A stretch of 64,000 nt of DNA, from positions 160,001 to 224,000 of the forward strand of contig CAXXQS010000002.1 of assembly GCA_963674735.2 (NCBI GenBank). Direction: 5' to 3'. The position numbers and the translations under genes were made by a program. The notes beneath the pieces are model-generated. The model was given only the letters and a program-made list of their open reading frames with translations, searched no databases and was not told the origin of the DNA. This document shows positions 1-64,000 of this stretch, piece by piece. The stretch's first letter is position 1. The number at the start of each line of letters is the position of its first letter. This DNA is from Myxococcota bacterium (GTDB lineage: Bacteria; Myxococcota_A; SURF-8).

Positions 1-297
1 CAGGGATGGATTTCGTCGGTACCGCTTCCGCCCGACGAACGGAGGTTTCTGGAATCGAGGCCCGATAAATCGGAGAAAAAGTCCGAGTCCAAGACCGTCA
101 AGACCCTGAAGGCCGATGGTTGTGAAAACATCACACCCATCACCGAACCGGACTCCGATGCCACGCCGGTCGCTATCGCCGAACCGCCTGAAATCGTCCA
201 GAACGCCGTTTCCGAGCCCGGTATGGACGAGGACACCAGTTCGACCCATCTCGACGGCCAGGACGCCGATACGCAGCAGAAACTAACCCTGTTGTGA
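1..297 (+). CDS. 3' end of a hypothetical protein (partial, not in the ORF track)
   Basis: Frame 1 is open from base 1 (QGWISSVPLPPDERR...DTQQKLTLL) to TGA 295-297, which overlaps the GTG of the next ORF (GTGA). Confidence 0.55.
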   Translation, partial: QGWISSVPLPPDERRFLESRPDKSEKKSESKTVKTLKADGCENITPITEPDSDATPVAIAEPPEIVQNAVSEPGMDEDTSSTHLDGQDADTQQKLTLL

Positions 298-599
298 GCA
301 TCACTGGGCCGCTCCAACCGGTTGAAACTTTGCCGGTTGGAAGCGACCCGGTTACAGACGGAGAATCCATAATGACGTTAAGCACACCATTCGTCTGTAT
401 CGAAGGTAACTGGTTCGTGGCGGTCGAATGGCGGCCAGATGAACCGTTGCCAACCACGATGACCCTCCGGGCGTTGGACAAACAAGAGGTTGAATGGTTG
501 GAGCCTCGATTAGTCGACGCCAGCGCGGACGCGTGGGCCAGGATGTTTCAGAACGATGATGCAATCAGGAACGGTGCAGAACCGTCAGATGAGGATTGA
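294..599 (+). CDS. Hypothetical protein
   Basis: 101-aa ORF coupled to the upstream stop; no recognised motif. Confidence 0.5.
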   Translation: MSITGPLQPVETLPVGSDPVTDGESIMTLSTPFVCIEGNWFVAVEWRPDEPLPTTMTLRALDKQEVEWLEPRLVDASADAWARMFQNDDAIRNGAEPSDED

Positions 600-609
600 T
601 TAGATGTGG

Positions 610-822
610 TCAGAACAGCTCGGTAACATCAACATCCAGGGCACGGGCGATTTTGTAGATGGTCGTGATGGTGGGATTCCGCTCTCCCCTTTCAATGCCG
701 CCGATGTATGTCCTGTGGATGCCGATAAGGTCGGCAAACCCCTCCTGCGACCATTCCCGGTCTTCCCTCAGTTGCCGTACCCGGCGTCCAAATTCAATAC
801 ATTCTGAACCTTGCTTCTTCAT
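610..822 (-). CDS. XRE/HTH_3 regulator, RM controller (C) protein-like
   Basis: 70 aa with FGRRVRQLR..SQEGFADLIGIHRTYIGGIERGERNPT; the HRTY recognition helix is typical of C.PvuII/C.BamHI-type proteins. Confidence 0.9.
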   Translation of the reverse strand: MKKQGSECIEFGRRVRQLREDREWSQEGFADLIGIHRTYIGGIERGERNPTITTIYKIARALDVDVTELF

Positions 823-844
823 AGGAAGGATAATTCATTGAAAA

Positions 845-897
845 TACTTGACAGTCTACAGACTATGAGTAGCATTCGTAATGAAGACTAAAAGTAG
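845..897 (-). promoter_or_regulatory. C-box operator upstream of the C gene, plus an extra site
   Basis: Minus strand reads AATGC-TACT-CAT-AGTC-TGTA-GACT-GTCAAGTA, matching the GACT-N3-AGTC-TGTA-GACT C-box pattern. A further TACT-TTT-AGTC lies at 886-896. Plus-strand TTGACA at 848-853 overlaps the box. Confidence 0.75.
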
Positions 898-957
898 CGG
901 GTGGCGACTCATTTGCCGTCGATACTTGCCCCAACTGGGGAAATAGGAAGGTTTGCC

Positions 958-1818
958 ATGAAATATGCAGTGGGAATTTGGATTATTGCGACGCTTCTGT
1001 TTTCCGGGTGCCATTCGGGGACGGTAACGACCCATGATGATCCCGATGGTGATTCTGACGGGAAAAGATTAGAGGATGGTGACGGGTCAATACCCGATGG
1101 TGATACCGAGAATGATTTAGAAAACGACGCCGAGGATGGAGACACTATCGAACTGGATGGGTATATCGACTCGGATGGTGATAGCGAAAATGCCGAGGAT
1201 GGTAACGACGTACCGGAATGGGAAACTTGCCCACCGGATGAAGAATATGCTGCCCCCCATTCTTGTGAAGACATGCAAGGCACCTGCCCGGATGATCAAG
1301 TGTGCCTTATCTTTAGCGATGACATCAGTTGGTGTCTTGAGTGGAACCTTAATGCTGGATCATATGGGTGGAACCCTCCGTTGGACAACCCCACCAAAGA
1401 AGACTACCCCGAACCTCCGGAAGGTTACAGCGGTCTTGGTTCTGGGGGCATCTGGTTAATGGCTTGTACGAACGACCTGTGGGAATGCGAAGACGGGGAT
1501 GTGTGCTGTGATGATACTACGGAGCTCTACTACCCCGAAGGCTATACATGGGGTAATCCCGCCAAAGGATACATCTACCAGTGCGACGCCGAACATGAAC
1601 TCCATCTCCTTCCGACGAATGGGTGGTGTATCATCGGTTATAGCACGACGCCTTACAGGCCGGATTACGTTGTGAGGGATCTGGAAGCCAACCCCGACAA
1701 CTACTGTGAAGTTTGCGACGTGACCATCAGCCAGACCGAATGGACGCCCCGCACCGAGGGTGTTGGTTGCGGACAAGGTATGGTCTGTGACGGTGAAGGA
1801 AACTGCGTGGAACAGTAG
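958..1818 (+). CDS. Lipoprotein with DGD acidic stalk and Cys-rich domain
   Basis: ATG 958 after GGAAGG; signal MKYAVGIWIIATLLFSG-C; DGD-rich linker; Cys-rich C-terminus. Confidence 0.8.
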   Translation: MKYAVGIWIIATLLFSGCHSGTVTTHDDPDGDSDGKRLEDGDGSIPDGDTENDLENDAEDGDTIELDGYIDSDGDSENAEDGNDVPEWETCPPDEEYAAPHSCEDMQGTCPDDQVCLIFSDDISWCLEWNLNAGSYGWNPPLDNPTKEDYPEPPEGYSGLGSGGIWLMACTNDLWECEDGDVCCDDTTELYYPEGYTWGNPAKGYIYQCDAEHELHLLPTNGWCIIGYSTTPYRPDYVVRDLEANPDNYCEVCDVTISQTEWTPRTEGVGCGQGMVCDGEGNCVEQ

Positions 1819-1819
1819 G

Positions 1820-2158
1820 TCACTCCCGAATAAGTTCTATAACCTCACGCAGAGCGTCCCCGACAATCCGAACCTGTTCCCGTCGGTAGGCTTTGTCCTC
1901 GATTCGGGCCACGGCGAACGATTCGATGAGTGCCCGCGCCATTGTCCGTAATGTCCATGTCGGGTCATCGGCGTCACCGGTGGCGTATGGGATGTGAAGT
2001 TCTGTTGCTAAAGCCTCGATAAACCACCGGGCAAGAGTGTCGGCATCGTTATGGGAGCGGATGAATTGAAGCAGGTCGTTCAACCGGCGTTCGGATTCGT
2101 CCTGGTCGGCAGGGGCGGTCATGTTCAGTTCTCGGGCGTAATCGCTAAGTGAAAGCAT
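1820..2158 (-). CDS. Hypothetical helical protein
   Basis: 112 aa with a GGAGG RBS upstream, supplied by the adjacent repeat. Confidence 0.55.
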   Translation of the reverse strand: MLSLSDYARELNMTAPADQDESERRLNDLLQFIRSHNDADTLARWFIEALATELHIPYATGDADDPTWTLRTMARALIESFAVARIEDKAYRREQVRIVGDALREVIELIRE

Positions 2159-2167
2159 GGCAGGTAC

Positions 2168-2345
2168 CTCCTACCAGGATGTGCCGATAGCAATGAAACC
2201 GAACCGCACCCTCGAACCAACAAAACAAATCGAGAAAACGCTTTGCTGAAACCAGACGGTAGTTGACCCATGCCGGTGCCTTAACCGCCGCAGAAACACC
2301 CTTTCCGCTCAATGAATGATGTACGGGATGGCAGTCGAAACACAT
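2168..2345 (+). repeat. Island dispersed repeat, copy A
   Basis: Blocks CCTCCTACCAGGATGTGCCGATA, CAAAACAAATCGAGAAA and AACCGCCGCAGAAA-N-TTTCCGCTC recur at about 7443-7480, 10168-10261 and 11210-11354. Confidence 0.8.
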
Positions 2346-2570
2346 AATTGCTGGTTGGTTTGCGAGCTAAGACATGGATAAACTATGCGTGGCTTGAAGC
2401 TTGTTTTAGTTCAGTCCGGATAATCAATATCCTATCGAAACTTAATATAAATATTCAGAGCAATTGAATACTATTTTTGTTGACAAGGCATTTATGATTG
2501 TATATGTAATTAATTAGGACTGACTTGCCACACATACCGTCCTCCAATCTCAATCGCGGGAGAAACTGCC

Positions 2571-5500
2571 ATGCGTCTTGCTGTTGTTGTGTCTATTTGC
2601 TTGGTCCTTTTAGTGGTGATGACGCACGGAACCGTTTTTGCCCAAGAAACAGAATCCGAAATGCTGGAACTGAAAGCACTTAAAGATGCTTTCGGATATG
2701 AGGAAAACGACACGGACGAAATCCGCTGGCGTAAGTATACGTCCGCTCCTGCTTCGGTCAGGCAGGCATTGTGGAACCACCGTCTGACCCAGATAAATTC
2801 ATCCAAAACCGAGCAATTTCAAGAACGCATTGGGAAAGAAATACCCGATTACGTGGATGCTAAGGGTAAGGTAGCCAGTAAGCTTGAATCCATGTATGAG
2901 GAATCAGCTGGCGATTTGGTGGCTAAATGGAACGAAGTCTATGAATTCCCTCGACTGGTTGCCAACATCTGGCGGGAAGATTTGGCTGAAAATGAGGATG
3001 AAGCGCTGGCTTTGTTGCTGAAAGAACACGGACAAGATCTTGAAGAGCTTTTCGGCGTTCGTTTCGATGAAAACGTTTTTCTTACTCATACTGAAAGAGG
3101 CGGTGATGAAGTCGTCCGCTTTTTCTTTGAACACGCTGAATACGGTTACAAAGTTCCCAGAGAATTTATCGATATCACTCTTTCCCGTAGTCCCATTACG
3201 AAGAAATGGTACTTCCTGCAAGCCAGTGCCAAGCTTTCCTATTATGGTTTCTACCAGCCGAAAAGTGTCATTGAGCGGCATGAAGCCGGTACGTTGGCTG
3301 AATGCCAGAGTGATGAGAATCAGGCTTCTGCCGCTTGGCAAGAGCCGGTGTGGTGGCAAGGTGATTATCGTCGTTACCTTGTTTGGGCTTATAATATTAG
3401 TATCAATGAAACTCCCAAAGATATTGTTATTGATGTTGAAACTGGAGAAACTATTGCTACTTTGGGATATGGACAAGGGAATTGGATTGGGGGCAATGTT
3501 CAAGCAGAAGATATCTGGTCACACGATCTAAGAGATTATTTCAACTCATCTATTGATTTAAAACATGTTGGCATCTGGGCAGATGGTGGTAATTTTTTAG
3601 ATACTATAGATGCAAATGGGGATTGGTATTTTCAAAACGCTTACAGTAATACGACTGTAATTAACAGATTAACGAATCTTTTTTATGATTATTTGGGAGT
3701 TCCCCACAATTCTTTGTCTGAGCAGATTGGAATTCGTATTTCTGATGAGTACCAAATAAATTATGCATCCGATGTAACAAGTATTCCGCAAGGAACTAGT
3801 GGTTCATATGTTGCGGCGTTAAATGCTAGCACTAATTATCTTTATGATACTCTTGACAGTCAAGCATCAAACCCAGGTTCCTTGTCATGGGTCAATATGT
3901 ACTATAATGCACTTCTTGCTGTTGATACATTAAGAAGCAATGCATACAACACTTCCGACTTTGATGATAATCGTATTGATTATTACTCTCCGCTAAGCAA
4001 TGAGTCTGGAGCGAATGCTTCTTATGGCGCGCTTAACCACTGTATTATTACTTTGAATATCCCTACCAGCCCTTCTGCAGAATTGCGATGGCCAGATTTC
4101 ACTGGCCCCAATGGCGGAGGCGGAAAAGGCAGTATTCAAATTGCCCTTCATGAACTCGGTCATTGTTTACTTGGAACGGTTCGACATTTCTATGGTCATA
4201 ATTATTCTGGAGTATTTTCTCCTTCTGGAACTATTCGTTACGAAGACGATACCGATTGGGGACAGTGTTACGCTGGATCGCATAATCCTATTCCATGCTC
4301 ATTCGATATTGACTGTATAGTAGCTGGCTACAATAAGTGTAATCCCAATGATGGATACTGCCTTAAAGCCTGTAACGATGCCGATGATTGTGCCGAATAC
4401 TTTGGCACTTATGAAAGTACTTATTTCAGAGTCTGCCAAAATTTAACAATAGGAGGGGTGACAAATTCTTATTGTGGAATGAATGTTAGCAATGCATCTC
4501 CTGGGACGGCGTTTCATGATATGACGGCCGATCTTGTAAAGGATACATTCAGGCGCACACACTCAACCAATCTTGAATATGATGTCTATTTTAACAATCC
4601 ACTTTCAGAGAGTAAAAAATGGGGCGGTTTGGGTGAACCAAACGATGCCTGCCCCGAGGATTGTTATTCTCATAATCCTTACTGTTTCAGAATTTGGGCA
4701 CTTATTTTTCAACAACTTCGTTCTTTTGTCGGTTGGCAATATTTTCTTCCGATTGCTTTTGCCAGTACACTTGATGGGGGTATGAATGGCGGATTTGATG
4801 AAATTGCTTACCACTCAACAAGCAGTGATTTATTAATTCGTGCATTGTATGATGAAAATGGTGATAATCGTTCAGGAGTTGATCCTGTTTTAACGATGGA
4901 AATCGAAAAATCATATCGAAGTGGGTTTCAGGTAGCTTACAATGCGAATATGCCCATCGCGGATGATGTAACAGACGTCACCTACCATTCGATCTACATC
5001 AATCCCACCGATGGAGTGGACGCGTACGGAAACTCCAAGGAACATCTCTATCGGCGAAACCCCGTCACCAATAACAACGCAACGTTACGAATTCAGAATT
5101 GTCAGCGAAGTTCATCGCGCGACCAGGATCGCTTTGTTTTCTATGGACTACAAGGCATCAAGTATCGTATCGAAGGAGATGACAGCCTGTATGCCACCGA
5201 TGAGAATGCACTCGACCTGCACATGTATTTGTACAAGAACAGCACCTCAACGCAAGTTGGCTACAGTGACGACTATGCGTCCGGTGATAATCCGGTCATT
5301 TATTATACACCAACAGAAAATGGCTGGTATTACATCAAGCTTTTGAATACTGACCAAAGTGGGGTTGGACGATACGGTGTTCGGATCAAGACCTATAAAT
5401 ACAACTATATTCTCTCTAGCGATGACTATGCAAACGAACGTCTGGGAGCCTATCCGCTGGCGCGAGACAACCAACTGTCGGTTTCGAACTCATACTCCTA

Positions 5501-6248
5501 TCTAGATGGAAAATTAAACTATAGTGGAGACGTAGACTGGTTTAAAGTTCATATTCCAAGTGGAGCACCCAGCTTTTTACGAGCTGATGTTTTCAACATG
5601 GGGTCAAATAGTGCGGATGTTTCTTTGTACAATGCCTCTGGCAGTCTTCTTTCTTGGACATGCATTGGTACATATGATCGGACTTGCTACTACACAAATG
5701 CAGTTATTGATAGCTGGTACTACATTAAAGTTGCAGAAAGATCTGGATATTCCAGGGGACAATACAGAATTCGTGCATTTCAAAGCACCGACGAAGATGG
5801 TTTTGATAGTTCATCTTCGTATCCAGCATCATTAGAATTGGATATTGGCAGTCATCCAATCTATTCGGAGATCATACATGATTTCAACGATGTGGACTAT
5901 TACAGCCTTTCTGTCAATGAAGGTGATCGCGTTGTTATTGACACTTTCTCGCATACCGACGGTTTGAAAACGCGCATTGTAGCCTTGGTAAACGAAACAG
6001 GTAGTTGGGGAAGCGGTGATTTTGATAATATGAATTACGGTTTTTGGCCCCTTGCCTTTGATGAAGGGGGCGGCTTAACCGATGCTGATACAACCGAAGG
6101 TAGCACCTCACATCTAGTCGTGTCATCCGTTACGACCGGAATCATGTACATTCGTATTTCTAGCCAAAGGAACGATTCAACCGGAAAATATGAAATAGCC
6201 GTACGAAAGAACAATGGGTCGCAGATCCCGGACGTGGATGAATTCTGA
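2571..6248 (+). CDS. Secreted zinc metallopeptidase-like protein (PepSY-like prodomain, HEXXH, C-terminal PPC-like domains)
   Basis: Signal peptide ending VFA-Q; VIDVETGETI prodomain-like motif; LHELGH; repeated D(Q/V)D(R/W/Y)(F/Y)...YYIK...G.Y PPC-like modules. Confidence 0.75.
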   Translation: MRLAVVVSICLVLLVVMTHGTVFAQETESEMLELKALKDAFGYEENDTDEIRWRKYTSAPASVRQALWNHRLTQINSSKTEQFQERIGKEIPDYVDAKGKVASKLESMYEESAGDLVAKWNEVYEFPRLVANIWREDLAENEDEALALLLKEHGQDLEELFGVRFDENVFLTHTERGGDEVVRFFFEHAEYGYKVPREFIDITLSRSPITKKWYFLQASAKLSYYGFYQPKSVIERHEAGTLAECQSDENQASAAWQEPVWWQGDYRRYLVWAYNISINETPKDIVIDVETGETIATLGYGQGNWIGGNVQAEDIWSHDLRDYFNSSIDLKHVGIWADGGNFLDTIDANGDWYFQNAYSNTTVINRLTNLFYDYLGVPHNSLSEQIGIRISDEYQINYASDVTSIPQGTSGSYVAALNASTNYLYDTLDSQASNPGSLSWVNMYYNALLAVDTLRSNAYNTSDFDDNRIDYYSPLSNESGANASYGALNHCIITLNIPTSPSAELRWPDFTGPNGGGGKGSIQIALHELGHCLLGTVRHFYGHNYSGVFSPSGTIRYEDDTDWGQCYAGSHNPIPCSFDIDCIVAGYNKCNPNDGYCLKACNDADDCAEYFGTYESTYFRVCQNLTIGGVTNSYCGMNVSNASPGTAFHDMTADLVKDTFRRTHSTNLEYDVYFNNPLSESKKWGGLGEPNDACPEDCYSHNPYCFRIWALIFQQLRSFVGWQYFLPIAFASTLDGGMNGGFDEIAYHSTSSDLLIRALYDENGDNRSGVDPVLTMEIEKSYRSGFQVAYNANMPIADDVTDVTYHSIYINPTDGVDAYGNSKEHLYRRNPVTNNNATLRIQNCQRSSSRDQDRFVFYGLQGIKYRIEGDDSLYATDENALDLHMYLYKNSTSTQVGYSDDYASGDNPVIYYTPTENGWYYIKLLNTDQSGVGRYGVRIKTYKYNYILSSDDYANERLGAYPLARDNQLSVSNSYSYLDGKLNYSGDVDWFKVHIPSGAPSFLRADVFNMGSNSADVSLYNASGSLLSWTCIGTYDRTCYYTNAVIDSWYYIKVAERSGYSRGQYRIRAFQSTDEDGFDSSSSYPASLELDIGSHPIYSEIIHDFNDVDYYSLSVNEGDRVVIDTFSHTDGLKTRIVALVNETGSWGSGDFDNMNYGFWPLAFDEGGGLTDADTTEGSTSHLVVSSVTTGIMYIRISSQRNDSTGKYEIAVRKNNGSQIPDVDEF

Positions 6249-6273
6249 GAAACACCAGTTATAGGAGCTCACC

Positions 6274-7101
6274 ATGCAAAGAAGACATTTAACATCATCG
6301 TTTTCTATCTGGGTGCTGGTTGTTCTTATATCAGCTTGCAGTTCGGAATCCGATCCGGATTTGGGTTGGGTATCTATTCCGGCGGGTTCTTTTACCATGG
6401 GCTGTGAATCCTTTGAATCTTGTTTTGATTCTATTTGTTCATTCTGGACATGTGGAGCTTATGAATACCCGCAACGGACGGTCTCTGTCCCGCTTTTCGA
6501 GATAATGGCCACCGAGGTCACGCAAGCACAGTACAAAGCCGTTATCAGTACAAATCCTTTGGCGGGAACAAGCCAAGATTGTCGCGATTGCCCGGTTCAT
6601 CATGTATCCTGGCATGAGGCCCGCGTCTTTTGCGAAACCGTAGGTGGCCGATTGCCCAGCGACGCCGAGTGGGAATACGCCGCCCATGCCGGAACGGAAG
6701 GTCTCTATTATTGCGGTGATGAGATTTGCGGAAAAGATGTGGAGATTGAGGACTGCTGTCTATTCGACATCGCTTGGATTGCGGAAAGCGGCGGAGGCTC
6801 TGTACAGCCTGTGAGTCAGAAGCAGCCGAACGATTTTGGTCTTTACGATGTTTTAGGTAATGTGGCTGAATGGGTAGAAGACTGCGGGCATTATTCCAAT
6901 GATGATGCTCCGACTGACGGCAGCGCCTGGACGGAAAATTGTTCAAATTTTCCCAATTTTGATAATCACATAGCCGCGATTCATCGAGGAGGAAAGGCTG
7001 CCAGCACATACCGGGAGGTCGCTATACCAAATAGACATTATACTTCCCGCAATACCTATGAGATTCAGGTTGGTTTCCGCTGCGCTCGAGATGGGGAGTA
7101 G
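6274..7101 (+). CDS. FGE-sulfatase (SUMF1/EgtB/PvdO-like) domain lipoprotein
   Basis: Lipobox ISA-C; IPAGSFTMG, TEVTQAQY, RLPSDAEWEYAA, PNDFGLYDVLGNVAEW, GFRCAR. Confidence 0.88.
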   Translation: MQRRHLTSSFSIWVLVVLISACSSESDPDLGWVSIPAGSFTMGCESFESCFDSICSFWTCGAYEYPQRTVSVPLFEIMATEVTQAQYKAVISTNPLAGTSQDCRDCPVHHVSWHEARVFCETVGGRLPSDAEWEYAAHAGTEGLYYCGDEICGKDVEIEDCCLFDIAWIAESGGGSVQPVSQKQPNDFGLYDVLGNVAEWVEDCGHYSNDDAPTDGSAWTENCSNFPNFDNHIAAIHRGGKAASTYREVAIPNRHYTSRNTYEIQVGFRCARDGE

Positions 7102-7283
7102 ATGTAGACAAAGATTTCGTTTGACACGTCCTAAGATTCTTTTCCAAACTCGCTGACGTTAACGCAAGGAGAAGGACACTGCTACAGCATCATCTCGGTC
7201 ACCACCCAACAACAGACCCTAATTCGGCCCATGCCGAGATGATTGGTTTTTAAATCCCCCATCACCGAACTCGGTGTCGTCCC

Positions 7284-7666
7284 AAACAGGTCCCAGGGCT
7301 CCATATTCGGTCCTGGACGAGCGTTCTCGATGGGAGACGACATTACCCCGGCAAAAGTCCAATCAACAGCGTGGGGACGTTGAAAGGGAAGACACCGAGG
7401 CAGGTAGCTGCATCACCCGCGATACCCGTGCCCGGCTGATGCCCTCCTACCGGGGTATGCCGATATAGATTCTAAACCGGTCCCAGGACTCCATATTCGG
7501 CCCTGGACGAGTGTTCTCAGGGTGAGACGACTACTGACCCGGCACAAGCCCGATCAACAGCGTGGGGATGTTTATCGGAAGGACACCGAGGCAGGTAGCC
7601 GCGTCACATGCGTCACCTTGGCCCTACGGATGGCCTCTTGCCGGGCGAGGTCGGTACGGGTCATCC
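7284..7666 (+). repeat. Two diverged tandem ~190-bp units (7284-7473, 7474-7666), island repeat copy B
   Basis: Both units share GGTCCCAGG.CTCCATATTCGG.CCTGGACGAG, ATCAACAGCGTGGGGA and GACACCGAGGCAGGTAGC. The minus strand reads GISRARVSRVMQLP and MTRTDLARQEAIRRAKVTHVTRLP. Confidence 0.85.
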
Positions 7667-7776
7667 GACTTTTTTGTTGCAAGAGCTCCTAGAAAAGATA
7701 TTATAAGGCTTAATCAATTCAACGCAGTATCATCTGGCGGTTTCGGACGAATGCCGCCAATATTGAGGAGGGTTGC

Positions 7777-9846
7777 ATGAAACGTAATCTCTCGCTTTGG
7801 GTGTTTCTGGTGTGCGTAATTGTTGCGTTATCTCTGGTCGGTTGTAACGGTGGCGAATCAGATCCGGAGGGAGACGAGCCGGACGGCGACGAAATTGATG
7901 GCGATGGTATGGACGGTGATGGAAGCGATGGCGATATGGCGGATGGCGACATCCCTGATGGTGATGAGCCCGACGGTGATGTGATCGACGGGGACGGCAT
8001 CGATGGGGATATCGTGGATGGCGATGAGATAGACGGAGATGACGTAGATGGTGACGACGTAGACGGTGATAGCGTGGATGGTGACGGTGTGGATGGCGAC
8101 GCTGAGCAGGAAAACTATTTCAGGATTGCCGTGATATCGGGGTTGAAATACTCCTACTCTCACTACTCGATGGCCGACAACCTGAATGATGCCATTTCGT
8201 TCATCAATGCGCGCGATGATGTGGATTTCGTTCTGGTGCTCGGAGACTTGACCGTGTTCTATGCCACCAAGGCCCATACTCGGGACGAGGAGCCGACCTA
8301 CGAGGATTTCGCCGCTGATACGAAAACGGTGCTCGATACCCTGACCGTGCCGTATTACATCGTACCCGGGGATATGGACTACACCGAGAGTGTTTCCGTA
8401 CTGGATGGAGCCAGGGCGCACGAGTGGGTGACCAACAAAGCCACGCGCACGACGTTTTTGAAAAGCAACTGGGGCGATCACTACCCCGGCACCGGATTCT
8501 GGTACAGCTTTGAGCATCGAGGCATCAACTTCGTCGGACTCAATACCATGCTGGGTGACTACGGCGATCCCGTGGCCGGTCATGTCGGCTCCATCACTTC
8601 TCAAGCGGCCGGGTTGCAGAGTGTCTTTACCGGTCACGATGACGTGATTGTTTTCGGTCACCACCAGCCGGCCCTGACGCTGGAAGGGACGGGCGAAACC
8701 ACCTATTCCGATGTGATTGCCGCAAACAATGAAAAGGTGAAAGCCGTGTTTTCCGCCAGTACGGAAGAATTTCGGCAACAGTGGTTCAACAGCAAGCAAT
8801 ATTTTACTTTCGGTTCCACTGCCAATCGTGCCGAAAACGTGGCGATTGTCGAGATTCCGCTGACCGACGACCGTCTGGAAATGATCAACAAAGGGGATCT
8901 CCACTTCCAAAACGAAAGTGGTGCAGGCAGCTGTACACCGGGATCGAATATGATTGCCGATGAAAGTGATTTGCTCGATACGATACAAGGGGTTTTCATC
9001 AGCTCCTGGACTGCCAATTTTCCGGCCTTGCATCTTTTCTGGAATTTGATCGGCAAAGATCAGAACCACCGATCTTTCCCGCTGATGTTACATTTCAGGG
9101 AACTGGTCAGTGATGTGTTCACCGTCGTTTTCGCATTCGGCCAGTTCAGTCATAACGCTGAAGCCGGAACGCGCAGCGTCACTCAGTATGATGACTGGTA
9201 CTCCACTTGCGAAGCTTTGAGTTTCGATTTCGACAATCCCTGCCTGGTCGATCAAGCTCCGAACAGCAAGGTTTCCTCCGGTTTCGATGTCGATCTCCTG
9301 GGAGTGTTCGACATCCTCGGATATGCGCGTGAATGCGGGGCCACTATGCCCTTGACGGTTTCCGATTACACCTTTACTTTGCAGGCCGAAGAGGAGACGA
9401 AAAGCGAGCATTCGACGTATCTGAGTGGCGCGGAAATCAACGTGCCGTACGACGACTTGAAAGAGTCGATCGAGACCTTCATGATTCAGGCGTATTGCAC
9501 GGACGATTGTACCTATACGGTCTATGGAGATGCAAACTGCTACGCCGGTGGGCATGGGCACACCGGAGCTTGTTTGGGGGGAACGTTGGCGTTTGCCGAT
9601 ATTCCCTCAAGCTGCGATTACCAGATCGGCGGAAGTGATTTGGCGCTGAGTCTGCGTACCCTACATGCCTTGGTTTCGGAGAAAAGCGGGGAGACCATCA
9701 CGATCACCACCCGGGCCACGATCGCACATCAAATGGTAATTATGAGCCATAGCGAGTATACGGACGAGGGAGAAAAAACACCGTATTCCCTCAATGCCGA
9801 TGCGGTTTTCAACCCCGACAACACGACCTGCCCGGAAGCAAGATAA
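7777..9846 (+). CDS. Lipoprotein: 16 x (D/E)GD pentapeptide stalk, degenerate calcineurin-like phosphoesterase domain, unknown C-terminal domain
   Basis: GAGGAGG RBS; lipobox LVG-C; FRIAVIS, DFVLVLGDLT, PYYIVPGDMD, WYSFEHRGINFVGLNT, VFGHHQP. Confidence 0.85.
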   Translation: MKRNLSLWVFLVCVIVALSLVGCNGGESDPEGDEPDGDEIDGDGMDGDGSDGDMADGDIPDGDEPDGDVIDGDGIDGDIVDGDEIDGDDVDGDDVDGDSVDGDGVDGDAEQENYFRIAVISGLKYSYSHYSMADNLNDAISFINARDDVDFVLVLGDLTVFYATKAHTRDEEPTYEDFAADTKTVLDTLTVPYYIVPGDMDYTESVSVLDGARAHEWVTNKATRTTFLKSNWGDHYPGTGFWYSFEHRGINFVGLNTMLGDYGDPVAGHVGSITSQAAGLQSVFTGHDDVIVFGHHQPALTLEGTGETTYSDVIAANNEKVKAVFSASTEEFRQQWFNSKQYFTFGSTANRAENVAIVEIPLTDDRLEMINKGDLHFQNESGAGSCTPGSNMIADESDLLDTIQGVFISSWTANFPALHLFWNLIGKDQNHRSFPLMLHFRELVSDVFTVVFAFGQFSHNAEAGTRSVTQYDDWYSTCEALSFDFDNPCLVDQAPNSKVSSGFDVDLLGVFDILGYARECGATMPLTVSDYTFTLQAEEETKSEHSTYLSGAEINVPYDDLKESIETFMIQAYCTDDCTYTVYGDANCYAGGHGHTGACLGGTLAFADIPSSCDYQIGGSDLALSLRTLHALVSEKSGETITITTRATIAHQMVIMSHSEYTDEGEKTPYSLNADAVFNPDNTTCPEAR

Positions 9847-9866
9847 GTTCGGGCATCACCCCAAAC

Positions 9867-9901
9867 CACACGCCCCTCGGAAGTATTCCGGGGGGCGTGT
9901 G
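9867..9901 (+). terminator. Hairpin, probable terminator
   Basis: CACACGCCCCTCGGAA-GTA-TTCCGGGGGGCGTGTG, 20 nt after the stop codon; weak U-tail. Confidence 0.6.
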
Positions 9902-9987
9902 TTCGTTGCGCGACCTCCTAGAAAGGACTCGTTTGACCTTAGAAGGCGGGTAACCTTTACTGACTTGAGAATATTTTTAATGTGGCA

Positions 9988-10270
9988 GTCCCCAACCAAC
10001 TCCAGCGCCTGCCGGATAGACATCGAACCGGCATCACAGTCCGGCAAATCAACTTGTCCTGTCCGTCAAGCTTTCAACCCGCTCCACCGTCAACGTACAC
10101 GCCCCGAACTGCTCGTCCACCTTGCCGGTCAGGACGAATGGGTGGCCGTAATCCAGGATGGAACCGGACCAACAAAACAAATAGAGAAAGCGTTTTATCG
10201 AAACCTGACGGCAGATGCCCGAGCCCCATGCCAAACCGCCGCAGAAACAACGTTTACGCTCGAAATACAT
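9988..10270 (+). repeat. Island dispersed repeat, copy C (interrupted by a dnaE-like fragment)
   Basis: CGCCTGCCGGATAGACATCGAACC matches 11124-11147; 10168-10261 matches 2216-2310 and 11259-11354. Confidence 0.8.
10049..10159 (-). pseudogene. Remnant resembling the extreme C-terminus (OB fold end) of DNA polymerase III alpha / DnaE2
   Basis: ILDYGHPFVLTGKVDEQFGACTLTVERVESL resembles the P(Y/F)xLxGKV(E/D)ExFGAxTLTV tail of DnaE-family proteins; recognised from memory only. Confidence 0.55.
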
Positions 10271-10394
10271 ACCGTTTGGATTCCGTATCCTGCTCCTACC
10301 CCAATTTCCTGAATGAAGTTGCGAAATTGGTTACTTATGATATATTTTGGCCCATCGCCTAAATTTGGAATTGAATATGATGGTGGGAGCGGAC

Positions 10395-10955
10395 ATGAAA
10401 CGGATTTTGTTTGGAATAACGGCTAACACTCTTCTCTTCGCACTGTTTTTCCTGCTTCCCTTCACCGGGATCGCTCAAGAAGGTCCCAGGCCCTGTCTTA
10501 CCGGCACAATCATCATCGGCGAAGGTGATCATGCAGGCAAGATCGAGCTACAAGGATTCCCCTTCACGCAATACATCGACAAAGGCCCAAATCATCGCCC
10601 TGGGAAAAGGACCTTGAGCTGTCGTAGCGGCTTTAGTGGCAACATTGTCATCAATGAAACCAACGGTCGCTACAAACTCCCAGATGGAACGTTCCCTGGC
10701 TACAAGCCATATTTGGTCATCAAGGGAGACTCCCCTCCTATGATTCTTCTGCGAAAGGATGGAGGAGGTATGAAATTCACCATTGGCCCAGTCTATCGAG
10801 TGACAGAAAACTACCTGCGGAACGGAAGCGAGCCTCGCTTCAAGGTGGTCACCCGGATGAAGGGACAGACCATTGGAGAAGGTCGCTGCTACAGTACCAT
10901 CCCCGCTGAAACGCAAAAACGGACCATCCTCACCAAGCAAGAAGGTACGCCGTGA
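10395..10955 (+). CDS. Secreted hypothetical protein
   Basis: ATG 10395 after GGAG; signal MKRILFG...TGIA-Q. Confidence 0.7.
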   Translation: MKRILFGITANTLLFALFFLLPFTGIAQEGPRPCLTGTIIIGEGDHAGKIELQGFPFTQYIDKGPNHRPGKRTLSCRSGFSGNIVINETNGRYKLPDGTFPGYKPYLVIKGDSPPMILLRKDGGGMKFTIGPVYRVTENYLRNGSEPRFKVVTRMKGQTIGEGRCYSTIPAETQKRTILTKQEGTP

Positions 10956-11099
10956 TTCGCCACCACTCCCGCGCGCCGCTCCGTCCTACGTAAAAAAAAG
11001 CAGAAGGAACTCTTCCTCACGCTCGGTTCATCCCGAACCGAGCGTGGCTTTCGTTTCTTGACTTCCCAGAAAGTTTATTATAGGAAGTCAGGCTGGCAA

Positions 11100-11354
11100 T
11101 CATACTTCCCGAGCTAAATCCAACGCCTGCCGTATAGACATCGAACCAATATCAAAATCTGGCAATTCGAGCAACTTCATCACCTGAGTTACCCGTGCCC
11201 GGCTGATGTTCTTCTGTCGGGGTATACCGACAGGAAGGAAACCGACCCGCACCCTCGGACCAGCAAAACAAATCGAGAAAGCACTTTCTCGATTTCAGCC
11301 TATTTAGTTACTCATGCCCGATGCCGAACCGTCGCAGAAAGGCCATTTACGCTC
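11100..11354 (+). repeat. Island dispersed repeat, copy D, with ParB-like HTH remnant on the minus strand
   Basis: Minus strand reads NISRARVTQVMKLLELPDFDIGSMSIRQALDLAREV* (stop 11100-11102). Perfect inverted repeat AAATCGAGAAA-GCAC-TTTCTCGATTT at 11270-11295. Confidence 0.8.
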
Positions 11355-11508
11355 GTAGAATGGGCACTCATTACAGCAGCATATTAGCCTTCCGAATATT
11401 CCAGATCATGTTTGATTTCTTTTTGAATAATAAACTCTGATATGGTAGCTTCAAACGAATCGCAAATTGGTGCAATCTTCTACAAAACTCCTTTCTAGGA
11501 GAGTTAGT

Positions 11509-14500
11509 ATGAAATCATTATGCGTGATGATAATCGGCCTTATTTCAATACTTATTGTTACTGGTTGCGACAGCAGTGGTTCGTCCGGGGACAATATCGT
11601 TGACGGCGACCAGGAACAGGATATCCCTGTCGTTGATGGTGATGTCGATGACGATGAATCCGAAGATGCGGAAGAAAATGGCGACATCGGATGCATGGAA
11701 TCTGTCCAACTCGGCCTTGAGGATAACATCCTCGATTTTGGCGCTGTTTCCGTCGGAGCTGATCAATCCAAATCCTTCACCATTACGGCCGACCCGCCGA
11801 CCATCATCAAGTCGCTTTCTATTTTCGACGATGATGAAACCAATGAATACTCGATCACGGTTGGTACTTGCACGAATGAAATCCAAGGAATTTGCCACGA
11901 GGCGACCGTCAATGAGAATGCATCCAACACTAGTCCGTACACGGTTACAATTTCCTATATCCCTCGAGATGCCGATTTGACCCATGATGATGCTTGGTTG
12001 CAAATCGAAACAGAAGACGACTGTGAGGACACGAAACGGGTGAAGCTGACTTCCCAGTGCAAAGGAACTCCGAACCTGAGGCTGAGCATCGACGATCAGG
12101 TCATTACGGGGAACGATTCTATTTTCTTCGAAACGGTTCTACCCAACTCCAGCGCCGATCCCGTCACCTTCAAGCTGGAAAACACCGGAGAAACCTCGGC
12201 CAACGCTCCGGTGTGGGTGAAGCTCGACCCGAATAACCAGTTCGCTGATTACTTCGAGTGGACGGATTGCGACTCCGTGGAGTTGACTTCCACGGGCTTT
12301 CTTATTGGTTCGGGGGAAGAAAAAGTCTGTACATTGAACTTCCGAGAGAAGGCGACCCCAGGTGAGTACACAGGAATGGTAAGCGTGTCCTGGAATTCCT
12401 CCTGCCAGGAGATAGACGGCAAGCTGGATCTGACCCTCTCCGGCCATGTCGCCGAGTGCGAGATTCTGGTGACACCGGACCCCACGCTACGTCTCGGTGA
12501 AGCAATCGCCAATGAAGAACGAGTAAGAGACCACTTCACCATCACCAACGCCTGTCCGTTCGATATGTACTGGACAGCTTGTGCGCTTGAAACCGGGATG
12601 GATTTCTCTGCGGATTGCCCGACCGGACGCACCAAACTGGAGCCTGATGATTCCACCACACTGGATATTAGCTTTCAACCAACCCAAGCAGATTGCCAGC
12701 TCGATCATCTGATCTTGACGTTCGAGCGTGAGGGTGGCGAAGGTGTGCAGACCCACGTGCGCGATGTGGCGGGATGCGGAACGCCTTGCACCTACCCGGG
12801 GTGCTGCCCACCGGACTCCGACAACTGTCAACCAGGTGATTATCGTTGTGAGGGTCAGGAACGTCAGACCTGCAACACCGTCTGCTACTGGACCACGGTG
12901 GAAGAATGTGCCGAGAACGAAACCTGCCTGGCGGTGGAGTGCGTCCCAGGCTGCTTCGACGGCCAACGCCAGTGCGACGGGCCCAAAAAGCTGGTATGCG
13001 AAGAAGGCGACTTTGTGTCCGACGGTATCTGTGACGATCAGAACCCCTGCACCACCGACTACTGCACGCTGGACGAGCAAGACCCGGATCACTGTTATAC
13101 AGTCAACCTGCCGAATGGGTCCGTCTGCGATGACGGCGATTCGGAAACCAGTAACACCGAATGCCAGGACGGCCAGTGTATAGAAGTCTTCGAATGCACG
13201 GACGATGGCGAGTGCTGCATTGACGGTGAAATTGTCAACGTGGCCGGAGCCTGCACGGACGACGGCAACGACTGTACCGACGACGAATGTGGCGATACCG
13301 GCGTTTGCACTCATCCAAACAAAGCTCCCGGTGCCACATGCGGAGATCAGACCGAGACCACCTGCTCGGCCCCGGATACCTGCGACGGAACGGGAACCTG
13401 CCAGCCCAACCATGCCTCGGACCAGACCGAATGCCGTCCGGAGGCAGAGGGAATACTCTGCGATGTAGCCGAGTATTGCCCCGGCGATGGCCCGGATTGC
13501 CCGGAAGATGGATACAAGTCCGACCAGACCGTCTGCCGCCCGGAAGCCGAGAGCAGCCTGTGCGACGTGGCCGAATATTGCACCGGAGATGGCCCCGATT
13601 GTCCGGTGGATAGTTTCAAAGCAGAAACGATATCCTGCCGAGCCGCCAACGATAGTGAATGCGACATCGAGGACTTCTGCCCCGGTGATTCAGCCGACTG
13701 CCCCGACAGCAAATCTACGGATATCTGCCGCGCCGCCGTGGACGATTGCGACTTCACCGAGATGTGCGACGGTGTGAACGACGACTGCCCGGAAAACGAC
13801 ATCATGGACGATGGCGAAGTCTGCGGCGAAGCGGATGAGAATCAGTGTTACCAGGGTGTTTGCGTCGACTGCGTGGATGACTACGGCTGCACCGATCTTG
13901 AGGATGACAGCCTGGAATGCTCCGAGCCGTCCTGTGATACGGAAAACCATACCTGTGAACACCAGCTTACCGCCCACGAAGGGGAGACGTGTGGTGAAAC
14001 CACCTCTTCTATCTGCGACGACGAGGACACCTGCGATGCCGACGGCATCTGCCAAGCCAACCACAAGCCGACCGATACACCCTGCCGCCCGTCCGAAGGT
14101 CTTTGCGATGTAGTGGAATACTGTGTCGAGGGTGGCGTCTGCCCTGAAGATGGTTTCAAGACCGGTGACGTGGTGTGCCGCGAATCGGAAGGCGAATGCG
14201 ACCTGGAGGAGCTTTGCACGGGAGATGCCGCCGCTTGTCCCGAGGACGCCAAGTCAACAGCCGAATGTCGTGCGGCGACCAACGAGTGCGATCTGGCAGA
14301 AGTCTGCAACGGCGTAAGCGATGACTGTCCGGGCGACGAGGCAAAGGACGACGGTGAGGTCTGTGGAGCAGGCGATCAATGCGTGGCGGGTTTCTGCGAA
14401 GATTGCTGGGATGGCACCGGCTGTGAGGATTTGCCCTGGGGGGTGCGGGATAGCGACTGCTCGGAGCGGGTATGTGGGACCGGGAACATCTGCGAATTTA

Positions 14501-17500
14501 ACGACGGAACCGATGGAGCCGTCTGCGGAACGGACGACCAGTGTGTGGTGGGCGCGTGCCGGGATTGCCATACGGTCGAAGGTGGATGCAATGATCTGGC
14601 TTGGGACGGACGCGATACGGAATGTGCCATCCAATTTTGCCGGGAAGACTATCTATGCGACTTTACCACCGAGGATACCGGTACAGTCTGCGATCTGCTG
14701 GCGACCGGCGACCAAGATCAATGCGACGGCTCGGGTATGTGCGTGGATTGCGTAAACGTCGACGGCTGTGGTGACCTGGCCGACGACGAGAATCCCTGCA
14801 CCGACCTGGCCTGCGTCTCCAACATATGCAACCACGAACCGGACGATGAAAACACTTGCTCGCTCGGCACAAGCTGTACGACTGACGCCTGTGAGGATGG
14901 AGCCTGCGTCCCGACAGAAATTACGAGCGGCTGCTACATCGAAGGGATCTGTGTCGCTGATGGCGAAAAGAAAAGTCAGACTGGCGATAATTCCTGTCGC
15001 GTTTGCGATTCGTCAAATCTTGAAGGGTGGACTTTGCTCGAAAATGGGGAAGAGTGTGATGATGGGGATGATGGGACGACAAACGATACCTGCGGTTCTG
15101 GGGGCGTTTGTTTGGGCTGTACGCCGGATTGCAATGGCAAAGAATGCGGCGATAATGGGTGTGGGGGGAGTTGTGATGAATGTGCAGATGGGATGTATTG
15201 CTACAACAATCTCTGCTACAACAATTTCGGTATCCCTGCAACAGGGCAAAATAGTTGCTACGACGATTCAACCGAAATGACCTGTCCAGGAGTTGCAGGA
15301 GATAACGATTGCTCCGGTACTCAATACTGTGGTCAAGACTTCCAGTATCAGTACAACACAAGTGCTTTTCAATCAATCAACGACGATGGTTATGAAATTA
15401 TCTATGATCCGGTCACGAAACTGTATTGGACCAAGCAGGTTTACTATTCGTATTATGACTGGTTTAGCAATTATTGTTCAAATCTTGCTGACTCCAATTA
15501 TGCAAATATTGCTGACTGGCGTACTCCAAATTTAAACGAGGTGCTTTCCATCATTTCCTTCGGCGACTTAGAAAGTCGCCAATTTCCAGGAGATCCACTT
15601 TCGACAGGATTCGACTTTTGGATCGATGATGGTGATACTACAATATCGAAGTGGGGAGAAACGTATGATTTGAATCTTGAAGCAAATGGATATTGTGTAA
15701 GTGGAAGAGAATTCTTAAGTTCAAGTGCGGAAGAGTTCGAATACAACGAAGAAGTCCCAACAGAACCGACATATTTCCACATTTCAAGTGGGCTTGAATG
15801 GCAGGCCTATGATGCCACATCACTAAACTGGCAAGAAGCTTTGGCCTATTGTGAAGGTTTGGCCTACGCTGGTCATTCTGATTGGCGCTTGCCTAACGTA
15901 AACGAACTCGCGTCACTCCTGGATAAGCAAGAGTATCCGAATCATTACTTTGCACAGATTCCTTATCGCTCAGGAAAACATTGGACATCCACCACTTTGA
16001 TGCAAGATAACTCCGAGGCGATGGTTATTGAATTGTCATGCGGGGAGATTAACGAAAATTCATTAAGTTTTTACAAATCAGATGACAATTACAATGCTAA
16101 ATGCGTGCGGGGTAGTTCATGTTTGCCAAATTGCTATGAAAAACAATGCGGTGATGACGGGTGTGGAGGAAGCTGTGGCGAATGTACTGGCGATGAATAT
16201 TGCACCGACGAGGGACTGTGTGAAAATAACTGGGTTCCGATTTCATCAGGATCCTTCTGGATGGGAAGCCCCGATGGGTGCCCCGGTCCTAGCGGGTACC
16301 CAGGTGATTGCACAGAAGAACTTGGCCGAACACTTGTAGGTCTTGAGGATGAAGCTCTACATCAGGTTACCCTGACGAATGGCTTCGCAATGTCGCGTTT
16401 CGAGGCGACTCAGGAGGAATTCAGAGATGTAATGGGTTGGAACCCGAGTTATTACTCGAATAAGGGTGGAGGCCAAAATTGTGGATCGGATTGTCCTGTT
16501 GAATCGGTGACTTGGTTTGATGCTATTGCATACGCAAATCAACTTTCAATTCGAGAGGATTATGAAGCCTGTTACACCTTGACCAATGTTCGCTGCGAAG
16601 TTGGTGGAGATGTAGGCACCGATTACATGGAATGTTACGATTACACGCCTGGCGAGGATGGGATTTGGCAAGGGATTTCTACTGCCGATGTCAGCCTAAA
16701 CGGAGTGAACACACCGTATGACTGTGTAGGTTACCGCTTGCCGACAGAAGCAGAATGGGAGTACTCCATCCGAGCGGGAAGCACTACTGCATTTTATCCA
16801 AGTGAAGGGAACGATGGTACAATTACGAACACGAACAATGACCCGAATGCAAATCAAATTGCTGTAAACAATAAGGCCCATGATGCTGGGCCAGAACCTA
16901 AAGGAACATTGGAGCCCAATGCCTGGGGATTGTATGACATGTCAGGCAATGTTCGGGAATGGGTCTGGGATAACTATTGTCGCGAGTATGAATTAATTGA
17001 CAGCATAGATCCGGATGCACATCAGTGCTTGATAGAAAGCGGCAAAGTCCTTCGAAACGGTCATTTCTTCTCAGGACCGAGTGTTTTGAGGTCCGCGCAT
17101 CGAGATCATAATGGCGTTGGAGGATCCAGCGCAGAAATCGGGTTCCGGCTTGCACAGACCTGTAGTTGTCTCGACAAAGAATGTGGATTCGACCAATGCG
17201 GAAATGAGTGTGGCGTTGGTTGTGCCCCAAATGAAATCTGCAATCTTGACGGCCAATGCGAAGCGACCGAACCGCCCGAAGCGATCAGCTTGAAAGACGA
17301 AGCCGTCGTCATCCCAGATGACATCGCCGACGATGCCATCTTACCACCTGACGGCCCCTGTGGTGAGATGACCTTCCCCTATGTTGGCGGCCTACCGCCT
17401 TTCGATGTCAGCATCGGCGATACGATTGTCAGCGGCTACGATGGTGGGTTCCTGTGCAACGTACTGGATGTGGCGGATAACGGATCAGAACTAGTATTAT

Positions 17501-19860
17501 CCACTGTACAAGGTTCCCTAGAAGACATCATCGAAAGTGGAACGTTAGATTTCAGAGTTCCGATTTCTCTGTCAGATCCGGAAACAAAGTCAACAAAAGG
17601 ACTAACCATAAATAGAATAAAACTCTATTCCAATAATGGATTCGAGATTGAGCTTCGACCGGGATCTGTCCAATTCGATTCGGAATTTCACGCAAGAATT
17701 GACTATGAGTGGGGAGAAGGCATTTACTTCCTTGGTACTGCCAGCGGTACGATGACAACAGATTTTGGAGTTGATGTAACCTTCCCCGGTGTTGACATCA
17801 TTAGAGACAAAACAACTATCGCACCTGCAATCACGATTCCGTTCCATTTCTTGGTGGGTAGCCTACCTGTTTCGGGCAAAATCATCTTAACCCTTCAAGC
17901 TCGTTTTGAAGTTTCTGCCAATGGACCTAAATTAAGCTTCGGCTCTAGAAAAGTGAGGACAATGACGGTAGGAGCCGAGTACAGAGACCATGCTTGGAGA
18001 GATGTTGAAGTGAAGCGACAGGTTTCTACCGAAAAATATGGGCCGGACATAGAGGAAGTGGGTTCTATAGAATCAGAAGTTGGAGTGGATTTAAATGTGA
18101 AACTGGTACTATACGAGACGGCAGCACCTTGGATTACCATCGGCCCGAGGCTGGATAACGATATGATTTTTTATCCGAATTATAGCTATGACTGGCAGAT
18201 TGGCAATTGTTTGGATGCGTATTTTGGTGGTGACCTTCTTATTTTAGGTAGACGCATTGCCAAGTATGAACATGAGTTATTCGACATATGCTTCAACCAT
18301 GAGTCCTTTCCCGGTTGTATCGATCAATGTTTAACTCCGCGCTTAACTTGTACCACCCCCGGTACTGTAGAAGGTTGCGGTGAAGCGGATGACGGTGATA
18401 ACTGCCTGGACTGGGTGTACAAGGAGTGTAACGTATACCAAACCTGCCAGGATGGTGAATGCGTGGGCGAATGCACCAGCGGTCTATGCTGCGATACAGG
18501 TACGGAAACCTACAAGGCCGCCGGGACGGCTTGCGGCAGCGAATCGACCCAGTACGTTTGCCTGGACGGCACCGGCTGCGGTTCGGACATCACCCGCCAG
18601 GTCAACACCCAGCGATGTACCGGCAACAGCGCCGATTGCGTCGGCAATTGGAGTGGCTGGTCGACAGATGGCACCATCGCTTGCGACGCCGTCCAGAAGT
18701 GTGTGCCAAATCAAAGCTATTGTTCCTCTTGCAGCACAGATGCCTGCGTCGACGGCCTGTGCTGCAACACGAACACCACCCCGAACGAGTTCAAACCGAG
18801 CTCTGAAATGTGCGGACCGGCTGAGGATTGGGATTACGTATGCCCAGACGGCACGGCATGCGGAGACGATGTCTACATTGAGTACTCCGACCGTTACTGC
18901 TCGGGCACGAGTTCCACGTGTAATGGAGAACTGATCGCTCGTGGTGAATCGGAGCACTTCGCCTACTGTAGCAGTACTAAACGCTGCAGCAAAGGATCCC
19001 GGACCTGCGTGCCTTGCTCCTGCTCGTCCAACTGGTGCCAGGACAACGATGAGGGCAGCGGAACTCACTGCAAGGATGATGGAACGACGGTGACCTGCGG
19101 CACCAGCGGATCGTGCTACATCGAAACGGACTCTACCCCTTGCGCCTCAGGAACCTCTTGCGTGCAGGGCGAATGCCAAAACGACTGCCAGGATATCTGC
19201 GACGGTCGATGTGGGACAGTCGGAGATTGCGATTGCGATTGCGAGGACGGCTGGGCCTGCGATCCGGATGGCTATTGCCTGGATTGCTCCAGCGGCGACC
19301 TCGGATTCCGCGATTGCGATGACTTCGTGCATCAACGGGAAGGCGAACTCTATAGCGGCAATACACCTGTTGATACGGTGGGAGGTTGTTCCCCTGCGGG
19401 CAATCCTGGTTGGCATGATGGACCGACGGTGAACAACCTCAACATCCGCTGGACCTGGACCACGGACTGTGATGTGCCTCCCTACGGCGGGAATCCATAT
19501 TACTATGATGGAGAGAACGCCCGCTGGACTTTCAGCGTCCCTGTGGATGGCTACTACGACATCGATGTGAAGATTCCGGCGGTCGGCTACTTGTGCGACA
19601 ACATGGCCAACATCCGACACGCGGATGATGTGTATTACGGGTTACGAAAGAGTGGCGGCAGTGATCCAGTCTGGGGACCATATGACACTTCGGACTACAA
19701 AGGCCACTGGATGACCGTCACATGGTCCCCGACCTTCCTTGAAGCCGGTGAACATACCCTGATTCTTTACGATCATGGCAGTACAGGTGTAGATTGTATC
19801 GATGGAACAGGTTCACGCTGGGTTTTCGTGGACTCGGTGCGAGTGTTGTGGAATCATTGA
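11509..19860 (+). CDS. Giant (2783 aa) Cys-rich mosaic lipoprotein: DGD stalk, 3 Ig-like domains, disintegrin-like repeats, 2 DUF1566, FGE-sulfatase, beta-rich domain, C-terminal beta-sandwich
   Basis: AGGAG RBS; lipobox VTG-C; LDFGAV; CRxxxxxCDxxExCxGxxxxCP repeats; DWRTPNLNE and DWRLPNVNEL; YRLPTEAEWEY..PNAWGLYDMSGNVREW..GFRL; ends FVDSVRVLW. Confidence 0.9.
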   Translation: MKSLCVMIIGLISILIVTGCDSSGSSGDNIVDGDQEQDIPVVDGDVDDDESEDAEENGDIGCMESVQLGLEDNILDFGAVSVGADQSKSFTITADPPTIIKSLSIFDDDETNEYSITVGTCTNEIQGICHEATVNENASNTSPYTVTISYIPRDADLTHDDAWLQIETEDDCEDTKRVKLTSQCKGTPNLRLSIDDQVITGNDSIFFETVLPNSSADPVTFKLENTGETSANAPVWVKLDPNNQFADYFEWTDCDSVELTSTGFLIGSGEEKVCTLNFREKATPGEYTGMVSVSWNSSCQEIDGKLDLTLSGHVAECEILVTPDPTLRLGEAIANEERVRDHFTITNACPFDMYWTACALETGMDFSADCPTGRTKLEPDDSTTLDISFQPTQADCQLDHLILTFEREGGEGVQTHVRDVAGCGTPCTYPGCCPPDSDNCQPGDYRCEGQERQTCNTVCYWTTVEECAENETCLAVECVPGCFDGQRQCDGPKKLVCEEGDFVSDGICDDQNPCTTDYCTLDEQDPDHCYTVNLPNGSVCDDGDSETSNTECQDGQCIEVFECTDDGECCIDGEIVNVAGACTDDGNDCTDDECGDTGVCTHPNKAPGATCGDQTETTCSAPDTCDGTGTCQPNHASDQTECRPEAEGILCDVAEYCPGDGPDCPEDGYKSDQTVCRPEAESSLCDVAEYCTGDGPDCPVDSFKAETISCRAANDSECDIEDFCPGDSADCPDSKSTDICRAAVDDCDFTEMCDGVNDDCPENDIMDDGEVCGEADENQCYQGVCVDCVDDYGCTDLEDDSLECSEPSCDTENHTCEHQLTAHEGETCGETTSSICDDEDTCDADGICQANHKPTDTPCRPSEGLCDVVEYCVEGGVCPEDGFKTGDVVCRESEGECDLEELCTGDAAACPEDAKSTAECRAATNECDLAEVCNGVSDDCPGDEAKDDGEVCGAGDQCVAGFCEDCWDGTGCEDLPWGVRDSDCSERVCGTGNICEFNDGTDGAVCGTDDQCVVGACRDCHTVEGGCNDLAWDGRDTECAIQFCREDYLCDFTTEDTGTVCDLLATGDQDQCDGSGMCVDCVNVDGCGDLADDENPCTDLACVSNICNHEPDDENTCSLGTSCTTDACEDGACVPTEITSGCYIEGICVADGEKKSQTGDNSCRVCDSSNLEGWTLLENGEECDDGDDGTTNDTCGSGGVCLGCTPDCNGKECGDNGCGGSCDECADGMYCYNNLCYNNFGIPATGQNSCYDDSTEMTCPGVAGDNDCSGTQYCGQDFQYQYNTSAFQSINDDGYEIIYDPVTKLYWTKQVYYSYYDWFSNYCSNLADSNYANIADWRTPNLNEVLSIISFGDLESRQFPGDPLSTGFDFWIDDGDTTISKWGETYDLNLEANGYCVSGREFLSSSAEEFEYNEEVPTEPTYFHISSGLEWQAYDATSLNWQEALAYCEGLAYAGHSDWRLPNVNELASLLDKQEYPNHYFAQIPYRSGKHWTSTTLMQDNSEAMVIELSCGEINENSLSFYKSDDNYNAKCVRGSSCLPNCYEKQCGDDGCGGSCGECTGDEYCTDEGLCENNWVPISSGSFWMGSPDGCPGPSGYPGDCTEELGRTLVGLEDEALHQVTLTNGFAMSRFEATQEEFRDVMGWNPSYYSNKGGGQNCGSDCPVESVTWFDAIAYANQLSIREDYEACYTLTNVRCEVGGDVGTDYMECYDYTPGEDGIWQGISTADVSLNGVNTPYDCVGYRLPTEAEWEYSIRAGSTTAFYPSEGNDGTITNTNNDPNANQIAVNNKAHDAGPEPKGTLEPNAWGLYDMSGNVREWVWDNYCREYELIDSIDPDAHQCLIESGKVLRNGHFFSGPSVLRSAHRDHNGVGGSSAEIGFRLAQTCSCLDKECGFDQCGNECGVGCAPNEICNLDGQCEATEPPEAISLKDEAVVIPDDIADDAILPPDGPCGEMTFPYVGGLPPFDVSIGDTIVSGYDGGFLCNVLDVADNGSELVLSTVQGSLEDIIESGTLDFRVPISLSDPETKSTKGLTINRIKLYSNNGFEIELRPGSVQFDSEFHARIDYEWGEGIYFLGTASGTMTTDFGVDVTFPGVDIIRDKTTIAPAITIPFHFLVGSLPVSGKIILTLQARFEVSANGPKLSFGSRKVRTMTVGAEYRDHAWRDVEVKRQVSTEKYGPDIEEVGSIESEVGVDLNVKLVLYETAAPWITIGPRLDNDMIFYPNYSYDWQIGNCLDAYFGGDLLILGRRIAKYEHELFDICFNHESFPGCIDQCLTPRLTCTTPGTVEGCGEADDGDNCLDWVYKECNVYQTCQDGECVGECTSGLCCDTGTETYKAAGTACGSESTQYVCLDGTGCGSDITRQVNTQRCTGNSADCVGNWSGWSTDGTIACDAVQKCVPNQSYCSSCSTDACVDGLCCNTNTTPNEFKPSSEMCGPAEDWDYVCPDGTACGDDVYIEYSDRYCSGTSSTCNGELIARGESEHFAYCSSTKRCSKGSRTCVPCSCSSNWCQDNDEGSGTHCKDDGTTVTCGTSGSCYIETDSTPCASGTSCVQGECQNDCQDICDGRCGTVGDCDCDCEDGWACDPDGYCLDCSSGDLGFRDCDDFVHQREGELYSGNTPVDTVGGCSPAGNPGWHDGPTVNNLNIRWTWTTDCDVPPYGGNPYYYDGENARWTFSVPVDGYYDIDVKIPAVGYLCDNMANIRHADDVYYGLRKSGGSDPVWGPYDTSDYKGHWMTVTWSPTFLEAGEHTLILYDHGSTGVDCIDGTGSRWVFVDSVRVLWNH

Positions 19861-19886
19861 ATCGGTTAACATAATGCCACTTTTCG

Positions 19887-19981
19887 TTGACAAATATTGA
19901 CAAACTTGCGGAGAAATAGGCTGAGAAGACGCCAGAACGGAGACTCAAAGAAACAAGTCGAGGGCTACCAAACCGTTGATA
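19887..19981. promoter_or_regulatory. Putative integrase arm-type repeats and IHF site next to att
   Basis: TTGACAAA direct repeat (19887-19894, 19897-19904). Minus-strand TATCAACGGTTTG (19969-19981) fits the IHF consensus WATCAANNNNTTR. Confidence 0.5.
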
Positions 19982-20050
19982 TCAGCTGGTTTTAACAACG
20001 AATCTCCGTTTTTTGGGGGTTTCATTTTGGAACATTAGATCTGACGAATT

Positions 20051-20099
20051 TTGCTTCGCATGCAAGAAGTAGGGAGTTCGAATCTCCTCACCTCCACCA
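20051..20099 (+). other. 3' half of tRNA-Ala(CGC), putative att site duplicated by integration
   Basis: TTGC-TT-CGC-AT-GCAA anticodon arm, GGGAG-TTCGAAT-CTCCT T arm, ...CTCCACCA end. No 5' acceptor strand or D arm upstream. Confidence 0.85.
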
Positions 20100-20110
20100 T
20101 TTACAAAACA

Positions 20111-20146
20111 CAAACCCGATTCTCCGTTAAACGAGGATCGGGTTTG
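20111..20146. terminator. Hairpin after the tRNA fragment (likely the original tRNA terminator)
   Basis: CAAACCCGAT...ATCGGGTTTG inverted repeat. Confidence 0.7.
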
Positions 20147-20289
20147 GTTGTTTATGGCGCTCTCCAAGACTGCGGCATCACTCCGCCACCCGGGTTGGTG
20201 CGATTTCAACCGGTCGAACTCATTCACCTTAAAAAAGCAGGCGATCTTCAACGACCGCCTGCTTGACATTTCCTGCTCTGATTGGTTCT

Positions 20290-23163
20290 CTATTCGGAAA
20301 GGGTATCCGGTTCGAGTCCAATAACGGCTCGGTTGTAGGCGGTATATATTCCTCCCAGATTATCAATATCGTAATAGCCTCGAATGCCATTAAAAGCATA
20401 GTCGGCATAGAATTGATCGTCGGAGTTATAACCATCACAGACCCACCAATGCCCGTACACACGGCCCGATTGTCCTGGTGCAGGGCTTTCTGGCGTGCGA
20501 CCAACGATAACAATGGGACGCCCTGCATCCAATTCTGCCTTGAAAAGATCGATCCATTCCTGACGAGTGAAATTTTCTCGGTAGACGATTTCTGCACTCT
20601 CGCTAAAGTTGAAGTAGTCGACAAATGTGGAGGGCAAATCGTCTTCAGCACCGATAGCCCAGATATGGGTGTACTCTCCAACCGCTCCGGTCGCTTCAAA
20701 AAGCCTTGCAGTTTCCTGGTATTCAGCTTCAGTAGCATCGTGAGCCAGCGTTGACGGCATCTGAGAATAATCCAGATTCAGGCTTTCCAGATCCACATCC
20801 CAGGCATTACCCCAGTAATCGGTGAATTGAAGATCGCCAACGCCGTTGGCCGGATATTGCCAGTAGTACAGGATACGAGCGATGGAGGTGGGGCCGCAGG
20901 CGTTTCCATAGTGCCCGTTCGGTCCATCCTCTTTTTCGGGGTAATAGGCATTGTAAGGCCAAGTGAAGGTGGTCCACTGGTTTTGAATCAAGGGTCCCAC
21001 TACCGGGGTTGCCTGGGCTTCCTGAATGTCTAAATCACTGCGCGGATGAATGCCATATTCGGAATAGTTGTAATCCACCGTTCCGACAATAAAATCGTAG
21101 CTATCACCAGACACAATATTACTTGCCGTGTATATCCCATCATCCACCTGACAGGCCCCACTGCCATCATCCACATACCACTGGGCATGATCGTCAGGTT
21201 CCTGTGTGACAGTTACGTTTGCAACCTTGACCAGTACACCTTCATAGGCTTCGCCACTAACAGCCTGGGTAAGCGTGGTCGTTGCAATGTCAGATGGATC
21301 AGGAACGGTATTACCCGTGCTGAGTATCGTTACTGCACCATCCACGATTTCAGTCAATCCGTAAAACTCCTTCACGGTTCCGATTACCTGTACTTCATCT
21401 CCAACATTTGCTCCCATATCAGCATTGTAAACATACACGCCACGCCATGCTCCACCAGCGGCTTCAGAGATGAAGAAGTTGTTGTTCTGACCCGCAAAGC
21501 CGGTTGCGGTTACGATGCCATTGGTCAATACCTGCTGATCCACCAACAGTGAGGGGTAGTCACCATCTCCGGCGACCGTCGTGTACTGGATATCGTAAAT
21601 GGACGTCGGGTCAAGCGTAGACTCACAGCTTCGCGACTCTGCATTGCACACTTCGTTTTCATCATTGCAATCCTTTGCTACGGTTTGATACAAACACGCG
21701 TCAAAGTATTGTAGATCGTTGTTTTCACAGTAGATATTGGCACCAGGTAAGCAATAATCGCTTGAAGCGCCAAAATTGATACAGTTGAAATTGTTGTCAC
21801 AGTCCACCTGTTCCTCACAGCTTTTCACACAGATACTTCTGTTGATAAGATTGATATTGATACAGAAATGGTCCGGTGCACAGTCATCGGTTTCCACACA
21901 TTCATCGCATTGCGTGCCGAGGGTTTCTTGATCTCCATCCGCGTCGCCATCTATCATGTCACCGTCAGTCTCATCACCGTCAACGGTATCATAATCACCG
22001 TCCACAATTAGATCGCAGCTTTTTGTCTCTGCATTGCAAACCCGTACACCATCTTCGCACTCAAGCAACTCCTCTTCCGTTCCACACGCATCCATTCTCC
22101 ATAAGTCGTTGTCTTCGCAGTAGTAGCTTCTGTCTGGAATGCAATAATTGACGCTCCCTCCGATATCCTGACATGTGAAATTTTCGTTACAATCAGTTTG
22201 CTCCAAACAGCTCTGTGCACAGAATTTACTTGGGGCACCCTGAAAACCAAGACATGCATGTTCTGCTTCACAATCAGGGTGATCTTCACACACATCACAT
22301 TGTGCGCCAAGTGTAATATCACCATCGGTCACGTCACCATCAACCACATCTCCGTCGGTGGTATCTCCATCAGTCTGATCTATGTCACCGTCAACCGTAC
22401 CGGTAGTACTGCGAACACATCTCACATTTTTCGGGTTGAAGTGATAGCTAACACGTAGTGCTGCCGAGAGATAACCCAATGACCAGGATGAGTTGTCAGC
22501 AGTTAACACCGAAGACCAATAAGGACCGCAGTCCCCCTCTTCTTCTACGAGATCATCCACCGTATAGCATTTTTCTTCGGATGGTCCCTGCAGGTACGAG
22601 CAGTTATCAGCGCAGGCATCATTGTCCATACAACTAGGAGAAAGGCAACTTCCCTCCCTAATGTTGCATGTTCCATCAATCTCCATTGTTGGACAACCGC
22701 GGATAAGACTGCGTAACTCGCCGATACCAGGCAAACGCCAATCATCAAACCCAACCAACTCCAGATTTTCACAGTATGCCAATGCCTCTTCGAATGCCAA
22801 TTGTGTGTCGGCAGGTGGATTTTGCCACATCAAGCCCAGTTCAACATCCATCCAGACTAATTCCGGATCGATATCGCCATCGGCCTCATCACCATCGGGG
22901 TCGTCATCACCATCGGTCGTCTCGTCGCCGTCAGAGGCATCTTGATCTCCATCCACTACAACGTCATCACCGTCGACCGGATCATCACCGTCAGAGGCAT
23001 CTTGATCTCCATCCACTACGACGTCATCACCGTCGACCGGATCATCACCGTCGACATTGCCATCGGGAGTATCACCGTCGGTTGAAGGTGCATCGGTATT
23101 ACAGGCAATCAATGTCAGGATTAGAATAAGAAGGAATGGAAACAATGGCAACTTGAGGTGCAT
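20290..23163 (-). CDS. Lipoprotein: DGD stalks, DUF1566, Cys-rich repeats, OB-fold, C-terminal peptidase C10-like domain
   Basis: Lipobox LIA-C; GLMWQ..DWRLPGIGEL; FFISEAAGGAWRGVYVY..GTVKEFYGLTE; WPYNAYYP..NACGPTSIARILYYWQYP..GHWWVCDGY. Confidence 0.85.
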   Translation of the reverse strand: MHLKLPLFPFLLILILTLIACNTDAPSTDGDTPDGNVDGDDPVDGDDVVVDGDQDASDGDDPVDGDDVVVDGDQDASDGDETTDGDDDPDGDEADGDIDPELVWMDVELGLMWQNPPADTQLAFEEALAYCENLELVGFDDWRLPGIGELRSLIRGCPTMEIDGTCNIREGSCLSPSCMDNDACADNCSYLQGPSEEKCYTVDDLVEEEGDCGPYWSSVLTADNSSWSLGYLSAALRVSYHFNPKNVRCVRSTTGTVDGDIDQTDGDTTDGDVVDGDVTDGDITLGAQCDVCEDHPDCEAEHACLGFQGAPSKFCAQSCLEQTDCNENFTCQDIGGSVNYCIPDRSYYCEDNDLWRMDACGTEEELLECEDGVRVCNAETKSCDLIVDGDYDTVDGDETDGDMIDGDADGDQETLGTQCDECVETDDCAPDHFCININLINRSICVKSCEEQVDCDNNFNCINFGASSDYCLPGANIYCENNDLQYFDACLYQTVAKDCNDENEVCNAESRSCESTLDPTSIYDIQYTTVAGDGDYPSLLVDQQVLTNGIVTATGFAGQNNNFFISEAAGGAWRGVYVYNADMGANVGDEVQVIGTVKEFYGLTEIVDGAVTILSTGNTVPDPSDIATTTLTQAVSGEAYEGVLVKVANVTVTQEPDDHAQWYVDDGSGACQVDDGIYTASNIVSGDSYDFIVGTVDYNYSEYGIHPRSDLDIQEAQATPVVGPLIQNQWTTFTWPYNAYYPEKEDGPNGHYGNACGPTSIARILYYWQYPANGVGDLQFTDYWGNAWDVDLESLNLDYSQMPSTLAHDATEAEYQETARLFEATGAVGEYTHIWAIGAEDDLPSTFVDYFNFSESAEIVYRENFTRQEWIDLFKAELDAGRPIVIVGRTPESPAPGQSGRVYGHWWVCDGYNSDDQFYADYAFNGIRGYYDIDNLGGIYTAYNRAVIGLEPDTLSE
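22928..23052. repeat. 60-bp tandem duplication within the DGD stalk
   Basis: Two 60-bp units differing at one base, encoding DGDDPVDGDDVVVDGDQDAS twice. Confidence 0.9.
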
Positions 23164-23295
23164 GGTAAATCTCCAGCTTCAACGGGAAGAGCTAATTTGT
23201 TGTCATTCCAAGTATACCCCAAAAAAAAATGATGTCAATTCTCTTGGATGTTTATGGTAAGGAAATAGTAGCTTACTGAAAAATGAGCAGACCCG

Positions 23296-23430
23296 TTATC
23301 TTCTGGAATTCAGGGAATTATTAGAGTTTGATGTCACCTTCTCAATTTCCACCGGGTCGAGATCGGCGAGCTTCAGGATTTTTCGCAACTTGGAGATGTC
23401 TCTGTCCAGTAGGTCGGCAAGGTCGACCAC
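23296..23430 (-). pseudogene. Possible ParB-like HTH remnant
   Basis: VVDLADLLDRDISKLRKILKLADLDPVEIE resembles ParB-type HTH plus the LxL motif; abuts the RM remnant on the opposite strand. Confidence 0.4.
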
Positions 23431-23431
23431 C

Positions 23432-23989
23432 GACCTGACCATGACCGGCATGTACAACGTGCTGGAAAAACTGCACAACGGCGAGGCGCTGACGGCCAAA
23501 GAAAAGCAGATCCACGAGTGGGCGGCGACGACCGTCTTGAAGGAATTGCACGACGAGTTGGACGCCGCCGTTTTCGACGCCTACGGCTGGCCCGCGAGCC
23601 TTAGCGACGAGGAAATCCTGGAGCGGCTGGTGGCGCTCAATCACGAACGCGCCGACGAGGAAAAGCGGGGGCTGATCCGTTGGCTGCGCCCCGACTACCA
23701 GAACCCGGACGGCGCAACCGCCGTTACGCAAACCGAAGCCGAGCTAGCCGAACGCACACCGGCCAAGGCCAAGGCCGCCGCCCTGAAAAAACGCCCCTGG
23801 CCCAAAGCCCTGCCGGAACAGGTGCAGGCCCTGCGCGAGGTGCTGGCCGAACTCCCCGAAGCCGCGGACGAGGCCACCCTCGCCAAAGCCTTCAAAGGCG
23901 CACGCAAAGACAAGCTTTCCGAGATTTTGGCGACGCTGGAAGTCACCGGCTTGGCGCGTCGAACGGACGCGGGCTTGTGGGAAGGCTGA
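23432..23989 (+). pseudogene. C-terminal fragment of a type IIG (MmeI-like) restriction-modification enzyme
   Basis: DLTMTGMYNVLEKL..LHDELDAAVFDAYGW..ILERLVALNHERADEEKRGLIRWLRPDYQNP is the typical tail. No nuclease or MTase motifs upstream. Confidence 0.8.
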
Positions 23990-24000
23990 TCCGCCCGCCC

Positions 24001-27000
24001 TCAGGCGTCCAGCACCTCCCGCACTTTTTTAGCCAAGGCCTGGGGCGTATAGGGCTTTCCGATGAAGTTCAAGCCCTCGTCGAGAACGCCATGGTGTTCG
24101 ATCACCGCCTCCGTATATCCGGAGGTGAACAGCACTTTCAGATTCGGCATGCGAGCCACCAGCTTTTCAGACAACTCGCGCCCGTTCATGTTCGGCATCA
24201 CGATATCGGTTAAAAGCATGTCGATCGGCCGATGCTGCTTGTCGACCAGCGCCAGCGCGTTGCCGCCCGTATCCGCCTGGTGAACCGCGTACCCCTGTCG
24301 AGTCAGGATTCGGACGGCGATATTTCGAACCATGTCTTCGTCTTCCACAACCAAAATCGTCTCATGCCCCTTCGGCAGGTCCTCCCACTTGCTGCGTCGG
24401 GCAAGCGAGTCCGCCTTGCCTTGCGCCCTCGGCAAGTAGACCTTAAACACCGTCCCTTCGTCGGGCTCGGAATACACCTCCACATATCCGTTATGCTGTT
24501 TGACGATTCCGTATACCATCGCCAGGCCCAGCCCGGTTCCCTCCCCCTCCTTCTTGGTGGTGAAAAAGGGATCGAAGATTTTCAAGCGCGTCTCTTCGTC
24601 CATCCCCTGGCCATTATCGGTAACCGCGAGCCGCACGTATTCCCCCGCCTGGGCGTCGGGGTGGTTTCGGCTCGCCTCGTCCGTAAGGTGGAATTCGCCC
24701 GTTTCAATGGTCAGCTTCCCGCCATCCGGCATGGCGTCTCGCGCGTTCACGGCCAGGTTGATCAAGATTTGTTCCACCTGCCCCGGATCGGCTTTAACCG
24801 GGCAGATATTCCGCTCAAGCCTGATGCTCAGTTCGACATCCTCGCCGATTATGCGTCGCAGCATCTTGTGCGTATGGTTGATCAGTTCATTCAAATCCAG
24901 CACCTTCGGATTGATGATCTGCTTTCTGGAGAACGCCAACAGCTGCCGAGTGAGGGAGGCCGCGCTATCGGCGGCCTGGTTGATTTCGTTGAAGGTCTCG
25001 ATCAGCGGATCGCCGGGCCTCAGATCGAAAAGAGCCAACGAAACATTGCCGGTGATGCTGGTGAGCAAATTGTTGAAGTCGTGGGCCACTCCGCCCGCCA
25101 AACGCCCCACGGATTCCATTCGTTGCGCCTGATGAAGCTGGGATTCAAGCCTGGATTTTTCGATTTCGGCGCTTTTCTGATCGGTGATATCGAAAAAGGC
25201 CACGACGAAATGATCGGGAGAACTCTGAAAAGCCGCGATGTCAAACCAGCGCTCGCGCAATTTCAGGTAGTGCTGAAAACGAATCGTTTCACCCTGCTGC
25301 CCCACGCGCGCATAGGTTCCGACCCAATCGAAGGAATCCGTCTCAAGACCGGGGTATACCTCCGTCACCCGCTTACCTTTCGGATCGTATCCGAGAAGAT
25401 TCCGATAGTTCTCATTGGCATCTTCAAACGTATAATTGATGGCGCGACCGGTATCATCGTAGACCAAACGATGGTACGCGATGCCCATGGGACTTTTCTC
25501 GAACAGGGCACGAAATTTTTCTTCGCTTCTTTGCAAGGCCTCCTCGGTTTGCTTGCGTTCGGTGATATCGTCGATGATCCAAACGGCGCCCAGGCTCAAG
25601 TCCGGGGGAGAGATGGCGCGGCCACTGAACTGACACCAGACCGTGTGGCCGTCTTTATGCCGCAACGGATATTCGATTTGAAGGATGTTCATTTCACCCA
25701 GACGCCAGTAGTATTTTTCCCCGAATTCCACGAAGTTCTCATGCGACAAATGCACCTGCTCAGGCCCTTTGCCTTCCAGCTCGGCGGTCGTAAACCCCAA
25801 CATCTCCGCCATGCGCGGGTTGACCTTGGTGATGGTTCGATCGTACAGAACCATGATTCCGACCATACTGCTCTCGAAAATCGCCTTCTGTTCGTCGAGC
25901 ATCGCCCGCCGTTTTTCCTCAGCCAGCTTTCTTTCGGTGATGTCCTGCACGGTGCCCTTGATTAACACAAGCTCGCCGTCGTCATCGTAAACACCCTGGA
26001 AAGTCGAGGCATAATACCCGATACTGCCGTCGGCCTTCATGATCTTCTGCTCGTACTGTCCACGTTCCTTACTGGCCATCGCTTGCTCAATCAATTCCGT
26101 ATGCCGCTGGTTTTCTTCAGGCCAGGGCGAAAAAGACATAACCGAATCGATTGTCGGCACGAAGGTTTCAGGATCAACCTGAAAGAGGCTATAAACATGC
26201 TTCGACCATGTCACCTCGCCGGTTTTCACATCCCACAGCCAATTGCCCAGTCGCGCCATGTCCTGCGCATCTCTTAGCTTGCTCGCACTTTCCTTCAGTT
26301 CTTCCTCCGCCCGCTTGTGAGCGGTGAGATCCAAGACAATCGATAAGAGCTGTTTCTTTCCCGCTACATCAATCAACTCGCCATAATACGAACTGTGAAA
26401 CTTACTTCCATCAACACGCCTCAAGTCCAATTCAAAATCTCTAACAACGCCTTCTGACTTGATCGACTCCACCAGCCTGGCACGATCTTCGACGGAGATG
26501 AAACCGATATCGACAGATCTTTTTCCGACCACCTCTGCACGAGTAAATCCGGTCGTTTCCAAAAACGCCTCGTTGACATCCAGGTAACGTCCATCTTCTA
26601 TCGTGCTGATGCTCATCAACAAGGGGGCGTGCTGAAAAGCCATCGAGAATTTCTTTTCGGAAATTATTCGCGCTTCTTCCGACTGCTTATAGGCGGTGAT
26701 ATCATTGTGCGAGCCTCGCAGGTAAGCGGAATTTCCCTCTGCATCCGTCGTAACGGAGGCCTGGGCCAATATCCAGCGGTAAGAGCCGTCTTTGTGGCGA
26801 AAACGGAATTCGATCTGTAAGGCTTGTCCTTTCTCGTCGATACATCTTTCTACCGCCTCGACAGTCCGAACGAAGTCTTCCGGATGAATGCGTTGCTTCC
26901 ATTCCTCCACCTCTTCACCGATCTCATCGGGGTCGTAACCGATCTGGCGTTTCCATTCATCGGAATACTGCACCCTGTTCGTCTTCAGATCCCAATCCCA

Positions 27001-28050
27001 CAAACCGATTTTTGCCGCCTTGACGACTTCGATCTTGCGATAGATGGCTTCTTCCAACTCGGCCTTCATTTTTCTCTGTTCCGTGATATCGCGACACACG
27101 GCACACACGGCCGCGACACCGCCACCCGCATCGTAAATGGGCGTTAAAACCGAATCCGTGAACAGGAGACTCCCTTGAATGATCGTTTCATCCTGAACGT
27201 TGAATCCTTTCGCCGTTTCAAAGACTTGATCGATGCGACTCATCCACAGACGCATGAAATCCGGCACATGGCCAAAACCATCACGAATGTTCTTTCCGAT
27301 CACTTTATCACGACTGGCGCCAACATAATCGATCGCCGCCTGATTGGCGTACAAATAGTTATAATCTTGATCCCAAATCATAATACAGTCATTTGCCGAC
27401 TCAAAAGCTGTCCGAAATCGTTCCTCGCTATTTCGTAATGTCAGCCGAATTTGTCTCTTTGCAAGTCGACTTACCATCAGCTTTCCCAGAAGAACCGTTC
27501 CAATGGGGTAAATGATGATAATAGGCAAGCTTATTTTTTGAAACACGGCAAATGTGATGGCATCCGGCAAAGCCAACATGCTCAGAAGCATGTTAAGATG
27601 GACGACAAAACCGAAGAGGTAGAGTTCTCGCCAAGAAATTGTTTCCAGTTTGGTGCGTGTAAACCTTTTCCAAACGATTCCGATAATACCGGATGTGCAA
27701 ATAACCAATATGCCCATCCATACCCCCGCTCCTCCTTGGTACATACGAAAAGCCGCTGTCGTCAAAACAGCCATCAGAGCCGTGATGGGTCCGAAAAAAA
27801 GGCCGCTGATGGAAAGCAAAATGGATCGCGTATCGAAAAACACTCCAGGTTCGAATTCCCAGTAATTGAGCATTACGGCGATGCCGATGCCGCCGAGGAC
27901 AAAACCAACAACGAGCTGTCTGGTGATCGATTCTCGCCTTTCCGACTGATCCGAAAAAATCAGGTCGTAGAGCAATCCAAACGCAAGAAGAAGCGCGGCA
28001 TTGTTTAATAAACCGATATAAATACTCGTACTCAAGGGAAGGCCTCCCAT
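24001..28050 (-). CDS. Hybrid sensor histidine kinase (LytS-like 5TM input, about 6 PAS, HisKA, HATPase, REC)
   Basis: TM N-terminus with FFDTRS; PAS repeats; GGVAHDFNNLL; NARDAM; DPFFTTK..GTGLGL; LLTDIVMP..FTSGY..KPY. Confidence 0.95.
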   Translation of the reverse strand: MGGLPLSTSIYIGLLNNAALLLAFGLLYDLIFSDQSERRESITRQLVVGFVLGGIGIAVMLNYWEFEPGVFFDTRSILLSISGLFFGPITALMAVLTTAAFRMYQGGAGVWMGILVICTSGIIGIVWKRFTRTKLETISWRELYLFGFVVHLNMLLSMLALPDAITFAVFQKISLPIIIIYPIGTVLLGKLMVSRLAKRQIRLTLRNSEERFRTAFESANDCIMIWDQDYNYLYANQAAIDYVGASRDKVIGKNIRDGFGHVPDFMRLWMSRIDQVFETAKGFNVQDETIIQGSLLFTDSVLTPIYDAGGGVAAVCAVCRDITEQRKMKAELEEAIYRKIEVVKAAKIGLWDWDLKTNRVQYSDEWKRQIGYDPDEIGEEVEEWKQRIHPEDFVRTVEAVERCIDEKGQALQIEFRFRHKDGSYRWILAQASVTTDAEGNSAYLRGSHNDITAYKQSEEARIISEKKFSMAFQHAPLLMSISTIEDGRYLDVNEAFLETTGFTRAEVVGKRSVDIGFISVEDRARLVESIKSEGVVRDFELDLRRVDGSKFHSSYYGELIDVAGKKQLLSIVLDLTAHKRAEEELKESASKLRDAQDMARLGNWLWDVKTGEVTWSKHVYSLFQVDPETFVPTIDSVMSFSPWPEENQRHTELIEQAMASKERGQYEQKIMKADGSIGYYASTFQGVYDDDGELVLIKGTVQDITERKLAEEKRRAMLDEQKAIFESSMVGIMVLYDRTITKVNPRMAEMLGFTTAELEGKGPEQVHLSHENFVEFGEKYYWRLGEMNILQIEYPLRHKDGHTVWCQFSGRAISPPDLSLGAVWIIDDITERKQTEEALQRSEEKFRALFEKSPMGIAYHRLVYDDTGRAINYTFEDANENYRNLLGYDPKGKRVTEVYPGLETDSFDWVGTYARVGQQGETIRFQHYLKLRERWFDIAAFQSSPDHFVVAFFDITDQKSAEIEKSRLESQLHQAQRMESVGRLAGGVAHDFNNLLTSITGNVSLALFDLRPGDPLIETFNEINQAADSAASLTRQLLAFSRKQIINPKVLDLNELINHTHKMLRRIIGEDVELSIRLERNICPVKADPGQVEQILINLAVNARDAMPDGGKLTIETGEFHLTDEASRNHPDAQAGEYVRLAVTDNGQGMDEETRLKIFDPFFTTKKEGEGTGLGLAMVYGIVKQHNGYVEVYSEPDEGTVFKVYLPRAQGKADSLARRSKWEDLPKGHETILVVEDEDMVRNIAVRILTRQGYAVHQADTGGNALALVDKQHRPIDMLLTDIVMPNMNGRELSEKLVARMPNLKVLFTSGYTEAVIEHHGVLDEGLNFIGKPYTPQALAKKVREVLDA

Positions 28051-28277
28051 TTCCTAAGCAGTAAGTATATGAGTTGTGATTTCATGCATTTATAGTAGTA
28101 AACCATTAATAGTGCTTTTATTCAAGCAAACTGTCGCCTCCTATCCTGCAAATGCCTGTGCTCATGGTAGAAGCTATTCCCAGCGACATTCATCCACAAA
28201 CAAAGGGCGACAACTCCGCTCCTTGCCGCTCGTCTCTGCTATCAAATCGGAATTTTGGAGATGGAAGTTAAAAAGAA

Positions 28278-28341
28278 GTTGACACTTTTAAAAATATCTA
28301 TATATTGACTGAACGTTCAGTCAATTATTGAAAGTGTCAAC
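28278..28341 (+). promoter_or_regulatory. Sigma70-like promoter with TetR-type operator
   Basis: TTGACA 28279-28284, TATATT 28301-28306; perfect 22-bp palindrome ATTGACTGAACGTTCAGTCAAT at 28304-28325. Confidence 0.85.
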
Positions 28342-28953
28342 ATGGCTAGAAACCCCGGAAAAAATACGGAAATGAAGGATCGACGCCGTGAGCAGCTTTT
28401 GTCCAAGGCTTTGCAGCTTTTCGCCACCCGCGGACTTTCCGGGACGAAAATCAGCCACATCGCGAATGCGGCCGGCATTTCACAGGGCTTGCTTTACCAT
28501 TACTACAAATCCAAGGAAGACATTTACACCGAATTGATCGGTGGAGCGCTGGAACGCATGAACGAGGCAGCCCGCGGCCTGGAAAAGCTTCCCATAAGCC
28601 CACGAGAAAAAATCAGCCATGCCCTGGAAGCGATGCTCGACAACATGCAACACAATGACGATTTCTCCCGTTATTTCATGCTGATTGCTCAGGCCACGGC
28701 CTCCGAGGATATTCCGCCGGCCACGCGACAGATCATCGAGAAGGAAAACCGAACTCCCTATGAGGTCATCGAGCGCATCATGATCGCGGGTCAGCAAGAC
28801 GGATCCATCAAGCAACATGACGCGAGCGAACTGGCGTTGGTCTTCTGGACCACCATCAAGGGTCTCGCGTTCCATGCCACCACCCACAAGGCAACCTTCC
28901 GAGCACCGGATGTCCGGCTGCTGACCAGCCTCTTCTTTACCGAATCCGATTGA
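28342..28953 (+). CDS. TetR/AcrR family regulator
   Basis: LFATRGLSGTKISHIANAAGISQGLLYHYYKSKEDI HTH. Confidence 0.95.
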   Translation: MARNPGKNTEMKDRRREQLLSKALQLFATRGLSGTKISHIANAAGISQGLLYHYYKSKEDIYTELIGGALERMNEAARGLEKLPISPREKISHALEAMLDNMQHNDDFSRYFMLIAQATASEDIPPATRQIIEKENRTPYEVIERIMIAGQQDGSIKQHDASELALVFWTTIKGLAFHATTHKATFRAPDVRLLTSLFFTESD

Positions 28954-28969
28954 GCAGAGGAATGTTCCG

Positions 28970-29878
28970 ATGAAAACGACCGACAAATCGACAAGCGATC
29001 TCTCGCGACAGACCGCGAGTTCCTCCACGCGGACAATCCTGCAAACGCCGTGCGGCCCGATCGAATACACGACTTTTGGAGAAGGTCCGGCCGTGCTGGC
29101 GATTCATGGCGCCATGGGCGGTTACGATCAAAGCGAGATCTTGGCCCGCACCATCGGCCCTCCGAATTGCCGCTACCTCTCGGTCTCCCGGCCCGGGTAT
29201 CTGGGCACCCCGCTCGACTCCGGCAAGAGTTCCGAACAACAGGCGGATCTTTACGTGCAGCTGCTCGATGCCCTTCACCTCGACCGGGTCGCGGTGTTCG
29301 CCGTTTCGGGCGGCGGGCCCTCTGCTTTACATTTCGCGCTTCGTCACCCGAGCCGCTGCCGGGGGCTGGTTCTGGCCTCCACGCCCGGCGATATCATGGA
29401 CACACCCATCCCGCTTTCCTTCAAGGTTATGACGCTGCTGGCCAGGTGGCCCTTCTTCGTTTCCATGATGAGAAGAAAAATGGAAGCCAATTTCGAACGC
29501 ACCGCCCAACGCTCGATTCGCGACCCGGAGATACGCCAACGTGTCCTCGCCGACCCGCAAACCGGCCCGCTGTTCAAAAGTCTCACGCTCAGCCTGTTCG
29601 ATCGCATGAACGAACGGCTGGCGGGCACAAGAAACGATATCCTCGTCACGCGCCATCAGTCCTACCCACTCGAAGAGGTGTCGGTTCCGACTCTGATCGT
29701 GCACGGGACGAACGACCAGGTCGTGCCCTACGCGCGGCATGCCGAAGCGTTGGCGTCGAGGATCCCCGGCGCGCAGTTGTGCCGCATCGAGGACGGCGAA
29801 CACGTATCCATCTTCACGCATCGGGATGACGTGCAAGCACGGGTGAAATCGTTTATGGAAGAAAATGTGCTGAAGTGA
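28970..29878 (+). CDS. Alpha/beta hydrolase
   Basis: HGAMGG, AVSGGG nucleophile elbow, HGTNDQVVP, GEH. Confidence 0.9.
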   Translation: MKTTDKSTSDLSRQTASSSTRTILQTPCGPIEYTTFGEGPAVLAIHGAMGGYDQSEILARTIGPPNCRYLSVSRPGYLGTPLDSGKSSEQQADLYVQLLDALHLDRVAVFAVSGGGPSALHFALRHPSRCRGLVLASTPGDIMDTPIPLSFKVMTLLARWPFFVSMMRRKMEANFERTAQRSIRDPEIRQRVLADPQTGPLFKSLTLSLFDRMNERLAGTRNDILVTRHQSYPLEEVSVPTLIVHGTNDQVVPYARHAEALASRIPGAQLCRIEDGEHVSIFTHRDDVQARVKSFMEENVLK

Positions 29879-29920
29879 CGGCACGCTCTTTGGAATGACA
29901 CCAAGCCGCATAAACCACAA

Positions 29921-29949
29921 CGGGCACCTACGAAATTCGTAGATGCCCG
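29921..29949. terminator. Hairpin between the convergent hydrolase and tRNA-Leu genes
   Basis: CGGGCACCTACGAA-A-TTCGTAGATGCCCG. Confidence 0.65.
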
Positions 29950-29956
29950 AAATGTT

Positions 29957-30044
29957 TGGTACCGGAGGAGGGACTCGAACCCTCACATAGGCAAGCTATA
30001 CCAGATTTTGAGTCTAGCGCGTCTACCAATTCCGCCACTCCGGC
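29957..30044 (-). tRNA. tRNA-Leu(CAA)
   Basis: GCCGGAGTGGCGGAATTGGTAGACGCGCTAGACT-CAA-AATCTGG..GAGGGTTCGAGTCCCTCCTCCGGTACCA; long variable arm, encoded CCA. Confidence 0.97.
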
Positions 30045-30272
30045 CAAGGCGTATCTTCCAACGCGGAAAGGAAGTGTAATCAGCTTTGCCGCCTAACGCA
30101 AGTTTTTTTCGCGCTTTCCTCGCTTCCGAACGAACCCGCTCGCGATATCTTGACCTCACGGCGATAGAACAGAGTTCCAATGCTTTTGAAACGGTATTTC
30201 GATTGTCACGCGGAGCGAGTCGGTTTACACTGGGTAAAATTTCTGACACTGGTTCGGCCACGAGGTGTAAGC

Positions 30273-32870
30273 ATGCTGTTTCAAAAGATTTTTTTATCGG
30301 TCTTATCGACCCTATTCCTCATCAGCATCGCTTGTTCGGACGACACCTCGGATCCCTCCGACGGTGACACACCCCACGACGATGGCGACGCCTCCGATGG
30401 CGATTTCCCCGATGGCGACGCGCCTTATGGCGATGACGATCCATCTGACAGCGACGATTTGCCTGCCGATGGTGATTCCTCCGATGGCGACTCGGATGAT
30501 GACATCGATGGTGACACGGATGGCGATACGGATGGCAACTCGGAGAACGATTCCGAGCAAGAACCGCCCGAAGACACCGATCCACCGCTTCTGGAAGGCG
30601 ACATCGAGGCCTGCACCGCCTCCGGCGGCTCGGCGGATCTGTTGCTGATCAAAGGCACGCTGGTGACGCCCACGGAGGCCTACTTGAATGGCGAACTGTT
30701 GACGGACGCCGTTTCGGGCAAGGTGCTGTGCGCCGGTGAAAACTGCGTCGACGATCCCAGCGCCAACGGGGCCACCGTCATTTGCGCCGATGGAATCATT
30801 CTGCCCGGCATGCTCGACCCGCACAACCATAGCTGGTACAACACGATCCCGCGCTGGCGGCACCCCGGCGACGACCACTGCCAGGATTGTACGCCCGGCG
30901 ACGACTGCCCGGCGGACGGGCAGGACTGCCGCCGTAAAAACGGACTCTACACCACGCGCCATAGCTGGCCGGATGATACGGATTATCAGAACCAGCTCAA
31001 AGCCTATTACAACGGGCTGAAAGACGACTACGAATGCGAAATGCAAAAGTGGGCCGAGGCGCGCATGCTCATTCACGGCACCACCGGAGTGGCCGGAGCC
31101 TGCCAGATGCGACGCTGCTACAACATGCTGGCGCGCAATCTCGACCTCGCCACCAGTTATTCCGGTCTCGAAGCCGACCGCATGCAAACCAACATCTACG
31201 AAGTGAAAACCATCACGAACGACGCCGATCAGGTGGCCAACTACTGCGCGAAGTTCGCCGCCGGGGATACCTCGGCGCTTTTGCTGCACGTAGCCGAAGG
31301 CGTCTCGGACCATCGCAACCGCACGGAATTCTGGAATTTGTGGATGCCCGACGACGAACACCCCGAAACGACTCTGATGGTTGAGGAACTGGTGCACATC
31401 CACGGCACCGGCGCTTACACCGACGAGCTGGCGCTTTTAGCCTGCAGCGACGCCAAGCTGGTATGGTCGCCACGCTCGAACATCGACCTCTACGGCCAAA
31501 CCACCAATATCCCGCTGGCGCGCAACCTCGGTATCAGGCTCGCACTCGGTCCCGATTGGACTCCCTCAGGCTCGCTCAGTCAGCTTCAGGAAATGCGCTG
31601 CGCCCATTACGTGAGCGAACGCTATTGGAACGACAGTATCGACGAACAGATACTTGTGCGCTGGGTAACCGATCAAGCGGCGCAGGTATTGGGCATCGAC
31701 GATCAGATCGGCAAGCTCGCCACCGGTTATCTGGCCGATGCGGCCATCGTCTCGGCCGATGACTACCAGCGCCGCCGTCCCTTCCGCCGGATCGTCGAGG
31801 CCGAAGCCTGGGATATCCGCCTGACGCTCGTGGGCGGCGTGCCGGTCTACGGCGACGTGGATTTGGCCCCTTACGGGCCGTACTGCGAAACCCTCGACGT
31901 TTGCGGCGAAACCAAAATCCTGTGCATGAAACAAGGCGAAGACGACACCGACTTCAAAAACCAAACCTTGACGGATATCCGGCAGATTTTGGAAACGAAC
32001 ATCGCCACCCTCCGGGAGGCCGCCGCCCCCGAGGACAGCTATCTGTTCGAGCTGTTCCCATTGTTCTTGTGTCCCGGCACGCAGGCCTATGCGGACGATC
32101 AACCGGAAGCCGTCTGCGCGTTCAAGCACAACCCCCATCCCGACGTCCTGTTCCCGGCCATCCCCGCCACCCCCATCGCCGACGACCGGGACGAAGACGG
32201 CTGGCCCGACGACAGCGACAACTGCCCGGACATCAACAACGCCGACCAGCTCGATCGCAACGAAAACGGCGTCGGGGACGCCTGCGAAGCCATCCCGTTA
32301 TCTTCCGAGGACTGCCCGCGCACGGCCGACGATGGGTGCCAGGTGGCGGGCGAGGAACGCAAACCCCGGCTGGCGTCCATGCCTCCCTTTGAAGAAGCGC
32401 CCACCCGACAAATTTTCGAACTTAAAACGCCGGGGTTGTGGACCCGGCTTTCCAATGGTGAAAAAGCCATGTTGTCGGCGGTTACGGTTACCGCCGCTGT
32501 CGAAGACGGCTTTTTCGTTCAGGAATCGGATTCCAAACGCTATGCCGGGCTGTTCGTCGCCGTCGACAAGCGGCCTTCTTTGATCGTACCGGGGCGCATC
32601 CTGGATCTTAGCGGAACCGTGCGCGTCAAAGGGGAACGCATCTGGTTGGAACTCGACAGCTATAACTTGGCCGACCTGTGCGACCTCACCCGTCCCGATC
32701 CGCCCCAAACCGTCAACCTGGGAGCGGCGGAGTTTGCCACGGATTCCAACTGGTTCGCTTATGACGGCATGCGAGTCGTCATCACCGATCCCACATGGGC
32801 CGTTCGGCTTGGCGGAAACAAGGGCATACTGGATGGACACGGAAAACAGCGCCGTATCGTGGCGGAGTAA
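30273..32870 (+). CDS. Amidohydrolase-family lipoprotein with DGD stalk, TSP3 repeats and C-terminal OB-fold-like domain
   Basis: GAGG RBS; lipobox SIA-C; PGMLDPHNH, LHVAEG, IHGT, WSPRSN, GPDW; DRDEDGWPDDSDNCP..NADQLD. Confidence 0.88.
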   Translation: MLFQKIFLSVLSTLFLISIACSDDTSDPSDGDTPHDDGDASDGDFPDGDAPYGDDDPSDSDDLPADGDSSDGDSDDDIDGDTDGDTDGNSENDSEQEPPEDTDPPLLEGDIEACTASGGSADLLLIKGTLVTPTEAYLNGELLTDAVSGKVLCAGENCVDDPSANGATVICADGIILPGMLDPHNHSWYNTIPRWRHPGDDHCQDCTPGDDCPADGQDCRRKNGLYTTRHSWPDDTDYQNQLKAYYNGLKDDYECEMQKWAEARMLIHGTTGVAGACQMRRCYNMLARNLDLATSYSGLEADRMQTNIYEVKTITNDADQVANYCAKFAAGDTSALLLHVAEGVSDHRNRTEFWNLWMPDDEHPETTLMVEELVHIHGTGAYTDELALLACSDAKLVWSPRSNIDLYGQTTNIPLARNLGIRLALGPDWTPSGSLSQLQEMRCAHYVSERYWNDSIDEQILVRWVTDQAAQVLGIDDQIGKLATGYLADAAIVSADDYQRRRPFRRIVEAEAWDIRLTLVGGVPVYGDVDLAPYGPYCETLDVCGETKILCMKQGEDDTDFKNQTLTDIRQILETNIATLREAAAPEDSYLFELFPLFLCPGTQAYADDQPEAVCAFKHNPHPDVLFPAIPATPIADDRDEDGWPDDSDNCPDINNADQLDRNENGVGDACEAIPLSSEDCPRTADDGCQVAGEERKPRLASMPPFEEAPTRQIFELKTPGLWTRLSNGEKAMLSAVTVTAAVEDGFFVQESDSKRYAGLFVAVDKRPSLIVPGRILDLSGTVRVKGERIWLELDSYNLADLCDLTRPDPPQTVNLGAAEFATDSNWFAYDGMRVVITDPTWAVRLGGNKGILDGHGKQRRIVAE

Positions 32871-32923
32871 TTTTCGGCTTTAAATGACGATAGACAATCG
32901 ATGAAGGAGCGGGAAGCAGCGTC

Positions 32924-33946
32924 CTACCACTTGTAGAAGCCGCCGAACAACACCCCGATCTTGTCGTAGGCGGTGAAGAGCTTCATGTAAGACGCCTCAC
33001 CGAACAGGCCCCAGTCTTTACCGACCCAGTGCCGATGGCCGACGGCCACTTCGATGAAGTTCAAGCGCACCGTATCGCGCGTAACCACATAGGTGGCCAC
33101 ATAGCCCTGCTGCCCGCCCGACAGATTGACATAGGTGCTATGCCCGCCATTCCACTCGTAACCCACACTCACCAGATGACTGTGCGCCAGAATCGCGCCG
33201 GGCCAGCCGATATTGAGGAAGGCACGGTAGAGCACATACCACTGCTCGATATACAGCGCCAGGCCCAAGGAGGGCGTCAGGTCGCGGTGTTCGTTGAGAT
33301 AATGGTGATAGGTGATGCCGGCCGTCAAAACCAAGCCGACCGGACGATCGATCAAAACGAAGTTGAAGTCGTGATCGAAGCGGAAAAGCGGCGTGAAGTA
33401 GTTCGGCGGAATACCGAAGGAAATGGCGGAAAGCGTATTCAGCCAGCGCAACCAGTCGACCGAGACGCCTGCCCCAACCCAGCCTCCGACATCCGACTCG
33501 CGTACACCCAGACCCAAACTCACGAAATATTCGAGTTTGCGGATGGGGCGATGGAAGAAGGTGACATAGACGCTTTCCCAGGACCCGTAATCGCCATAAG
33601 GAATCAGGTGCTCGTAAGAAGCGGCCGCCTCGATGCGAAATTCATCCTTCCAGGGCGGAGTCGCCGCCTTTACCGCCGCTTCTTCCAAATCGGTCAATTT
33701 AAAATCTTCCGCCAGCAGGCGCAAACCGGCCGTATCGAGATGGATCGGATCGCTGGCCGATTCACCCTCGAAAACTTCCGTATCCTCAACCGGTGGCGGA
33801 TCGTCCACCGGGGCCGGATTCGCGGCCGCATCGGGCGCAACCAGAGCCGGGCCATCGGCGCCCGAGCCGCTCTGCGCCCAGACGACACCCCCGCCGAGCC
33901 AAAGTGCCGTTACCATCAAAACGGTCATGACGACGCGTCCGCTCAT
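32924..33946 (-). CDS. YaiO-family outer-membrane beta-barrel
   Basis: Signal peptide ending VWA-Q; YEHL...YGSW start of the barrel; amphipathic strands; terminal YKW. Confidence 0.75.
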   Translation of the reverse strand: MSGRVVMTVLMVTALWLGGGVVWAQSGSGADGPALVAPDAAANPAPVDDPPPVEDTEVFEGESASDPIHLDTAGLRLLAEDFKLTDLEEAAVKAATPPWKDEFRIEAAASYEHLIPYGDYGSWESVYVTFFHRPIRKLEYFVSLGLGVRESDVGGWVGAGVSVDWLRWLNTLSAISFGIPPNYFTPLFRFDHDFNFVLIDRPVGLVLTAGITYHHYLNEHRDLTPSLGLALYIEQWYVLYRAFLNIGWPGAILAHSHLVSVGYEWNGGHSTYVNLSGGQQGYVATYVVTRDTVRLNFIEVAVGHRHWVGKDWGLFGEASYMKLFTAYDKIGVLFGGFYKW

Positions 33947-34920
33947 GGGTTCGCCCCTTCCCCGCGCACCGCATCGCGCACCTGATCGTTCGTAGTCGGA
34001 TCGGAGCGAAGCAAGCCCAATCCCTCAATACGCCGTTTGGCCAGCCGATACGTGATCTGCTGCTCAACCTCGGCCGTTTGCATGTTCGATGCATACTGTT
34101 TTTCGAAACGCGTCCATAAATACGCCACCAAGTCCAAGTTCTGGTCGGCCAAGCCGTAGGCGATGACCATCAGTTGCGCGTAGGCATCCGGATAGAAGGT
34201 ATCCCAGCTCGATCGCTGGCGGAATTCGGGATCGACGGCCCAATCGAACAGACGCGCCTCGGGGTTGTACAACTCGTTCCAGATTCCGTTGCGAATATCC
34301 CGCGCCACCCGCTCGTAATACGCCGCCTCACGGGTCAGGCCGCGCGCCTGCGCCAGGCGTGCAAAGGCGTTGAGACCGCCATAAGACTCGCAGTTGTCCA
34401 TCAGATACTTCACGTGGTAATCCGGTCGCGCCCAGGTCAGGCCGTCGCTTTCCTGCAGATAGGCGATCGTATACGCCACATCGGCCAGTTTGTCCCAGTT
34501 TCGGGCAATCAGATCGCGGTCGCCGCTCAACGCCAGATAGTCGGCCACCACCATCAGGAAAGTCGCCGAATAGCTATCCACCGAATCATAGGTGTTCAAC
34601 GGCGTATGGCTGCCGTCGGCCTCGATACGAAAATCATAGATGGTCCCGGTCATTTCGTTATGATCGGGATAATTCAGATGCGCCAAGGTCCACAGGATAT
34701 ACTCCCGCACACCTTCCACCTCACCGCTGCGACGCATGGCATCCAAGACCCGCAGGTTGGCATTATACGGCAACACCACCGTCGGTTGTCCGACCACGAT
34801 GGACTCGTAAGGTTCCACGATGCGCAGAACCGGATGTTGCCAGCATCCTGTCATCATCATCACTCCGAGTAAAATCCAGATCCCGCGGTTATCGGGAGTT
34901 GAGCACCATGGTGGCTTCAT
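33943..34920 (-). CDS. Six-hairpin glycosidase-like lipoprotein
   Basis: Lipobox-like MTG-C; YDSVDSYSATF, LQESDGLTWA, YLMDNCESYGGL, FYPDAYAQ; helical. Confidence 0.65.
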   Translation of the reverse strand: MKPPWCSTPDNRGIWILLGVMMMTGCWQHPVLRIVEPYESIVVGQPTVVLPYNANLRVLDAMRRSGEVEGVREYILWTLAHLNYPDHNEMTGTIYDFRIEADGSHTPLNTYDSVDSYSATFLMVVADYLALSGDRDLIARNWDKLADVAYTIAYLQESDGLTWARPDYHVKYLMDNCESYGGLNAFARLAQARGLTREAAYYERVARDIRNGIWNELYNPEARLFDWAVDPEFRQRSSWDTFYPDAYAQLMVIAYGLADQNLDLVAYLWTRFEKQYASNMQTAEVEQQITYRLAKRRIEGLGLLRSDPTTNDQVRDAVRGEGANP

Positions 34921-36730
34921 TCAGACCGCTCTTGAACGTTACGTAATAATAGTCGCCTTCTTCGCGGATCGTCGCCAACGACGATTCGGGTTTCTCAAAC
35001 GATTCTCGCGGGATGGCCGCCGTGATGCCGTCCAGTCCCTGCTCGTTCGCCGCACGCAGTTCGAGCCCGTCCGGGTGAACGTTGAACGAATAATGCGTTT
35101 TCAACATCCGATTCAGGAATTGCGCAAAGACATGCATCGGACGCACCTGCAACCGGTTGTCCTTCTGCAGGGTTTCCGCCGCATCGAGAAAATGTTCCAA
35201 CCCGGCATAGTACATCGGAAAATCGTAAAGATCGTACAGATGCGAGTAAACCAGCCGCACGGTATGGTTTTTGGCGGCGTAATTCGCCGTCCCGACCAGC
35301 CAGTCGGTGAACAACTCGTTGCTCACCCCGTTCTGATACATTTCATGGATGCTGGCCACATTCTTCATCGGCATTACCGGGAAAGCGATGGTGCTCTCAC
35401 TCACCCGTTTGCCATCGAAGAACGTCCGATTCGGGGCCGAGCCGGAATCGCCCGTGTAATAATAGGCCACCACCCCGAGCTTCTCCAACACACGCGTCAA
35501 GATCGGCTGCGGGTGTACCCCATCGGGAGCGGAATATTCGATCACAGGATAGCCGGAACTCTCACTCAAACAACGGCTGTTGCGGGTAATGTATTTTTCC
35601 ATTTCCGCTGCGTGGAATTTGCCTTTGAGGACATTCGCGGCAAACCAGTTATGGCCCCAGCCGCCATGCGAACCGATGTGCCCGTAAGCCGCCGCCATTT
35701 TCACCTGTTCGCGGCCTTTGCCGCAGGCGTCGAAGCCCATGCCGTCCCCTGGATAATCGACAAAGTCGCCCGCCGTAATATGGAACGACGCGGGCATGGA
35801 CGGACGGAAGTAGTTGCGTCGGATGAAATCGGGGATATTGAACCATTCCGAGTTGTCGTCGATGTGCCAGTTGATCACCAGACCGCCGATTCCGTTTGGA
35901 ACACTCATCAGATGCGGCATTTTAGCGACTTTAAACAGATAGGCACGCAGAATGCTGCGCATCATCAGGTCGTCGGAACCGTAGGCTTTCAGCTGGCCCA
36001 AGGGAAGATTGACGTACAGAATCGACCCGCTTTTCATCCTCCGCAGCACCAAGGCGGGAAAATGCTCGTCGTCGCCGATTTCCGCCGTCGCCCATATCTC
36101 GGACGGGCTGACCGTTCCCCAGGTCGCGACGCGCGCCACCGGATACTTGAGTTTCTGGTAGGCGTAGCCGCACATATACAAGCCCGACCACAGTTTCCCA
36201 TCGGGAATCTCGAAAAACTCCGCGGCTTCGCTGTCACGAAAACGCAGGTAAGCGGTATCGTAGGCTTTATCGCGCAGTTCGGAATAACGACTATACGCGA
36301 TACCGGTCAGGCGATCGAGAACCGCTTCTTTCAAGTAGTAACCCGAAAGATCTTTCGTGCCGGGATCGAACACCGCCATCGCGTGTCCGCCATTTTCCAC
36401 ATACTCCCGCACCCAATAAATGATGTCCTCAGGCAGCTTCTGAGCCACGCCATCGGGGAAAATCACCACCGGGTGCAAATCCACCGCCGCACTGGCGCTG
36501 TGAGCCAACAGCGAGGAAGGCGTGACGCGTTCAAACGGAACGCCCTCTTCCTCCAGCACACTCTCATAGGCGGGAAAGACATACGGATATTTTTTAATCT
36601 GGGACGGATGATAGACCATCAAAACCGAAAGTTTGTGCTTCTGCACCGGATTGGGGTCCTGGTGACGCGCATAAACCCAGGCCATGCTCGCCAAAAGTCC
36701 GCAGACAACGATGTAGAACACCCACTTCAC
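34889..36730 (-). CDS. Polysaccharide deacetylase-like exported protein
   Basis: N-terminal TM/signal; NWHIDD, HIGSHGGWGH, YSAPDG.HP, VYSH NodB-like motifs. Confidence 0.75.
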   Translation of the reverse strand: MKWVFYIVVCGLLASMAWVYARHQDPNPVQKHKLSVLMVYHPSQIKKYPYVFPAYESVLEEEGVPFERVTPSSLLAHSASAAVDLHPVVIFPDGVAQKLPEDIIYWVREYVENGGHAMAVFDPGTKDLSGYYLKEAVLDRLTGIAYSRYSELRDKAYDTAYLRFRDSEAAEFFEIPDGKLWSGLYMCGYAYQKLKYPVARVATWGTVSPSEIWATAEIGDDEHFPALVLRRMKSGSILYVNLPLGQLKAYGSDDLMMRSILRAYLFKVAKMPHLMSVPNGIGGLVINWHIDDNSEWFNIPDFIRRNYFRPSMPASFHITAGDFVDYPGDGMGFDACGKGREQVKMAAAYGHIGSHGGWGHNWFAANVLKGKFHAAEMEKYITRNSRCLSESSGYPVIEYSAPDGVHPQPILTRVLEKLGVVAYYYTGDSGSAPNRTFFDGKRVSESTIAFPVMPMKNVASIHEMYQNGVSNELFTDWLVGTANYAAKNHTVRLVYSHLYDLYDFPMYYAGLEHFLDAAETLQKDNRLQVRPMHVFAQFLNRMLKTHYSFNVHPDGLELRAANEQGLDGITAAIPRESFEKPESSLATIREEGDYYYVTFKSGLNEATMVLNSR

Positions 36731-38262
36731 GCCACCACTCCGTCTCCGTCGGTGGACACCAGTCCGTAGAAGGTGCCTTCCCCGGCGATATTAATGCCTT
36801 TTTTCGCGATCACCGATTTCACCGAGCCCGGCCGTCCGACCTTGATGGCTCGGCTGAAGGCAATCTTACCTTGCGCAAAGACGTTTTCGTTAATGTCGCA
36901 GCCATAGGCCACTTCGATATTCTCTTCGCTGAAAATACCTCCGGTAACGAGAATTTTCGGATGCAGCTGCAATTCAGTCCCGGCTTTCAAGCTGCCATAA
37001 ATGCGGCTCTCTTCCCCGATCTCCAGTTCACCTTTGGCGATCATCGAGCGGGGAGCCTCTTGCGCACCCAGGACAAAATCTTCCGCCACGTAAATGGACA
37101 TCTTCGACAGCACCCGGCCCCGGATTACACAGCCGCGCTTGATGATGATGTCTTTCTCGGCCATGACATCGCCTTCGATGATGACGTTTTCGTTTAACGT
37201 CAGTTTGCCGCGGGTCCGAACATTGCCTTCGATATGGCTGTCTTCGCCGATCACCAGATCGCGTTTGGAATCGATATCTTTTTTACGACGGGTTTTGGAT
37301 GGAACCAGCACGCGCCGGGGCATCCAGAGTTGGCCGTTTTTGCGCTTTTTCTTCTGCTTCTTTTGATACAGGCTTTCCGGGCGCTCGTTCTCGTTCATGA
37401 CCAGGGCGTTATCCGCTCCTTCGCCGATATGTATCTGCTTGCCGTAAAGGCTACGGAAGAAGGTGTTGCGACCGATGAAAATATCTTCATCGCAGGCCGT
37501 GCGCACACCCAACACGCAGTTGTCGCTCACTCGGATGGTTCCCGGGCTTCCGACCCAGCGGGTGACCACCGTCCCCTCGCCCAGATCGACATCCCCGTCA
37601 CACACCAGGGCCCTCAACGAATTGAGCTTTCCGATCTGCGCTCGGCCACTGACATAAATTTCCTTATCGAAGCGGGCGGAAGCTTCCGTACTGAGATCGC
37701 CGGTCACAAACAGGATATGATCCAAGGCTTCACCATTGCCTTGATTTCCCGTACTCTTGATTACCTCGACCCGATCCTGTTTAGATAGGCTCACCATCTG
37801 CATACCCGGGTCTTCGTTGCTCATGGCCCCTTTGATCATGTGGCGGAAAGCTTTGTCGAAGTATCGCGGGTCTTTGGCGTATTCCATATTGATGTTGAGC
37901 GGTTTATCGTCTTTGGGTCTGTAGATCTCCCGCAAGCTTGGAACCACGGGCAAAAACAAGACCAGAACGGCCAGAAACTGAATCAGGAGCAACCAGTTGT
38001 GACGCTCGGCAGAGATGACGATCGAACGGCTGAACTCCATCAGTTCATCGTCTTCGCGGGCCAGAATGGTTTCGGGAACGGTGACCGGTTCGATGGCGGC
38101 TGGCATACGTTCCCAGCCTTCCACCATACGCTCCACCGGCGTCTCCAACGTCGCCATTTCTTCGGCGGGGGTGGGTGTCTGAGCCGACACCGACCACAGC
38201 AGCCCGGCAAGGCTAATCGCCAAAGCTGCAATCAAACAAACTCGCAACCGCCGCTTCAACAT
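36727..38262 (-). CDS. Membrane-anchored beta-helix (bactofilin-like repeat) protein
   Basis: ATG overlaps the GT stop (TAATG); two hydrophobic segments; repeats such as IEGNVRTRGKLTL, IEGDVMAEKDIII, IRGRVLSKMSIYV, IYGSLKAGTELQL. Confidence 0.75.
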   Translation of the reverse strand: MLKRRLRVCLIAALAISLAGLLWSVSAQTPTPAEEMATLETPVERMVEGWERMPAAIEPVTVPETILAREDDELMEFSRSIVISAERHNWLLLIQFLAVLVLFLPVVPSLREIYRPKDDKPLNINMEYAKDPRYFDKAFRHMIKGAMSNEDPGMQMVSLSKQDRVEVIKSTGNQGNGEALDHILFVTGDLSTEASARFDKEIYVSGRAQIGKLNSLRALVCDGDVDLGEGTVVTRWVGSPGTIRVSDNCVLGVRTACDEDIFIGRNTFFRSLYGKQIHIGEGADNALVMNENERPESLYQKKQKKKRKNGQLWMPRRVLVPSKTRRKKDIDSKRDLVIGEDSHIEGNVRTRGKLTLNENVIIEGDVMAEKDIIIKRGCVIRGRVLSKMSIYVAEDFVLGAQEAPRSMIAKGELEIGEESRIYGSLKAGTELQLHPKILVTGGIFSEENIEVAYGCDINENVFAQGKIAFSRAIKVGRPGSVKSVIAKKGINIAGEGTFYGLVSTDGDGVVA

Positions 38263-39533
38263 TAGACCGACGCCTCCCGATCCCGGAAGCGCGGAGTCTT
38301 GGCCCAGGAACTGCCACGTTTGAAAACCAGATCCAAGGTGCCGGCGACGAAGCCGTTCGCCACATACCACAGGTTGAAGAAAAAGTTGAAGATCAAAAAC
38401 GGCACCAGCAGAATGCGCTCCACCGCGCCATCCAGGAAAGCCCCGCTGGCGATTTGGTAAAATGGCGCGAAATTGCCATAAGAGTTGTAGGCCGCCACAT
38501 ACACAAACACCAGGATGGAATCGATGATGTTCATCTCACCCAGGAAGAACAACGCCAGGGAATCGAGAATCCCGAGTAGAAGCACGATGGGAACCATATA
38601 AATGGTTAAAAGCAGCAGACCATCCACCTTCTCCCAGCGGGACAACAGACGCGAACGGAGCAAGGGCAGGAAGTAGCGATACATCACCTGCGTATGCCCA
38701 TGGGCCCAGCGTTGCACCTGGCGGGCGCGCACCGGCCATTCTTCCGGCACCTCTTCATAGCATTCGGCTCGGTTGGCGTAGACCACCTTGTAGCCGTTCA
38801 AAAACAGTTTGTATGTCAGCTCGGTATCTTCGGTCAGGATATTCGGATCGAACCCACCCATGTCGATGGCCAACTGCCGCCGAAAGCCCCCGACCGTTCC
38901 GCCGTATTGGGGTACCAGTTTCATGTTGTGGCGCGCTTGCTGATCGATCTGGTAGCCGCCGGTGCGCTCCAAGTCGAGCAGGCGGGTAAGAAAATTATGA
39001 TTGGCATTCTCCGGAACCACCCGTCCCATCACCGCCCCGACTTCCGGATCTTTGAACGAAACGGCCATGTCGCGCAGGATGCCTCTGGGCGGCAGATAAT
39101 CCGCATCGAAAACCAGCACCACCTCGCCGGTGGCCTTGGCCATCCCGTCGTTGAGCGCGGCGGGCTTGCCGCGTTTTCCTTCTTTGCGATGCAAAGGCAA
39201 AACGCGCGACGGATATTTCTCCGCATACTCGTTGAGAATCTCCTCGGTTTTGTCATCCGAGTGATCGTTGATGGGAATGATTTCGAGCCTGTCCTGTGGG
39301 TATTCGACCTTCAGCAATCGTTCGAGAACGTGGCGCGCCACCTTCTCCTCATTATGCATGGGGATCAGTACAGCCAAGGTGGGCAGATCGTCGTCGAGAA
39401 TATCCTGATAAAAAATGCGCTGCTCGCCACGCACCCGGCTGAGGGTGAAGCGCATGTGCCGAAGGGTGTAGCCGCTCATGATGAGCACCACCAGCACAAT
39501 GTAGATTTTAAGAATCAGTACGACCACTTCCAT
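38262..39533 (-). CDS. Processive GT2 glycosyltransferase (PgaC/IcaA/CesA-like)
   Basis: IPMHNE, NDHSDD, GKPAALN, FDADY, TED, QVQRW; N- and C-terminal TM helices. Confidence 0.93.
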   Translation of the reverse strand: MEVVVLILKIYIVLVVLIMSGYTLRHMRFTLSRVRGEQRIFYQDILDDDLPTLAVLIPMHNEEKVARHVLERLLKVEYPQDRLEIIPINDHSDDKTEEILNEYAEKYPSRVLPLHRKEGKRGKPAALNDGMAKATGEVVLVFDADYLPPRGILRDMAVSFKDPEVGAVMGRVVPENANHNFLTRLLDLERTGGYQIDQQARHNMKLVPQYGGTVGGFRRQLAIDMGGFDPNILTEDTELTYKLFLNGYKVVYANRAECYEEVPEEWPVRARQVQRWAHGHTQVMYRYFLPLLRSRLLSRWEKVDGLLLLTIYMVPIVLLLGILDSLALFFLGEMNIIDSILVFVYVAAYNSYGNFAPFYQIASGAFLDGAVERILLVPFLIFNFFFNLWYVANGFVAGTLDLVFKRGSSWAKTPRFRDREASV

Positions 39534-40336
39534 TGGCGTATATCCTTTCTGATCTCAGCCGATATGTTGCGCATAAACAAGGAGTAGGTGACCACGGCAT
39601 AAAGAAAGTCCACCAGTGGACCAAAGGCAAAAAACATCAGCGCCATGAAGAGGAACGAATAGTGGTGCAGCACGTATAGGAAGACGAAATAGCGCACGAT
39701 GCCGAGAACGACGTCCAGCAGAACAATCGAGATAATAACCCCGAATTTCGCGCCCAATCGCGATGGAATAGGCAAAAGAGCGGCCGCCAGCAAAAGCGGA
39801 ATGATAAACCACATGCTGACTTCGGTTTTCATGTAAAGTTCCGAAAAGATACGGATGGAATACGGGAACTGGTTCGGCACGAAAAAGAAGAATGTCGCCG
39901 ACACGAAGTTGACGAAAGCCAGATAGCCGACCCACAGCCCCACCGCTTTGGGTACGATTTTGATGTTGGGAATGATAACCAGGATTAAAAATGAAATGAG
40001 CGCCGTGATGAACGAAAACGTCATCGTCGGATAAGAACCCGGAATCGACATGAAGTAGACGGTATTGGCGAGATAATCGTCGCGGATCAGGTGGATGAAC
40101 TCTTCCGGGATCGACGGCGTGAGCAAATGAATCGCGTTATAGCAGTTCAGATAAGTTAAATAGGGAAAGAGGAAATACATGACGGCCATCAGCGGCACAG
40201 ACAAAATCAGCAATTCGATGAAAGAACCGCGACGTCCGACATCCACAAGTTTCCGGTAGGCCCGATGCGGGTGGATAACCTGTTTGGAAATATCCACTAC
40301 TTCCGGTTTTTTCTTTTTGTTGCCCAAAGACAGCAT
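39515..40336 (-). CDS. Multi-pass membrane protein, first gene of the GT2 operon
   Basis: About 6-7 hydrophobic helices; overlaps the GT start; start codon uncertain. Confidence 0.75.
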   Translation of the reverse strand: MLSLGNKKKKPEVVDISKQVIHPHRAYRKLVDVGRRGSFIELLILSVPLMAVMYFLFPYLTYLNCYNAIHLLTPSIPEEFIHLIRDDYLANTVYFMSIPGSYPTMTFSFITALISFLILVIIPNIKIVPKAVGLWVGYLAFVNFVSATFFFFVPNQFPYSIRIFSELYMKTEVSMWFIIPLLLAAALLPIPSRLGAKFGVIISIVLLDVVLGIVRYFVFLYVLHHYSFLFMALMFFAFGPLVDFLYAVVTYSLFMRNISAEIRKDIRQWKWSY

Positions 40337-40583
40337 AACGATCGTCGCAGTCCTTCTTGCCGACGAACCTTCCGGTCCATGGCAATCGAGTCCGATCAAA
40401 GTCGTTCACGATTTGTTACAAACTAACTCGACCAAAAAAGATCTTTCACCCATTTTCCAAATGGTCGACTACCCCGATTTGGATGTACCTTTGCTTTCGT
40501 TGAGTATTATATAAAAAAAAGAAAAAATCAAAGCTTTTTTAAAATACTTAATTTTAATTAACTGAAGTTTTACTTAGTTCATA

Positions 40584-42080
40584 TTAATTAATTCCCACCG
40601 ATTCTGCCGGATTTTCCAAACGCACCGACCGATACACGCCCCAACCCTCGGGCAGAACCGCCTCCCACACGACCTCTTTGGCGGCGTCGTGTGTCACTTC
40701 CACCAAGTAGGAAGGCTGATATTCGCGTCCGAACGTCACCAGTATATCCCCGTTAGACAGTTTATCCACATCCCCCCAGACATCGCAGTAAAGATCGGGA
40801 TCGTGGCGATATTCCCACACGACCTGGCTGGTCATGGTCTGGTCGTCGAACTCGATTTCCACCACCCGCGTGTATGCGCGCTTGTAGGGTTCGATGCGAT
40901 TGCCGTTGTCATACACCAGCACCCGGTTGTCGGCGGAAAACTCCGGGGCATGCTGGCGCGTAAACCATTCCCCGGACGTCAGGTTGAAATCGCCGTTGCG
41001 CCCGATCTGCCATTCCAGGAGTTCGGTGTCCATATCGATCTTGAACAAACTGTGTTGATCGCGTGAGGAAATCAAAAGCGCGTTTTCATTCGGGAAAGGC
41101 ACGATGGCGTTCAGATGCGCCCAGTCGTCGACAATCTCCGGGGGGGTGTACTGGTCACATAAGATCCACGACCAGGTAACGGCCTGCTGCTCCATATCCC
41201 AGATGTGCAGGGAACCGGACCAGTAATAATCGGCGGCGTCCCAGGCCGCCCCCGTGCATCCCTCGCGACCGCTGAGGAACATCAGCTTGCCCGGTTCCAC
41301 CAGCGAGATGTCGTGATGCATGATAAAGCTATCGCTCCAGACCAGTTGCCCCGACCAATCGACGATCCGCGCATCGATCCCCGACCAGGTGCCGCCGACC
41401 AGCACGCCCTGCGGCACGACACGTACATCGTTGTCCGATCCCGGACGTTCGGACTGGATTTTATGGTACCAGCGAAAACGGCCCATCTCGTCGATCATGG
41501 CCACGATCACCGGCTGTTCCTCGGTGGAATCGACCAAATTGAACAGCGTAAAGCCCGGCTGCATGCGGTTGGCTTTTCTGACGTTGATCGTAACCTCGGG
41601 GAAGAAGCTCGGAAGAGGGCTGACGGTGTACGCATGATCCTCGTAATACCAGCGGTCTTCATTATCGGCCGCCCCGATGGTGAAGGTGCAGTCGGCATCG
41701 CCGATGAGGCTCATCACGAAGACGGCATGCGTTTGACTGCGGGTCTCGTTTCGATATTGCAGAAAGACGTCCGAGCCGCAGCGCACATCCAGATATGTCG
41801 GCGAGGCCGGTTCGGAGTTCCACTCGACAAAGGCCGAAAGCATATTGGCGGGATTTTCCACCAGGCTGACGCCGGAAATCGTGACCTCAGCATCGGGGTT
41901 GCTTTCCAACTCGTAATCGCCGTCGCTCCCGGCCGAATCGCCATCGGCGCCATCACCGTCGGGGTTATCCCCATCGACCGAATCGCCGTCATCCGACGAT
42001 TCACAGGCCCCCATCCCCAGACTAATCGCCAGTACGATCAATAAAGCTGCAAGCTTCCACACGCCCACGCCATTGAGCAT
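40584..42080 (-). CDS. Arylsulfotransferase (ASST) family lipoprotein with DGD stalk
   Basis: Lipobox MGA-C; MHHD, DWAHLNAI, ISSR, RQHAP, YDNGNR. Confidence 0.85.
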   Translation of the reverse strand: MLNGVGVWKLAALLIVLAISLGMGACESSDDGDSVDGDNPDGDGADGDSAGSDGDYELESNPDAEVTISGVSLVENPANMLSAFVEWNSEPASPTYLDVRCGSDVFLQYRNETRSQTHAVFVMSLIGDADCTFTIGAADNEDRWYYEDHAYTVSPLPSFFPEVTINVRKANRMQPGFTLFNLVDSTEEQPVIVAMIDEMGRFRWYHKIQSERPGSDNDVRVVPQGVLVGGTWSGIDARIVDWSGQLVWSDSFIMHHDISLVEPGKLMFLSGREGCTGAAWDAADYYWSGSLHIWDMEQQAVTWSWILCDQYTPPEIVDDWAHLNAIVPFPNENALLISSRDQHSLFKIDMDTELLEWQIGRNGDFNLTSGEWFTRQHAPEFSADNRVLVYDNGNRIEPYKRAYTRVVEIEFDDQTMTSQVVWEYRHDPDLYCDVWGDVDKLSNGDILVTFGREYQPSYLVEVTHDAAKEVVWEAVLPEGWGVYRSVRLENPAESVGIN

Positions 42081-42210
42081 AGTATCACCCGTTCAGAGAT
42101 AGTCGTATCAATTCCCTATCTGAATTATAGCGATATACAGGCAAATATCAACTATTGTCAACGTTTTATTGAAGCTAATTTGTAATACGATCAATTGACT
42201 TGCACCTTTT

Positions 42211-42825
42211 TTAGGCTTCTTCGATGATTTTATTCTCATAATATCGGATGGCCCGTCGGCCGACGGCCCGAGCGGCCAGCCAGTCGGCGGCAAAGCCGAA
42301 GGGTGCTCCGGCTACCGGGACTCCACGCGCCAGCGACGCCACCGCCCGCTCGCCCAGCCGTTGTATGATCCGATCTCCCAAAACGCGCCAAATCACGGCG
42401 GCCGCCTGCAAAGTCAAGGCCTTGGTGGCCGAGATCCCTGCCTGCCGCAACCAGGCCGACGCCTTGTCTCCCGCCAGAATCATGTAGAGATCGGTCTTCA
42501 AGTCGGTTTGATCGGCGGTGTATCCATATAGATAGGCGATGGTATAGGCCATGGTGGCCTGCAAGCGCAATGAGGCGATATAATCCGCCGGAAGCGTGAG
42601 CGGCATCGTGAACCAGCCGCCGATCCCGGCCGCCGCCCCCACCAGTCCGTTTACAAACGCACGTCGTTTGAGCAGTTTCTCGGCTAAGAATCGCGGAGGC
42701 AGATCGGGATAGCGTTGTTTCAGACGATCGACCGACCGAATAAGCCGCGAGTGATTGGCGCTGGCGGCCCAATCCATCATCGCTTCCAAGGTCCGACGTT
42801 TGATCGTCTGCGGGATACGGCTCAT
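42211..42825 (-). CDS. EcsC-family protein
   Basis: GAAAGIGG..TLPAD..LQATMAYTIAYLYG..RGVPVAGA pattern. Confidence 0.75.
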   Translation of the reverse strand: MSRIPQTIKRRTLEAMMDWAASANHSRLIRSVDRLKQRYPDLPPRFLAEKLLKRRAFVNGLVGAAAGIGGWFTMPLTLPADYIASLRLQATMAYTIAYLYGYTADQTDLKTDLYMILAGDKASAWLRQAGISATKALTLQAAAVIWRVLGDRIIQRLGERAVASLARGVPVAGAPFGFAADWLAARAVGRRAIRYYENKIIEEA

Positions 42826-42948
42826 GGCCTATCTTCTCCATTGTAAAACTGCCTGTTTTCTAAGCATAACGCATTTATGCTGATACGGCCAATCGCGAGT
42901 TCCCGCAGCGGCGGACAGACGCCAACCCCATTCCGGTCGAGCTCGAAC

Positions 42949-42981
42949 AAAAAAAAAGGGCCGGACCCGAAGGTCCGGCCC
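42949..42981 (-). terminator. Intrinsic terminator
   Basis: Minus strand GGGCCGGACC-TTCG-GGTCCGGCCC-T9. Confidence 0.92.
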
Positions 42982-43003
42982 GGAAAACCTAAGCGACTTC
43001 GAA

Positions 43004-45790
43004 TTACTTCGTCGAAGCAGTCGGGCAATCGCGCGCCCAGTCGCCGACATCCGCCGCCGTAACACAGTAGTAGTTACAACTATACAGGCCGCAGGCCCAA
43101 CCGCAGGTCGGATTATCGCCTTCACAGGTGAAGGTATGCGTCAAGCCCGCCTGGCAATGCTGCAAGGTGCTGTTGTCAACGCAGCAGTTCTGGCCATCGA
43201 TCTGACCGTTGCACATGTCCTGCGGATCCGCTTCGACGGCAAGGGTGAATTCCTTGTTGGGATAAGCCCCCTCAGGCATCTCGCCGTCCACGATGAGATA
43301 GTAGGTGGTCGTTTCATCGGCGGTAAACTGCAAAGCCTCGAATTCGTCGCCATAATAGCCGTCCGCTCCGTCGAGACAGGTGGCCATATCCTTGCTGAGA
43401 TACATACCGATGTCGAGATCGTCCGAGGTGGATTCGATTTTGAACCGCACGGTCTGGTCAACGGCCAGATCGATTTCGAACATCAAGTCCTGGCCTTCGG
43501 TGTACCAATCGGTGCAGTCACTTCCGAAGTTGTAGTTGGCACAGCTCACGTTATGAGTGCCGCTGTAGGGTAGGTCGGCATAAGCGCCGAGGTCCACATT
43601 GTCAGCACAAACGACGCAGGCACCTTCATCGTCACCGGTGCGGCCCGAGGTGGTGAACGTCAGTTGCTGTCCGGCGGTCACGGTAAACGAATACCAGTCC
43701 GCATCGGCGGCGACGATTTCGCCATTGATCGTTCCGGGAACCGAAACCGTATTCGCATCGCCGAATGCATCGTTCGGTTCGGATTCTTCCAACACCACTT
43801 TGGTCACCACGCCGACCGTCAAGGCATACAAGCCGATGGTCTCGGCATCATAGCCTTCCACCTTGAGGAAGTAGGTTCCGGCCGTCGCGAAGGTATGGTC
43901 GATCTGCGAATAATAGATATAATCACTGAGATCGTCGTTGGCATCCAACTCGGTGGAGCCGTCCGTATCGAATAAGGTGATGTAGGTGTCTTCCACTTCA
44001 GGAGTTCCAGGTACGACTTCGCAGTACATGCTGTTCATGCAGTTATAGGAGTATTCGCAGGCTTCACCTTCATCAGCCGTTCCGACCTCTGTGGTGGCAA
44101 CACAGTACTTGTCGCCCAATTCGTCGACACAGGTATAGTTGGCCGGGCAGGTGCCACGCGTAGCCGGTTCACACATGACGTTGCAGGCATCGTTGAAGCA
44201 GAAGGCATCCTCGCCGCCGCACTGTACATCGTCGGTGCAGGCATCGCCGAAAGCCAGTTCCGCCACACACTCGCCCGGAGCCGTGTAGCCCATGGTTTCG
44301 ATCACCAGAACCTGGTTCGCCGTAACGTCGAATTTGACATAGTCCACGTCGCCCGACGAAAGGAAGCCGATGAACTTGGCCGGGACAGTGACGGTCTCGG
44401 CGCTGGCCGCGTCATTGTTCGATTCGGTTTCCATCATTTCGTTGAAGGTGCCGTCGCCGATGGTCAGCGCATACCAACCGCTACTCGAACCGTAAGCCGA
44501 CACCGCCACATAGTAGGTTCCGGCCGTCGTGAAGGTGTAGCTCAGCATGGAATACAGGCCATCGCCTTCATCGTCGCTCGCACCCAGTTCGGTGGTGCCA
44601 TCGGTGTCGAACAGGCTGAAGAGGGTGTCGCCCACTTCGTCGGTTCCGTCCAGATCGCAGTAAAGATTCGCCGCGCATTCGTACTGCTGGGCACAATCGT
44701 CACCGGAGGTCTGGGTTCCGATCTCGGAGTCGGCGATGCAGTATTCACCGTCGTTGGTTTCCGCACAGCTATAATCGGTGGGGCAGGCCGCCGCACCGTC
44801 TTCGCCGCAGGCAATGTTGCAGGCGTCCATGAAGCAGGCGCCATCGGCGCAGTTCCAATCATAGATGCAGTCGTCGCCGAAGGCACGGTCGACATATTCA
44901 TCCTGAACGCAGATCAGGTCGTCTTCCGCAATCTCGACACAGGTGAGGCCGTCGGGGCAAGAGTCGCCGGCCGCACGGGTGTTGATGGTGCATTCATCGG
45001 AGCAGAAAGCCTGCACGCCCTCTTCAAGACCGACGCAGTAGCGCGCGGCGCAATCGAAGCTGTAATCGCAGTCGTCGCCGACATCGCCCGGTCCCACCGG
45101 TACACAAATATAACCGAGGCTCGCCGAGGTGGCATCGAAGCATTCTCCGCAATCACCGCAGACCGCGGCATCGCTCTCACAATCCTTCGAGCAGAATTTC
45201 ACACCGCCGAATGCCAGGCAGGGTCCGCCGGTGTCGCAGTCTTCGTCGACGTTGCACACTTTGTACAGCTCGATGGAGCCATCGCCCGGATCGGTCGTGT
45301 CGGTCGGGATGCACACATTACCAAGACTACCGCCATCGACACATTCCATGCCGGTGGGGCATGAGGCCCGAGCGTCGAGCGTGCAAGCCTGGCTGCAGAA
45401 GGTCGTCCAGTCGTCATTGGCGGCCAGACACAGGTCGCTGGCGCATTCGTCGTTCAAATTACAGGGATAGTTGGCCGGATTGTCGGCGCTGCGGTGATTG
45501 CAGCCCGGGTCATCATCGCCATCGGTGTCACCGTCGGTATCGCCGTCGGTATCACCGTCGGTATCGCCGTCGGTATCGCCATCGGGATCGTCGCCGTCAG
45601 GGTCATCGCCGTCGGGGTCGTCGCCGTCGGGGTCGTCGCCATCGGGATCGTCGCCGTCAGGGTCATCGCCATCGTCGCCGTCAGTGGGGTCGTCTCCATC
45701 GGGATCGTCAAGCAGATCCTCGGCATCGCTGCAACCCCACGCCATCAACGCGAGCATCACGATAACCAGTAAAAGCCAATACTTTTTCAT
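43004..45790 (-). CDS. Lipoprotein with long DGD stalk, Cys-rich repeats and duplicated PPC-like domains
   Basis: AGGAGG RBS; lipobox AWG-C; two DTxxxLFDTDGxTEL..DD..YS....TF.TAGTY modules, each followed by E.E.N(N/D). Confidence 0.88.
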   Translation of the reverse strand: MKKYWLLLVIVMLALMAWGCSDAEDLLDDPDGDDPTDGDDGDDPDGDDPDGDDPDGDDPDGDDPDGDDPDGDTDGDTDGDTDGDTDGDTDGDDDPGCNHRSADNPANYPCNLNDECASDLCLAANDDWTTFCSQACTLDARASCPTGMECVDGGSLGNVCIPTDTTDPGDGSIELYKVCNVDEDCDTGGPCLAFGGVKFCSKDCESDAAVCGDCGECFDATSASLGYICVPVGPGDVGDDCDYSFDCAARYCVGLEEGVQAFCSDECTINTRAAGDSCPDGLTCVEIAEDDLICVQDEYVDRAFGDDCIYDWNCADGACFMDACNIACGEDGAAACPTDYSCAETNDGEYCIADSEIGTQTSGDDCAQQYECAANLYCDLDGTDEVGDTLFSLFDTDGTTELGASDDEGDGLYSMLSYTFTTAGTYYVAVSAYGSSSGWYALTIGDGTFNEMMETESNNDAASAETVTVPAKFIGFLSSGDVDYVKFDVTANQVLVIETMGYTAPGECVAELAFGDACTDDVQCGGEDAFCFNDACNVMCEPATRGTCPANYTCVDELGDKYCVATTEVGTADEGEACEYSYNCMNSMYCEVVPGTPEVEDTYITLFDTDGSTELDANDDLSDYIYYSQIDHTFATAGTYFLKVEGYDAETIGLYALTVGVVTKVVLEESEPNDAFGDANTVSVPGTINGEIVAADADWYSFTVTAGQQLTFTTSGRTGDDEGACVVCADNVDLGAYADLPYSGTHNVSCANYNFGSDCTDWYTEGQDLMFEIDLAVDQTVRFKIESTSDDLDIGMYLSKDMATCLDGADGYYGDEFEALQFTADETTTYYLIVDGEMPEGAYPNKEFTLAVEADPQDMCNGQIDGQNCCVDNSTLQHCQAGLTHTFTCEGDNPTCGWACGLYSCNYYCVTAADVGDWARDCPTASTK
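45506..45710 (-). repeat. Coding 15-bp (DPDGD) and 12-bp (TDGD) tandem repeats
   Basis: Near-identical GTCGCCGTCGGGGTC and CGCCGTCGGTAT units. Confidence 0.9.
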
Positions 45791-45979
45791 GAGCTTCCTC
45801 CTCTAATATGGTTCATGTCTATAAATCTTACCTAACAGAGTAAACGGCCAAGCCGTCCGTTGCAAGCATAATTAATAGTTTCTTTTTATATTTATTCACC
45901 ACGTGAGGTACCGTCCCTCATCCGATCGTTTCACCCATTACCTCGATTTTGGCAGATCCCGTCATATAAAAGATCGCCC

Positions 45980-46555
45980 TCATGGATACACGCCCTCCAA
46001 ACGCCCGGAAGCCAGAGCCGTACTCATGAGTTGTTGCGTCACCCGATCCCCGCGTCGGCCTTCCAGATCCGCCGCCGTCACCGCTTCCGGCATGGCGAAA
46101 AGCTGAACCCGGTAGGTATGCGAGCCGCTGGGCGGACAAGGCGCGCCATAACCGCTGCGTCCGAAGGTATTCTCCAATTCCTCGGCCCCCGCCGGCATGG
46201 CCGTCCCACTGGCTCCCTCAGCCAGCGAAGAGAGGTCGGGGGACAAACCGACCACCAGCCAGTGCACCCAGTATTCGGCCACCGGATCCGGGTCGTCCAT
46301 CAGCAGAACAAGCTCGCGTGTGCCCTCGGGTATGCCCGACCAGTTGAGCGGAATCGAGGGTTTGTCGATGCCGCCGTCCGGCTGGCAGCCGTACTCGGCG
46401 GGAATCGCCTCCCCGTTTTCGAAGGAAGAAGAGACAATCGTCAGATCGTCGGCCGAAGAGGTATCGCCATCTCCAGTCTCAGCGTCTTCCGAGCGGCAGG
46501 CAAACGTCCCTGATAGAAAAAGTATCAACAACGCAACAACCGGTCGTATCCGCAT
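45980..46555 (-). CDS. YbhB/YbcL (PEBP) family lipoprotein
   Basis: Lipobox TFA-C; MDDPD, WVHW, GYGAPCPPSGSHTY. Confidence 0.92.
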   Translation of the reverse strand: MRIRPVVALLILFLSGTFACRSEDAETGDGDTSSADDLTIVSSSFENGEAIPAEYGCQPDGGIDKPSIPLNWSGIPEGTRELVLLMDDPDPVAEYWVHWLVVGLSPDLSSLAEGASGTAMPAGAEELENTFGRSGYGAPCPPSGSHTYRVQLFAMPEAVTAADLEGRRGDRVTQQLMSTALASGRLEGVYP

Positions 46556-46807
46556 CAGCGCCTCCCGACCCGATCAACATGATAAAGAGTGACTACGAGA
46601 GTAGCGTGCTTCCTTTCACTTGGCAAGCACCATTTTTGTTCCAACATGTAGATCTCACTGATAACAATTAGTTATAAATTATTCCCTGATCTACCAAAGG
46701 GAGTGCTGAAGCCTAAAACAGTAAAAAAATTAAGGGAATGTCCTCTCCGCCCGATCTATCCTTTATAGGTCCTGCAAGGCCGATTTGCGTTCCGGCTTGC
46801 TTTATGC

Positions 46808-46835
46808 TTGACCTGCAGACGATTGGTGGTAGGAT
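46808..46835 (+). promoter_or_regulatory. Sigma70-like promoter of yhaM
   Basis: TTGACC-N16-TAGGAT with extended TG. Confidence 0.5.
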
Positions 46836-46877
46836 GCACATCCGATTTTAGGACTGCCGAACTGGGAGTATTAACAC

Positions 46878-48035
46878 ATGGCAGAGGGGAAAACGTGGTT
46901 CGTCAAAGATATCCGGCCGGACGATCAGTTTGTGTCGGTCTTTCTGTGTCAGACCAAGAATAATTTCACCGGGAAAACCGGCCAACCTTACCTGTCCTTG
47001 AGCCTGGTCGACAAAACCGGGGCCGTCGACGGCAAGGTCTGGGATAACGCCGCCGCCCAGAGCGAGCGCTTCAATGAAGGCGATTACGTCAAGGTGAAGG
47101 CCACCGCGACCACCTTCAACAGCCGCCTGCAGCTGCGTGTCGGGGCTATTACGGCGGTTCCGGAAGACACCGTCGATCCGAGCGATTTCTTCCCGACCAG
47201 CCAGTTCGATATCGACGACATGATGGCCGAGTTGCGCGCCATCGTCGACGATCTGGAAAACGCCGACATCAAACGCCTGCTGGTGGCCTTTCTCGACGAT
47301 CCCGAGTTCGCGCAGCGCTTCCGCTTAGCCCCGGCCGCGCGCAGCATCCACCACAACTTCCTCGGCGGTCTGCTCGAACATACCCTGTCGCTGGCCAAGC
47401 TGGGGGTGTTGCTCAGTGGCCACTACCCGCAGGTCGATCGCTCCATGCTGATCGCGGGAGTCATGCTGCACGATATCGGCAAAACCCGGGAATTGAGCTA
47501 CGACCGATCCGCCGGTTATACCGACGAAGGCCGCCTGGTCGGCCACATCACCTTGGGCGTCGAGATGCTCAACGCCAAAATCGCCGAGTTGGGCGATTTT
47601 CCGGCCGAGCTCAAGATGCTTATCACACACATGATCTTGTCTCACCACGGAGTTTTGGAGTACGGTTCGCCGAAGCGTCCCAAAATCGTGGAAGCCATGG
47701 TTCTTTCGATGATGGACGACCTGGATGCACGCGTTTTCAGCTTCCAGACCATCCTCGAACAGGAAACCCAGAACACGCGCTGGTCGAGCTTTCAACGCAT
47801 CTATGACCGTTTCCTGTATCGCTGGCAAGGCGCCGACGATCTGACGGCCACAGAGAAAGCGGAACCGCAGGGACAGGCAGCGGTCGTTCCCGATCACCGT
47901 CCGACCGAAAAGCCGCGTTCAACCGAGGGTTTCTCCAATCAGATCCACTTGTCCAATGAAAACAGCGGCCAGAACCAATCAAAGAAGACCGAAACGGCAA
48001 ACCTGGATTTGCCGTTAGGCAAAGGACGCCGCTGA
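46878..48035 (+). CDS. yhaM: 3'-5' exoribonuclease YhaM family (OB fold + HD)
   Basis: YLSLSLVDKTG..KVW; APAARSIHH..GGLLEH; LHDIGK; EGRLVGH; ILSHHG..EYGSP. Confidence 0.9.
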   Translation: MAEGKTWFVKDIRPDDQFVSVFLCQTKNNFTGKTGQPYLSLSLVDKTGAVDGKVWDNAAAQSERFNEGDYVKVKATATTFNSRLQLRVGAITAVPEDTVDPSDFFPTSQFDIDDMMAELRAIVDDLENADIKRLLVAFLDDPEFAQRFRLAPAARSIHHNFLGGLLEHTLSLAKLGVLLSGHYPQVDRSMLIAGVMLHDIGKTRELSYDRSAGYTDEGRLVGHITLGVEMLNAKIAELGDFPAELKMLITHMILSHHGVLEYGSPKRPKIVEAMVLSMMDDLDARVFSFQTILEQETQNTRWSSFQRIYDRFLYRWQGADDLTATEKAEPQGQAAVVPDHRPTEKPRSTEGFSNQIHLSNENSGQNQSKKTETANLDLPLGKGRR

Positions 48036-48126
48036 GCTTCGACGTATGTGAAAAATTTGTGGGGGATTGTGAATCGGGTTCGAATCAATAATGGATCGTT
48101 TTGTTAATCACGTAAGGAGAGATACC

Positions 48127-49146
48127 ATGAAGATCGCTATTAACGGTTTTGGTCGCATCGGCCGCGTCATCTTCCGCCAGGCTCTGAGCCGCAACGACGT
48201 GGAAATCATCGGCATCAACGACCTGACGCCGGTTCCCACCAGCGTGCACCTGCTCAAATACGACTCCGTGCACGGCAAGCTCAACGCCACCGTGGAAGAG
48301 TCTGAAAAGGGCATCAAGGTCAACGGCAAAGAGATCCCCATTTACTCCACCACCAACGTGGACGAAGTGGCGGGTCACTTCAAAGACGCCGATCTGGTGC
48401 TCGAATGCACCGGTAAAATCGTCGGCAAAGAAAACCTGCAGAAGTTCATCACCGCCGGCGTCAAATACGTCATCGTGTCGCGTCCGGCGAAAAGCGCCGA
48501 CGAAGTGGACGGCACCTTCGTGTTGGGCGTCAACCACAAGACGCTGAACACCGAAACGCAGAAGATCGTCTCCAACGCGTCCTGCACCACCAACTGCCTG
48601 GCGCCCGTCGCCGCCACCCTGCACAATAAATTCGGCATCGTGGAAGGCTTGATGACCACCATCCATTCCTACACCAACGATCAGAACACCCTCGATCAGG
48701 GTCACAAAGACCTGCGTCGCGCCCGCGCCGCCGCCCTGTCGATGATCCCCACCACCACCGGCGCCGCCCGTGCGGTGGGACTGGTCATTCCCGATCTCAA
48801 TGGTAAATTGGACGGCTTCGCCATCCGCGTTCCCACCCCGAACGTCTCCATCGTCGATCTGACCGCCACCCTGAAAACGGCCGTCACCGCCGAGCAGATC
48901 AACGCCGAGCTTAAAAAAGCCGCCGAAGGCGACCTGAAGGGCTTCTTGGCTTATACCGAAGAACCGCTGGTCTCCAACGATTTCAACGGCACCGAAGTCA
49001 GCTCCACCGTCGACGCGTCGCTCACCAAGGTGCTGGGCAAAGAAGGAACGCTGGTCAAGGTTATCGCCTGGTACGACAACGAGACCGGCTACTCCACGCG
49101 CATGCTCGACCTGGCGCGTTACATGATGACCGGCAGCTACAAGTAA
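48127..49146 (+). CDS. gap: Type I glyceraldehyde-3-phosphate dehydrogenase
   Basis: INGFGRIGR, SNASCTTNCL, WYDNE. Confidence 0.98.
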   Translation: MKIAINGFGRIGRVIFRQALSRNDVEIIGINDLTPVPTSVHLLKYDSVHGKLNATVEESEKGIKVNGKEIPIYSTTNVDEVAGHFKDADLVLECTGKIVGKENLQKFITAGVKYVIVSRPAKSADEVDGTFVLGVNHKTLNTETQKIVSNASCTTNCLAPVAATLHNKFGIVEGLMTTIHSYTNDQNTLDQGHKDLRRARAAALSMIPTTTGAARAVGLVIPDLNGKLDGFAIRVPTPNVSIVDLTATLKTAVTAEQINAELKKAAEGDLKGFLAYTEEPLVSNDFNGTEVSSTVDASLTKVLGKEGTLVKVIAWYDNETGYSTRMLDLARYMMTGSYK

Positions 49147-49161
49147 GGCAAGGAGGTCGTC

Positions 49162-50343
49162 ATGACCATCAAACATATCGAAGATCTCAACGTTGAGGAA
49201 CAACGCGTCTTCATGCGCGTCGACTTCAACTGCCCGCTCAAAGAGGGCAAGGTCGCCGACGACACCCGTATCCGCGCCGCCCTGCCCTCGATTCAGTATC
49301 TGCTGAGCAAGGGTGCACGGCTGATTCTGGCTTCCCATCTGGGTCGCCCCAAGGGCCAGGTCGTGAAAGAAATGTCTCTCGAACCGGTGGCCGTGCGTCT
49401 GTCCGAGTTGCTCAACCAGGACATCATCATCACCGATGACTGCATCGGCGACGGCGCGAAAAAAGTGGTGACCGATCTGCGCGCCGGTCAGGTGGCGCTT
49501 TTGGAAAACCTGCGTTTCCACAAAGAGGAAACCGACAACGACGAAAACTTCGCCCGCAAGCTGGCCGCGCTGGCGGATGCTTACGTCAACGATGCCTTCG
49601 GCACGGCGCACCGCGCCCACGCCTCGACGGCGGGCATCACCAAATTCGTCCAGGAACGCGCCGCCGGTTACCTGATGTTCAAGGAGTTGGAGAATCTGGG
49701 CAAAGTGCTCAAAGACCCCGAGAAACCGTTCGTCGCCATTTTGGGAGGCGCGAAAGTGTCCGACAAGATGGGCGTGATCGAAAACCTGCTCGACCGGGTC
49801 GATACGCTGCTGATCGGCGGCGGTATGGCCTATACCTTCCTGTTGGCCCAGGGCTTGCCGGTGGGCGATTCGCTGATCGAAAAAGATCGCCTCGAATTCG
49901 CCGTCAAGATCCTGAAGGGCGCGAAGGCGCGCAACGTTCAGCTGCTGCTGCCGGTGGATCACGTGATCGCCGCCGAGGTCAGCCCGGACGCCAAGGCCAA
50001 GACCGTCCGTATGGAAGACGTCCCGGCCGGGATGAAGTGCCTGGATATCGGCCCGCAGACCCGCGCCGCCTTCGAGGCGGAGGTGGCCGAGGCGAAGACC
50101 ATCTTCTGGAACGGGCCCATGGGCGTGTTCGAGATGGAACCTTTCTCTGCCGGAACGCTGGGCCTGGCCAAGGCCGTGGCCGCGTCCGACGCGGTGTCCG
50201 TCATCGGCGGCGGCGACTCGGTGGCGGCCGTCAACAAGGCGGGGGTGGCGGACAAGATTTCGCACATCTCCACCGGCGGCGGCGCATCGATGGAATTCAT
50301 GGAAGGCAAAATCCTGCCCGGCATCGCCGCGCTGGATAGTTAG
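49162..50343 (+). CDS. pgk: Phosphoglycerate kinase
   Basis: [31 protein letters not shown]. Confidence 0.98.
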
Positions 50344-50357
50344 GAAGCGAGGAAACC

Positions 50358-51116
50358 ATGCGAATCCCGATTATGGCCGGGAACTGGAAAATGTACAAAA
50401 CCCCCGACGAAGCAGCCGCTTTGGCCGCCGAGTTGAAGCCGCTGGTGAAAGACGCCCAGGGCGTCGAGATCCTGCTGTGCCCCTCGGCGCTGGCGATTGC
50501 GGCGGTGGGTCAAACCCTAAACGGCAGCAACATCCTGCTGGGGGGGCAGAACTGCTACCCCGTGGCGGAAGGCGCTTACACCGGCGAGAATTCTCCCGCC
50601 ATGCTGAAGGCGGCCGGTTGCAGCCACGTCATCCTCGGGCATTCCGAGCGACGACAGTACTTTAATGAAAGTGACGCCTTCATCAACGAGAAGACGAAGG
50701 CCGCGTTGGAATTCGGGTTGGTGCCCATCGTGTGCGTGGGCGAGAGCCTGGAGCAGCGCGAGAGCGATCAGACCTTCGACGTGGTGGGCGGTCAGGTGGA
50801 AAAAGCGCTGGCCGGTTTCACTCCCGCGCAGGTGGCCGGAATGATTCTGGCCTATGAGCCCATCTGGGCCATCGGCACCGGCAAAACCGCCTCGCCCGAA
50901 CAAGCCCAGGACGTTCACGCCTTCATTCGCGGCAAGCTGGCCGAGCTGTTCGACAAAGCCACCGCCGACGCCGTGCGCATCCAGTACGGCGGTTCGGTGA
51001 AGCCGGGCAACGTGGACGAACTGATGGCCAAACCCGACATCGACGGCGCGCTGGTTGGCGGAGCTTCGCTCAAAGCCGACAGCTTCGCACGCATCGTCAA
51101 CTTCGTCAAAGCCTGA
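50358..51116 (+). CDS. tpiA: Triosephosphate isomerase
   Basis: AGNWKM, GHSERR, AYEPIWAIGTG, YGGSV. Confidence 0.98.
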   Translation: MRIPIMAGNWKMYKTPDEAAALAAELKPLVKDAQGVEILLCPSALAIAAVGQTLNGSNILLGGQNCYPVAEGAYTGENSPAMLKAAGCSHVILGHSERRQYFNESDAFINEKTKAALEFGLVPIVCVGESLEQRESDQTFDVVGGQVEKALAGFTPAQVAGMILAYEPIWAIGTGKTASPEQAQDVHAFIRGKLAELFDKATADAVRIQYGGSVKPGNVDELMAKPDIDGALVGGASLKADSFARIVNFVKA

Positions 51117-51140
51117 TTCTCAGGTAATTCGCAGACTTGC

Positions 51141-51175
51141 ACCGTCCGTCGCGCATGCGGCGGGCGGTTTTTTTT
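51141..51175 (+). terminator. Intrinsic terminator of gap-pgk-tpiA
   Basis: ACCGTCCGTCGC-GCAT-GCGGCGGGCGGT followed by a T run. Confidence 0.9.
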
Positions 51176-51484
51176 GCTCGGGGGGAGGGAATCAGGGCGC
51201 GTTTCCGACGGGCTCAGAGGCCGAGACCACCGAAGTTTGTTCTTTCGTTCGGGGCCAAAGTTGACCTGCGTCTCTGCGTGCTGATGCGCACCGGTTCATT
51301 GACCCAATATCCGCTCATTTCGAGTAGCCGTTTTCAAAACGGCGTATCGAGGAACTCTACTCTACGATCTTGCGTCCAAGCTGGAGTGGATCTCCGCGAC
51401 GCAGCACTGCAACCGTCTCCGTGTTGGAGTGCGTCTCCCGACGGGCTCCAGGCTCTAAAGAAGTACCGTGTTGGTATACCTGAA

Positions 51485-51510
51485 GATGGGCAACAAGTTG
51501 CCCATCCTAT
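51485..51510 (-). repeat. REP-like palindrome
   Basis: Minus strand ATAG-GATGGGCAA-CTTG-TTGCCCATC, resembling a GTAG-type REP. Confidence 0.5.
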
Positions 51511-51545
51511 TTCGCACGAAATTCTGCGTGATCGCCCTTCTTTTA

Positions 51546-51735
51546 CCCCGTGTTCGCCGACGGGTCCGGGCGGCGGAGATGGCGCGAGGACTGTCCGAGC
51601 CGGACGGCGTCCGGCGAGTTCCGCAGCGCCCGCCGATCGGACGCGGGGACGTTGGAAAACGGCCGAGGCGAACCCCCGGGCGTCCTTTCTTTCGGTTCCC
51701 TTTCTTTGGACGCGCAAAGAAAGGGGACAAAAAAG
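51546..51735 (+). repeat. Structured intergenic element (MITE/ncRNA-like)
   Basis: GCGAGGACTGTCCGAGC..GCGAGTTCCGCAGC core and terminal hairpin CCCTTTCTTTG-GACGCG-CAAAGAAAGGG; resembles a dispersed proteobacterial repeat; single copy here. Confidence 0.55.
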
Positions 51736-51964
51736 CCAAACATGTGGAGCACGATACAATCCGACTCCATCAGAGGGCTTGTTGGCATTGCTTATCGCGC
51801 ATTCCCAAGTGAGGCTTTCGCCTGCTCATCTTTTTGGGATGTAAATCGGCGCGACGCGCATCTGTTAAAGTGATAAACTGGTTGACGACGTCATCGTCCG
51901 CCACACGTATTTCGGCTGTCGTTTTCGAGGGAACAACCACAAGTCAACCGGCGAGGATGCCTCC

Positions 51965-52777
51965 ATGAGTTACAAAGTACTCGATCTCTTTCAGGATCTG
52001 CCGCAAACCAACTGCAAGGACTGCGGCGCGCCGGGTTGTTTCGCCTTCGCGACGGCGGTCTATCTGAAGCAACGCACACTTGCCGATTGCCCCCATCTGG
52101 AGGCGTCGCGCATAGCCGAACTGGAGCGCCAACTGCTGGAAGGCGGCGAGCAGCTGCCGCGTAAAAATCACGAGCAGGCCATGGTGGCGTTGCTCGAAAC
52201 CTTGAACGAATGCGACTGGCCGCAGGTGGCCGAGCGTAGCGGCGCGGCGTTTGTGGCCGGTTCGCCCGACACCTTGAAACTCGACTTTCTGACTGGGTCT
52301 TTCGCCATCGATGCCGACGGCGTGACGGTCACGGCCGGTCCCGATCCGACGGTGTGGGTGAAGATTTTCCTGCTGATTTACCTCACCCGCAGCCAGGGTC
52401 AGTCGCCGCAAAACCAATGGGTGGCTTTCCGCGAACTTCCAAATACCGTCAGCAAAGTGGGCGCTTTCGACGCCGCGCTGGAGAAGATCGCCGTTCATTT
52501 CAGCGGCTCGCCGACCGCTTTGGCCGAAACCGCGCAAGCCCTCGGCGGCGAGATTTTGTCTCCGCAAACCGCCGATGTGGAAATTCTGTTCCGCCCCCTG
52601 CCGCGCGTTCCGCTCAAGCTTTTGTTCTGGGACGGCGACGAGGATTTCCCGGCGCGTGTTTCGGCGCTTCTCGACAAAGGCGTGCTCGATCACCTCGACC
52701 AGGAGGCGAGCGTCTTTCTCGTCGAAACCTTCGCAGCCATTTTGTGCGGCGACAACCCCGATGATGTTATTCCTTGA
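51965..52777 (+). CDS. Fe-S cluster domain + DUF3786 protein
   Basis: LPQTNCKDCGAPGCFAFA...CP; WVAFRELP; PLPRVP..LFWDGDEDFPA. Confidence 0.85.
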   Translation: MSYKVLDLFQDLPQTNCKDCGAPGCFAFATAVYLKQRTLADCPHLEASRIAELERQLLEGGEQLPRKNHEQAMVALLETLNECDWPQVAERSGAAFVAGSPDTLKLDFLTGSFAIDADGVTVTAGPDPTVWVKIFLLIYLTRSQGQSPQNQWVAFRELPNTVSKVGAFDAALEKIAVHFSGSPTALAETAQALGGEILSPQTADVEILFRPLPRVPLKLLFWDGDEDFPARVSALLDKGVLDHLDQEASVFLVETFAAILCGDNPDDVIP

Positions 52778-53592
52778 TATTACTCGTATTTTGCCGAAAA
52801 CCCGATTTACGGACAAGGTCTGCAAGCGGACCGATATACGCTTGATGCGCTCGATACGCCGTTTGCGCCAGAGCATTTATCCCTTCCTTGAAATCACTGG
52901 GTTTTTCGTCCGCTTGTCCGGGGTAAAATAAGCTTTCCGATCTTCGCGCTAGGATTGCCGTAATACGTCACACCTGCGAGAGCGTCCGGAGGGTGAGGAC
53001 CGCGCAGAAAGAAGCCAGCGTGCTGATCCAACGAACGGAGCACGGATAATAACACATGTAATATCAGATAGATATCGAGGTACGAAACGGAAAAACCGAA
53101 AAGTCGTATTGAATGATCTTTAAGTATTATGGTATTAGTATGCAGCAAAAAATAATATTGCAACTATAGTATATTGAATATATATACTAAGCCAGACTAA
53201 GTGGCCTATTTAACTGCATGAAATAACTGGATAAATTCGATATTCGGACAAATAAGCTCCACCTGACCCCGCAAACCGGACACTCAAACACATAAAATAT
53301 CAGTAATATTCGTTGGCTAGGCAGGTTCCTCACAGGCTGCGCCTTCGGTATTCGGGGTGAAAACCCGCGCGGGAGGGGATGGAAGAAAAGATTCGAAACG
53401 GAGATTTTTGACAAATTAGTAAGTATCGATGATCGCGCACTTAACATATAACAAATAGATATGAGGCAAAAATAATCTTGACAGGAATATTTCCGGGGTG
53501 TAGAAATGCGGGTAGAAATGACATTAATAAGCATGCATATAGCCAAAAATCACCGAAAAGCGGTTTTTCGGTGTTATCCCAAGGAGGTGTCG

Positions 53593-54486
53593 ATGAGACA
53601 AATGAAATCTCTGTGGTTGGGAATTCTTGTGCTTATGTTTTTGCTGGGATCCGCCCATGCGGATGTCAAATGGCATTCCTCGGCTGTGGGAATGCCGTAT
53701 TTTCTAAGCTACGACTATTTGATGATCACGTACCAAGGGAGGCTGGAAAACAACGATAGCGACTGGCAATCCTACATGACGTTCCCCATCGTCTCGGATT
53801 GGTGGGCAGGTTTGCCGACGGACAACATGCCGGCCGTGCACGCGCGTAACGATTCCGCCACGAACTATACCTGCGGCTATTACGCGGTCAACGACACCGG
53901 TACGACCACCTATGTAAATCGCTCGTTGACGCAATCGGCCAATTATGTCCAAAACACCTGGACGAGTGTGCCGACCACGACCAGCGCCCGCCGTTTCGTA
54001 ACGTGCGGTATTGCGGCTGAGGACACCACTCGTTCCGGCGTGGCCGGATTGCGGATTTACGAAGGCGGGACGGACCACTACAACGACAAGAAAAGCTACA
54101 TCGGCAGCATGTGCCGGTCTCCACAACAGGAATCGTACATGTATGTGGAGGATCAGCACATCTACAACCTGGACACCAGTAGCAACGGCGTCTTCTGTCC
54201 CATCATCTCCGATAACGCCGGAGATCTGGATGTGAAACTCTACGTCATCGATGAAAACAGCAGCACCAACTTCTCCTGCCAGGTCCGGGATTTCCATCCC
54301 ACCAGTGGTTCCTATTACTACGCCTATGCTGAAAGCACCAACGCCACTTTAGGGCATCAGGTAGTCGACTTCAATACGATCGCGAATCACTATACCAATG
54401 GTTACCGCGGAATCTACTGTTCCATGCCGGCGGGGAACAATGATCTCTCGGCCATTATGGGTTACTACGTCGACGAACAAGACTGA
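53593..54486 (+). CDS. Secreted protein with two tandem copies of an uncharacterised beta-rich domain
   Basis: AAGGAGG RBS; signal ending AHA-D; internal repeat similar to the next gene. Confidence 0.85.
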   Translation: MRQMKSLWLGILVLMFLLGSAHADVKWHSSAVGMPYFLSYDYLMITYQGRLENNDSDWQSYMTFPIVSDWWAGLPTDNMPAVHARNDSATNYTCGYYAVNDTGTTTYVNRSLTQSANYVQNTWTSVPTTTSARRFVTCGIAAEDTTRSGVAGLRIYEGGTDHYNDKKSYIGSMCRSPQQESYMYVEDQHIYNLDTSSNGVFCPIISDNAGDLDVKLYVIDENSSTNFSCQVRDFHPTSGSYYYAYAESTNATLGHQVVDFNTIANHYTNGYRGIYCSMPAGNNDLSAIMGYYVDEQD

Positions 54487-54524
54487 CGAATATCGGTTTG
54501 CGAAATCACCGAAAGGAGAGATAC

Positions 54525-55022
54525 ATGCCGACTAAACAGATCGTTTCTGCGGTGCTGGTGGCCGTGCTGGTGGCCGTTGTAAGCGTCGCGCTGGCTGCGG
54601 ATACCAAGATTTATCCCGGCAGCATGTGTGTGTTTGATGGCAGTTACCTGGACGAAGATTACTGGATCGATTCGGATCTGGGACGTGCGAATGGTACATT
54701 CTACAACGAAACGGGATACAGAAAGAACGTTGTGTGTCCGATGGTGGCCGACGAACGCGCCTTCCAATCGGCTTATGTGGTGGTCAACAATCCGGCCAAC
54801 ACCACCCTTAGTTGCACCTTGGTGATTCGCGGTCTGGCGATTCCCGCCAATTACTGGTCGGATTCCGTCTCGACGAACACCAGCGGCATTCAAAGCCTGA
54901 CCTTCGATGTGTCCGACGATCCGACGTTGAATAAAGCGTCCCACTTCATTCAGTGCTCGGTGCCTCCGGGCGGACGAATCATCCGTTACATGGCCTATGA
55001 AGATGAGGGAGATCTGCGATGA
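54525..55022 (+). CDS. Secreted protein, single copy of the same 4-Cys domain
   Basis: AAGGAG RBS; signal ending ALA-A; DTKIYPGSMC..VVCPMVAD..LSC..IQCSVP. Confidence 0.85.
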   Translation: MPTKQIVSAVLVAVLVAVVSVALAADTKIYPGSMCVFDGSYLDEDYWIDSDLGRANGTFYNETGYRKNVVCPMVADERAFQSAYVVVNNPANTTLSCTLVIRGLAIPANYWSDSVSTNTSGIQSLTFDVSDDPTLNKASHFIQCSVPPGGRIIRYMAYEDEGDLR

Positions 55023-55696
55023 GAAAAGCGCTGCTCTGGCTGGGAATCCTCGGCTTGCTATTTGGGATCGGCTGGACAGCGCATCGGTTCGGGGGAGGCT
55101 CTTCGGAGCCTTCCCCTTCCGTTTCGAACGCTGAAAAAGCGCCGACCGATAATGCCTTAGAAAATCTCTACCAAGCACGGCTGGCGGCGCTTCAGTCGGA
55201 AAACCGGCGTTTGCGCACACAACTGGCGGCGTTGCAGACGTCGCCGATGGCCGCCGCTCCGGCGGTTGAAGAGGTTCCGTCCGTCAAGCCGCTGGTTGAG
55301 AAGAAAACGGAGTTGTCGTTCGAGGAAGAATATCGGCAAACCATCGAAATGGAAGCGCGCATCGCCGAACGGTTCAACGACTTGTTGGCGACTGAACCCT
55401 ATGACGAAGAGTGGGCGGCGGAAACGGAGACGCAGGTCAAACAAACGGTAAACGAGATCGCCATGGTGGGTGCGCAACTGATGGACACGGCTTGTCGCAC
55501 GACTTTCTGCCGAGCGGTTCTGGCCTTCGACAGTGAGGAAAACAAAGACACGTTTCTGGCCAAGGCCACACTCAAAGCCCCATTCAATACGGTGGGTTGG
55601 ATACACAGTGAGGGGCTGGAAGATCAGGAGATCGAGCTGTTCTTTTCCCGCAAGGGGAATAACCTCCCGGATGTGGGGGATGTGGACCGCGACTAG
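55019..55696 (+). CDS. Single-pass membrane protein with coiled coil and CRxxxCR domain
   Basis: ATGA overlap; N-terminal TM; LAALQSENRRLRTQLAAL; EPYDEEWA..CRTTFCR. Confidence 0.85.
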   Translation: MRKALLWLGILGLLFGIGWTAHRFGGGSSEPSPSVSNAEKAPTDNALENLYQARLAALQSENRRLRTQLAALQTSPMAAAPAVEEVPSVKPLVEKKTELSFEEEYRQTIEMEARIAERFNDLLATEPYDEEWAAETETQVKQTVNEIAMVGAQLMDTACRTTFCRAVLAFDSEENKDTFLAKATLKAPFNTVGWIHSEGLEDQEIELFFSRKGNNLPDVGDVDRD

Positions 55697-56065
55697 ATCA
55701 CGACATGGGTAGGCTCTGAAAAAACCATGCAGCAGTGTGGCGTTGCTAAAGGTGTTCGCATCACATTGAGGGGATAAGTCCTTGAATTAAGGGCGTATTG
55801 CCGATCCCTGAATCGTGTTGACGCCTTGAGGTTCCAGCCAATCAAACACGGGTGGAACGGGTGAACGGTCGGTTCCGCTGGATGAAAAAGCCTTCCGCAC
55901 GGTCTCTCGGGTGGCCGCAATTGCCGAAAATCCGTCTCGCAACTCGCTTGGATGGGAGGGGGCGAGCATGCATGCGTCTGTGTGCCGCTTCGCGATCGTT
56001 TCCCTGCTTATTGGAAAACGGGAAATCGGTTTGCGCCCAACGACGCCTCGATCCGCATTTTCATG

Positions 56066-56094
56066 TTGACAGGAGGGGTGCAATCGGCCATATT
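56066..56094 (+). promoter_or_regulatory. Sigma70-like promoter of the short rho
   Basis: TTGACA-N17-CATATT, about 90 nt before the ATG. Confidence 0.55.
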
Positions 56095-56186
56095 TGGCCC
56101 GGGCAATCACCGCCGGACGCGTTTCAGCGAGGGGTCGGTCTTCCACATCATCCCCATAAGCGGAACCCTTTACGAAAAGGACACCT

Positions 56187-57128
56187 ATGGCACGTGTTGA
56201 CACGGGCAGGCGAAAATATCGCAACTACTCATCTCCGGCGGCCGGCAACCGCCAACGCAAATCGAACGACGACTTGGCATTCGAGCGTTTGACCACACTG
56301 CACCCTTATAAACGGCTGCGCCTGGAACACGGCGACGATCTTTCCTGCCGTATCATCGACCTGATCACCCCGATCGGCAAGGGACAACGCGGCCTGATCG
56401 TCTCGCCGCCGCGGGCGGGTAAAACCACCACGTTGCAAAGCATCGCGCGCGGCATCATCGCCAACGATCCGGAAGCCGAGGTTCTGATTCTGCTCGTCAA
56501 CGAGCGCCCCGAGGAAGTCACCGATATCCGCCGCAGCGGCGTCGGCAAGGTCGTCTATTCCTCCTTCGATCGTTCGGACGCACACCACATCGAAGTGGCC
56601 GAAAAGCTTTTAACCGACGCCAAGAAAATGGTGCTGGAAGGCAAGGACGTCGTGATCCTGTTGGATTCCATCACGCGTCTGGCCCGGGCCTACAACAGCG
56701 TGGTGCCGTCATCGGGAAAACTGCTGTCCGGCGGCATGGACGCACGCGGCATGTTCATGCCCAAGAAATTCTTCGGAGCGGGGCGGGCCATTGAAAACGG
56801 CGGCTCCCTCACCATCATCGGCACGGTGCTGATCGAAACCGGTTCCCGCATGGACGACGTGATTTTCGAGGAATTCAAGGGCACCGGCAACATGGAACTG
56901 TACCTAGATCGCCGATTGATGGACAAGCGGGTGTTTCCCTGCATCGACGTCACGCAATCGGGCACGCGAAAAGAAGAGCTGCTGCTCAACGAACAGGAGT
57001 TGGCCGCCTCGCAGATCTTGCGTCGCCGACTTTTCTCCGTGGATGCCATCACCGCCATGGAAACCCTGCTGGGCCGGATGCAGCAAAGCGAAACGAATGC
57101 CGAGTTTATCGCCTCCCTGCTGTCGTAG
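56187..57128 (+). CDS. rho: Transcription termination factor Rho, short form (ATPase domain only)
   Basis: PIGKGQRGLIVSPPRAGKT, ERPEEVTD, LLDSITRLARAYN, EEFKGTGNME, SGTRKEELL; 313 aa. Confidence 0.92.
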   Translation: MARVDTGRRKYRNYSSPAAGNRQRKSNDDLAFERLTTLHPYKRLRLEHGDDLSCRIIDLITPIGKGQRGLIVSPPRAGKTTTLQSIARGIIANDPEAEVLILLVNERPEEVTDIRRSGVGKVVYSSFDRSDAHHIEVAEKLLTDAKKMVLEGKDVVILLDSITRLARAYNSVVPSSGKLLSGGMDARGMFMPKKFFGAGRAIENGGSLTIIGTVLIETGSRMDDVIFEEFKGTGNMELYLDRRLMDKRVFPCIDVTQSGTRKEELLLNEQELAASQILRRRLFSVDAITAMETLLGRMQQSETNAEFIASLLS

Positions 57129-57313
57129 GCGGTTTCGTCAAACGGACCCGTGTCGTCGGCCCGTCATCCGCAACAACACATGTAAACTCCCCTTCGTCGC
57201 TCCCCAGGCCGCTACGTTTGTGGCAGCGGTCTACGCGAGCGAACCGGACTTTTCCTTGTGGAGGATCCCGCTGACACTCCACAGGCAGGCGGCCTTCGGG
57301 CGAATGGAGAAGC

Positions 57314-58903
57314 ATGGAAAAGATCGATAATCTGATTGTCCCTTTGCAGCAGGATGGGGCCTTGCGGCACCTCGTCGCCCAACGGCTGGGCTGGCCGGAC
57401 GAACGCGTCGGCACGCTGCGTTTTTTGCGTCGCAGCATCGATGCCCGGCACAAACACAACATCCGGCTGGTCTATCGTCTGGAGGTGTTCGCCACTGACG
57501 AATTGCCACCGGACGCACCGAACCGCGAGCGCTACGCCCGGGAAATCGCCTCGTATGAACGGGCGCGCGGACGGGTGATCGTCATCGGAGCGGGACCGGC
57601 GGGTTTGTTCGCCGCCCTCGAATTTCGCCGCCGCGGCTGGGAGGTCGACCTGGTGGAGCGTGGCTCGGCGCTGCCGAAACGACACCGGGCCACGGGCGCA
57701 TATTTCCGCCGGGGCGAGCTGAACCCGGACGACAACATCTGTTTCGGCCTGGGCGGAGCGGGGCTGTACTCGGACGGCAAGCTGACCACGCGCATCAAAC
57801 ATGCGGAAGTCGGCGAGGTACTCGAAGCGTTGGTGGCCTTCGGCGCTCCGCAGGAAATTCTGTGGGCCTACAACCCGCATGTGGGTTCCAACCGCATTCG
57901 GCAGGTCATCCGCACGATGGCGCAGGCGCTGGCGGAGTGGGGCGTGCGCTTTCACTTCAACACGCGCGCAACCGATCTGCTGCTCGAAAACGCCCGCGTT
58001 CGCGGCATCCGCGCGTTGCATCTGAATGAATCGGGGCGTGAAGAATCGTTACGGGCGGACGCGGTGATGGTGGCCTGCGGGCACGGCGCGTCGGATACCT
58101 ATCGTTGGCTCAAACGTTGCGGCGCGGCGATGGAAGCCAAACCTTTCGCCGTCGGCCTGCGCGTGCAGCATCCACGCACGTTTATCGATCACTCACAATT
58201 CGGAGATTTCGCCGGGCATCCGGCTCTGGAAAGCGCCAGCTACCGCCTGACCTGCCATCTCAAGGAGCTGGAACGCGGCGTGTATACCTTTTGCATGTGC
58301 CCGGGCGGCTACATTCTGCCCGCCGCCACCGAGGCAGGAACACTGGTCGTCAACGGCATGAGCAACTACGCGCGCGGTTCGAGCTGGTCCAACTCGGCGA
58401 TCGTCGTGACCGTCGATCCCCGCGATTGGGGGACGGACGGCTTCGCCCCGCTTGCCTTCCGGCACGAGATGGAGCGGCGCGCCTACCAACTGGTGCGGGA
58501 CGCGGGCGGAACGCGCGAAGCCCCCGCCCAGACGCTGTGCAGCTATCGCGGCAAAGGTGAAACAACCTGGCCGACACGCAGCAGTTGCCTCTCGGGTGCG
58601 ATCCGGGCGGACATCCGCTCGGTATTTCCCAAACACATCAGCGAGGCGCTGGACGCCGGACTGGAACGTTTCGACCGCCAACTACGCGGGTTTTCCAGCC
58701 ATGCCGAGGCCTTGCTGTTCGCCGTGGAATCGCGCACTTCCGCTCCCTTGCGCGTGCTGCGCGACCCGCAGAGCTTCGAGTCGCCGAGCCTGCCGGGTCT
58801 GCTTCCGGTGGGTGAGGGCGCAGGCTATGCGGGCGGCATCACCAGCGCCGCCGTGGACGGTCTGCGCGCCGCCCGTGCCCAGGCCCTGAAAGCCGAAGGC
58901 TGA
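57314..58903 (+). CDS. FAD-dependent oxidoreductase (uncharacterised family)
   Basis: RRSIDAR, GAGPAG, GGAGLYSDGKL, FCMCPGG, GEGAGYAGGITSAAVDG. Confidence 0.92.
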   Translation: MEKIDNLIVPLQQDGALRHLVAQRLGWPDERVGTLRFLRRSIDARHKHNIRLVYRLEVFATDELPPDAPNRERYAREIASYERARGRVIVIGAGPAGLFAALEFRRRGWEVDLVERGSALPKRHRATGAYFRRGELNPDDNICFGLGGAGLYSDGKLTTRIKHAEVGEVLEALVAFGAPQEILWAYNPHVGSNRIRQVIRTMAQALAEWGVRFHFNTRATDLLLENARVRGIRALHLNESGREESLRADAVMVACGHGASDTYRWLKRCGAAMEAKPFAVGLRVQHPRTFIDHSQFGDFAGHPALESASYRLTCHLKELERGVYTFCMCPGGYILPAATEAGTLVVNGMSNYARGSSWSNSAIVVTVDPRDWGTDGFAPLAFRHEMERRAYQLVRDAGGTREAPAQTLCSYRGKGETTWPTRSSCLSGAIRADIRSVFPKHISEALDAGLERFDRQLRGFSSHAEALLFAVESRTSAPLRVLRDPQSFESPSLPGLLPVGEGAGYAGGITSAAVDGLRAARAQALKAEG

Positions 58904-58997
58904 AGGGGCTAACCCTTACCGAAACAGCCCCAACGGCCAAAGGTCGTCTGGAATCCGTCGGAGACGCCGACACGAGATAACGGGAAATGGTGTGTTT

Positions 58998-60353
58998 TCA
59001 CACAATCGTCTTGCTGGTAAACCCGTTTTCGCTATCGTACAGCATCACCTCGGCGCCCTTGAAGTTTTCCGGATCGTCGGGTTCGGGTGATTTCAAGAAC
59101 GACCCGGTATTCGCATATTCAACCTGGTAATCATTGAAATCGAGCTGAGCATTTTTTTCTGTTTGGTAAGGAACCGGATCGTGCGTATGTCCGTAAATCA
59201 GCCGAGTCGGAAACATAACGTCGGGTGCATTCTTCAGCTTGGGTTTGATCTCACGAATCTCGCCGAGACAGGCATGAAGGTAGTAAATCACATTCGCCTT
59301 GGTTTCTTCATTGAGAAGATACGCCTCATCGCCGCGAGCGGAGCGATAGTCCCTCACCTTATCCAACACTTTTTTCTTCAGCAAGCCGATTCCCGTATCG
59401 GATAGTCCTTCCCACCAGAACGATTCAACCAACGGATCGAGCAATTCACGATCGATTCGCTCCAGATAACCCTTGAAACTTTTGATGCCTTCATCATATG
59501 ACAGACCGGCTTTTTCATATGTCGCGATATCTTTGGCCAATCGTTGGATGTCGCGAATGCCCGCCGTCAGCGGACCGGCCATGCCAAATCCGCTGCAAAG
59601 CAACTGGTTGACGGGAAAATTCATGGCGACGAAATCGGAGATGGCCGGGATGTAGGTCTTCATATCGACCATCGTTCCCCGTTTAAGTTTGATGTCGCTG
59701 ACTGTCGGACCGAGAACATCGATTCCACACGCGCCCAGATAACTCCAGGCTTTATCGAAATAATGGCCGTGAGTCAAAAGTGCGCAGTTTCCCGCGCGGT
59801 CGATGATGTACAGGTTGGGATAGGCGACGTTGAAAGGGATCTTTCCGTCGGTCAGGCCGTCGAGAAACAGTCCGCCGTAATCAGCGCCGTCCGGTTTTTG
59901 ACGAGCCGTTACCCCCACCAAGTCGAGCCGGCCCTCGCCGTGCCGATCGTCGATGACACCCGGAACTGTCCAGCGAAAGGAGCGGGGAAGCTTGGGCTTA
60001 CCATCATCTCCGCGCAGTCGCCGGATTACATTCACTTCGTGCTCCACCGTATGCCAGATGCCGAAATCGTGGTTCCCGGGCAGGTAGATGATTTGCTTTA
60101 CGCGGTTTTCTTCAGGAACAGCCACCATGGCCTTGAAAAATACCGAAGCCGCTTCGTAGGCCTCTTTATACGACACGATGGAAAAATCGAGAATATCCCC
60201 CATCAAGACAAGGTAATCGCAACCGGCCACTTTCTTCAGCAACTCGTCACAGCGTGCCGACGTTTTCCATGTCTCGCCATGCCGATCCAAAAGCGCGCAC
60301 TTCGGATCGCCGAAATGCGTATCGGAAATGGCCGCCAGTTTCAATCCGCTCAT
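58998..60353 (-). CDS. Calcineurin-like metallophosphoesterase
   Basis: SDTH, GDILD, GNHD, THGH, GHTH, NTGS all intact. Confidence 0.9.
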   Translation of the reverse strand: MSGLKLAAISDTHFGDPKCALLDRHGETWKTSARCDELLKKVAGCDYLVLMGDILDFSIVSYKEAYEAASVFFKAMVAVPEENRVKQIIYLPGNHDFGIWHTVEHEVNVIRRLRGDDGKPKLPRSFRWTVPGVIDDRHGEGRLDLVGVTARQKPDGADYGGLFLDGLTDGKIPFNVAYPNLYIIDRAGNCALLTHGHYFDKAWSYLGACGIDVLGPTVSDIKLKRGTMVDMKTYIPAISDFVAMNFPVNQLLCSGFGMAGPLTAGIRDIQRLAKDIATYEKAGLSYDEGIKSFKGYLERIDRELLDPLVESFWWEGLSDTGIGLLKKKVLDKVRDYRSARGDEAYLLNEETKANVIYYLHACLGEIREIKPKLKNAPDVMFPTRLIYGHTHDPVPYQTEKNAQLDFNDYQVEYANTGSFLKSPEPDDPENFKGAEVMLYDSENGFTSKTIV

Positions 60354-60531
60354 GACCCACCTCCTGCCTATTTATCTGTGCGTTTGTGACTATAACATCA
60401 TAAGCCACAAGCTCGGCAAGTCAAGCATTAAGATGAATACACATATAGGATAGCGGGCGACTGTGCCGCAGGCGGAGGCTTACGCCCAAATTTCCGGGAT
60501 GAGGGCGCGCGTCAATGCCCTTCGGTGCAGC

Positions 60532-61323
60532 TTAGTCACCGGCTTCGCCCACCAGTTCGATCATCAATTCCAGGCCTTCGATCAGGCGCGGACCGGGGAA
60601 ATTGAACAGGCTTTCAGGGAGGATATGGACGTTTTTGCGTTTGATGGCGGTGACATCCTGCCAGTCTTTGCGCCCCAGAATATCATCGGGGTCGATCTCG
60701 CTCGGGTCGTCGCCCGCCCCCAGCCAGCAGATGAAAATCACTTCCGGGTCGCGCTCGACGATCACCTCTTCGTCGGCGATGAAGGTCGGGTTGGGGATGT
60801 TGGAAAACACGTTGACCGCCCCGGCCTTCTTCAGGATATCGCTGATCCAGTTTTCGGCCCCGGGGGTGACGAAGGGATTGGGGAACAATTCGAAATAGGC
60901 GCGCAGGGGCGCATCGCCGGGATGCACGCGGGCGCACAGGCGCTTGATGCGCTGATTCAGACCGTCCACCAGCTCGCGCGCTTTGTCTTCACACTCGCAG
61001 GCGACGCCGATGGTGAAGATATCCGAGAGCAGGTCGTCGAAACGCTCGGTTTGCAGTTCCAGAAGCGGCAATTCCTCTTCGCGCATCAGGTCGCGCACGG
61101 CATCGGCGCCGGGGACGGTGTTGGTGAAGATCACCAGATCCGGTTTGAGATCACGCAGGGTGTACACATTGATGTTGTCCACCGGTCCCAGATCCTGGGC
61201 GTGATGACAGAAACCCAGTTGGACACTGAGGGTATCGGCCCCCACCACGCAATCGGCCAAACCCAGATGGGCCAGAATTTCGGTGGTGGACGGCGTACAG
61301 GAGACGATGCGGGCGATGCTCAT
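60532..61323 (-). CDS. BtuF-like cobalamin/iron binding protein lacking a signal peptide
   Basis: RIVSCTPSTTEIL..LKPDLV..WISDIL..AG..N..PGPRLIEG. Confidence 0.85.
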   Translation of the reverse strand: MSIARIVSCTPSTTEILAHLGLADCVVGADTLSVQLGFCHHAQDLGPVDNINVYTLRDLKPDLVIFTNTVPGADAVRDLMREEELPLLELQTERFDDLLSDIFTIGVACECEDKARELVDGLNQRIKRLCARVHPGDAPLRAYFELFPNPFVTPGAENWISDILKKAGAVNVFSNIPNPTFIADEEVIVERDPEVIFICWLGAGDDPSEIDPDDILGRKDWQDVTAIKRKNVHILPESLFNFPGPRLIEGLELMIELVGEAGD

Positions 61324-61410
61324 GGGTTGATCCTTCCGGCGAATCCGCCGTCATTTGCCGCGACCATAACAGAGGCCGGGAACGGCTGTCAACGATTCCG
61401 CGCAGGCGGA

Positions 61411-62154
61411 TCAGAAGGACACCCGGCCCTGCATAACAAACACACCGATATCCAGGGCCACCGCACTGACGGCGTGCAGGATCCAGCCGTATAACATGCT
61501 GCGTGTCCGTAACGCCAAGGCTCCCAAAATCAACCCGGCGGCCACCGATGCCAGGGTTTCCGGAAGTGGTTTGCCGATGTGCAACAAGGCGAAAGGCACC
61601 ATCTGGATCAGGATGGCCCAGTTTTTCAGCGTCGGATAAAGGGCGAAGAGCAGAAAACCCCGGTACACGAATTCCCAGGCGAAGAAATAGGCGATATACG
61701 CGGCTTCGTACACCAGAAAGAGCGTGAGGCTGTTGAGGGCGGCTTTGTTGAGCGGATAATGCGCGCGAAAGGCTTCCGTCTGCAAGATGACGACGATCAC
61801 CGGCAGCATGACACCGACGAACAAGGCGAGTATTTTCAGTCCCTTGCGCCAATCCCCCAGCCCCAGCCCGAAGTCGCGAAAGCGGCGGCGGAAGACGAGC
61901 AGCATTCCCAGCGGCAGCACGGCGTAAAAGAAAAACGACGACCCGAACCAGTAGAGGTGTCGGCTCAAGCCGTGCCAATCACCGGCCTCCCGGCCGATCC
62001 AGTTGAGATGGTGTTTGTAGTAACCCGGCTGGCCGTATTGCTCGGCGAAAATGATCAGAACCGTTACCAGCAGCAAGGCGAATACGGGAAAGAAGGTGAG
62101 TCCGCTCGTGTAGTCGCGCCACCAATCCACTATCCCCCGCCAGATCATCCGCAT
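61411..62154 (-). CDS. CPBP (Abi/CAAX) intramembrane glutamic protease
   Basis: WEFVYRG, FALLH, LHA..ALD; multiple TM helices. Confidence 0.88.
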   Translation of the reverse strand: MRMIWRGIVDWWRDYTSGLTFFPVFALLLVTVLIIFAEQYGQPGYYKHHLNWIGREAGDWHGLSRHLYWFGSSFFFYAVLPLGMLLVFRRRFRDFGLGLGDWRKGLKILALFVGVMLPVIVVILQTEAFRAHYPLNKAALNSLTLFLVYEAAYIAYFFAWEFVYRGFLLFALYPTLKNWAILIQMVPFALLHIGKPLPETLASVAAGLILGALALRTRSMLYGWILHAVSAVALDIGVFVMQGRVSF

Positions 62155-62281
62155 CGCACACCCCTTCACGATGGATACTCATTTATTCCGTTACGTAGGC
62201 TATCATAACCGCTTTTCACGGCAACGCAACCGTAGGGCGTTTCAATTCTGATTGAGTCTCGAATTATCTTCGATTGGTGAT

Positions 62282-62357
62282 GGGTGGCACGGGCTAAACC
62301 GTCAGGTTTGCCCGTGAAAACAGCATGGGCAAGCCAAAGGCTTGGCCCATGGCACCC
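62282..62357. repeat. Inverted REP-like doublet
   Basis: GGGTGG-CACGGGC..GCCCGTG and, inverted, GGGTGC-CATGGGC..GCCCATG, each with an internal hairpin, 7 bp apart. Confidence 0.7.
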
Positions 62358-62499
62358 CGTAAGCCGAATTATAGTGGGTGGAAAATGGTGAAAAGCTTAG
62401 AATTGAAACGCCGTGAACGCAACCGGCAATCGCTTGCAGCCGTTGCGCTTTTCTGCTACGAACAATCCCAGCCTCGTTTGTCGAGGAGCGGGAGATTGC

Positions 62500-63045
62500 A
62501 TGGGATGGATCGAACTCATTTTGCTGGCCCTGGCTTTGGCCGCCGATGCCTTTTCGGTGGGCGTGGTGGTGGGACTGAGCCACCAGACGCCGCGTCAGCG
62601 TTTCCGCCTCTCTTGGCACTTCGGACTCTTCCAGGCCCTGTTGCCGCTTGCGGGCGCACTCCTCGGACACCTGCTGGCCGATGTAATCGGACACTGGGAC
62701 CGCGTCATCGCCTGCATCATCCTGGTTCTGATCGGGTCCAAGATGATCCGCGATGCCTGGTGCGGACACGACGACGACGAAACCTGCCACGATCCCACCC
62801 GCGGGCTGAGCCTCATCGGCCTGTCGTTGGCGGTTAGCATCGACGCCTTCGGGGCGGGCATCACCCTGATTACCAGCCGCATTCCGCTCTGGGAAGCGGT
62901 GCTGCTCATCGGCTTTACCGCCGGAATCGCGACGCTGGTCGCCATGCAGGCAGCGGCGCGTCTCTCGCGCATCCTGGGGGGCAAAGCGGAACTGCTCGGG
63001 GGCTGCGTCCTGATCGGCATCGGCCTTAACCTGCTACTCGGCTAA
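62500..63045 (+). CDS. mntP: Manganese efflux pump MntP family
   Basis: ALAADAFSV..FGLFQ..SIDAFGAG..AELLGG. Confidence 0.9.
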   Translation: MGWIELILLALALAADAFSVGVVVGLSHQTPRQRFRLSWHFGLFQALLPLAGALLGHLLADVIGHWDRVIACIILVLIGSKMIRDAWCGHDDDETCHDPTRGLSLIGLSLAVSIDAFGAGITLITSRIPLWEAVLLIGFTAGIATLVAMQAAARLSRILGGKAELLGGCVLIGIGLNLLLG

Positions 63046-63135
63046 AGAACCGTTAATTTGCGAAAAGCGATTGCATTCCGGCCAAATATTCTGTATTTTC
63101 AGAAAACTTTGAAACATCTGTCCGGCAGGAGTTCC

Positions 63136-64000
63136 ATGCAGCATCGTACCCGCGCCTATTCGTTCCGTATGCTCTCAACCGCCTGCGCTCGTCTGGCGAT
63201 TTTCGTCTGGCTGACGGTGTTGCTGCTCGCGCTGGCCGCCTGCGGTGGCGACGATAGCAGCACCGATCCCTGGGACAACGGGGACGCCGACACTCCGCTC
63301 GACGGCGATTCGGATACGGACGGCGATCGCGAGATGGAGGCCTCCGACGGCGGCCAGGACTACAGCCCCGAAACGCTCAGCGGCCTGTGGGCCACCAAAT
63401 ACGCCTCCGCCTATACCGTCGTGCTGCCGGTCTTCAACCAGAAAGTGCAGATGATCCTCACCGCCGTCACGCGCAACCAGGCCGAGGTTGTCGACCGCGA
63501 CATGAGCTTCACGGAGGAGGTCTGCGACTTTTCGATCTCGATCGTGGAGGATATCGACTTCCACGTCACCTTCCCCCAGGACTCCGTGGACGCCATTCCC
63601 ACCGAACAGCGCCGGGGCGTCTTCGATGAACTCGCCGCCGGCAGCGCGTTTACCGTGGATCAGACCCTGGACATCTACGGCCTCGCCGCCGACAGCTTGG
63701 ATGACCCCATTCACGATCCCCTGCCCACCGAGGACGACGATCCGGCGGTGGTGGACTTCGAAAGCGACGGCAACCCGGGTGTCACCGCCCGCATCAGCGG
63801 CATCGTCCAGGGCGAGGTGTACGTGCTGTTCCGCCTGCTGCGCGACACGCTGGGCCAGGTGGTGAGCGACCGCCTGATCGAAGGCCAGGTGGACGGCACC
63901 GTGGAAATGGTCACCATCGGCTCCAACAGCCCCGTACTGTTTTTGCAGCTCGACCTCAAACCCCACCCGTTACCGGAACTCAACCGCTTCGAGTTCATCC
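63136..64000 (+). CDS. Lipoprotein with DGD stalk (runs off the window; not in the ORF track)
   Basis: AGGAG RBS, ATG 63136; ..LLLALAA-CGGDDSSTDPWDNGDADTPLDGDSDTDGDREME..LSGLWA..LPTEDDDPAVVDFESDGNPGVT; open to the window end. Confidence 0.85.
   Translation, partial: MQHRTRAYSFRMLSTACARLAIFVWLTVLLLALAACGGDDSSTDPWDNGDADTPLDGDSDTDGDREMEASDGGQDYSPETLSGLWATKYASAYTVVLPVFNQKVQMILTAVTRNQAEVVDRDMSFTEEVCDFSISIVEDIDFHVTFPQDSVDAIPTEQRRGVFDELAAGSAFTVDQTLDIYGLAADSLDDPIHDPLPTEDDDPAVVDFESDGNPGVTARISGIVQGEVYVLFRLLRDTLGQVVSDRLIEGQVDGTVEMVTIGSNSPVLFLQLDLKPHPLPELNRFEFI

Follow-up and report, generated by a model that had tools for sequence, protein, structure and literature searches.

Diverged repeats ahead of exported-protein genes in a tRNA-Ala island may be seam modules of stepwise cargo gain

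Introduction

Four intergenic regions of the window, by which we mean the whole stretch of 64,000 nucleotides analysed here and to which unprefixed coordinates refer, carry similar sequences ahead of genes for exported proteins. What are these repeats, and how did they come to stand there? The initial annotation had taken them for recombination sites, element ends or portable promoters, in an island grown by tandem accretion of repeat-plus-gene units into an integron-like store of surface proteins. We hold, with moderate confidence, that they are diverged and partly decayed seam modules from stepwise gain of cargo between related islands.

Results

The repeats lie in a tRNA-Ala island with a small family

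The repeat array sits in the cargo half of a 43.1-kb island housed in tRNA-Ala(CGC), whose limits in this uncultured myxobacteria-like genome are now fixed by a perfect 51-bp direct repeat (C2:136929-136979 and window 20051-20101, that is C2:180051-180101; 51/51 bp). The left copy (attL) falls within the tRNA-Ala(CGC) gene at C2:136902-136977, the repeat being the 3' part of the tRNA, and no full tRNA was called at the right copy (attR). A 376-aa ORF for a tyrosine integrase (C2:137066-138196, minus strand; PF00589, E 5.8e-19) is found 87 bp off the att core, beside attL at the left end of the island, where the initial annotation had advised looking for a recombinase; it is ~24 kb from the first repeat. 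After it come a resolvase-type recombinase (PF00239, E 1e-47), an excisionase-type HTH protein, methylases and a type I restriction-modification system. Many backbone genes of the island are without a known family, and the scan of island genes recognised none for conjugation or mobilisation. The features that frame the cargo half are the following.

294..599, plus strand: the island family's last conserved backbone gene, 101 aa, family-less
610..822, minus strand: XRE-type HTH regulator (PF01381, E 2.8e-19)
19886..19909, plus strand: att arm motif GTTGACAAATATTGACAAACTTGC, five own-genome copies at <=3 mismatches
20051..20101, plus strand: attR, 51-bp perfect copy of the tRNA-Ala(CGC) 3' part (100% to C2:136929-136979)

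Homologs of gene 294..599 occur in 6 of the 401 phylum genomes searched, all six in one and the same order, which defines a small island family whose seams reuse one module and whose cargo is mostly large lipoproteins and secreted proteins. This gene is 42% identical (E 1e-20) to the one directly upstream of a copy of the main repeat block (block A, below) in G002 C349, and gene 610..822 with its upstream region is 68-71% identical in DNA to islands of G001 and G006. Four of the five own-genome arm motifs lie beside a tRNA gene or tRNA fragment and the fifth in an island on C1; the motif is also present in islands of G002 and G006. The genomes compared are all from other genera than the present one (G000), and a 9.7-kb stretch had no syntenic match in 40 of them.

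Four intergenic regions share diverged, co-oriented blocks

A repeat finder and blastn of the intergenic regions against each other recovered every block that had been named, with all copies direct, so that the description of four regions (R1 to R4) sharing mosaic blocks in one orientation stands (blastn E 1e-8 to 4e-21). Block A, ~95-135 bp, was found in R1, R3 and R4, in agreement with the three ~95-bp copies reported, at 73-79% identity: 2184-2318 matches 11227-11362 (76%, E 4e-21), 2213-2310 matches 10165-10261 (79%, E 2e-18) and 10165-10262 matches 11256-11355 (73%, E 9e-12). The linker was likewise recovered at its three places (2167-2189 against 7443-7465, 87%; 7408-7463 against 11175-11230, 82%), and R2, where 190 bp are duplicated in tandem (7284-7454 against 7474-7645, 79%, E 3e-38), has a fourth, degenerate copy in the second of its two halves. 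Two blocks had gone unlisted, namely a C block (9989-10050 against 11107-11168, 79%) and a P block of 24 nt at 7673, 9902 and 11050 (three matches at <=3 mismatches, with 0 expected in 100 shuffles).

2213..2318, unstranded: block A copy 1, palindrome decayed (repeat search; canonical hairpin absent from fold)
7673..7698, plus strand: P block copy 1, which overlaps a promoter-like site (TTGCAA, 16 nt, TATTAT) ahead of gene 7777
9902..9927, plus strand: P block copy 2, directly after hairpin 9867-9901
10165..10262, unstranded: block A copy 2, palindrome decayed (repeat search and fold)
11050..11073, plus strand: P block copy 3, directly after terminator-like hairpin 11017-11047

The makeup of the mosaic differs from copy to copy, and reads L+A, (X-H-L) twice, C+dnaE2 fragment+A, and C+H+L+A. 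Extra pairs returned by the repeat finder over 1-16000 were short (18-29 nt), none of them bracketing a block. Across the whole genome of 5,264,779 bp, the non-self matches of R1-R4 all fall in window 2160-11362, save for 10077-10162; the block A copies stand at cargo boundaries only, bar one weak core copy outside the island, at C2:1541882. The regions end 226, 111, 125 and 155 bp before the next plus-strand start codon, and the genes that follow encode a signal peptide or a lipobox, as had been stated.

The blocks read best on the minus strand

It is on the minus strand that the blocks read best. Small leftward genes have a Shine-Dalgarno leader, GGTAGGAGG, and the CCTCCTACC linker is that leader in reverse complement, a role that had been overlooked. 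In R1 both leader and gene are intact; in R2-R4 the leader is decayed.

1820..2158, minus strand: small leftward gene, intact, 112 aa, with the linker as its leader (GGAGG 9 nt before the ATG at 2158)
2159..2203, minus strand: R1 linker, the 5' leader with Shine-Dalgarno of gene 1820-2158 (reverse-complement identity)

The 112-aa protein, for which profile searches gave no family match, has a homolog in G002 C376 (41% identity, E 2e-13) behind the same leader and block A, and this leader also precedes small leftward genes in G002 C60, C38 and C376, in G000 C1 and in G006 C1.

Upstream of the Shine-Dalgarno leader stands block A (~100 nt), which is non-coding DNA; the indels by which its copies differ do not have lengths divisible by three. 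On the minus strand it holds a 30-nt core and then a 26-bp palindrome, followed in window-type copies by a T-rich tail. Two dyad-symmetric motifs with AGAAA-type half-sites, TCGAGAAAG-CA-CTTTCTCGA and GCAGAAACG-C-CGTTTACGC, are contained in it, and its sharp left edge adjoins three different sequences. The identity of the core is 0.79-0.85 in every comparison, ~80% across genera, and drops to 0.16-0.47 in the flanks, within the window or between genomes. As the core remains ~80% identical at any distance between copies, it is likely a working cis element, and this flat conservation argues that block A is more than a footprint. The palindrome is a perfect 26 bp in R4 (11270-11295), with a T-rich tail on the minus strand, on which its hairpin of -14 kcal/mol is terminator-like; the right arms are decayed in R1 and R3, and the central dinucleotide is CA in R4 and CG in R1 and R3.

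Such an anatomy, an unstructured but conserved core and a terminator hairpin, could be that of a family of small minus-strand RNAs or 3'-UTR-derived RNAs, since R4 and the metagenome copy L090 both have a strong minus-strand hairpin and a T-rich tail after the core. We consider this very improbable: RNAalifold on 13 block A copies gave 4 consensus pairs for the minus strand and 0 for the plus strand, none of them supported by compensatory change, Rfam gave no match to block A at E up to 0.1 and 1, the G002-type copies are without a T tail, and the hairpin is decayed in R1 and R3.

R2 to R4 keep putative gene remnants and, in R3, a dnaE2-type fragment

The presence of gene fragments in R2-R4 had also been overlooked. 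Judged from ORFs and DNA repeats alone, these regions appear to keep fragments of a small HTH-like gene.

7284..7656, minus strand: R2, putative HTH-like gene fragment, tandemly duplicated (190 bp), with linker and without block A (blastn, repeats)
9989..10050, minus strand: C block of R3, putative 3' fragment of the HTH-like gene (79% to 11107-11168; peptide match E 0.0018)
10077..10162, minus strand: 86 bp copied from a dnaE2-type polymerase gene, 3' region, between C block and block A in R3
11107..11362, minus strand: R4, most complete module, with putative HTH-like gene remnant and leader, Shine-Dalgarno lost, and block A

R2 also has a minus-strand ORF at 7572-7682. The HTH-like fragments gave no Pfam match even at E up to 10, and no relative in 151 genomes. 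The dnaE2-type fragment has sharp edges and is 88% identical to the genome's own C1:1735022-1735107, 92% to G003 and 90% to G006, and so nearer to the genes of these two genomes than to the own gene; an integrase remnant comes after the own dnaE2-type gene. The fragment is possibly an att relic of a different element, and a second copy proving an att pair was not found.

Cargo units have promoter-like and terminator-like sites, and one leader is shared with another genus

The genes between the repeats are set out below.

901..1818, plus strand: Cys-rich lipoprotein, first cargo gene, probable ATG at 958 (ORF, lipobox LLFSGC), without family match
2571..7101, plus strand: cargo unit 1, a 1225-aa secreted protein (GC3 0.38) and a 275-aa FGE-sulfatase lipoprotein (ORFs, domain search)
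7777..9846, plus strand: cargo unit 2, metallophosphoesterase-like lipoprotein (ORF, domain search)
10263..10397, plus strand: promoter-like stretch (TTGCGA, 16 nt, TATATT, TG-extended) and RBS GGGAGCGGACATG, also in G002 C349
10395..10955, plus strand: cargo unit 3, 186-aa secreted protein, family-less (ORF, domain search)
11509..19860, plus strand: cargo unit 4, giant lipoprotein of 2783 aa with FGE-sulfatase, Lcl_C and disintegrin-like repeats (ORF, domain search)

These proteins had been called unrelated, which is borne out by BLASTP except that an FGE-sulfatase domain is common to 6274-7101 and 11509-19860. The FGE gene body of unit 1 is 92% identical to C1:617365-618122, elsewhere in the genome, and the protein of unit 3 is found in one of the 10 genomes of the order, its own. 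With GC3 ranging from 0.38 to 0.63, the unrelated proteins and the FGE copy elsewhere, the cargo would seem to be of mixed origin. In run X4, of an unrelated study, contigs are ~96-98% identical to gene 7777-9846, and one of 1491 nt stays at ~98% after this gene and leaves the window at 9898, the start of P block 2, which, at a depth of 2 and in contigs only, hints at strain variation.

Genes 7777 and 10395 are preceded by promoter-like sites, and genes 9846 and 10955 are followed by terminator-like hairpins, both going by consensus scans only. The stretch 10263-10397 aligns with G002 C349 at a local score of 38, where shuffles averaged 15.8 (sd 2.3; z = 10). This homology reaches the ATG, and the coding sequences behind it are unrelated, which hints that exported-protein genes were swapped behind a shared leader. 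This pair, with its common promoter-like stretch and RBS, speaks for the proposal of a portable promoter. The leader regions downstream of R1, R3, R4 and P1 are mutually dissimilar (z -0.1 to 2.6).

The block may on the other hand be a regulatory module first, a portable operator and promoter through which a single DNA-binding protein encoded by the island would control the exported-protein genes and the small leftward genes alike, with the seam position secondary. The dyad-symmetric motifs, the core near 80% at all distances and the leader shared before unrelated genes would agree with it, as would a leftward gene start ~100-200 nt off in 5/14 copies (R1, G002 C60a, C38, C376 and C2:1541882) and a rightward gene within ~300 nt in 5/14 (R1, R3, R4, G002 C349 and C60a). 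We judge it unlikely, nonetheless, given the dissimilar leaders, the palindrome decayed in 2/3 window copies, the lack of a suitably placed gene at G002 C65, at the right side of C38 and at L090, and the upstream region of the conserved XRE gene, whose own palindrome is a different one.

The module recurs at seams of related islands

A covariance model of block A matched 3/10 genomes of the order, at 4 places in G000, 7 in G002 and 2 in G006; the fourth G000 match, C2:1541882, is ~5.4 kb beyond a tRNA-Thr att junction. In these islands the module stands at seams of backbone, cargo and att, before different cargo, and the search that had been recommended in relatives thus found the same block before other genes in G002. 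There, C349 has the order backbone gene, block A, thioredoxin-like cargo, and C60 the order small gene, block A, ParB-methylase, block A, four genes, arm motif, tRNA fragment; in C38 and C65 the block is ~0.5 kb from tRNA-Thr and tmRNA. G006 C1 keeps the gene order of the window as far as the small gene with its leader, past which come two arm motifs with a fragment of tRNA-Thr between them, and then a giant lipoprotein; in G006 the core is also found immediately beyond the left inverted repeat of an IS1595-like element. A tandem junction exists in the own genome as well, at tRNA-Thr C2:1522824, with a 45-bp repeat at 1536391 and then a terminator and arm motif.

Tandem accretion had been proposed for the present island. 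The island is real, and internal att copies between units, the hallmark of accretion, are met elsewhere in its family (C2:1536391 and G006 C1). Between C2:137071 and 179860, however, no match to the tRNA-Ala att core of attL/attR exceeds 17 nt, and between the cargo units there is neither a tRNA fragment longer than 13 nt nor a copy of the arm motif. Classical accretion at the island's own att site is therefore unsupported, and the route by which units were added is one that we infer.

Local duplication alone, one ancestral unit having been copied in place and cargo inserted or replaced independently, would account for copies that are all direct and within 9.2 kb and whose divergence of 17-27% is similar to that of the R2 duplication (79% identity). 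The R2 duplication does mean that such repeats also arise locally. As the whole explanation it is improbable, for each copy is a different mosaic, one with foreign DNA, the genes between are unrelated and differ widely in GC3, and the module occurs at the seams of separate islands, at seven places in the assembly of a relative (G002).

Block A as a possible but improbable site of site-specific recombination

Several classes of mobile DNA were set aside. The integrase scores 35 bits with the integron-integrase model TIGR02249, against a cut-off of 265, and is instead a tyrosine recombinase of the generic tRNA-island kind. On neither strand do the blocks have a conserved fold, and they lie 111-226 bp upstream of genes, in accordance with the earlier statement that they are not attC-like. 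Together with the genes' own promoter-like and terminator-like sites in the consensus scans, these results leave the idea of an integron-like store unsupported. Nor is a MITE or IS remnant supported, as the six intergenic regions compared have no terminal inverted repeats, their only inverted matches being short hairpins. Unsupported too was a res or crossover site, since close relatives of the resolvase are in islands without block A (G000 C1:603130, 71%; G001; G006).

An active cassette system with non-integron sites and enzyme was weighed on its own, in which units of block A plus an exported-protein gene are excised, captured and reshuffled by the small serine recombinase or the tyrosine integrase of the island. 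Arrays of block A, gene, block A are found in two genera (window 10165-11362; G002 C60 148-2423), the left edge of the block is sharp and its core conserved, and a resolvase-type recombinase is encoded in the island. Serine-recombinase crossover sites have a geometry of 12+2+12 bp, and so has the R4 palindrome. Against this, the resolvase relatives live in islands without the block; the 340 bp ahead of the resolvase gene hold no palindrome of the block type, and half-site counts over the island show no enrichment (4 seen against 2.6 expected); the central dinucleotides differ and the right arms of R1 and R3 are decayed; no A-A joint was seen in four runs (contigs only); and the integrase scores far under the integron cut-off. 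We think such activity improbable, and consider equally slight the chance that block A is the active, portable capture and expression site of an undescribed gene-cassette system in this uncultured myxobacteria-like order. If it were, a ~100-nt site with a constrained 30-nt core and a 12+2+12 palindrome would be read by an island-encoded protein, and exported-protein genes would be exchanged precisely at block edges and, on the other side, at the start codon or signal peptide; this would explain unrelated coding sequences behind the same block, promoter and RBS in two genera.

Discussion

The reading that we prefer for R1-R4, seam modules, can be put as follows. The module would consist of block A and the Shine-Dalgarno leader of a small leftward gene, and belong to a family of tRNA-targeting islands in this order. 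The cargo half may have been built stepwise, related islands or island fragments recombining with the resident island, either at shared module sequence or by tandem integration and then deletion, and each event may have brought one or two exported-protein genes together with a seam module. That the modules precede the cargo, and do not follow it, is easier to reconcile with recombination at the module than with simple tandem integration. Under stepwise assembly the modules are mainly footprints of it, and the conserved core, with the palindrome where intact, is probably still cis-acting as operator, promoter or terminator. Stepwise growth is known island behaviour, and ordinary island biology in a little-known lineage.

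Serine-recombinase res and hix sites resemble block A in the 26-bp palindrome of R4, with its asymmetric 2-bp centre, and in the presence of a resolvase gene in the island; they differ in that site presence here does not track the recombinase, none being beside the resolvase gene, and that 2/3 window copies are decayed. Integrons likewise hold co-oriented, unrelated genes, each by a variable non-coding repeat of ~60-140 bp, whereas here there is no IntI-type integrase, the integrase is at the tRNA, ~24 kb off, the repeats do not fold in an attC-like way and stand 5' of genes with promoter-like and terminator-like sites of their own, and the gene sequence in a unit reaches 8.4 kb.

Islands and cis-mobilizable elements are known to accrete in tandem. 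The Streptococcus elements related to ICESt1/ICESt3 and the ssrA islands of Dehalococcoides grow by side-by-side addition of units, and decayed units without integration genes persist (PMC5704250, PMC3146451, both of which cite Pavlovic et al. 2004). An att core copy bounds each unit in such systems; in the present island there is no internal att copy of its own type, and the repeat is the leader of a small gene with its upstream module, preceding the cargo.

There is also a likeness with tRNA-integrated islands and integrative mobilizable elements that have a tyrosine integrase, which share the integrase by the tRNA, the perfect repetition of the tRNA 3' part, in direct orientation, at the opposite end, an excisionase-type HTH protein, defence genes, secreted-protein cargo, mixed base composition and a narrow lineage. 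The present island differs in its many family-less backbone genes, in the lack of recognised conjugation or mobilisation genes among those scanned, and in the repeated seam module that punctuates its cargo half.

Repeat blocks of the intergenic regions

Four intergenic regions of the window, named R1 to R4, contain real repeats. As the initial annotation had described, they hold common blocks that are all in direct orientation, which was confirmed with a repeat finder, on the raw sequence and by blastn of region against region.

Repeat-bearing intergenic regions (window positions)
2168-2345: R1, one linker copy and block A
7284-7666: R2, a 190-bp tandem duplication (79%) with two linker copies and without block A
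9988-10270: R3, block A and a 62-bp block in common with R4
11100-11354: R4, one linker copy, block A and the 62-bp block in common with R3

The three copies of block A exhibit 73-79% identity (E 9e-12 to 4e-21, blastn among the intergenic regions). A 24-nt P block is present at 7673, 9902 and 11050, i.e. three matches compared with none in 100 shuffles. Its core (CTCCTAGAAAGGAG) is also found inverted at 11488-11501; there it forms part of the giant gene's leader and includes the Shine-Dalgarno of that gene.

Over the whole genome (5,264,779 bp), in which the window corresponds to C2:160001-224000, the non-self hits of R1-R4 are confined to window positions 2160-11362, with the single exception of 10077-10162, which matches C1:1735022-1735107 with 88% identity. 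Plus-strand start codons follow 226, 111, 125 and 155 bp downstream of R1, R2, R3 and R4, respectively. The cargo had been described as unrelated exported proteins; every product indeed starts with a signal peptide or a lipobox, and the products are unrelated except for an FGE-sulfatase domain present in two of them.

Limits of the tRNA-Ala island

At its left end, where the initial annotation had proposed to look for a recombinase, the island has one adjoining a tRNA gene.

Features of the island, from the tRNA gene to attR
C2:136902-136977: tRNA-Ala(CGC) gene
adjoining the tRNA, minus strand: 376-aa tyrosine integrase
after the integrase: resolvase-type serine recombinase
after the resolvase: excisionase-type HTH
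after the excisionase-type HTH: two large genes, unassigned
after the two large genes: DNA methylases and a type I restriction-modification system
after the restriction-modification system: winged-helix protein
window 20051-20101: attR, next to the giant gene on its right, identical over all 51 bp to the tRNA-Ala(CGC) 3' part

No full tRNA is called at 20051-20101. The tRNA-Ala repeat pair, together with the gene set of the integrase end, delimits an island of 43.1 kb, of which the repeat array occupies the att-distal cargo half. The cargo genes have GC3 values of 0.38-0.63 and the base composition is patchy. A 24-nt arm motif is located 47 nt past tRNA-Ala, with a second copy 141 nt ahead of attR; elsewhere in this genome it occurs in three places, two beside a tRNA gene or tRNA fragment and one in an island of contig C1. 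The P blocks do not align with the arms and were rejected as decayed arm motifs. The tRNA-Leu gene at window 29957-30044 was likewise rejected as an att site, as it has no repeat.

Minus-strand anatomy of the module

The linker sequence CCTCCTACC is the reverse complement of GGTAGGAGG, a Shine-Dalgarno sequence.

Features of the module (window positions)
1820-2158, minus strand: small leftward gene, intact, 112 aa, with the R1 Shine-Dalgarno 9 nt ahead of its ATG at 2158
11100-11252, minus strand: HTH-like ORF of R4, 50 codons
11270-11295: perfect palindrome (12+2+12) of R4, left of the block A core

Its position ahead of an intact minus-strand gene identifies the linker as the 5' leader of a gene that runs leftward, with block A upstream of this leader. 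The most complete copy is R4, which presents, in minus-strand order, block A, a leader with a mutated Shine-Dalgarno and the HTH-like ORF. R3 retains block A and the 3' end of this ORF, with 86 bp of the 3' region of a polymerase gene in between, while R2 retains the 5' part of the ORF and the leader in two copies and has no block A.

The HTH-like ORF has no Pfam match (E up to 10), and its R4 peptide finds its own genome as sole match among 151 genomes of the phylum, which leaves its status as a gene remnant weak. Judged by eye, the R4 peptide resembles an excisionase-type HTH, a likeness that none of the tools supports. The small minus-strand peptides match nothing in Pfam (E up to 10) or NCBIfam, and the two small proteins of 112 and 73 aa retrieved nothing but themselves in word-indexed protein searches. 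In G002, a fragmented assembly from a different genus of the family, a homolog of the 112-aa protein (E 2e-13) is encoded behind the same leader and block. Another type of small gene with this leader has no demonstrable relation to the 112-aa type (E 0.087).

An IS1595-like element of another genome, G006, has a left inverted repeat that resembles the linker. This element has 24-bp terminal inverted repeats and lies in a 1.9-kb exact repeat, L018 777-2675 (C3:202832-204730) and a second identical copy, which also spans about 0.8 kb of flanking DNA with the block A core and a gene for an RRM-type RNA-binding protein. The core is outside the element and other copies of the element do not have it, so the resemblance is taken as a likeness only.

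Conservation of block A

The block A set contains 14 copies: three in the window, a weak one at C2:1541882, seven in G002, one sequence in G006 (present twice) and two in metagenome contigs. Scanning a 185,579-species collection with the core pattern gave 25 loci, of which seven are from the G002 assembly and the other 18 do not extend past the core pattern itself. The same scan of metagenomes gave 35 loci, six of them real; four have bit scores equal to those of G002 copies and are probably the same DNA, and two (L090 and L069) are new.

Indels between copies of block A are not multiples of three, and no reading frame is common to the copies on either strand. RNAalifold predicted 0 plus-strand and 4 minus-strand pairs, and compensatory changes were absent. 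An Rfam scan of the repeat regions, together with the copies in relatives, returned tmRNA and tRNA alone, block A being unmatched.

Inside block A, a 30-nt core (GAACCGYCGCAGAAA...CCGTTTACGCTCG) presents an identity of 0.79-0.85 throughout, i.e. within the window, within G002, between the window and G002 and against remote copies. The segments beside it range from 0.16 to 0.47 within the window or between genomes, and from 0.32 to 0.65 within G002. This flat plateau of identity points to selection on the core. On the minus strand, the R4 palindrome forms a hairpin of -14 kcal/mol followed by a T-rich tail, terminator-like by scan; in R1 and R3 the right arm is decayed and the hairpin no longer forms. 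With its constrained core, block A is more than debris, and our preferred guess is a role as operator, promoter or terminator.

The proposed integron-like store was not supported. The integrase is a generic tyrosine recombinase that scores 35 bits with the integron-integrase model, for a cut-off of 265, and the defining features of integrons, attC sites, structured RNAs and MITEs were not found. The resolvase was rejected as the enzyme acting on block A, because its close relatives are found in islands without block A; no palindrome was found ahead of the resolvase gene, nor any enrichment of palindrome half-sites in the island. Consensus scans place promoter-like and terminator-like sites at the cargo genes themselves.

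Between block A and the ATG, R3 and contig C349 of G002 are alike: their alignment exceeds shuffles by 10 sd and contains 13 identical nt over the RBS and ATG, although the coding sequences that follow are unrelated. This result favours a portable leader. The cargo gene behind R3 has no relative in the order, and the remaining downstream regions of the window show no likeness to each other. For block A as an active capture site, we keep a small residual chance.

The polymerase-gene fragment of R3

The gene from which the 86-bp fragment was copied encodes Pfam DNA_pol3_alpha domains and is downstream of a Y-family polymerase gene, a pair which we take to be the imuB-dnaE2 arrangement. The fragment is nearer to the corresponding genes of two other genomes (G003 and G006) than to the polymerase gene of its own genome. 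At C1:1732124-1736041 (L002 7124-11041), the polymerase pair has directly behind it a tyrosine integrase in truncated form, with an open frame of 222 aa, and an FGE-sulfatase gene. The likeness to the G003 and G006 genes, together with the integrase remnant after the own gene, fits an att relic of one of the related elements proposed to have recombined here. The 3' end of the dnaE2-type polymerase gene may be an attachment site.

Position of the module in the island family

Relatives of the last backbone gene (294-599) occur in 6 of the 401 genomes searched in the phylum, and these six belong to one order. Contig C1 of G006 presents the same order as the window, i.e. backbone gene, XRE regulator (minus), lipoprotein (plus), small gene (minus) and the same leader, after which come an arm motif, a tRNA-Thr 3' fragment with a terminator, a second arm motif and a giant lipoprotein. 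The succession of arm, tRNA-Thr fragment and arm indicates an att junction between two elements. In G002, the backbone gene of C349 directly precedes a leader remnant, which is succeeded by block A and by a secreted protein of thioredoxin-like type, and C60 contains a small gene, block A, a ParB-methylase gene, block A, four genes, the arm motif and a tRNA-Val-like fragment. On C38 and C65 of the same assembly, the block is about 0.5 kb from tRNA-Thr and from tmRNA. These positions, with those in the islands of the own genome, place the module at the seams of the family, which forms tandem structures.

Several further features of these islands were observed. Directly past the attR fragment of G002 C60 (L014 4946-7499) is an array of RHS-type C-terminal fragments and small downstream genes, resembling orphan toxin-immunity modules. 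A second family island of the own genome (C2:1522824-1536507) starts at tRNA-Thr(CGT), at C2:1522824. A 45-bp direct repeat lies 13.5 kb downstream of this tRNA, at 1536391, and behind it come a terminator and an arm motif, a layout suggestive of a junction with another element in tandem; the fourth core copy of this genome, a weak one, is 5.4 kb past this repeat. Another family island (L114, C1:566001-586000) has its own internal repeat (GGGCAACATTCCCCTAAGTGGA...) flanking its small leftward gene, and a tRNA 3' fragment directly after the backbone gene. The XRE gene of the window and its upstream region (598-898) present 68-71% DNA identity to islands of G001 and G006; this homology ends shortly ahead of the first cargo gene, which is different in each island.

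Possible strain variation and proposed assembly of the cargo half

The stretch is found, as Logan contigs, in four sequencing runs, none on record as RNA. Three of them, from one study, match the window exactly, with contig breaks at the FGE-sulfatase paralog only. The fourth (X4, from a different study) has two low-depth contigs over 7614-9898 with approximately 96-98% identity. The second departs at 9898, the start of the second P block, and continues with 12 other letters, 28 letters like the third P block and a rest unlike the window. This is a single weak hint of a difference in content at a seam.

The body of the FGE-sulfatase lipoprotein gene (6334-7091) is 92% identical to C1:617365-618122, its first 60 nt (signal peptide) being unmatched, and its last 30 nt with 50 nt downstream are 95% identical to a third place, C2:844872-844950. 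These split matches indicate mosaic genes with swapped 5' ends.

We propose that the cargo half was assembled stepwise through recombination with related elements, each event leaving a seam module. Candidate routes are homologous exchange between modules, integration in tandem with later deletion, and local duplications like that of R2. The tandem accretion of repeat and cargo units proposed by the initial annotation agrees with the tandem junctions of the family; against it, neither the att core nor the arm has a copy in the interior of this island.

The locus is best filed as a tRNA-integrated composite island, an already-known kind. Streptococcal elements and Dehalococcoides ssrA islands are reported to grow by tandem accretion, and their decayed units to persist (PMC5704250, PMC3146451). 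Their units are bounded by att copies, whereas here a gene-leader module marks them.
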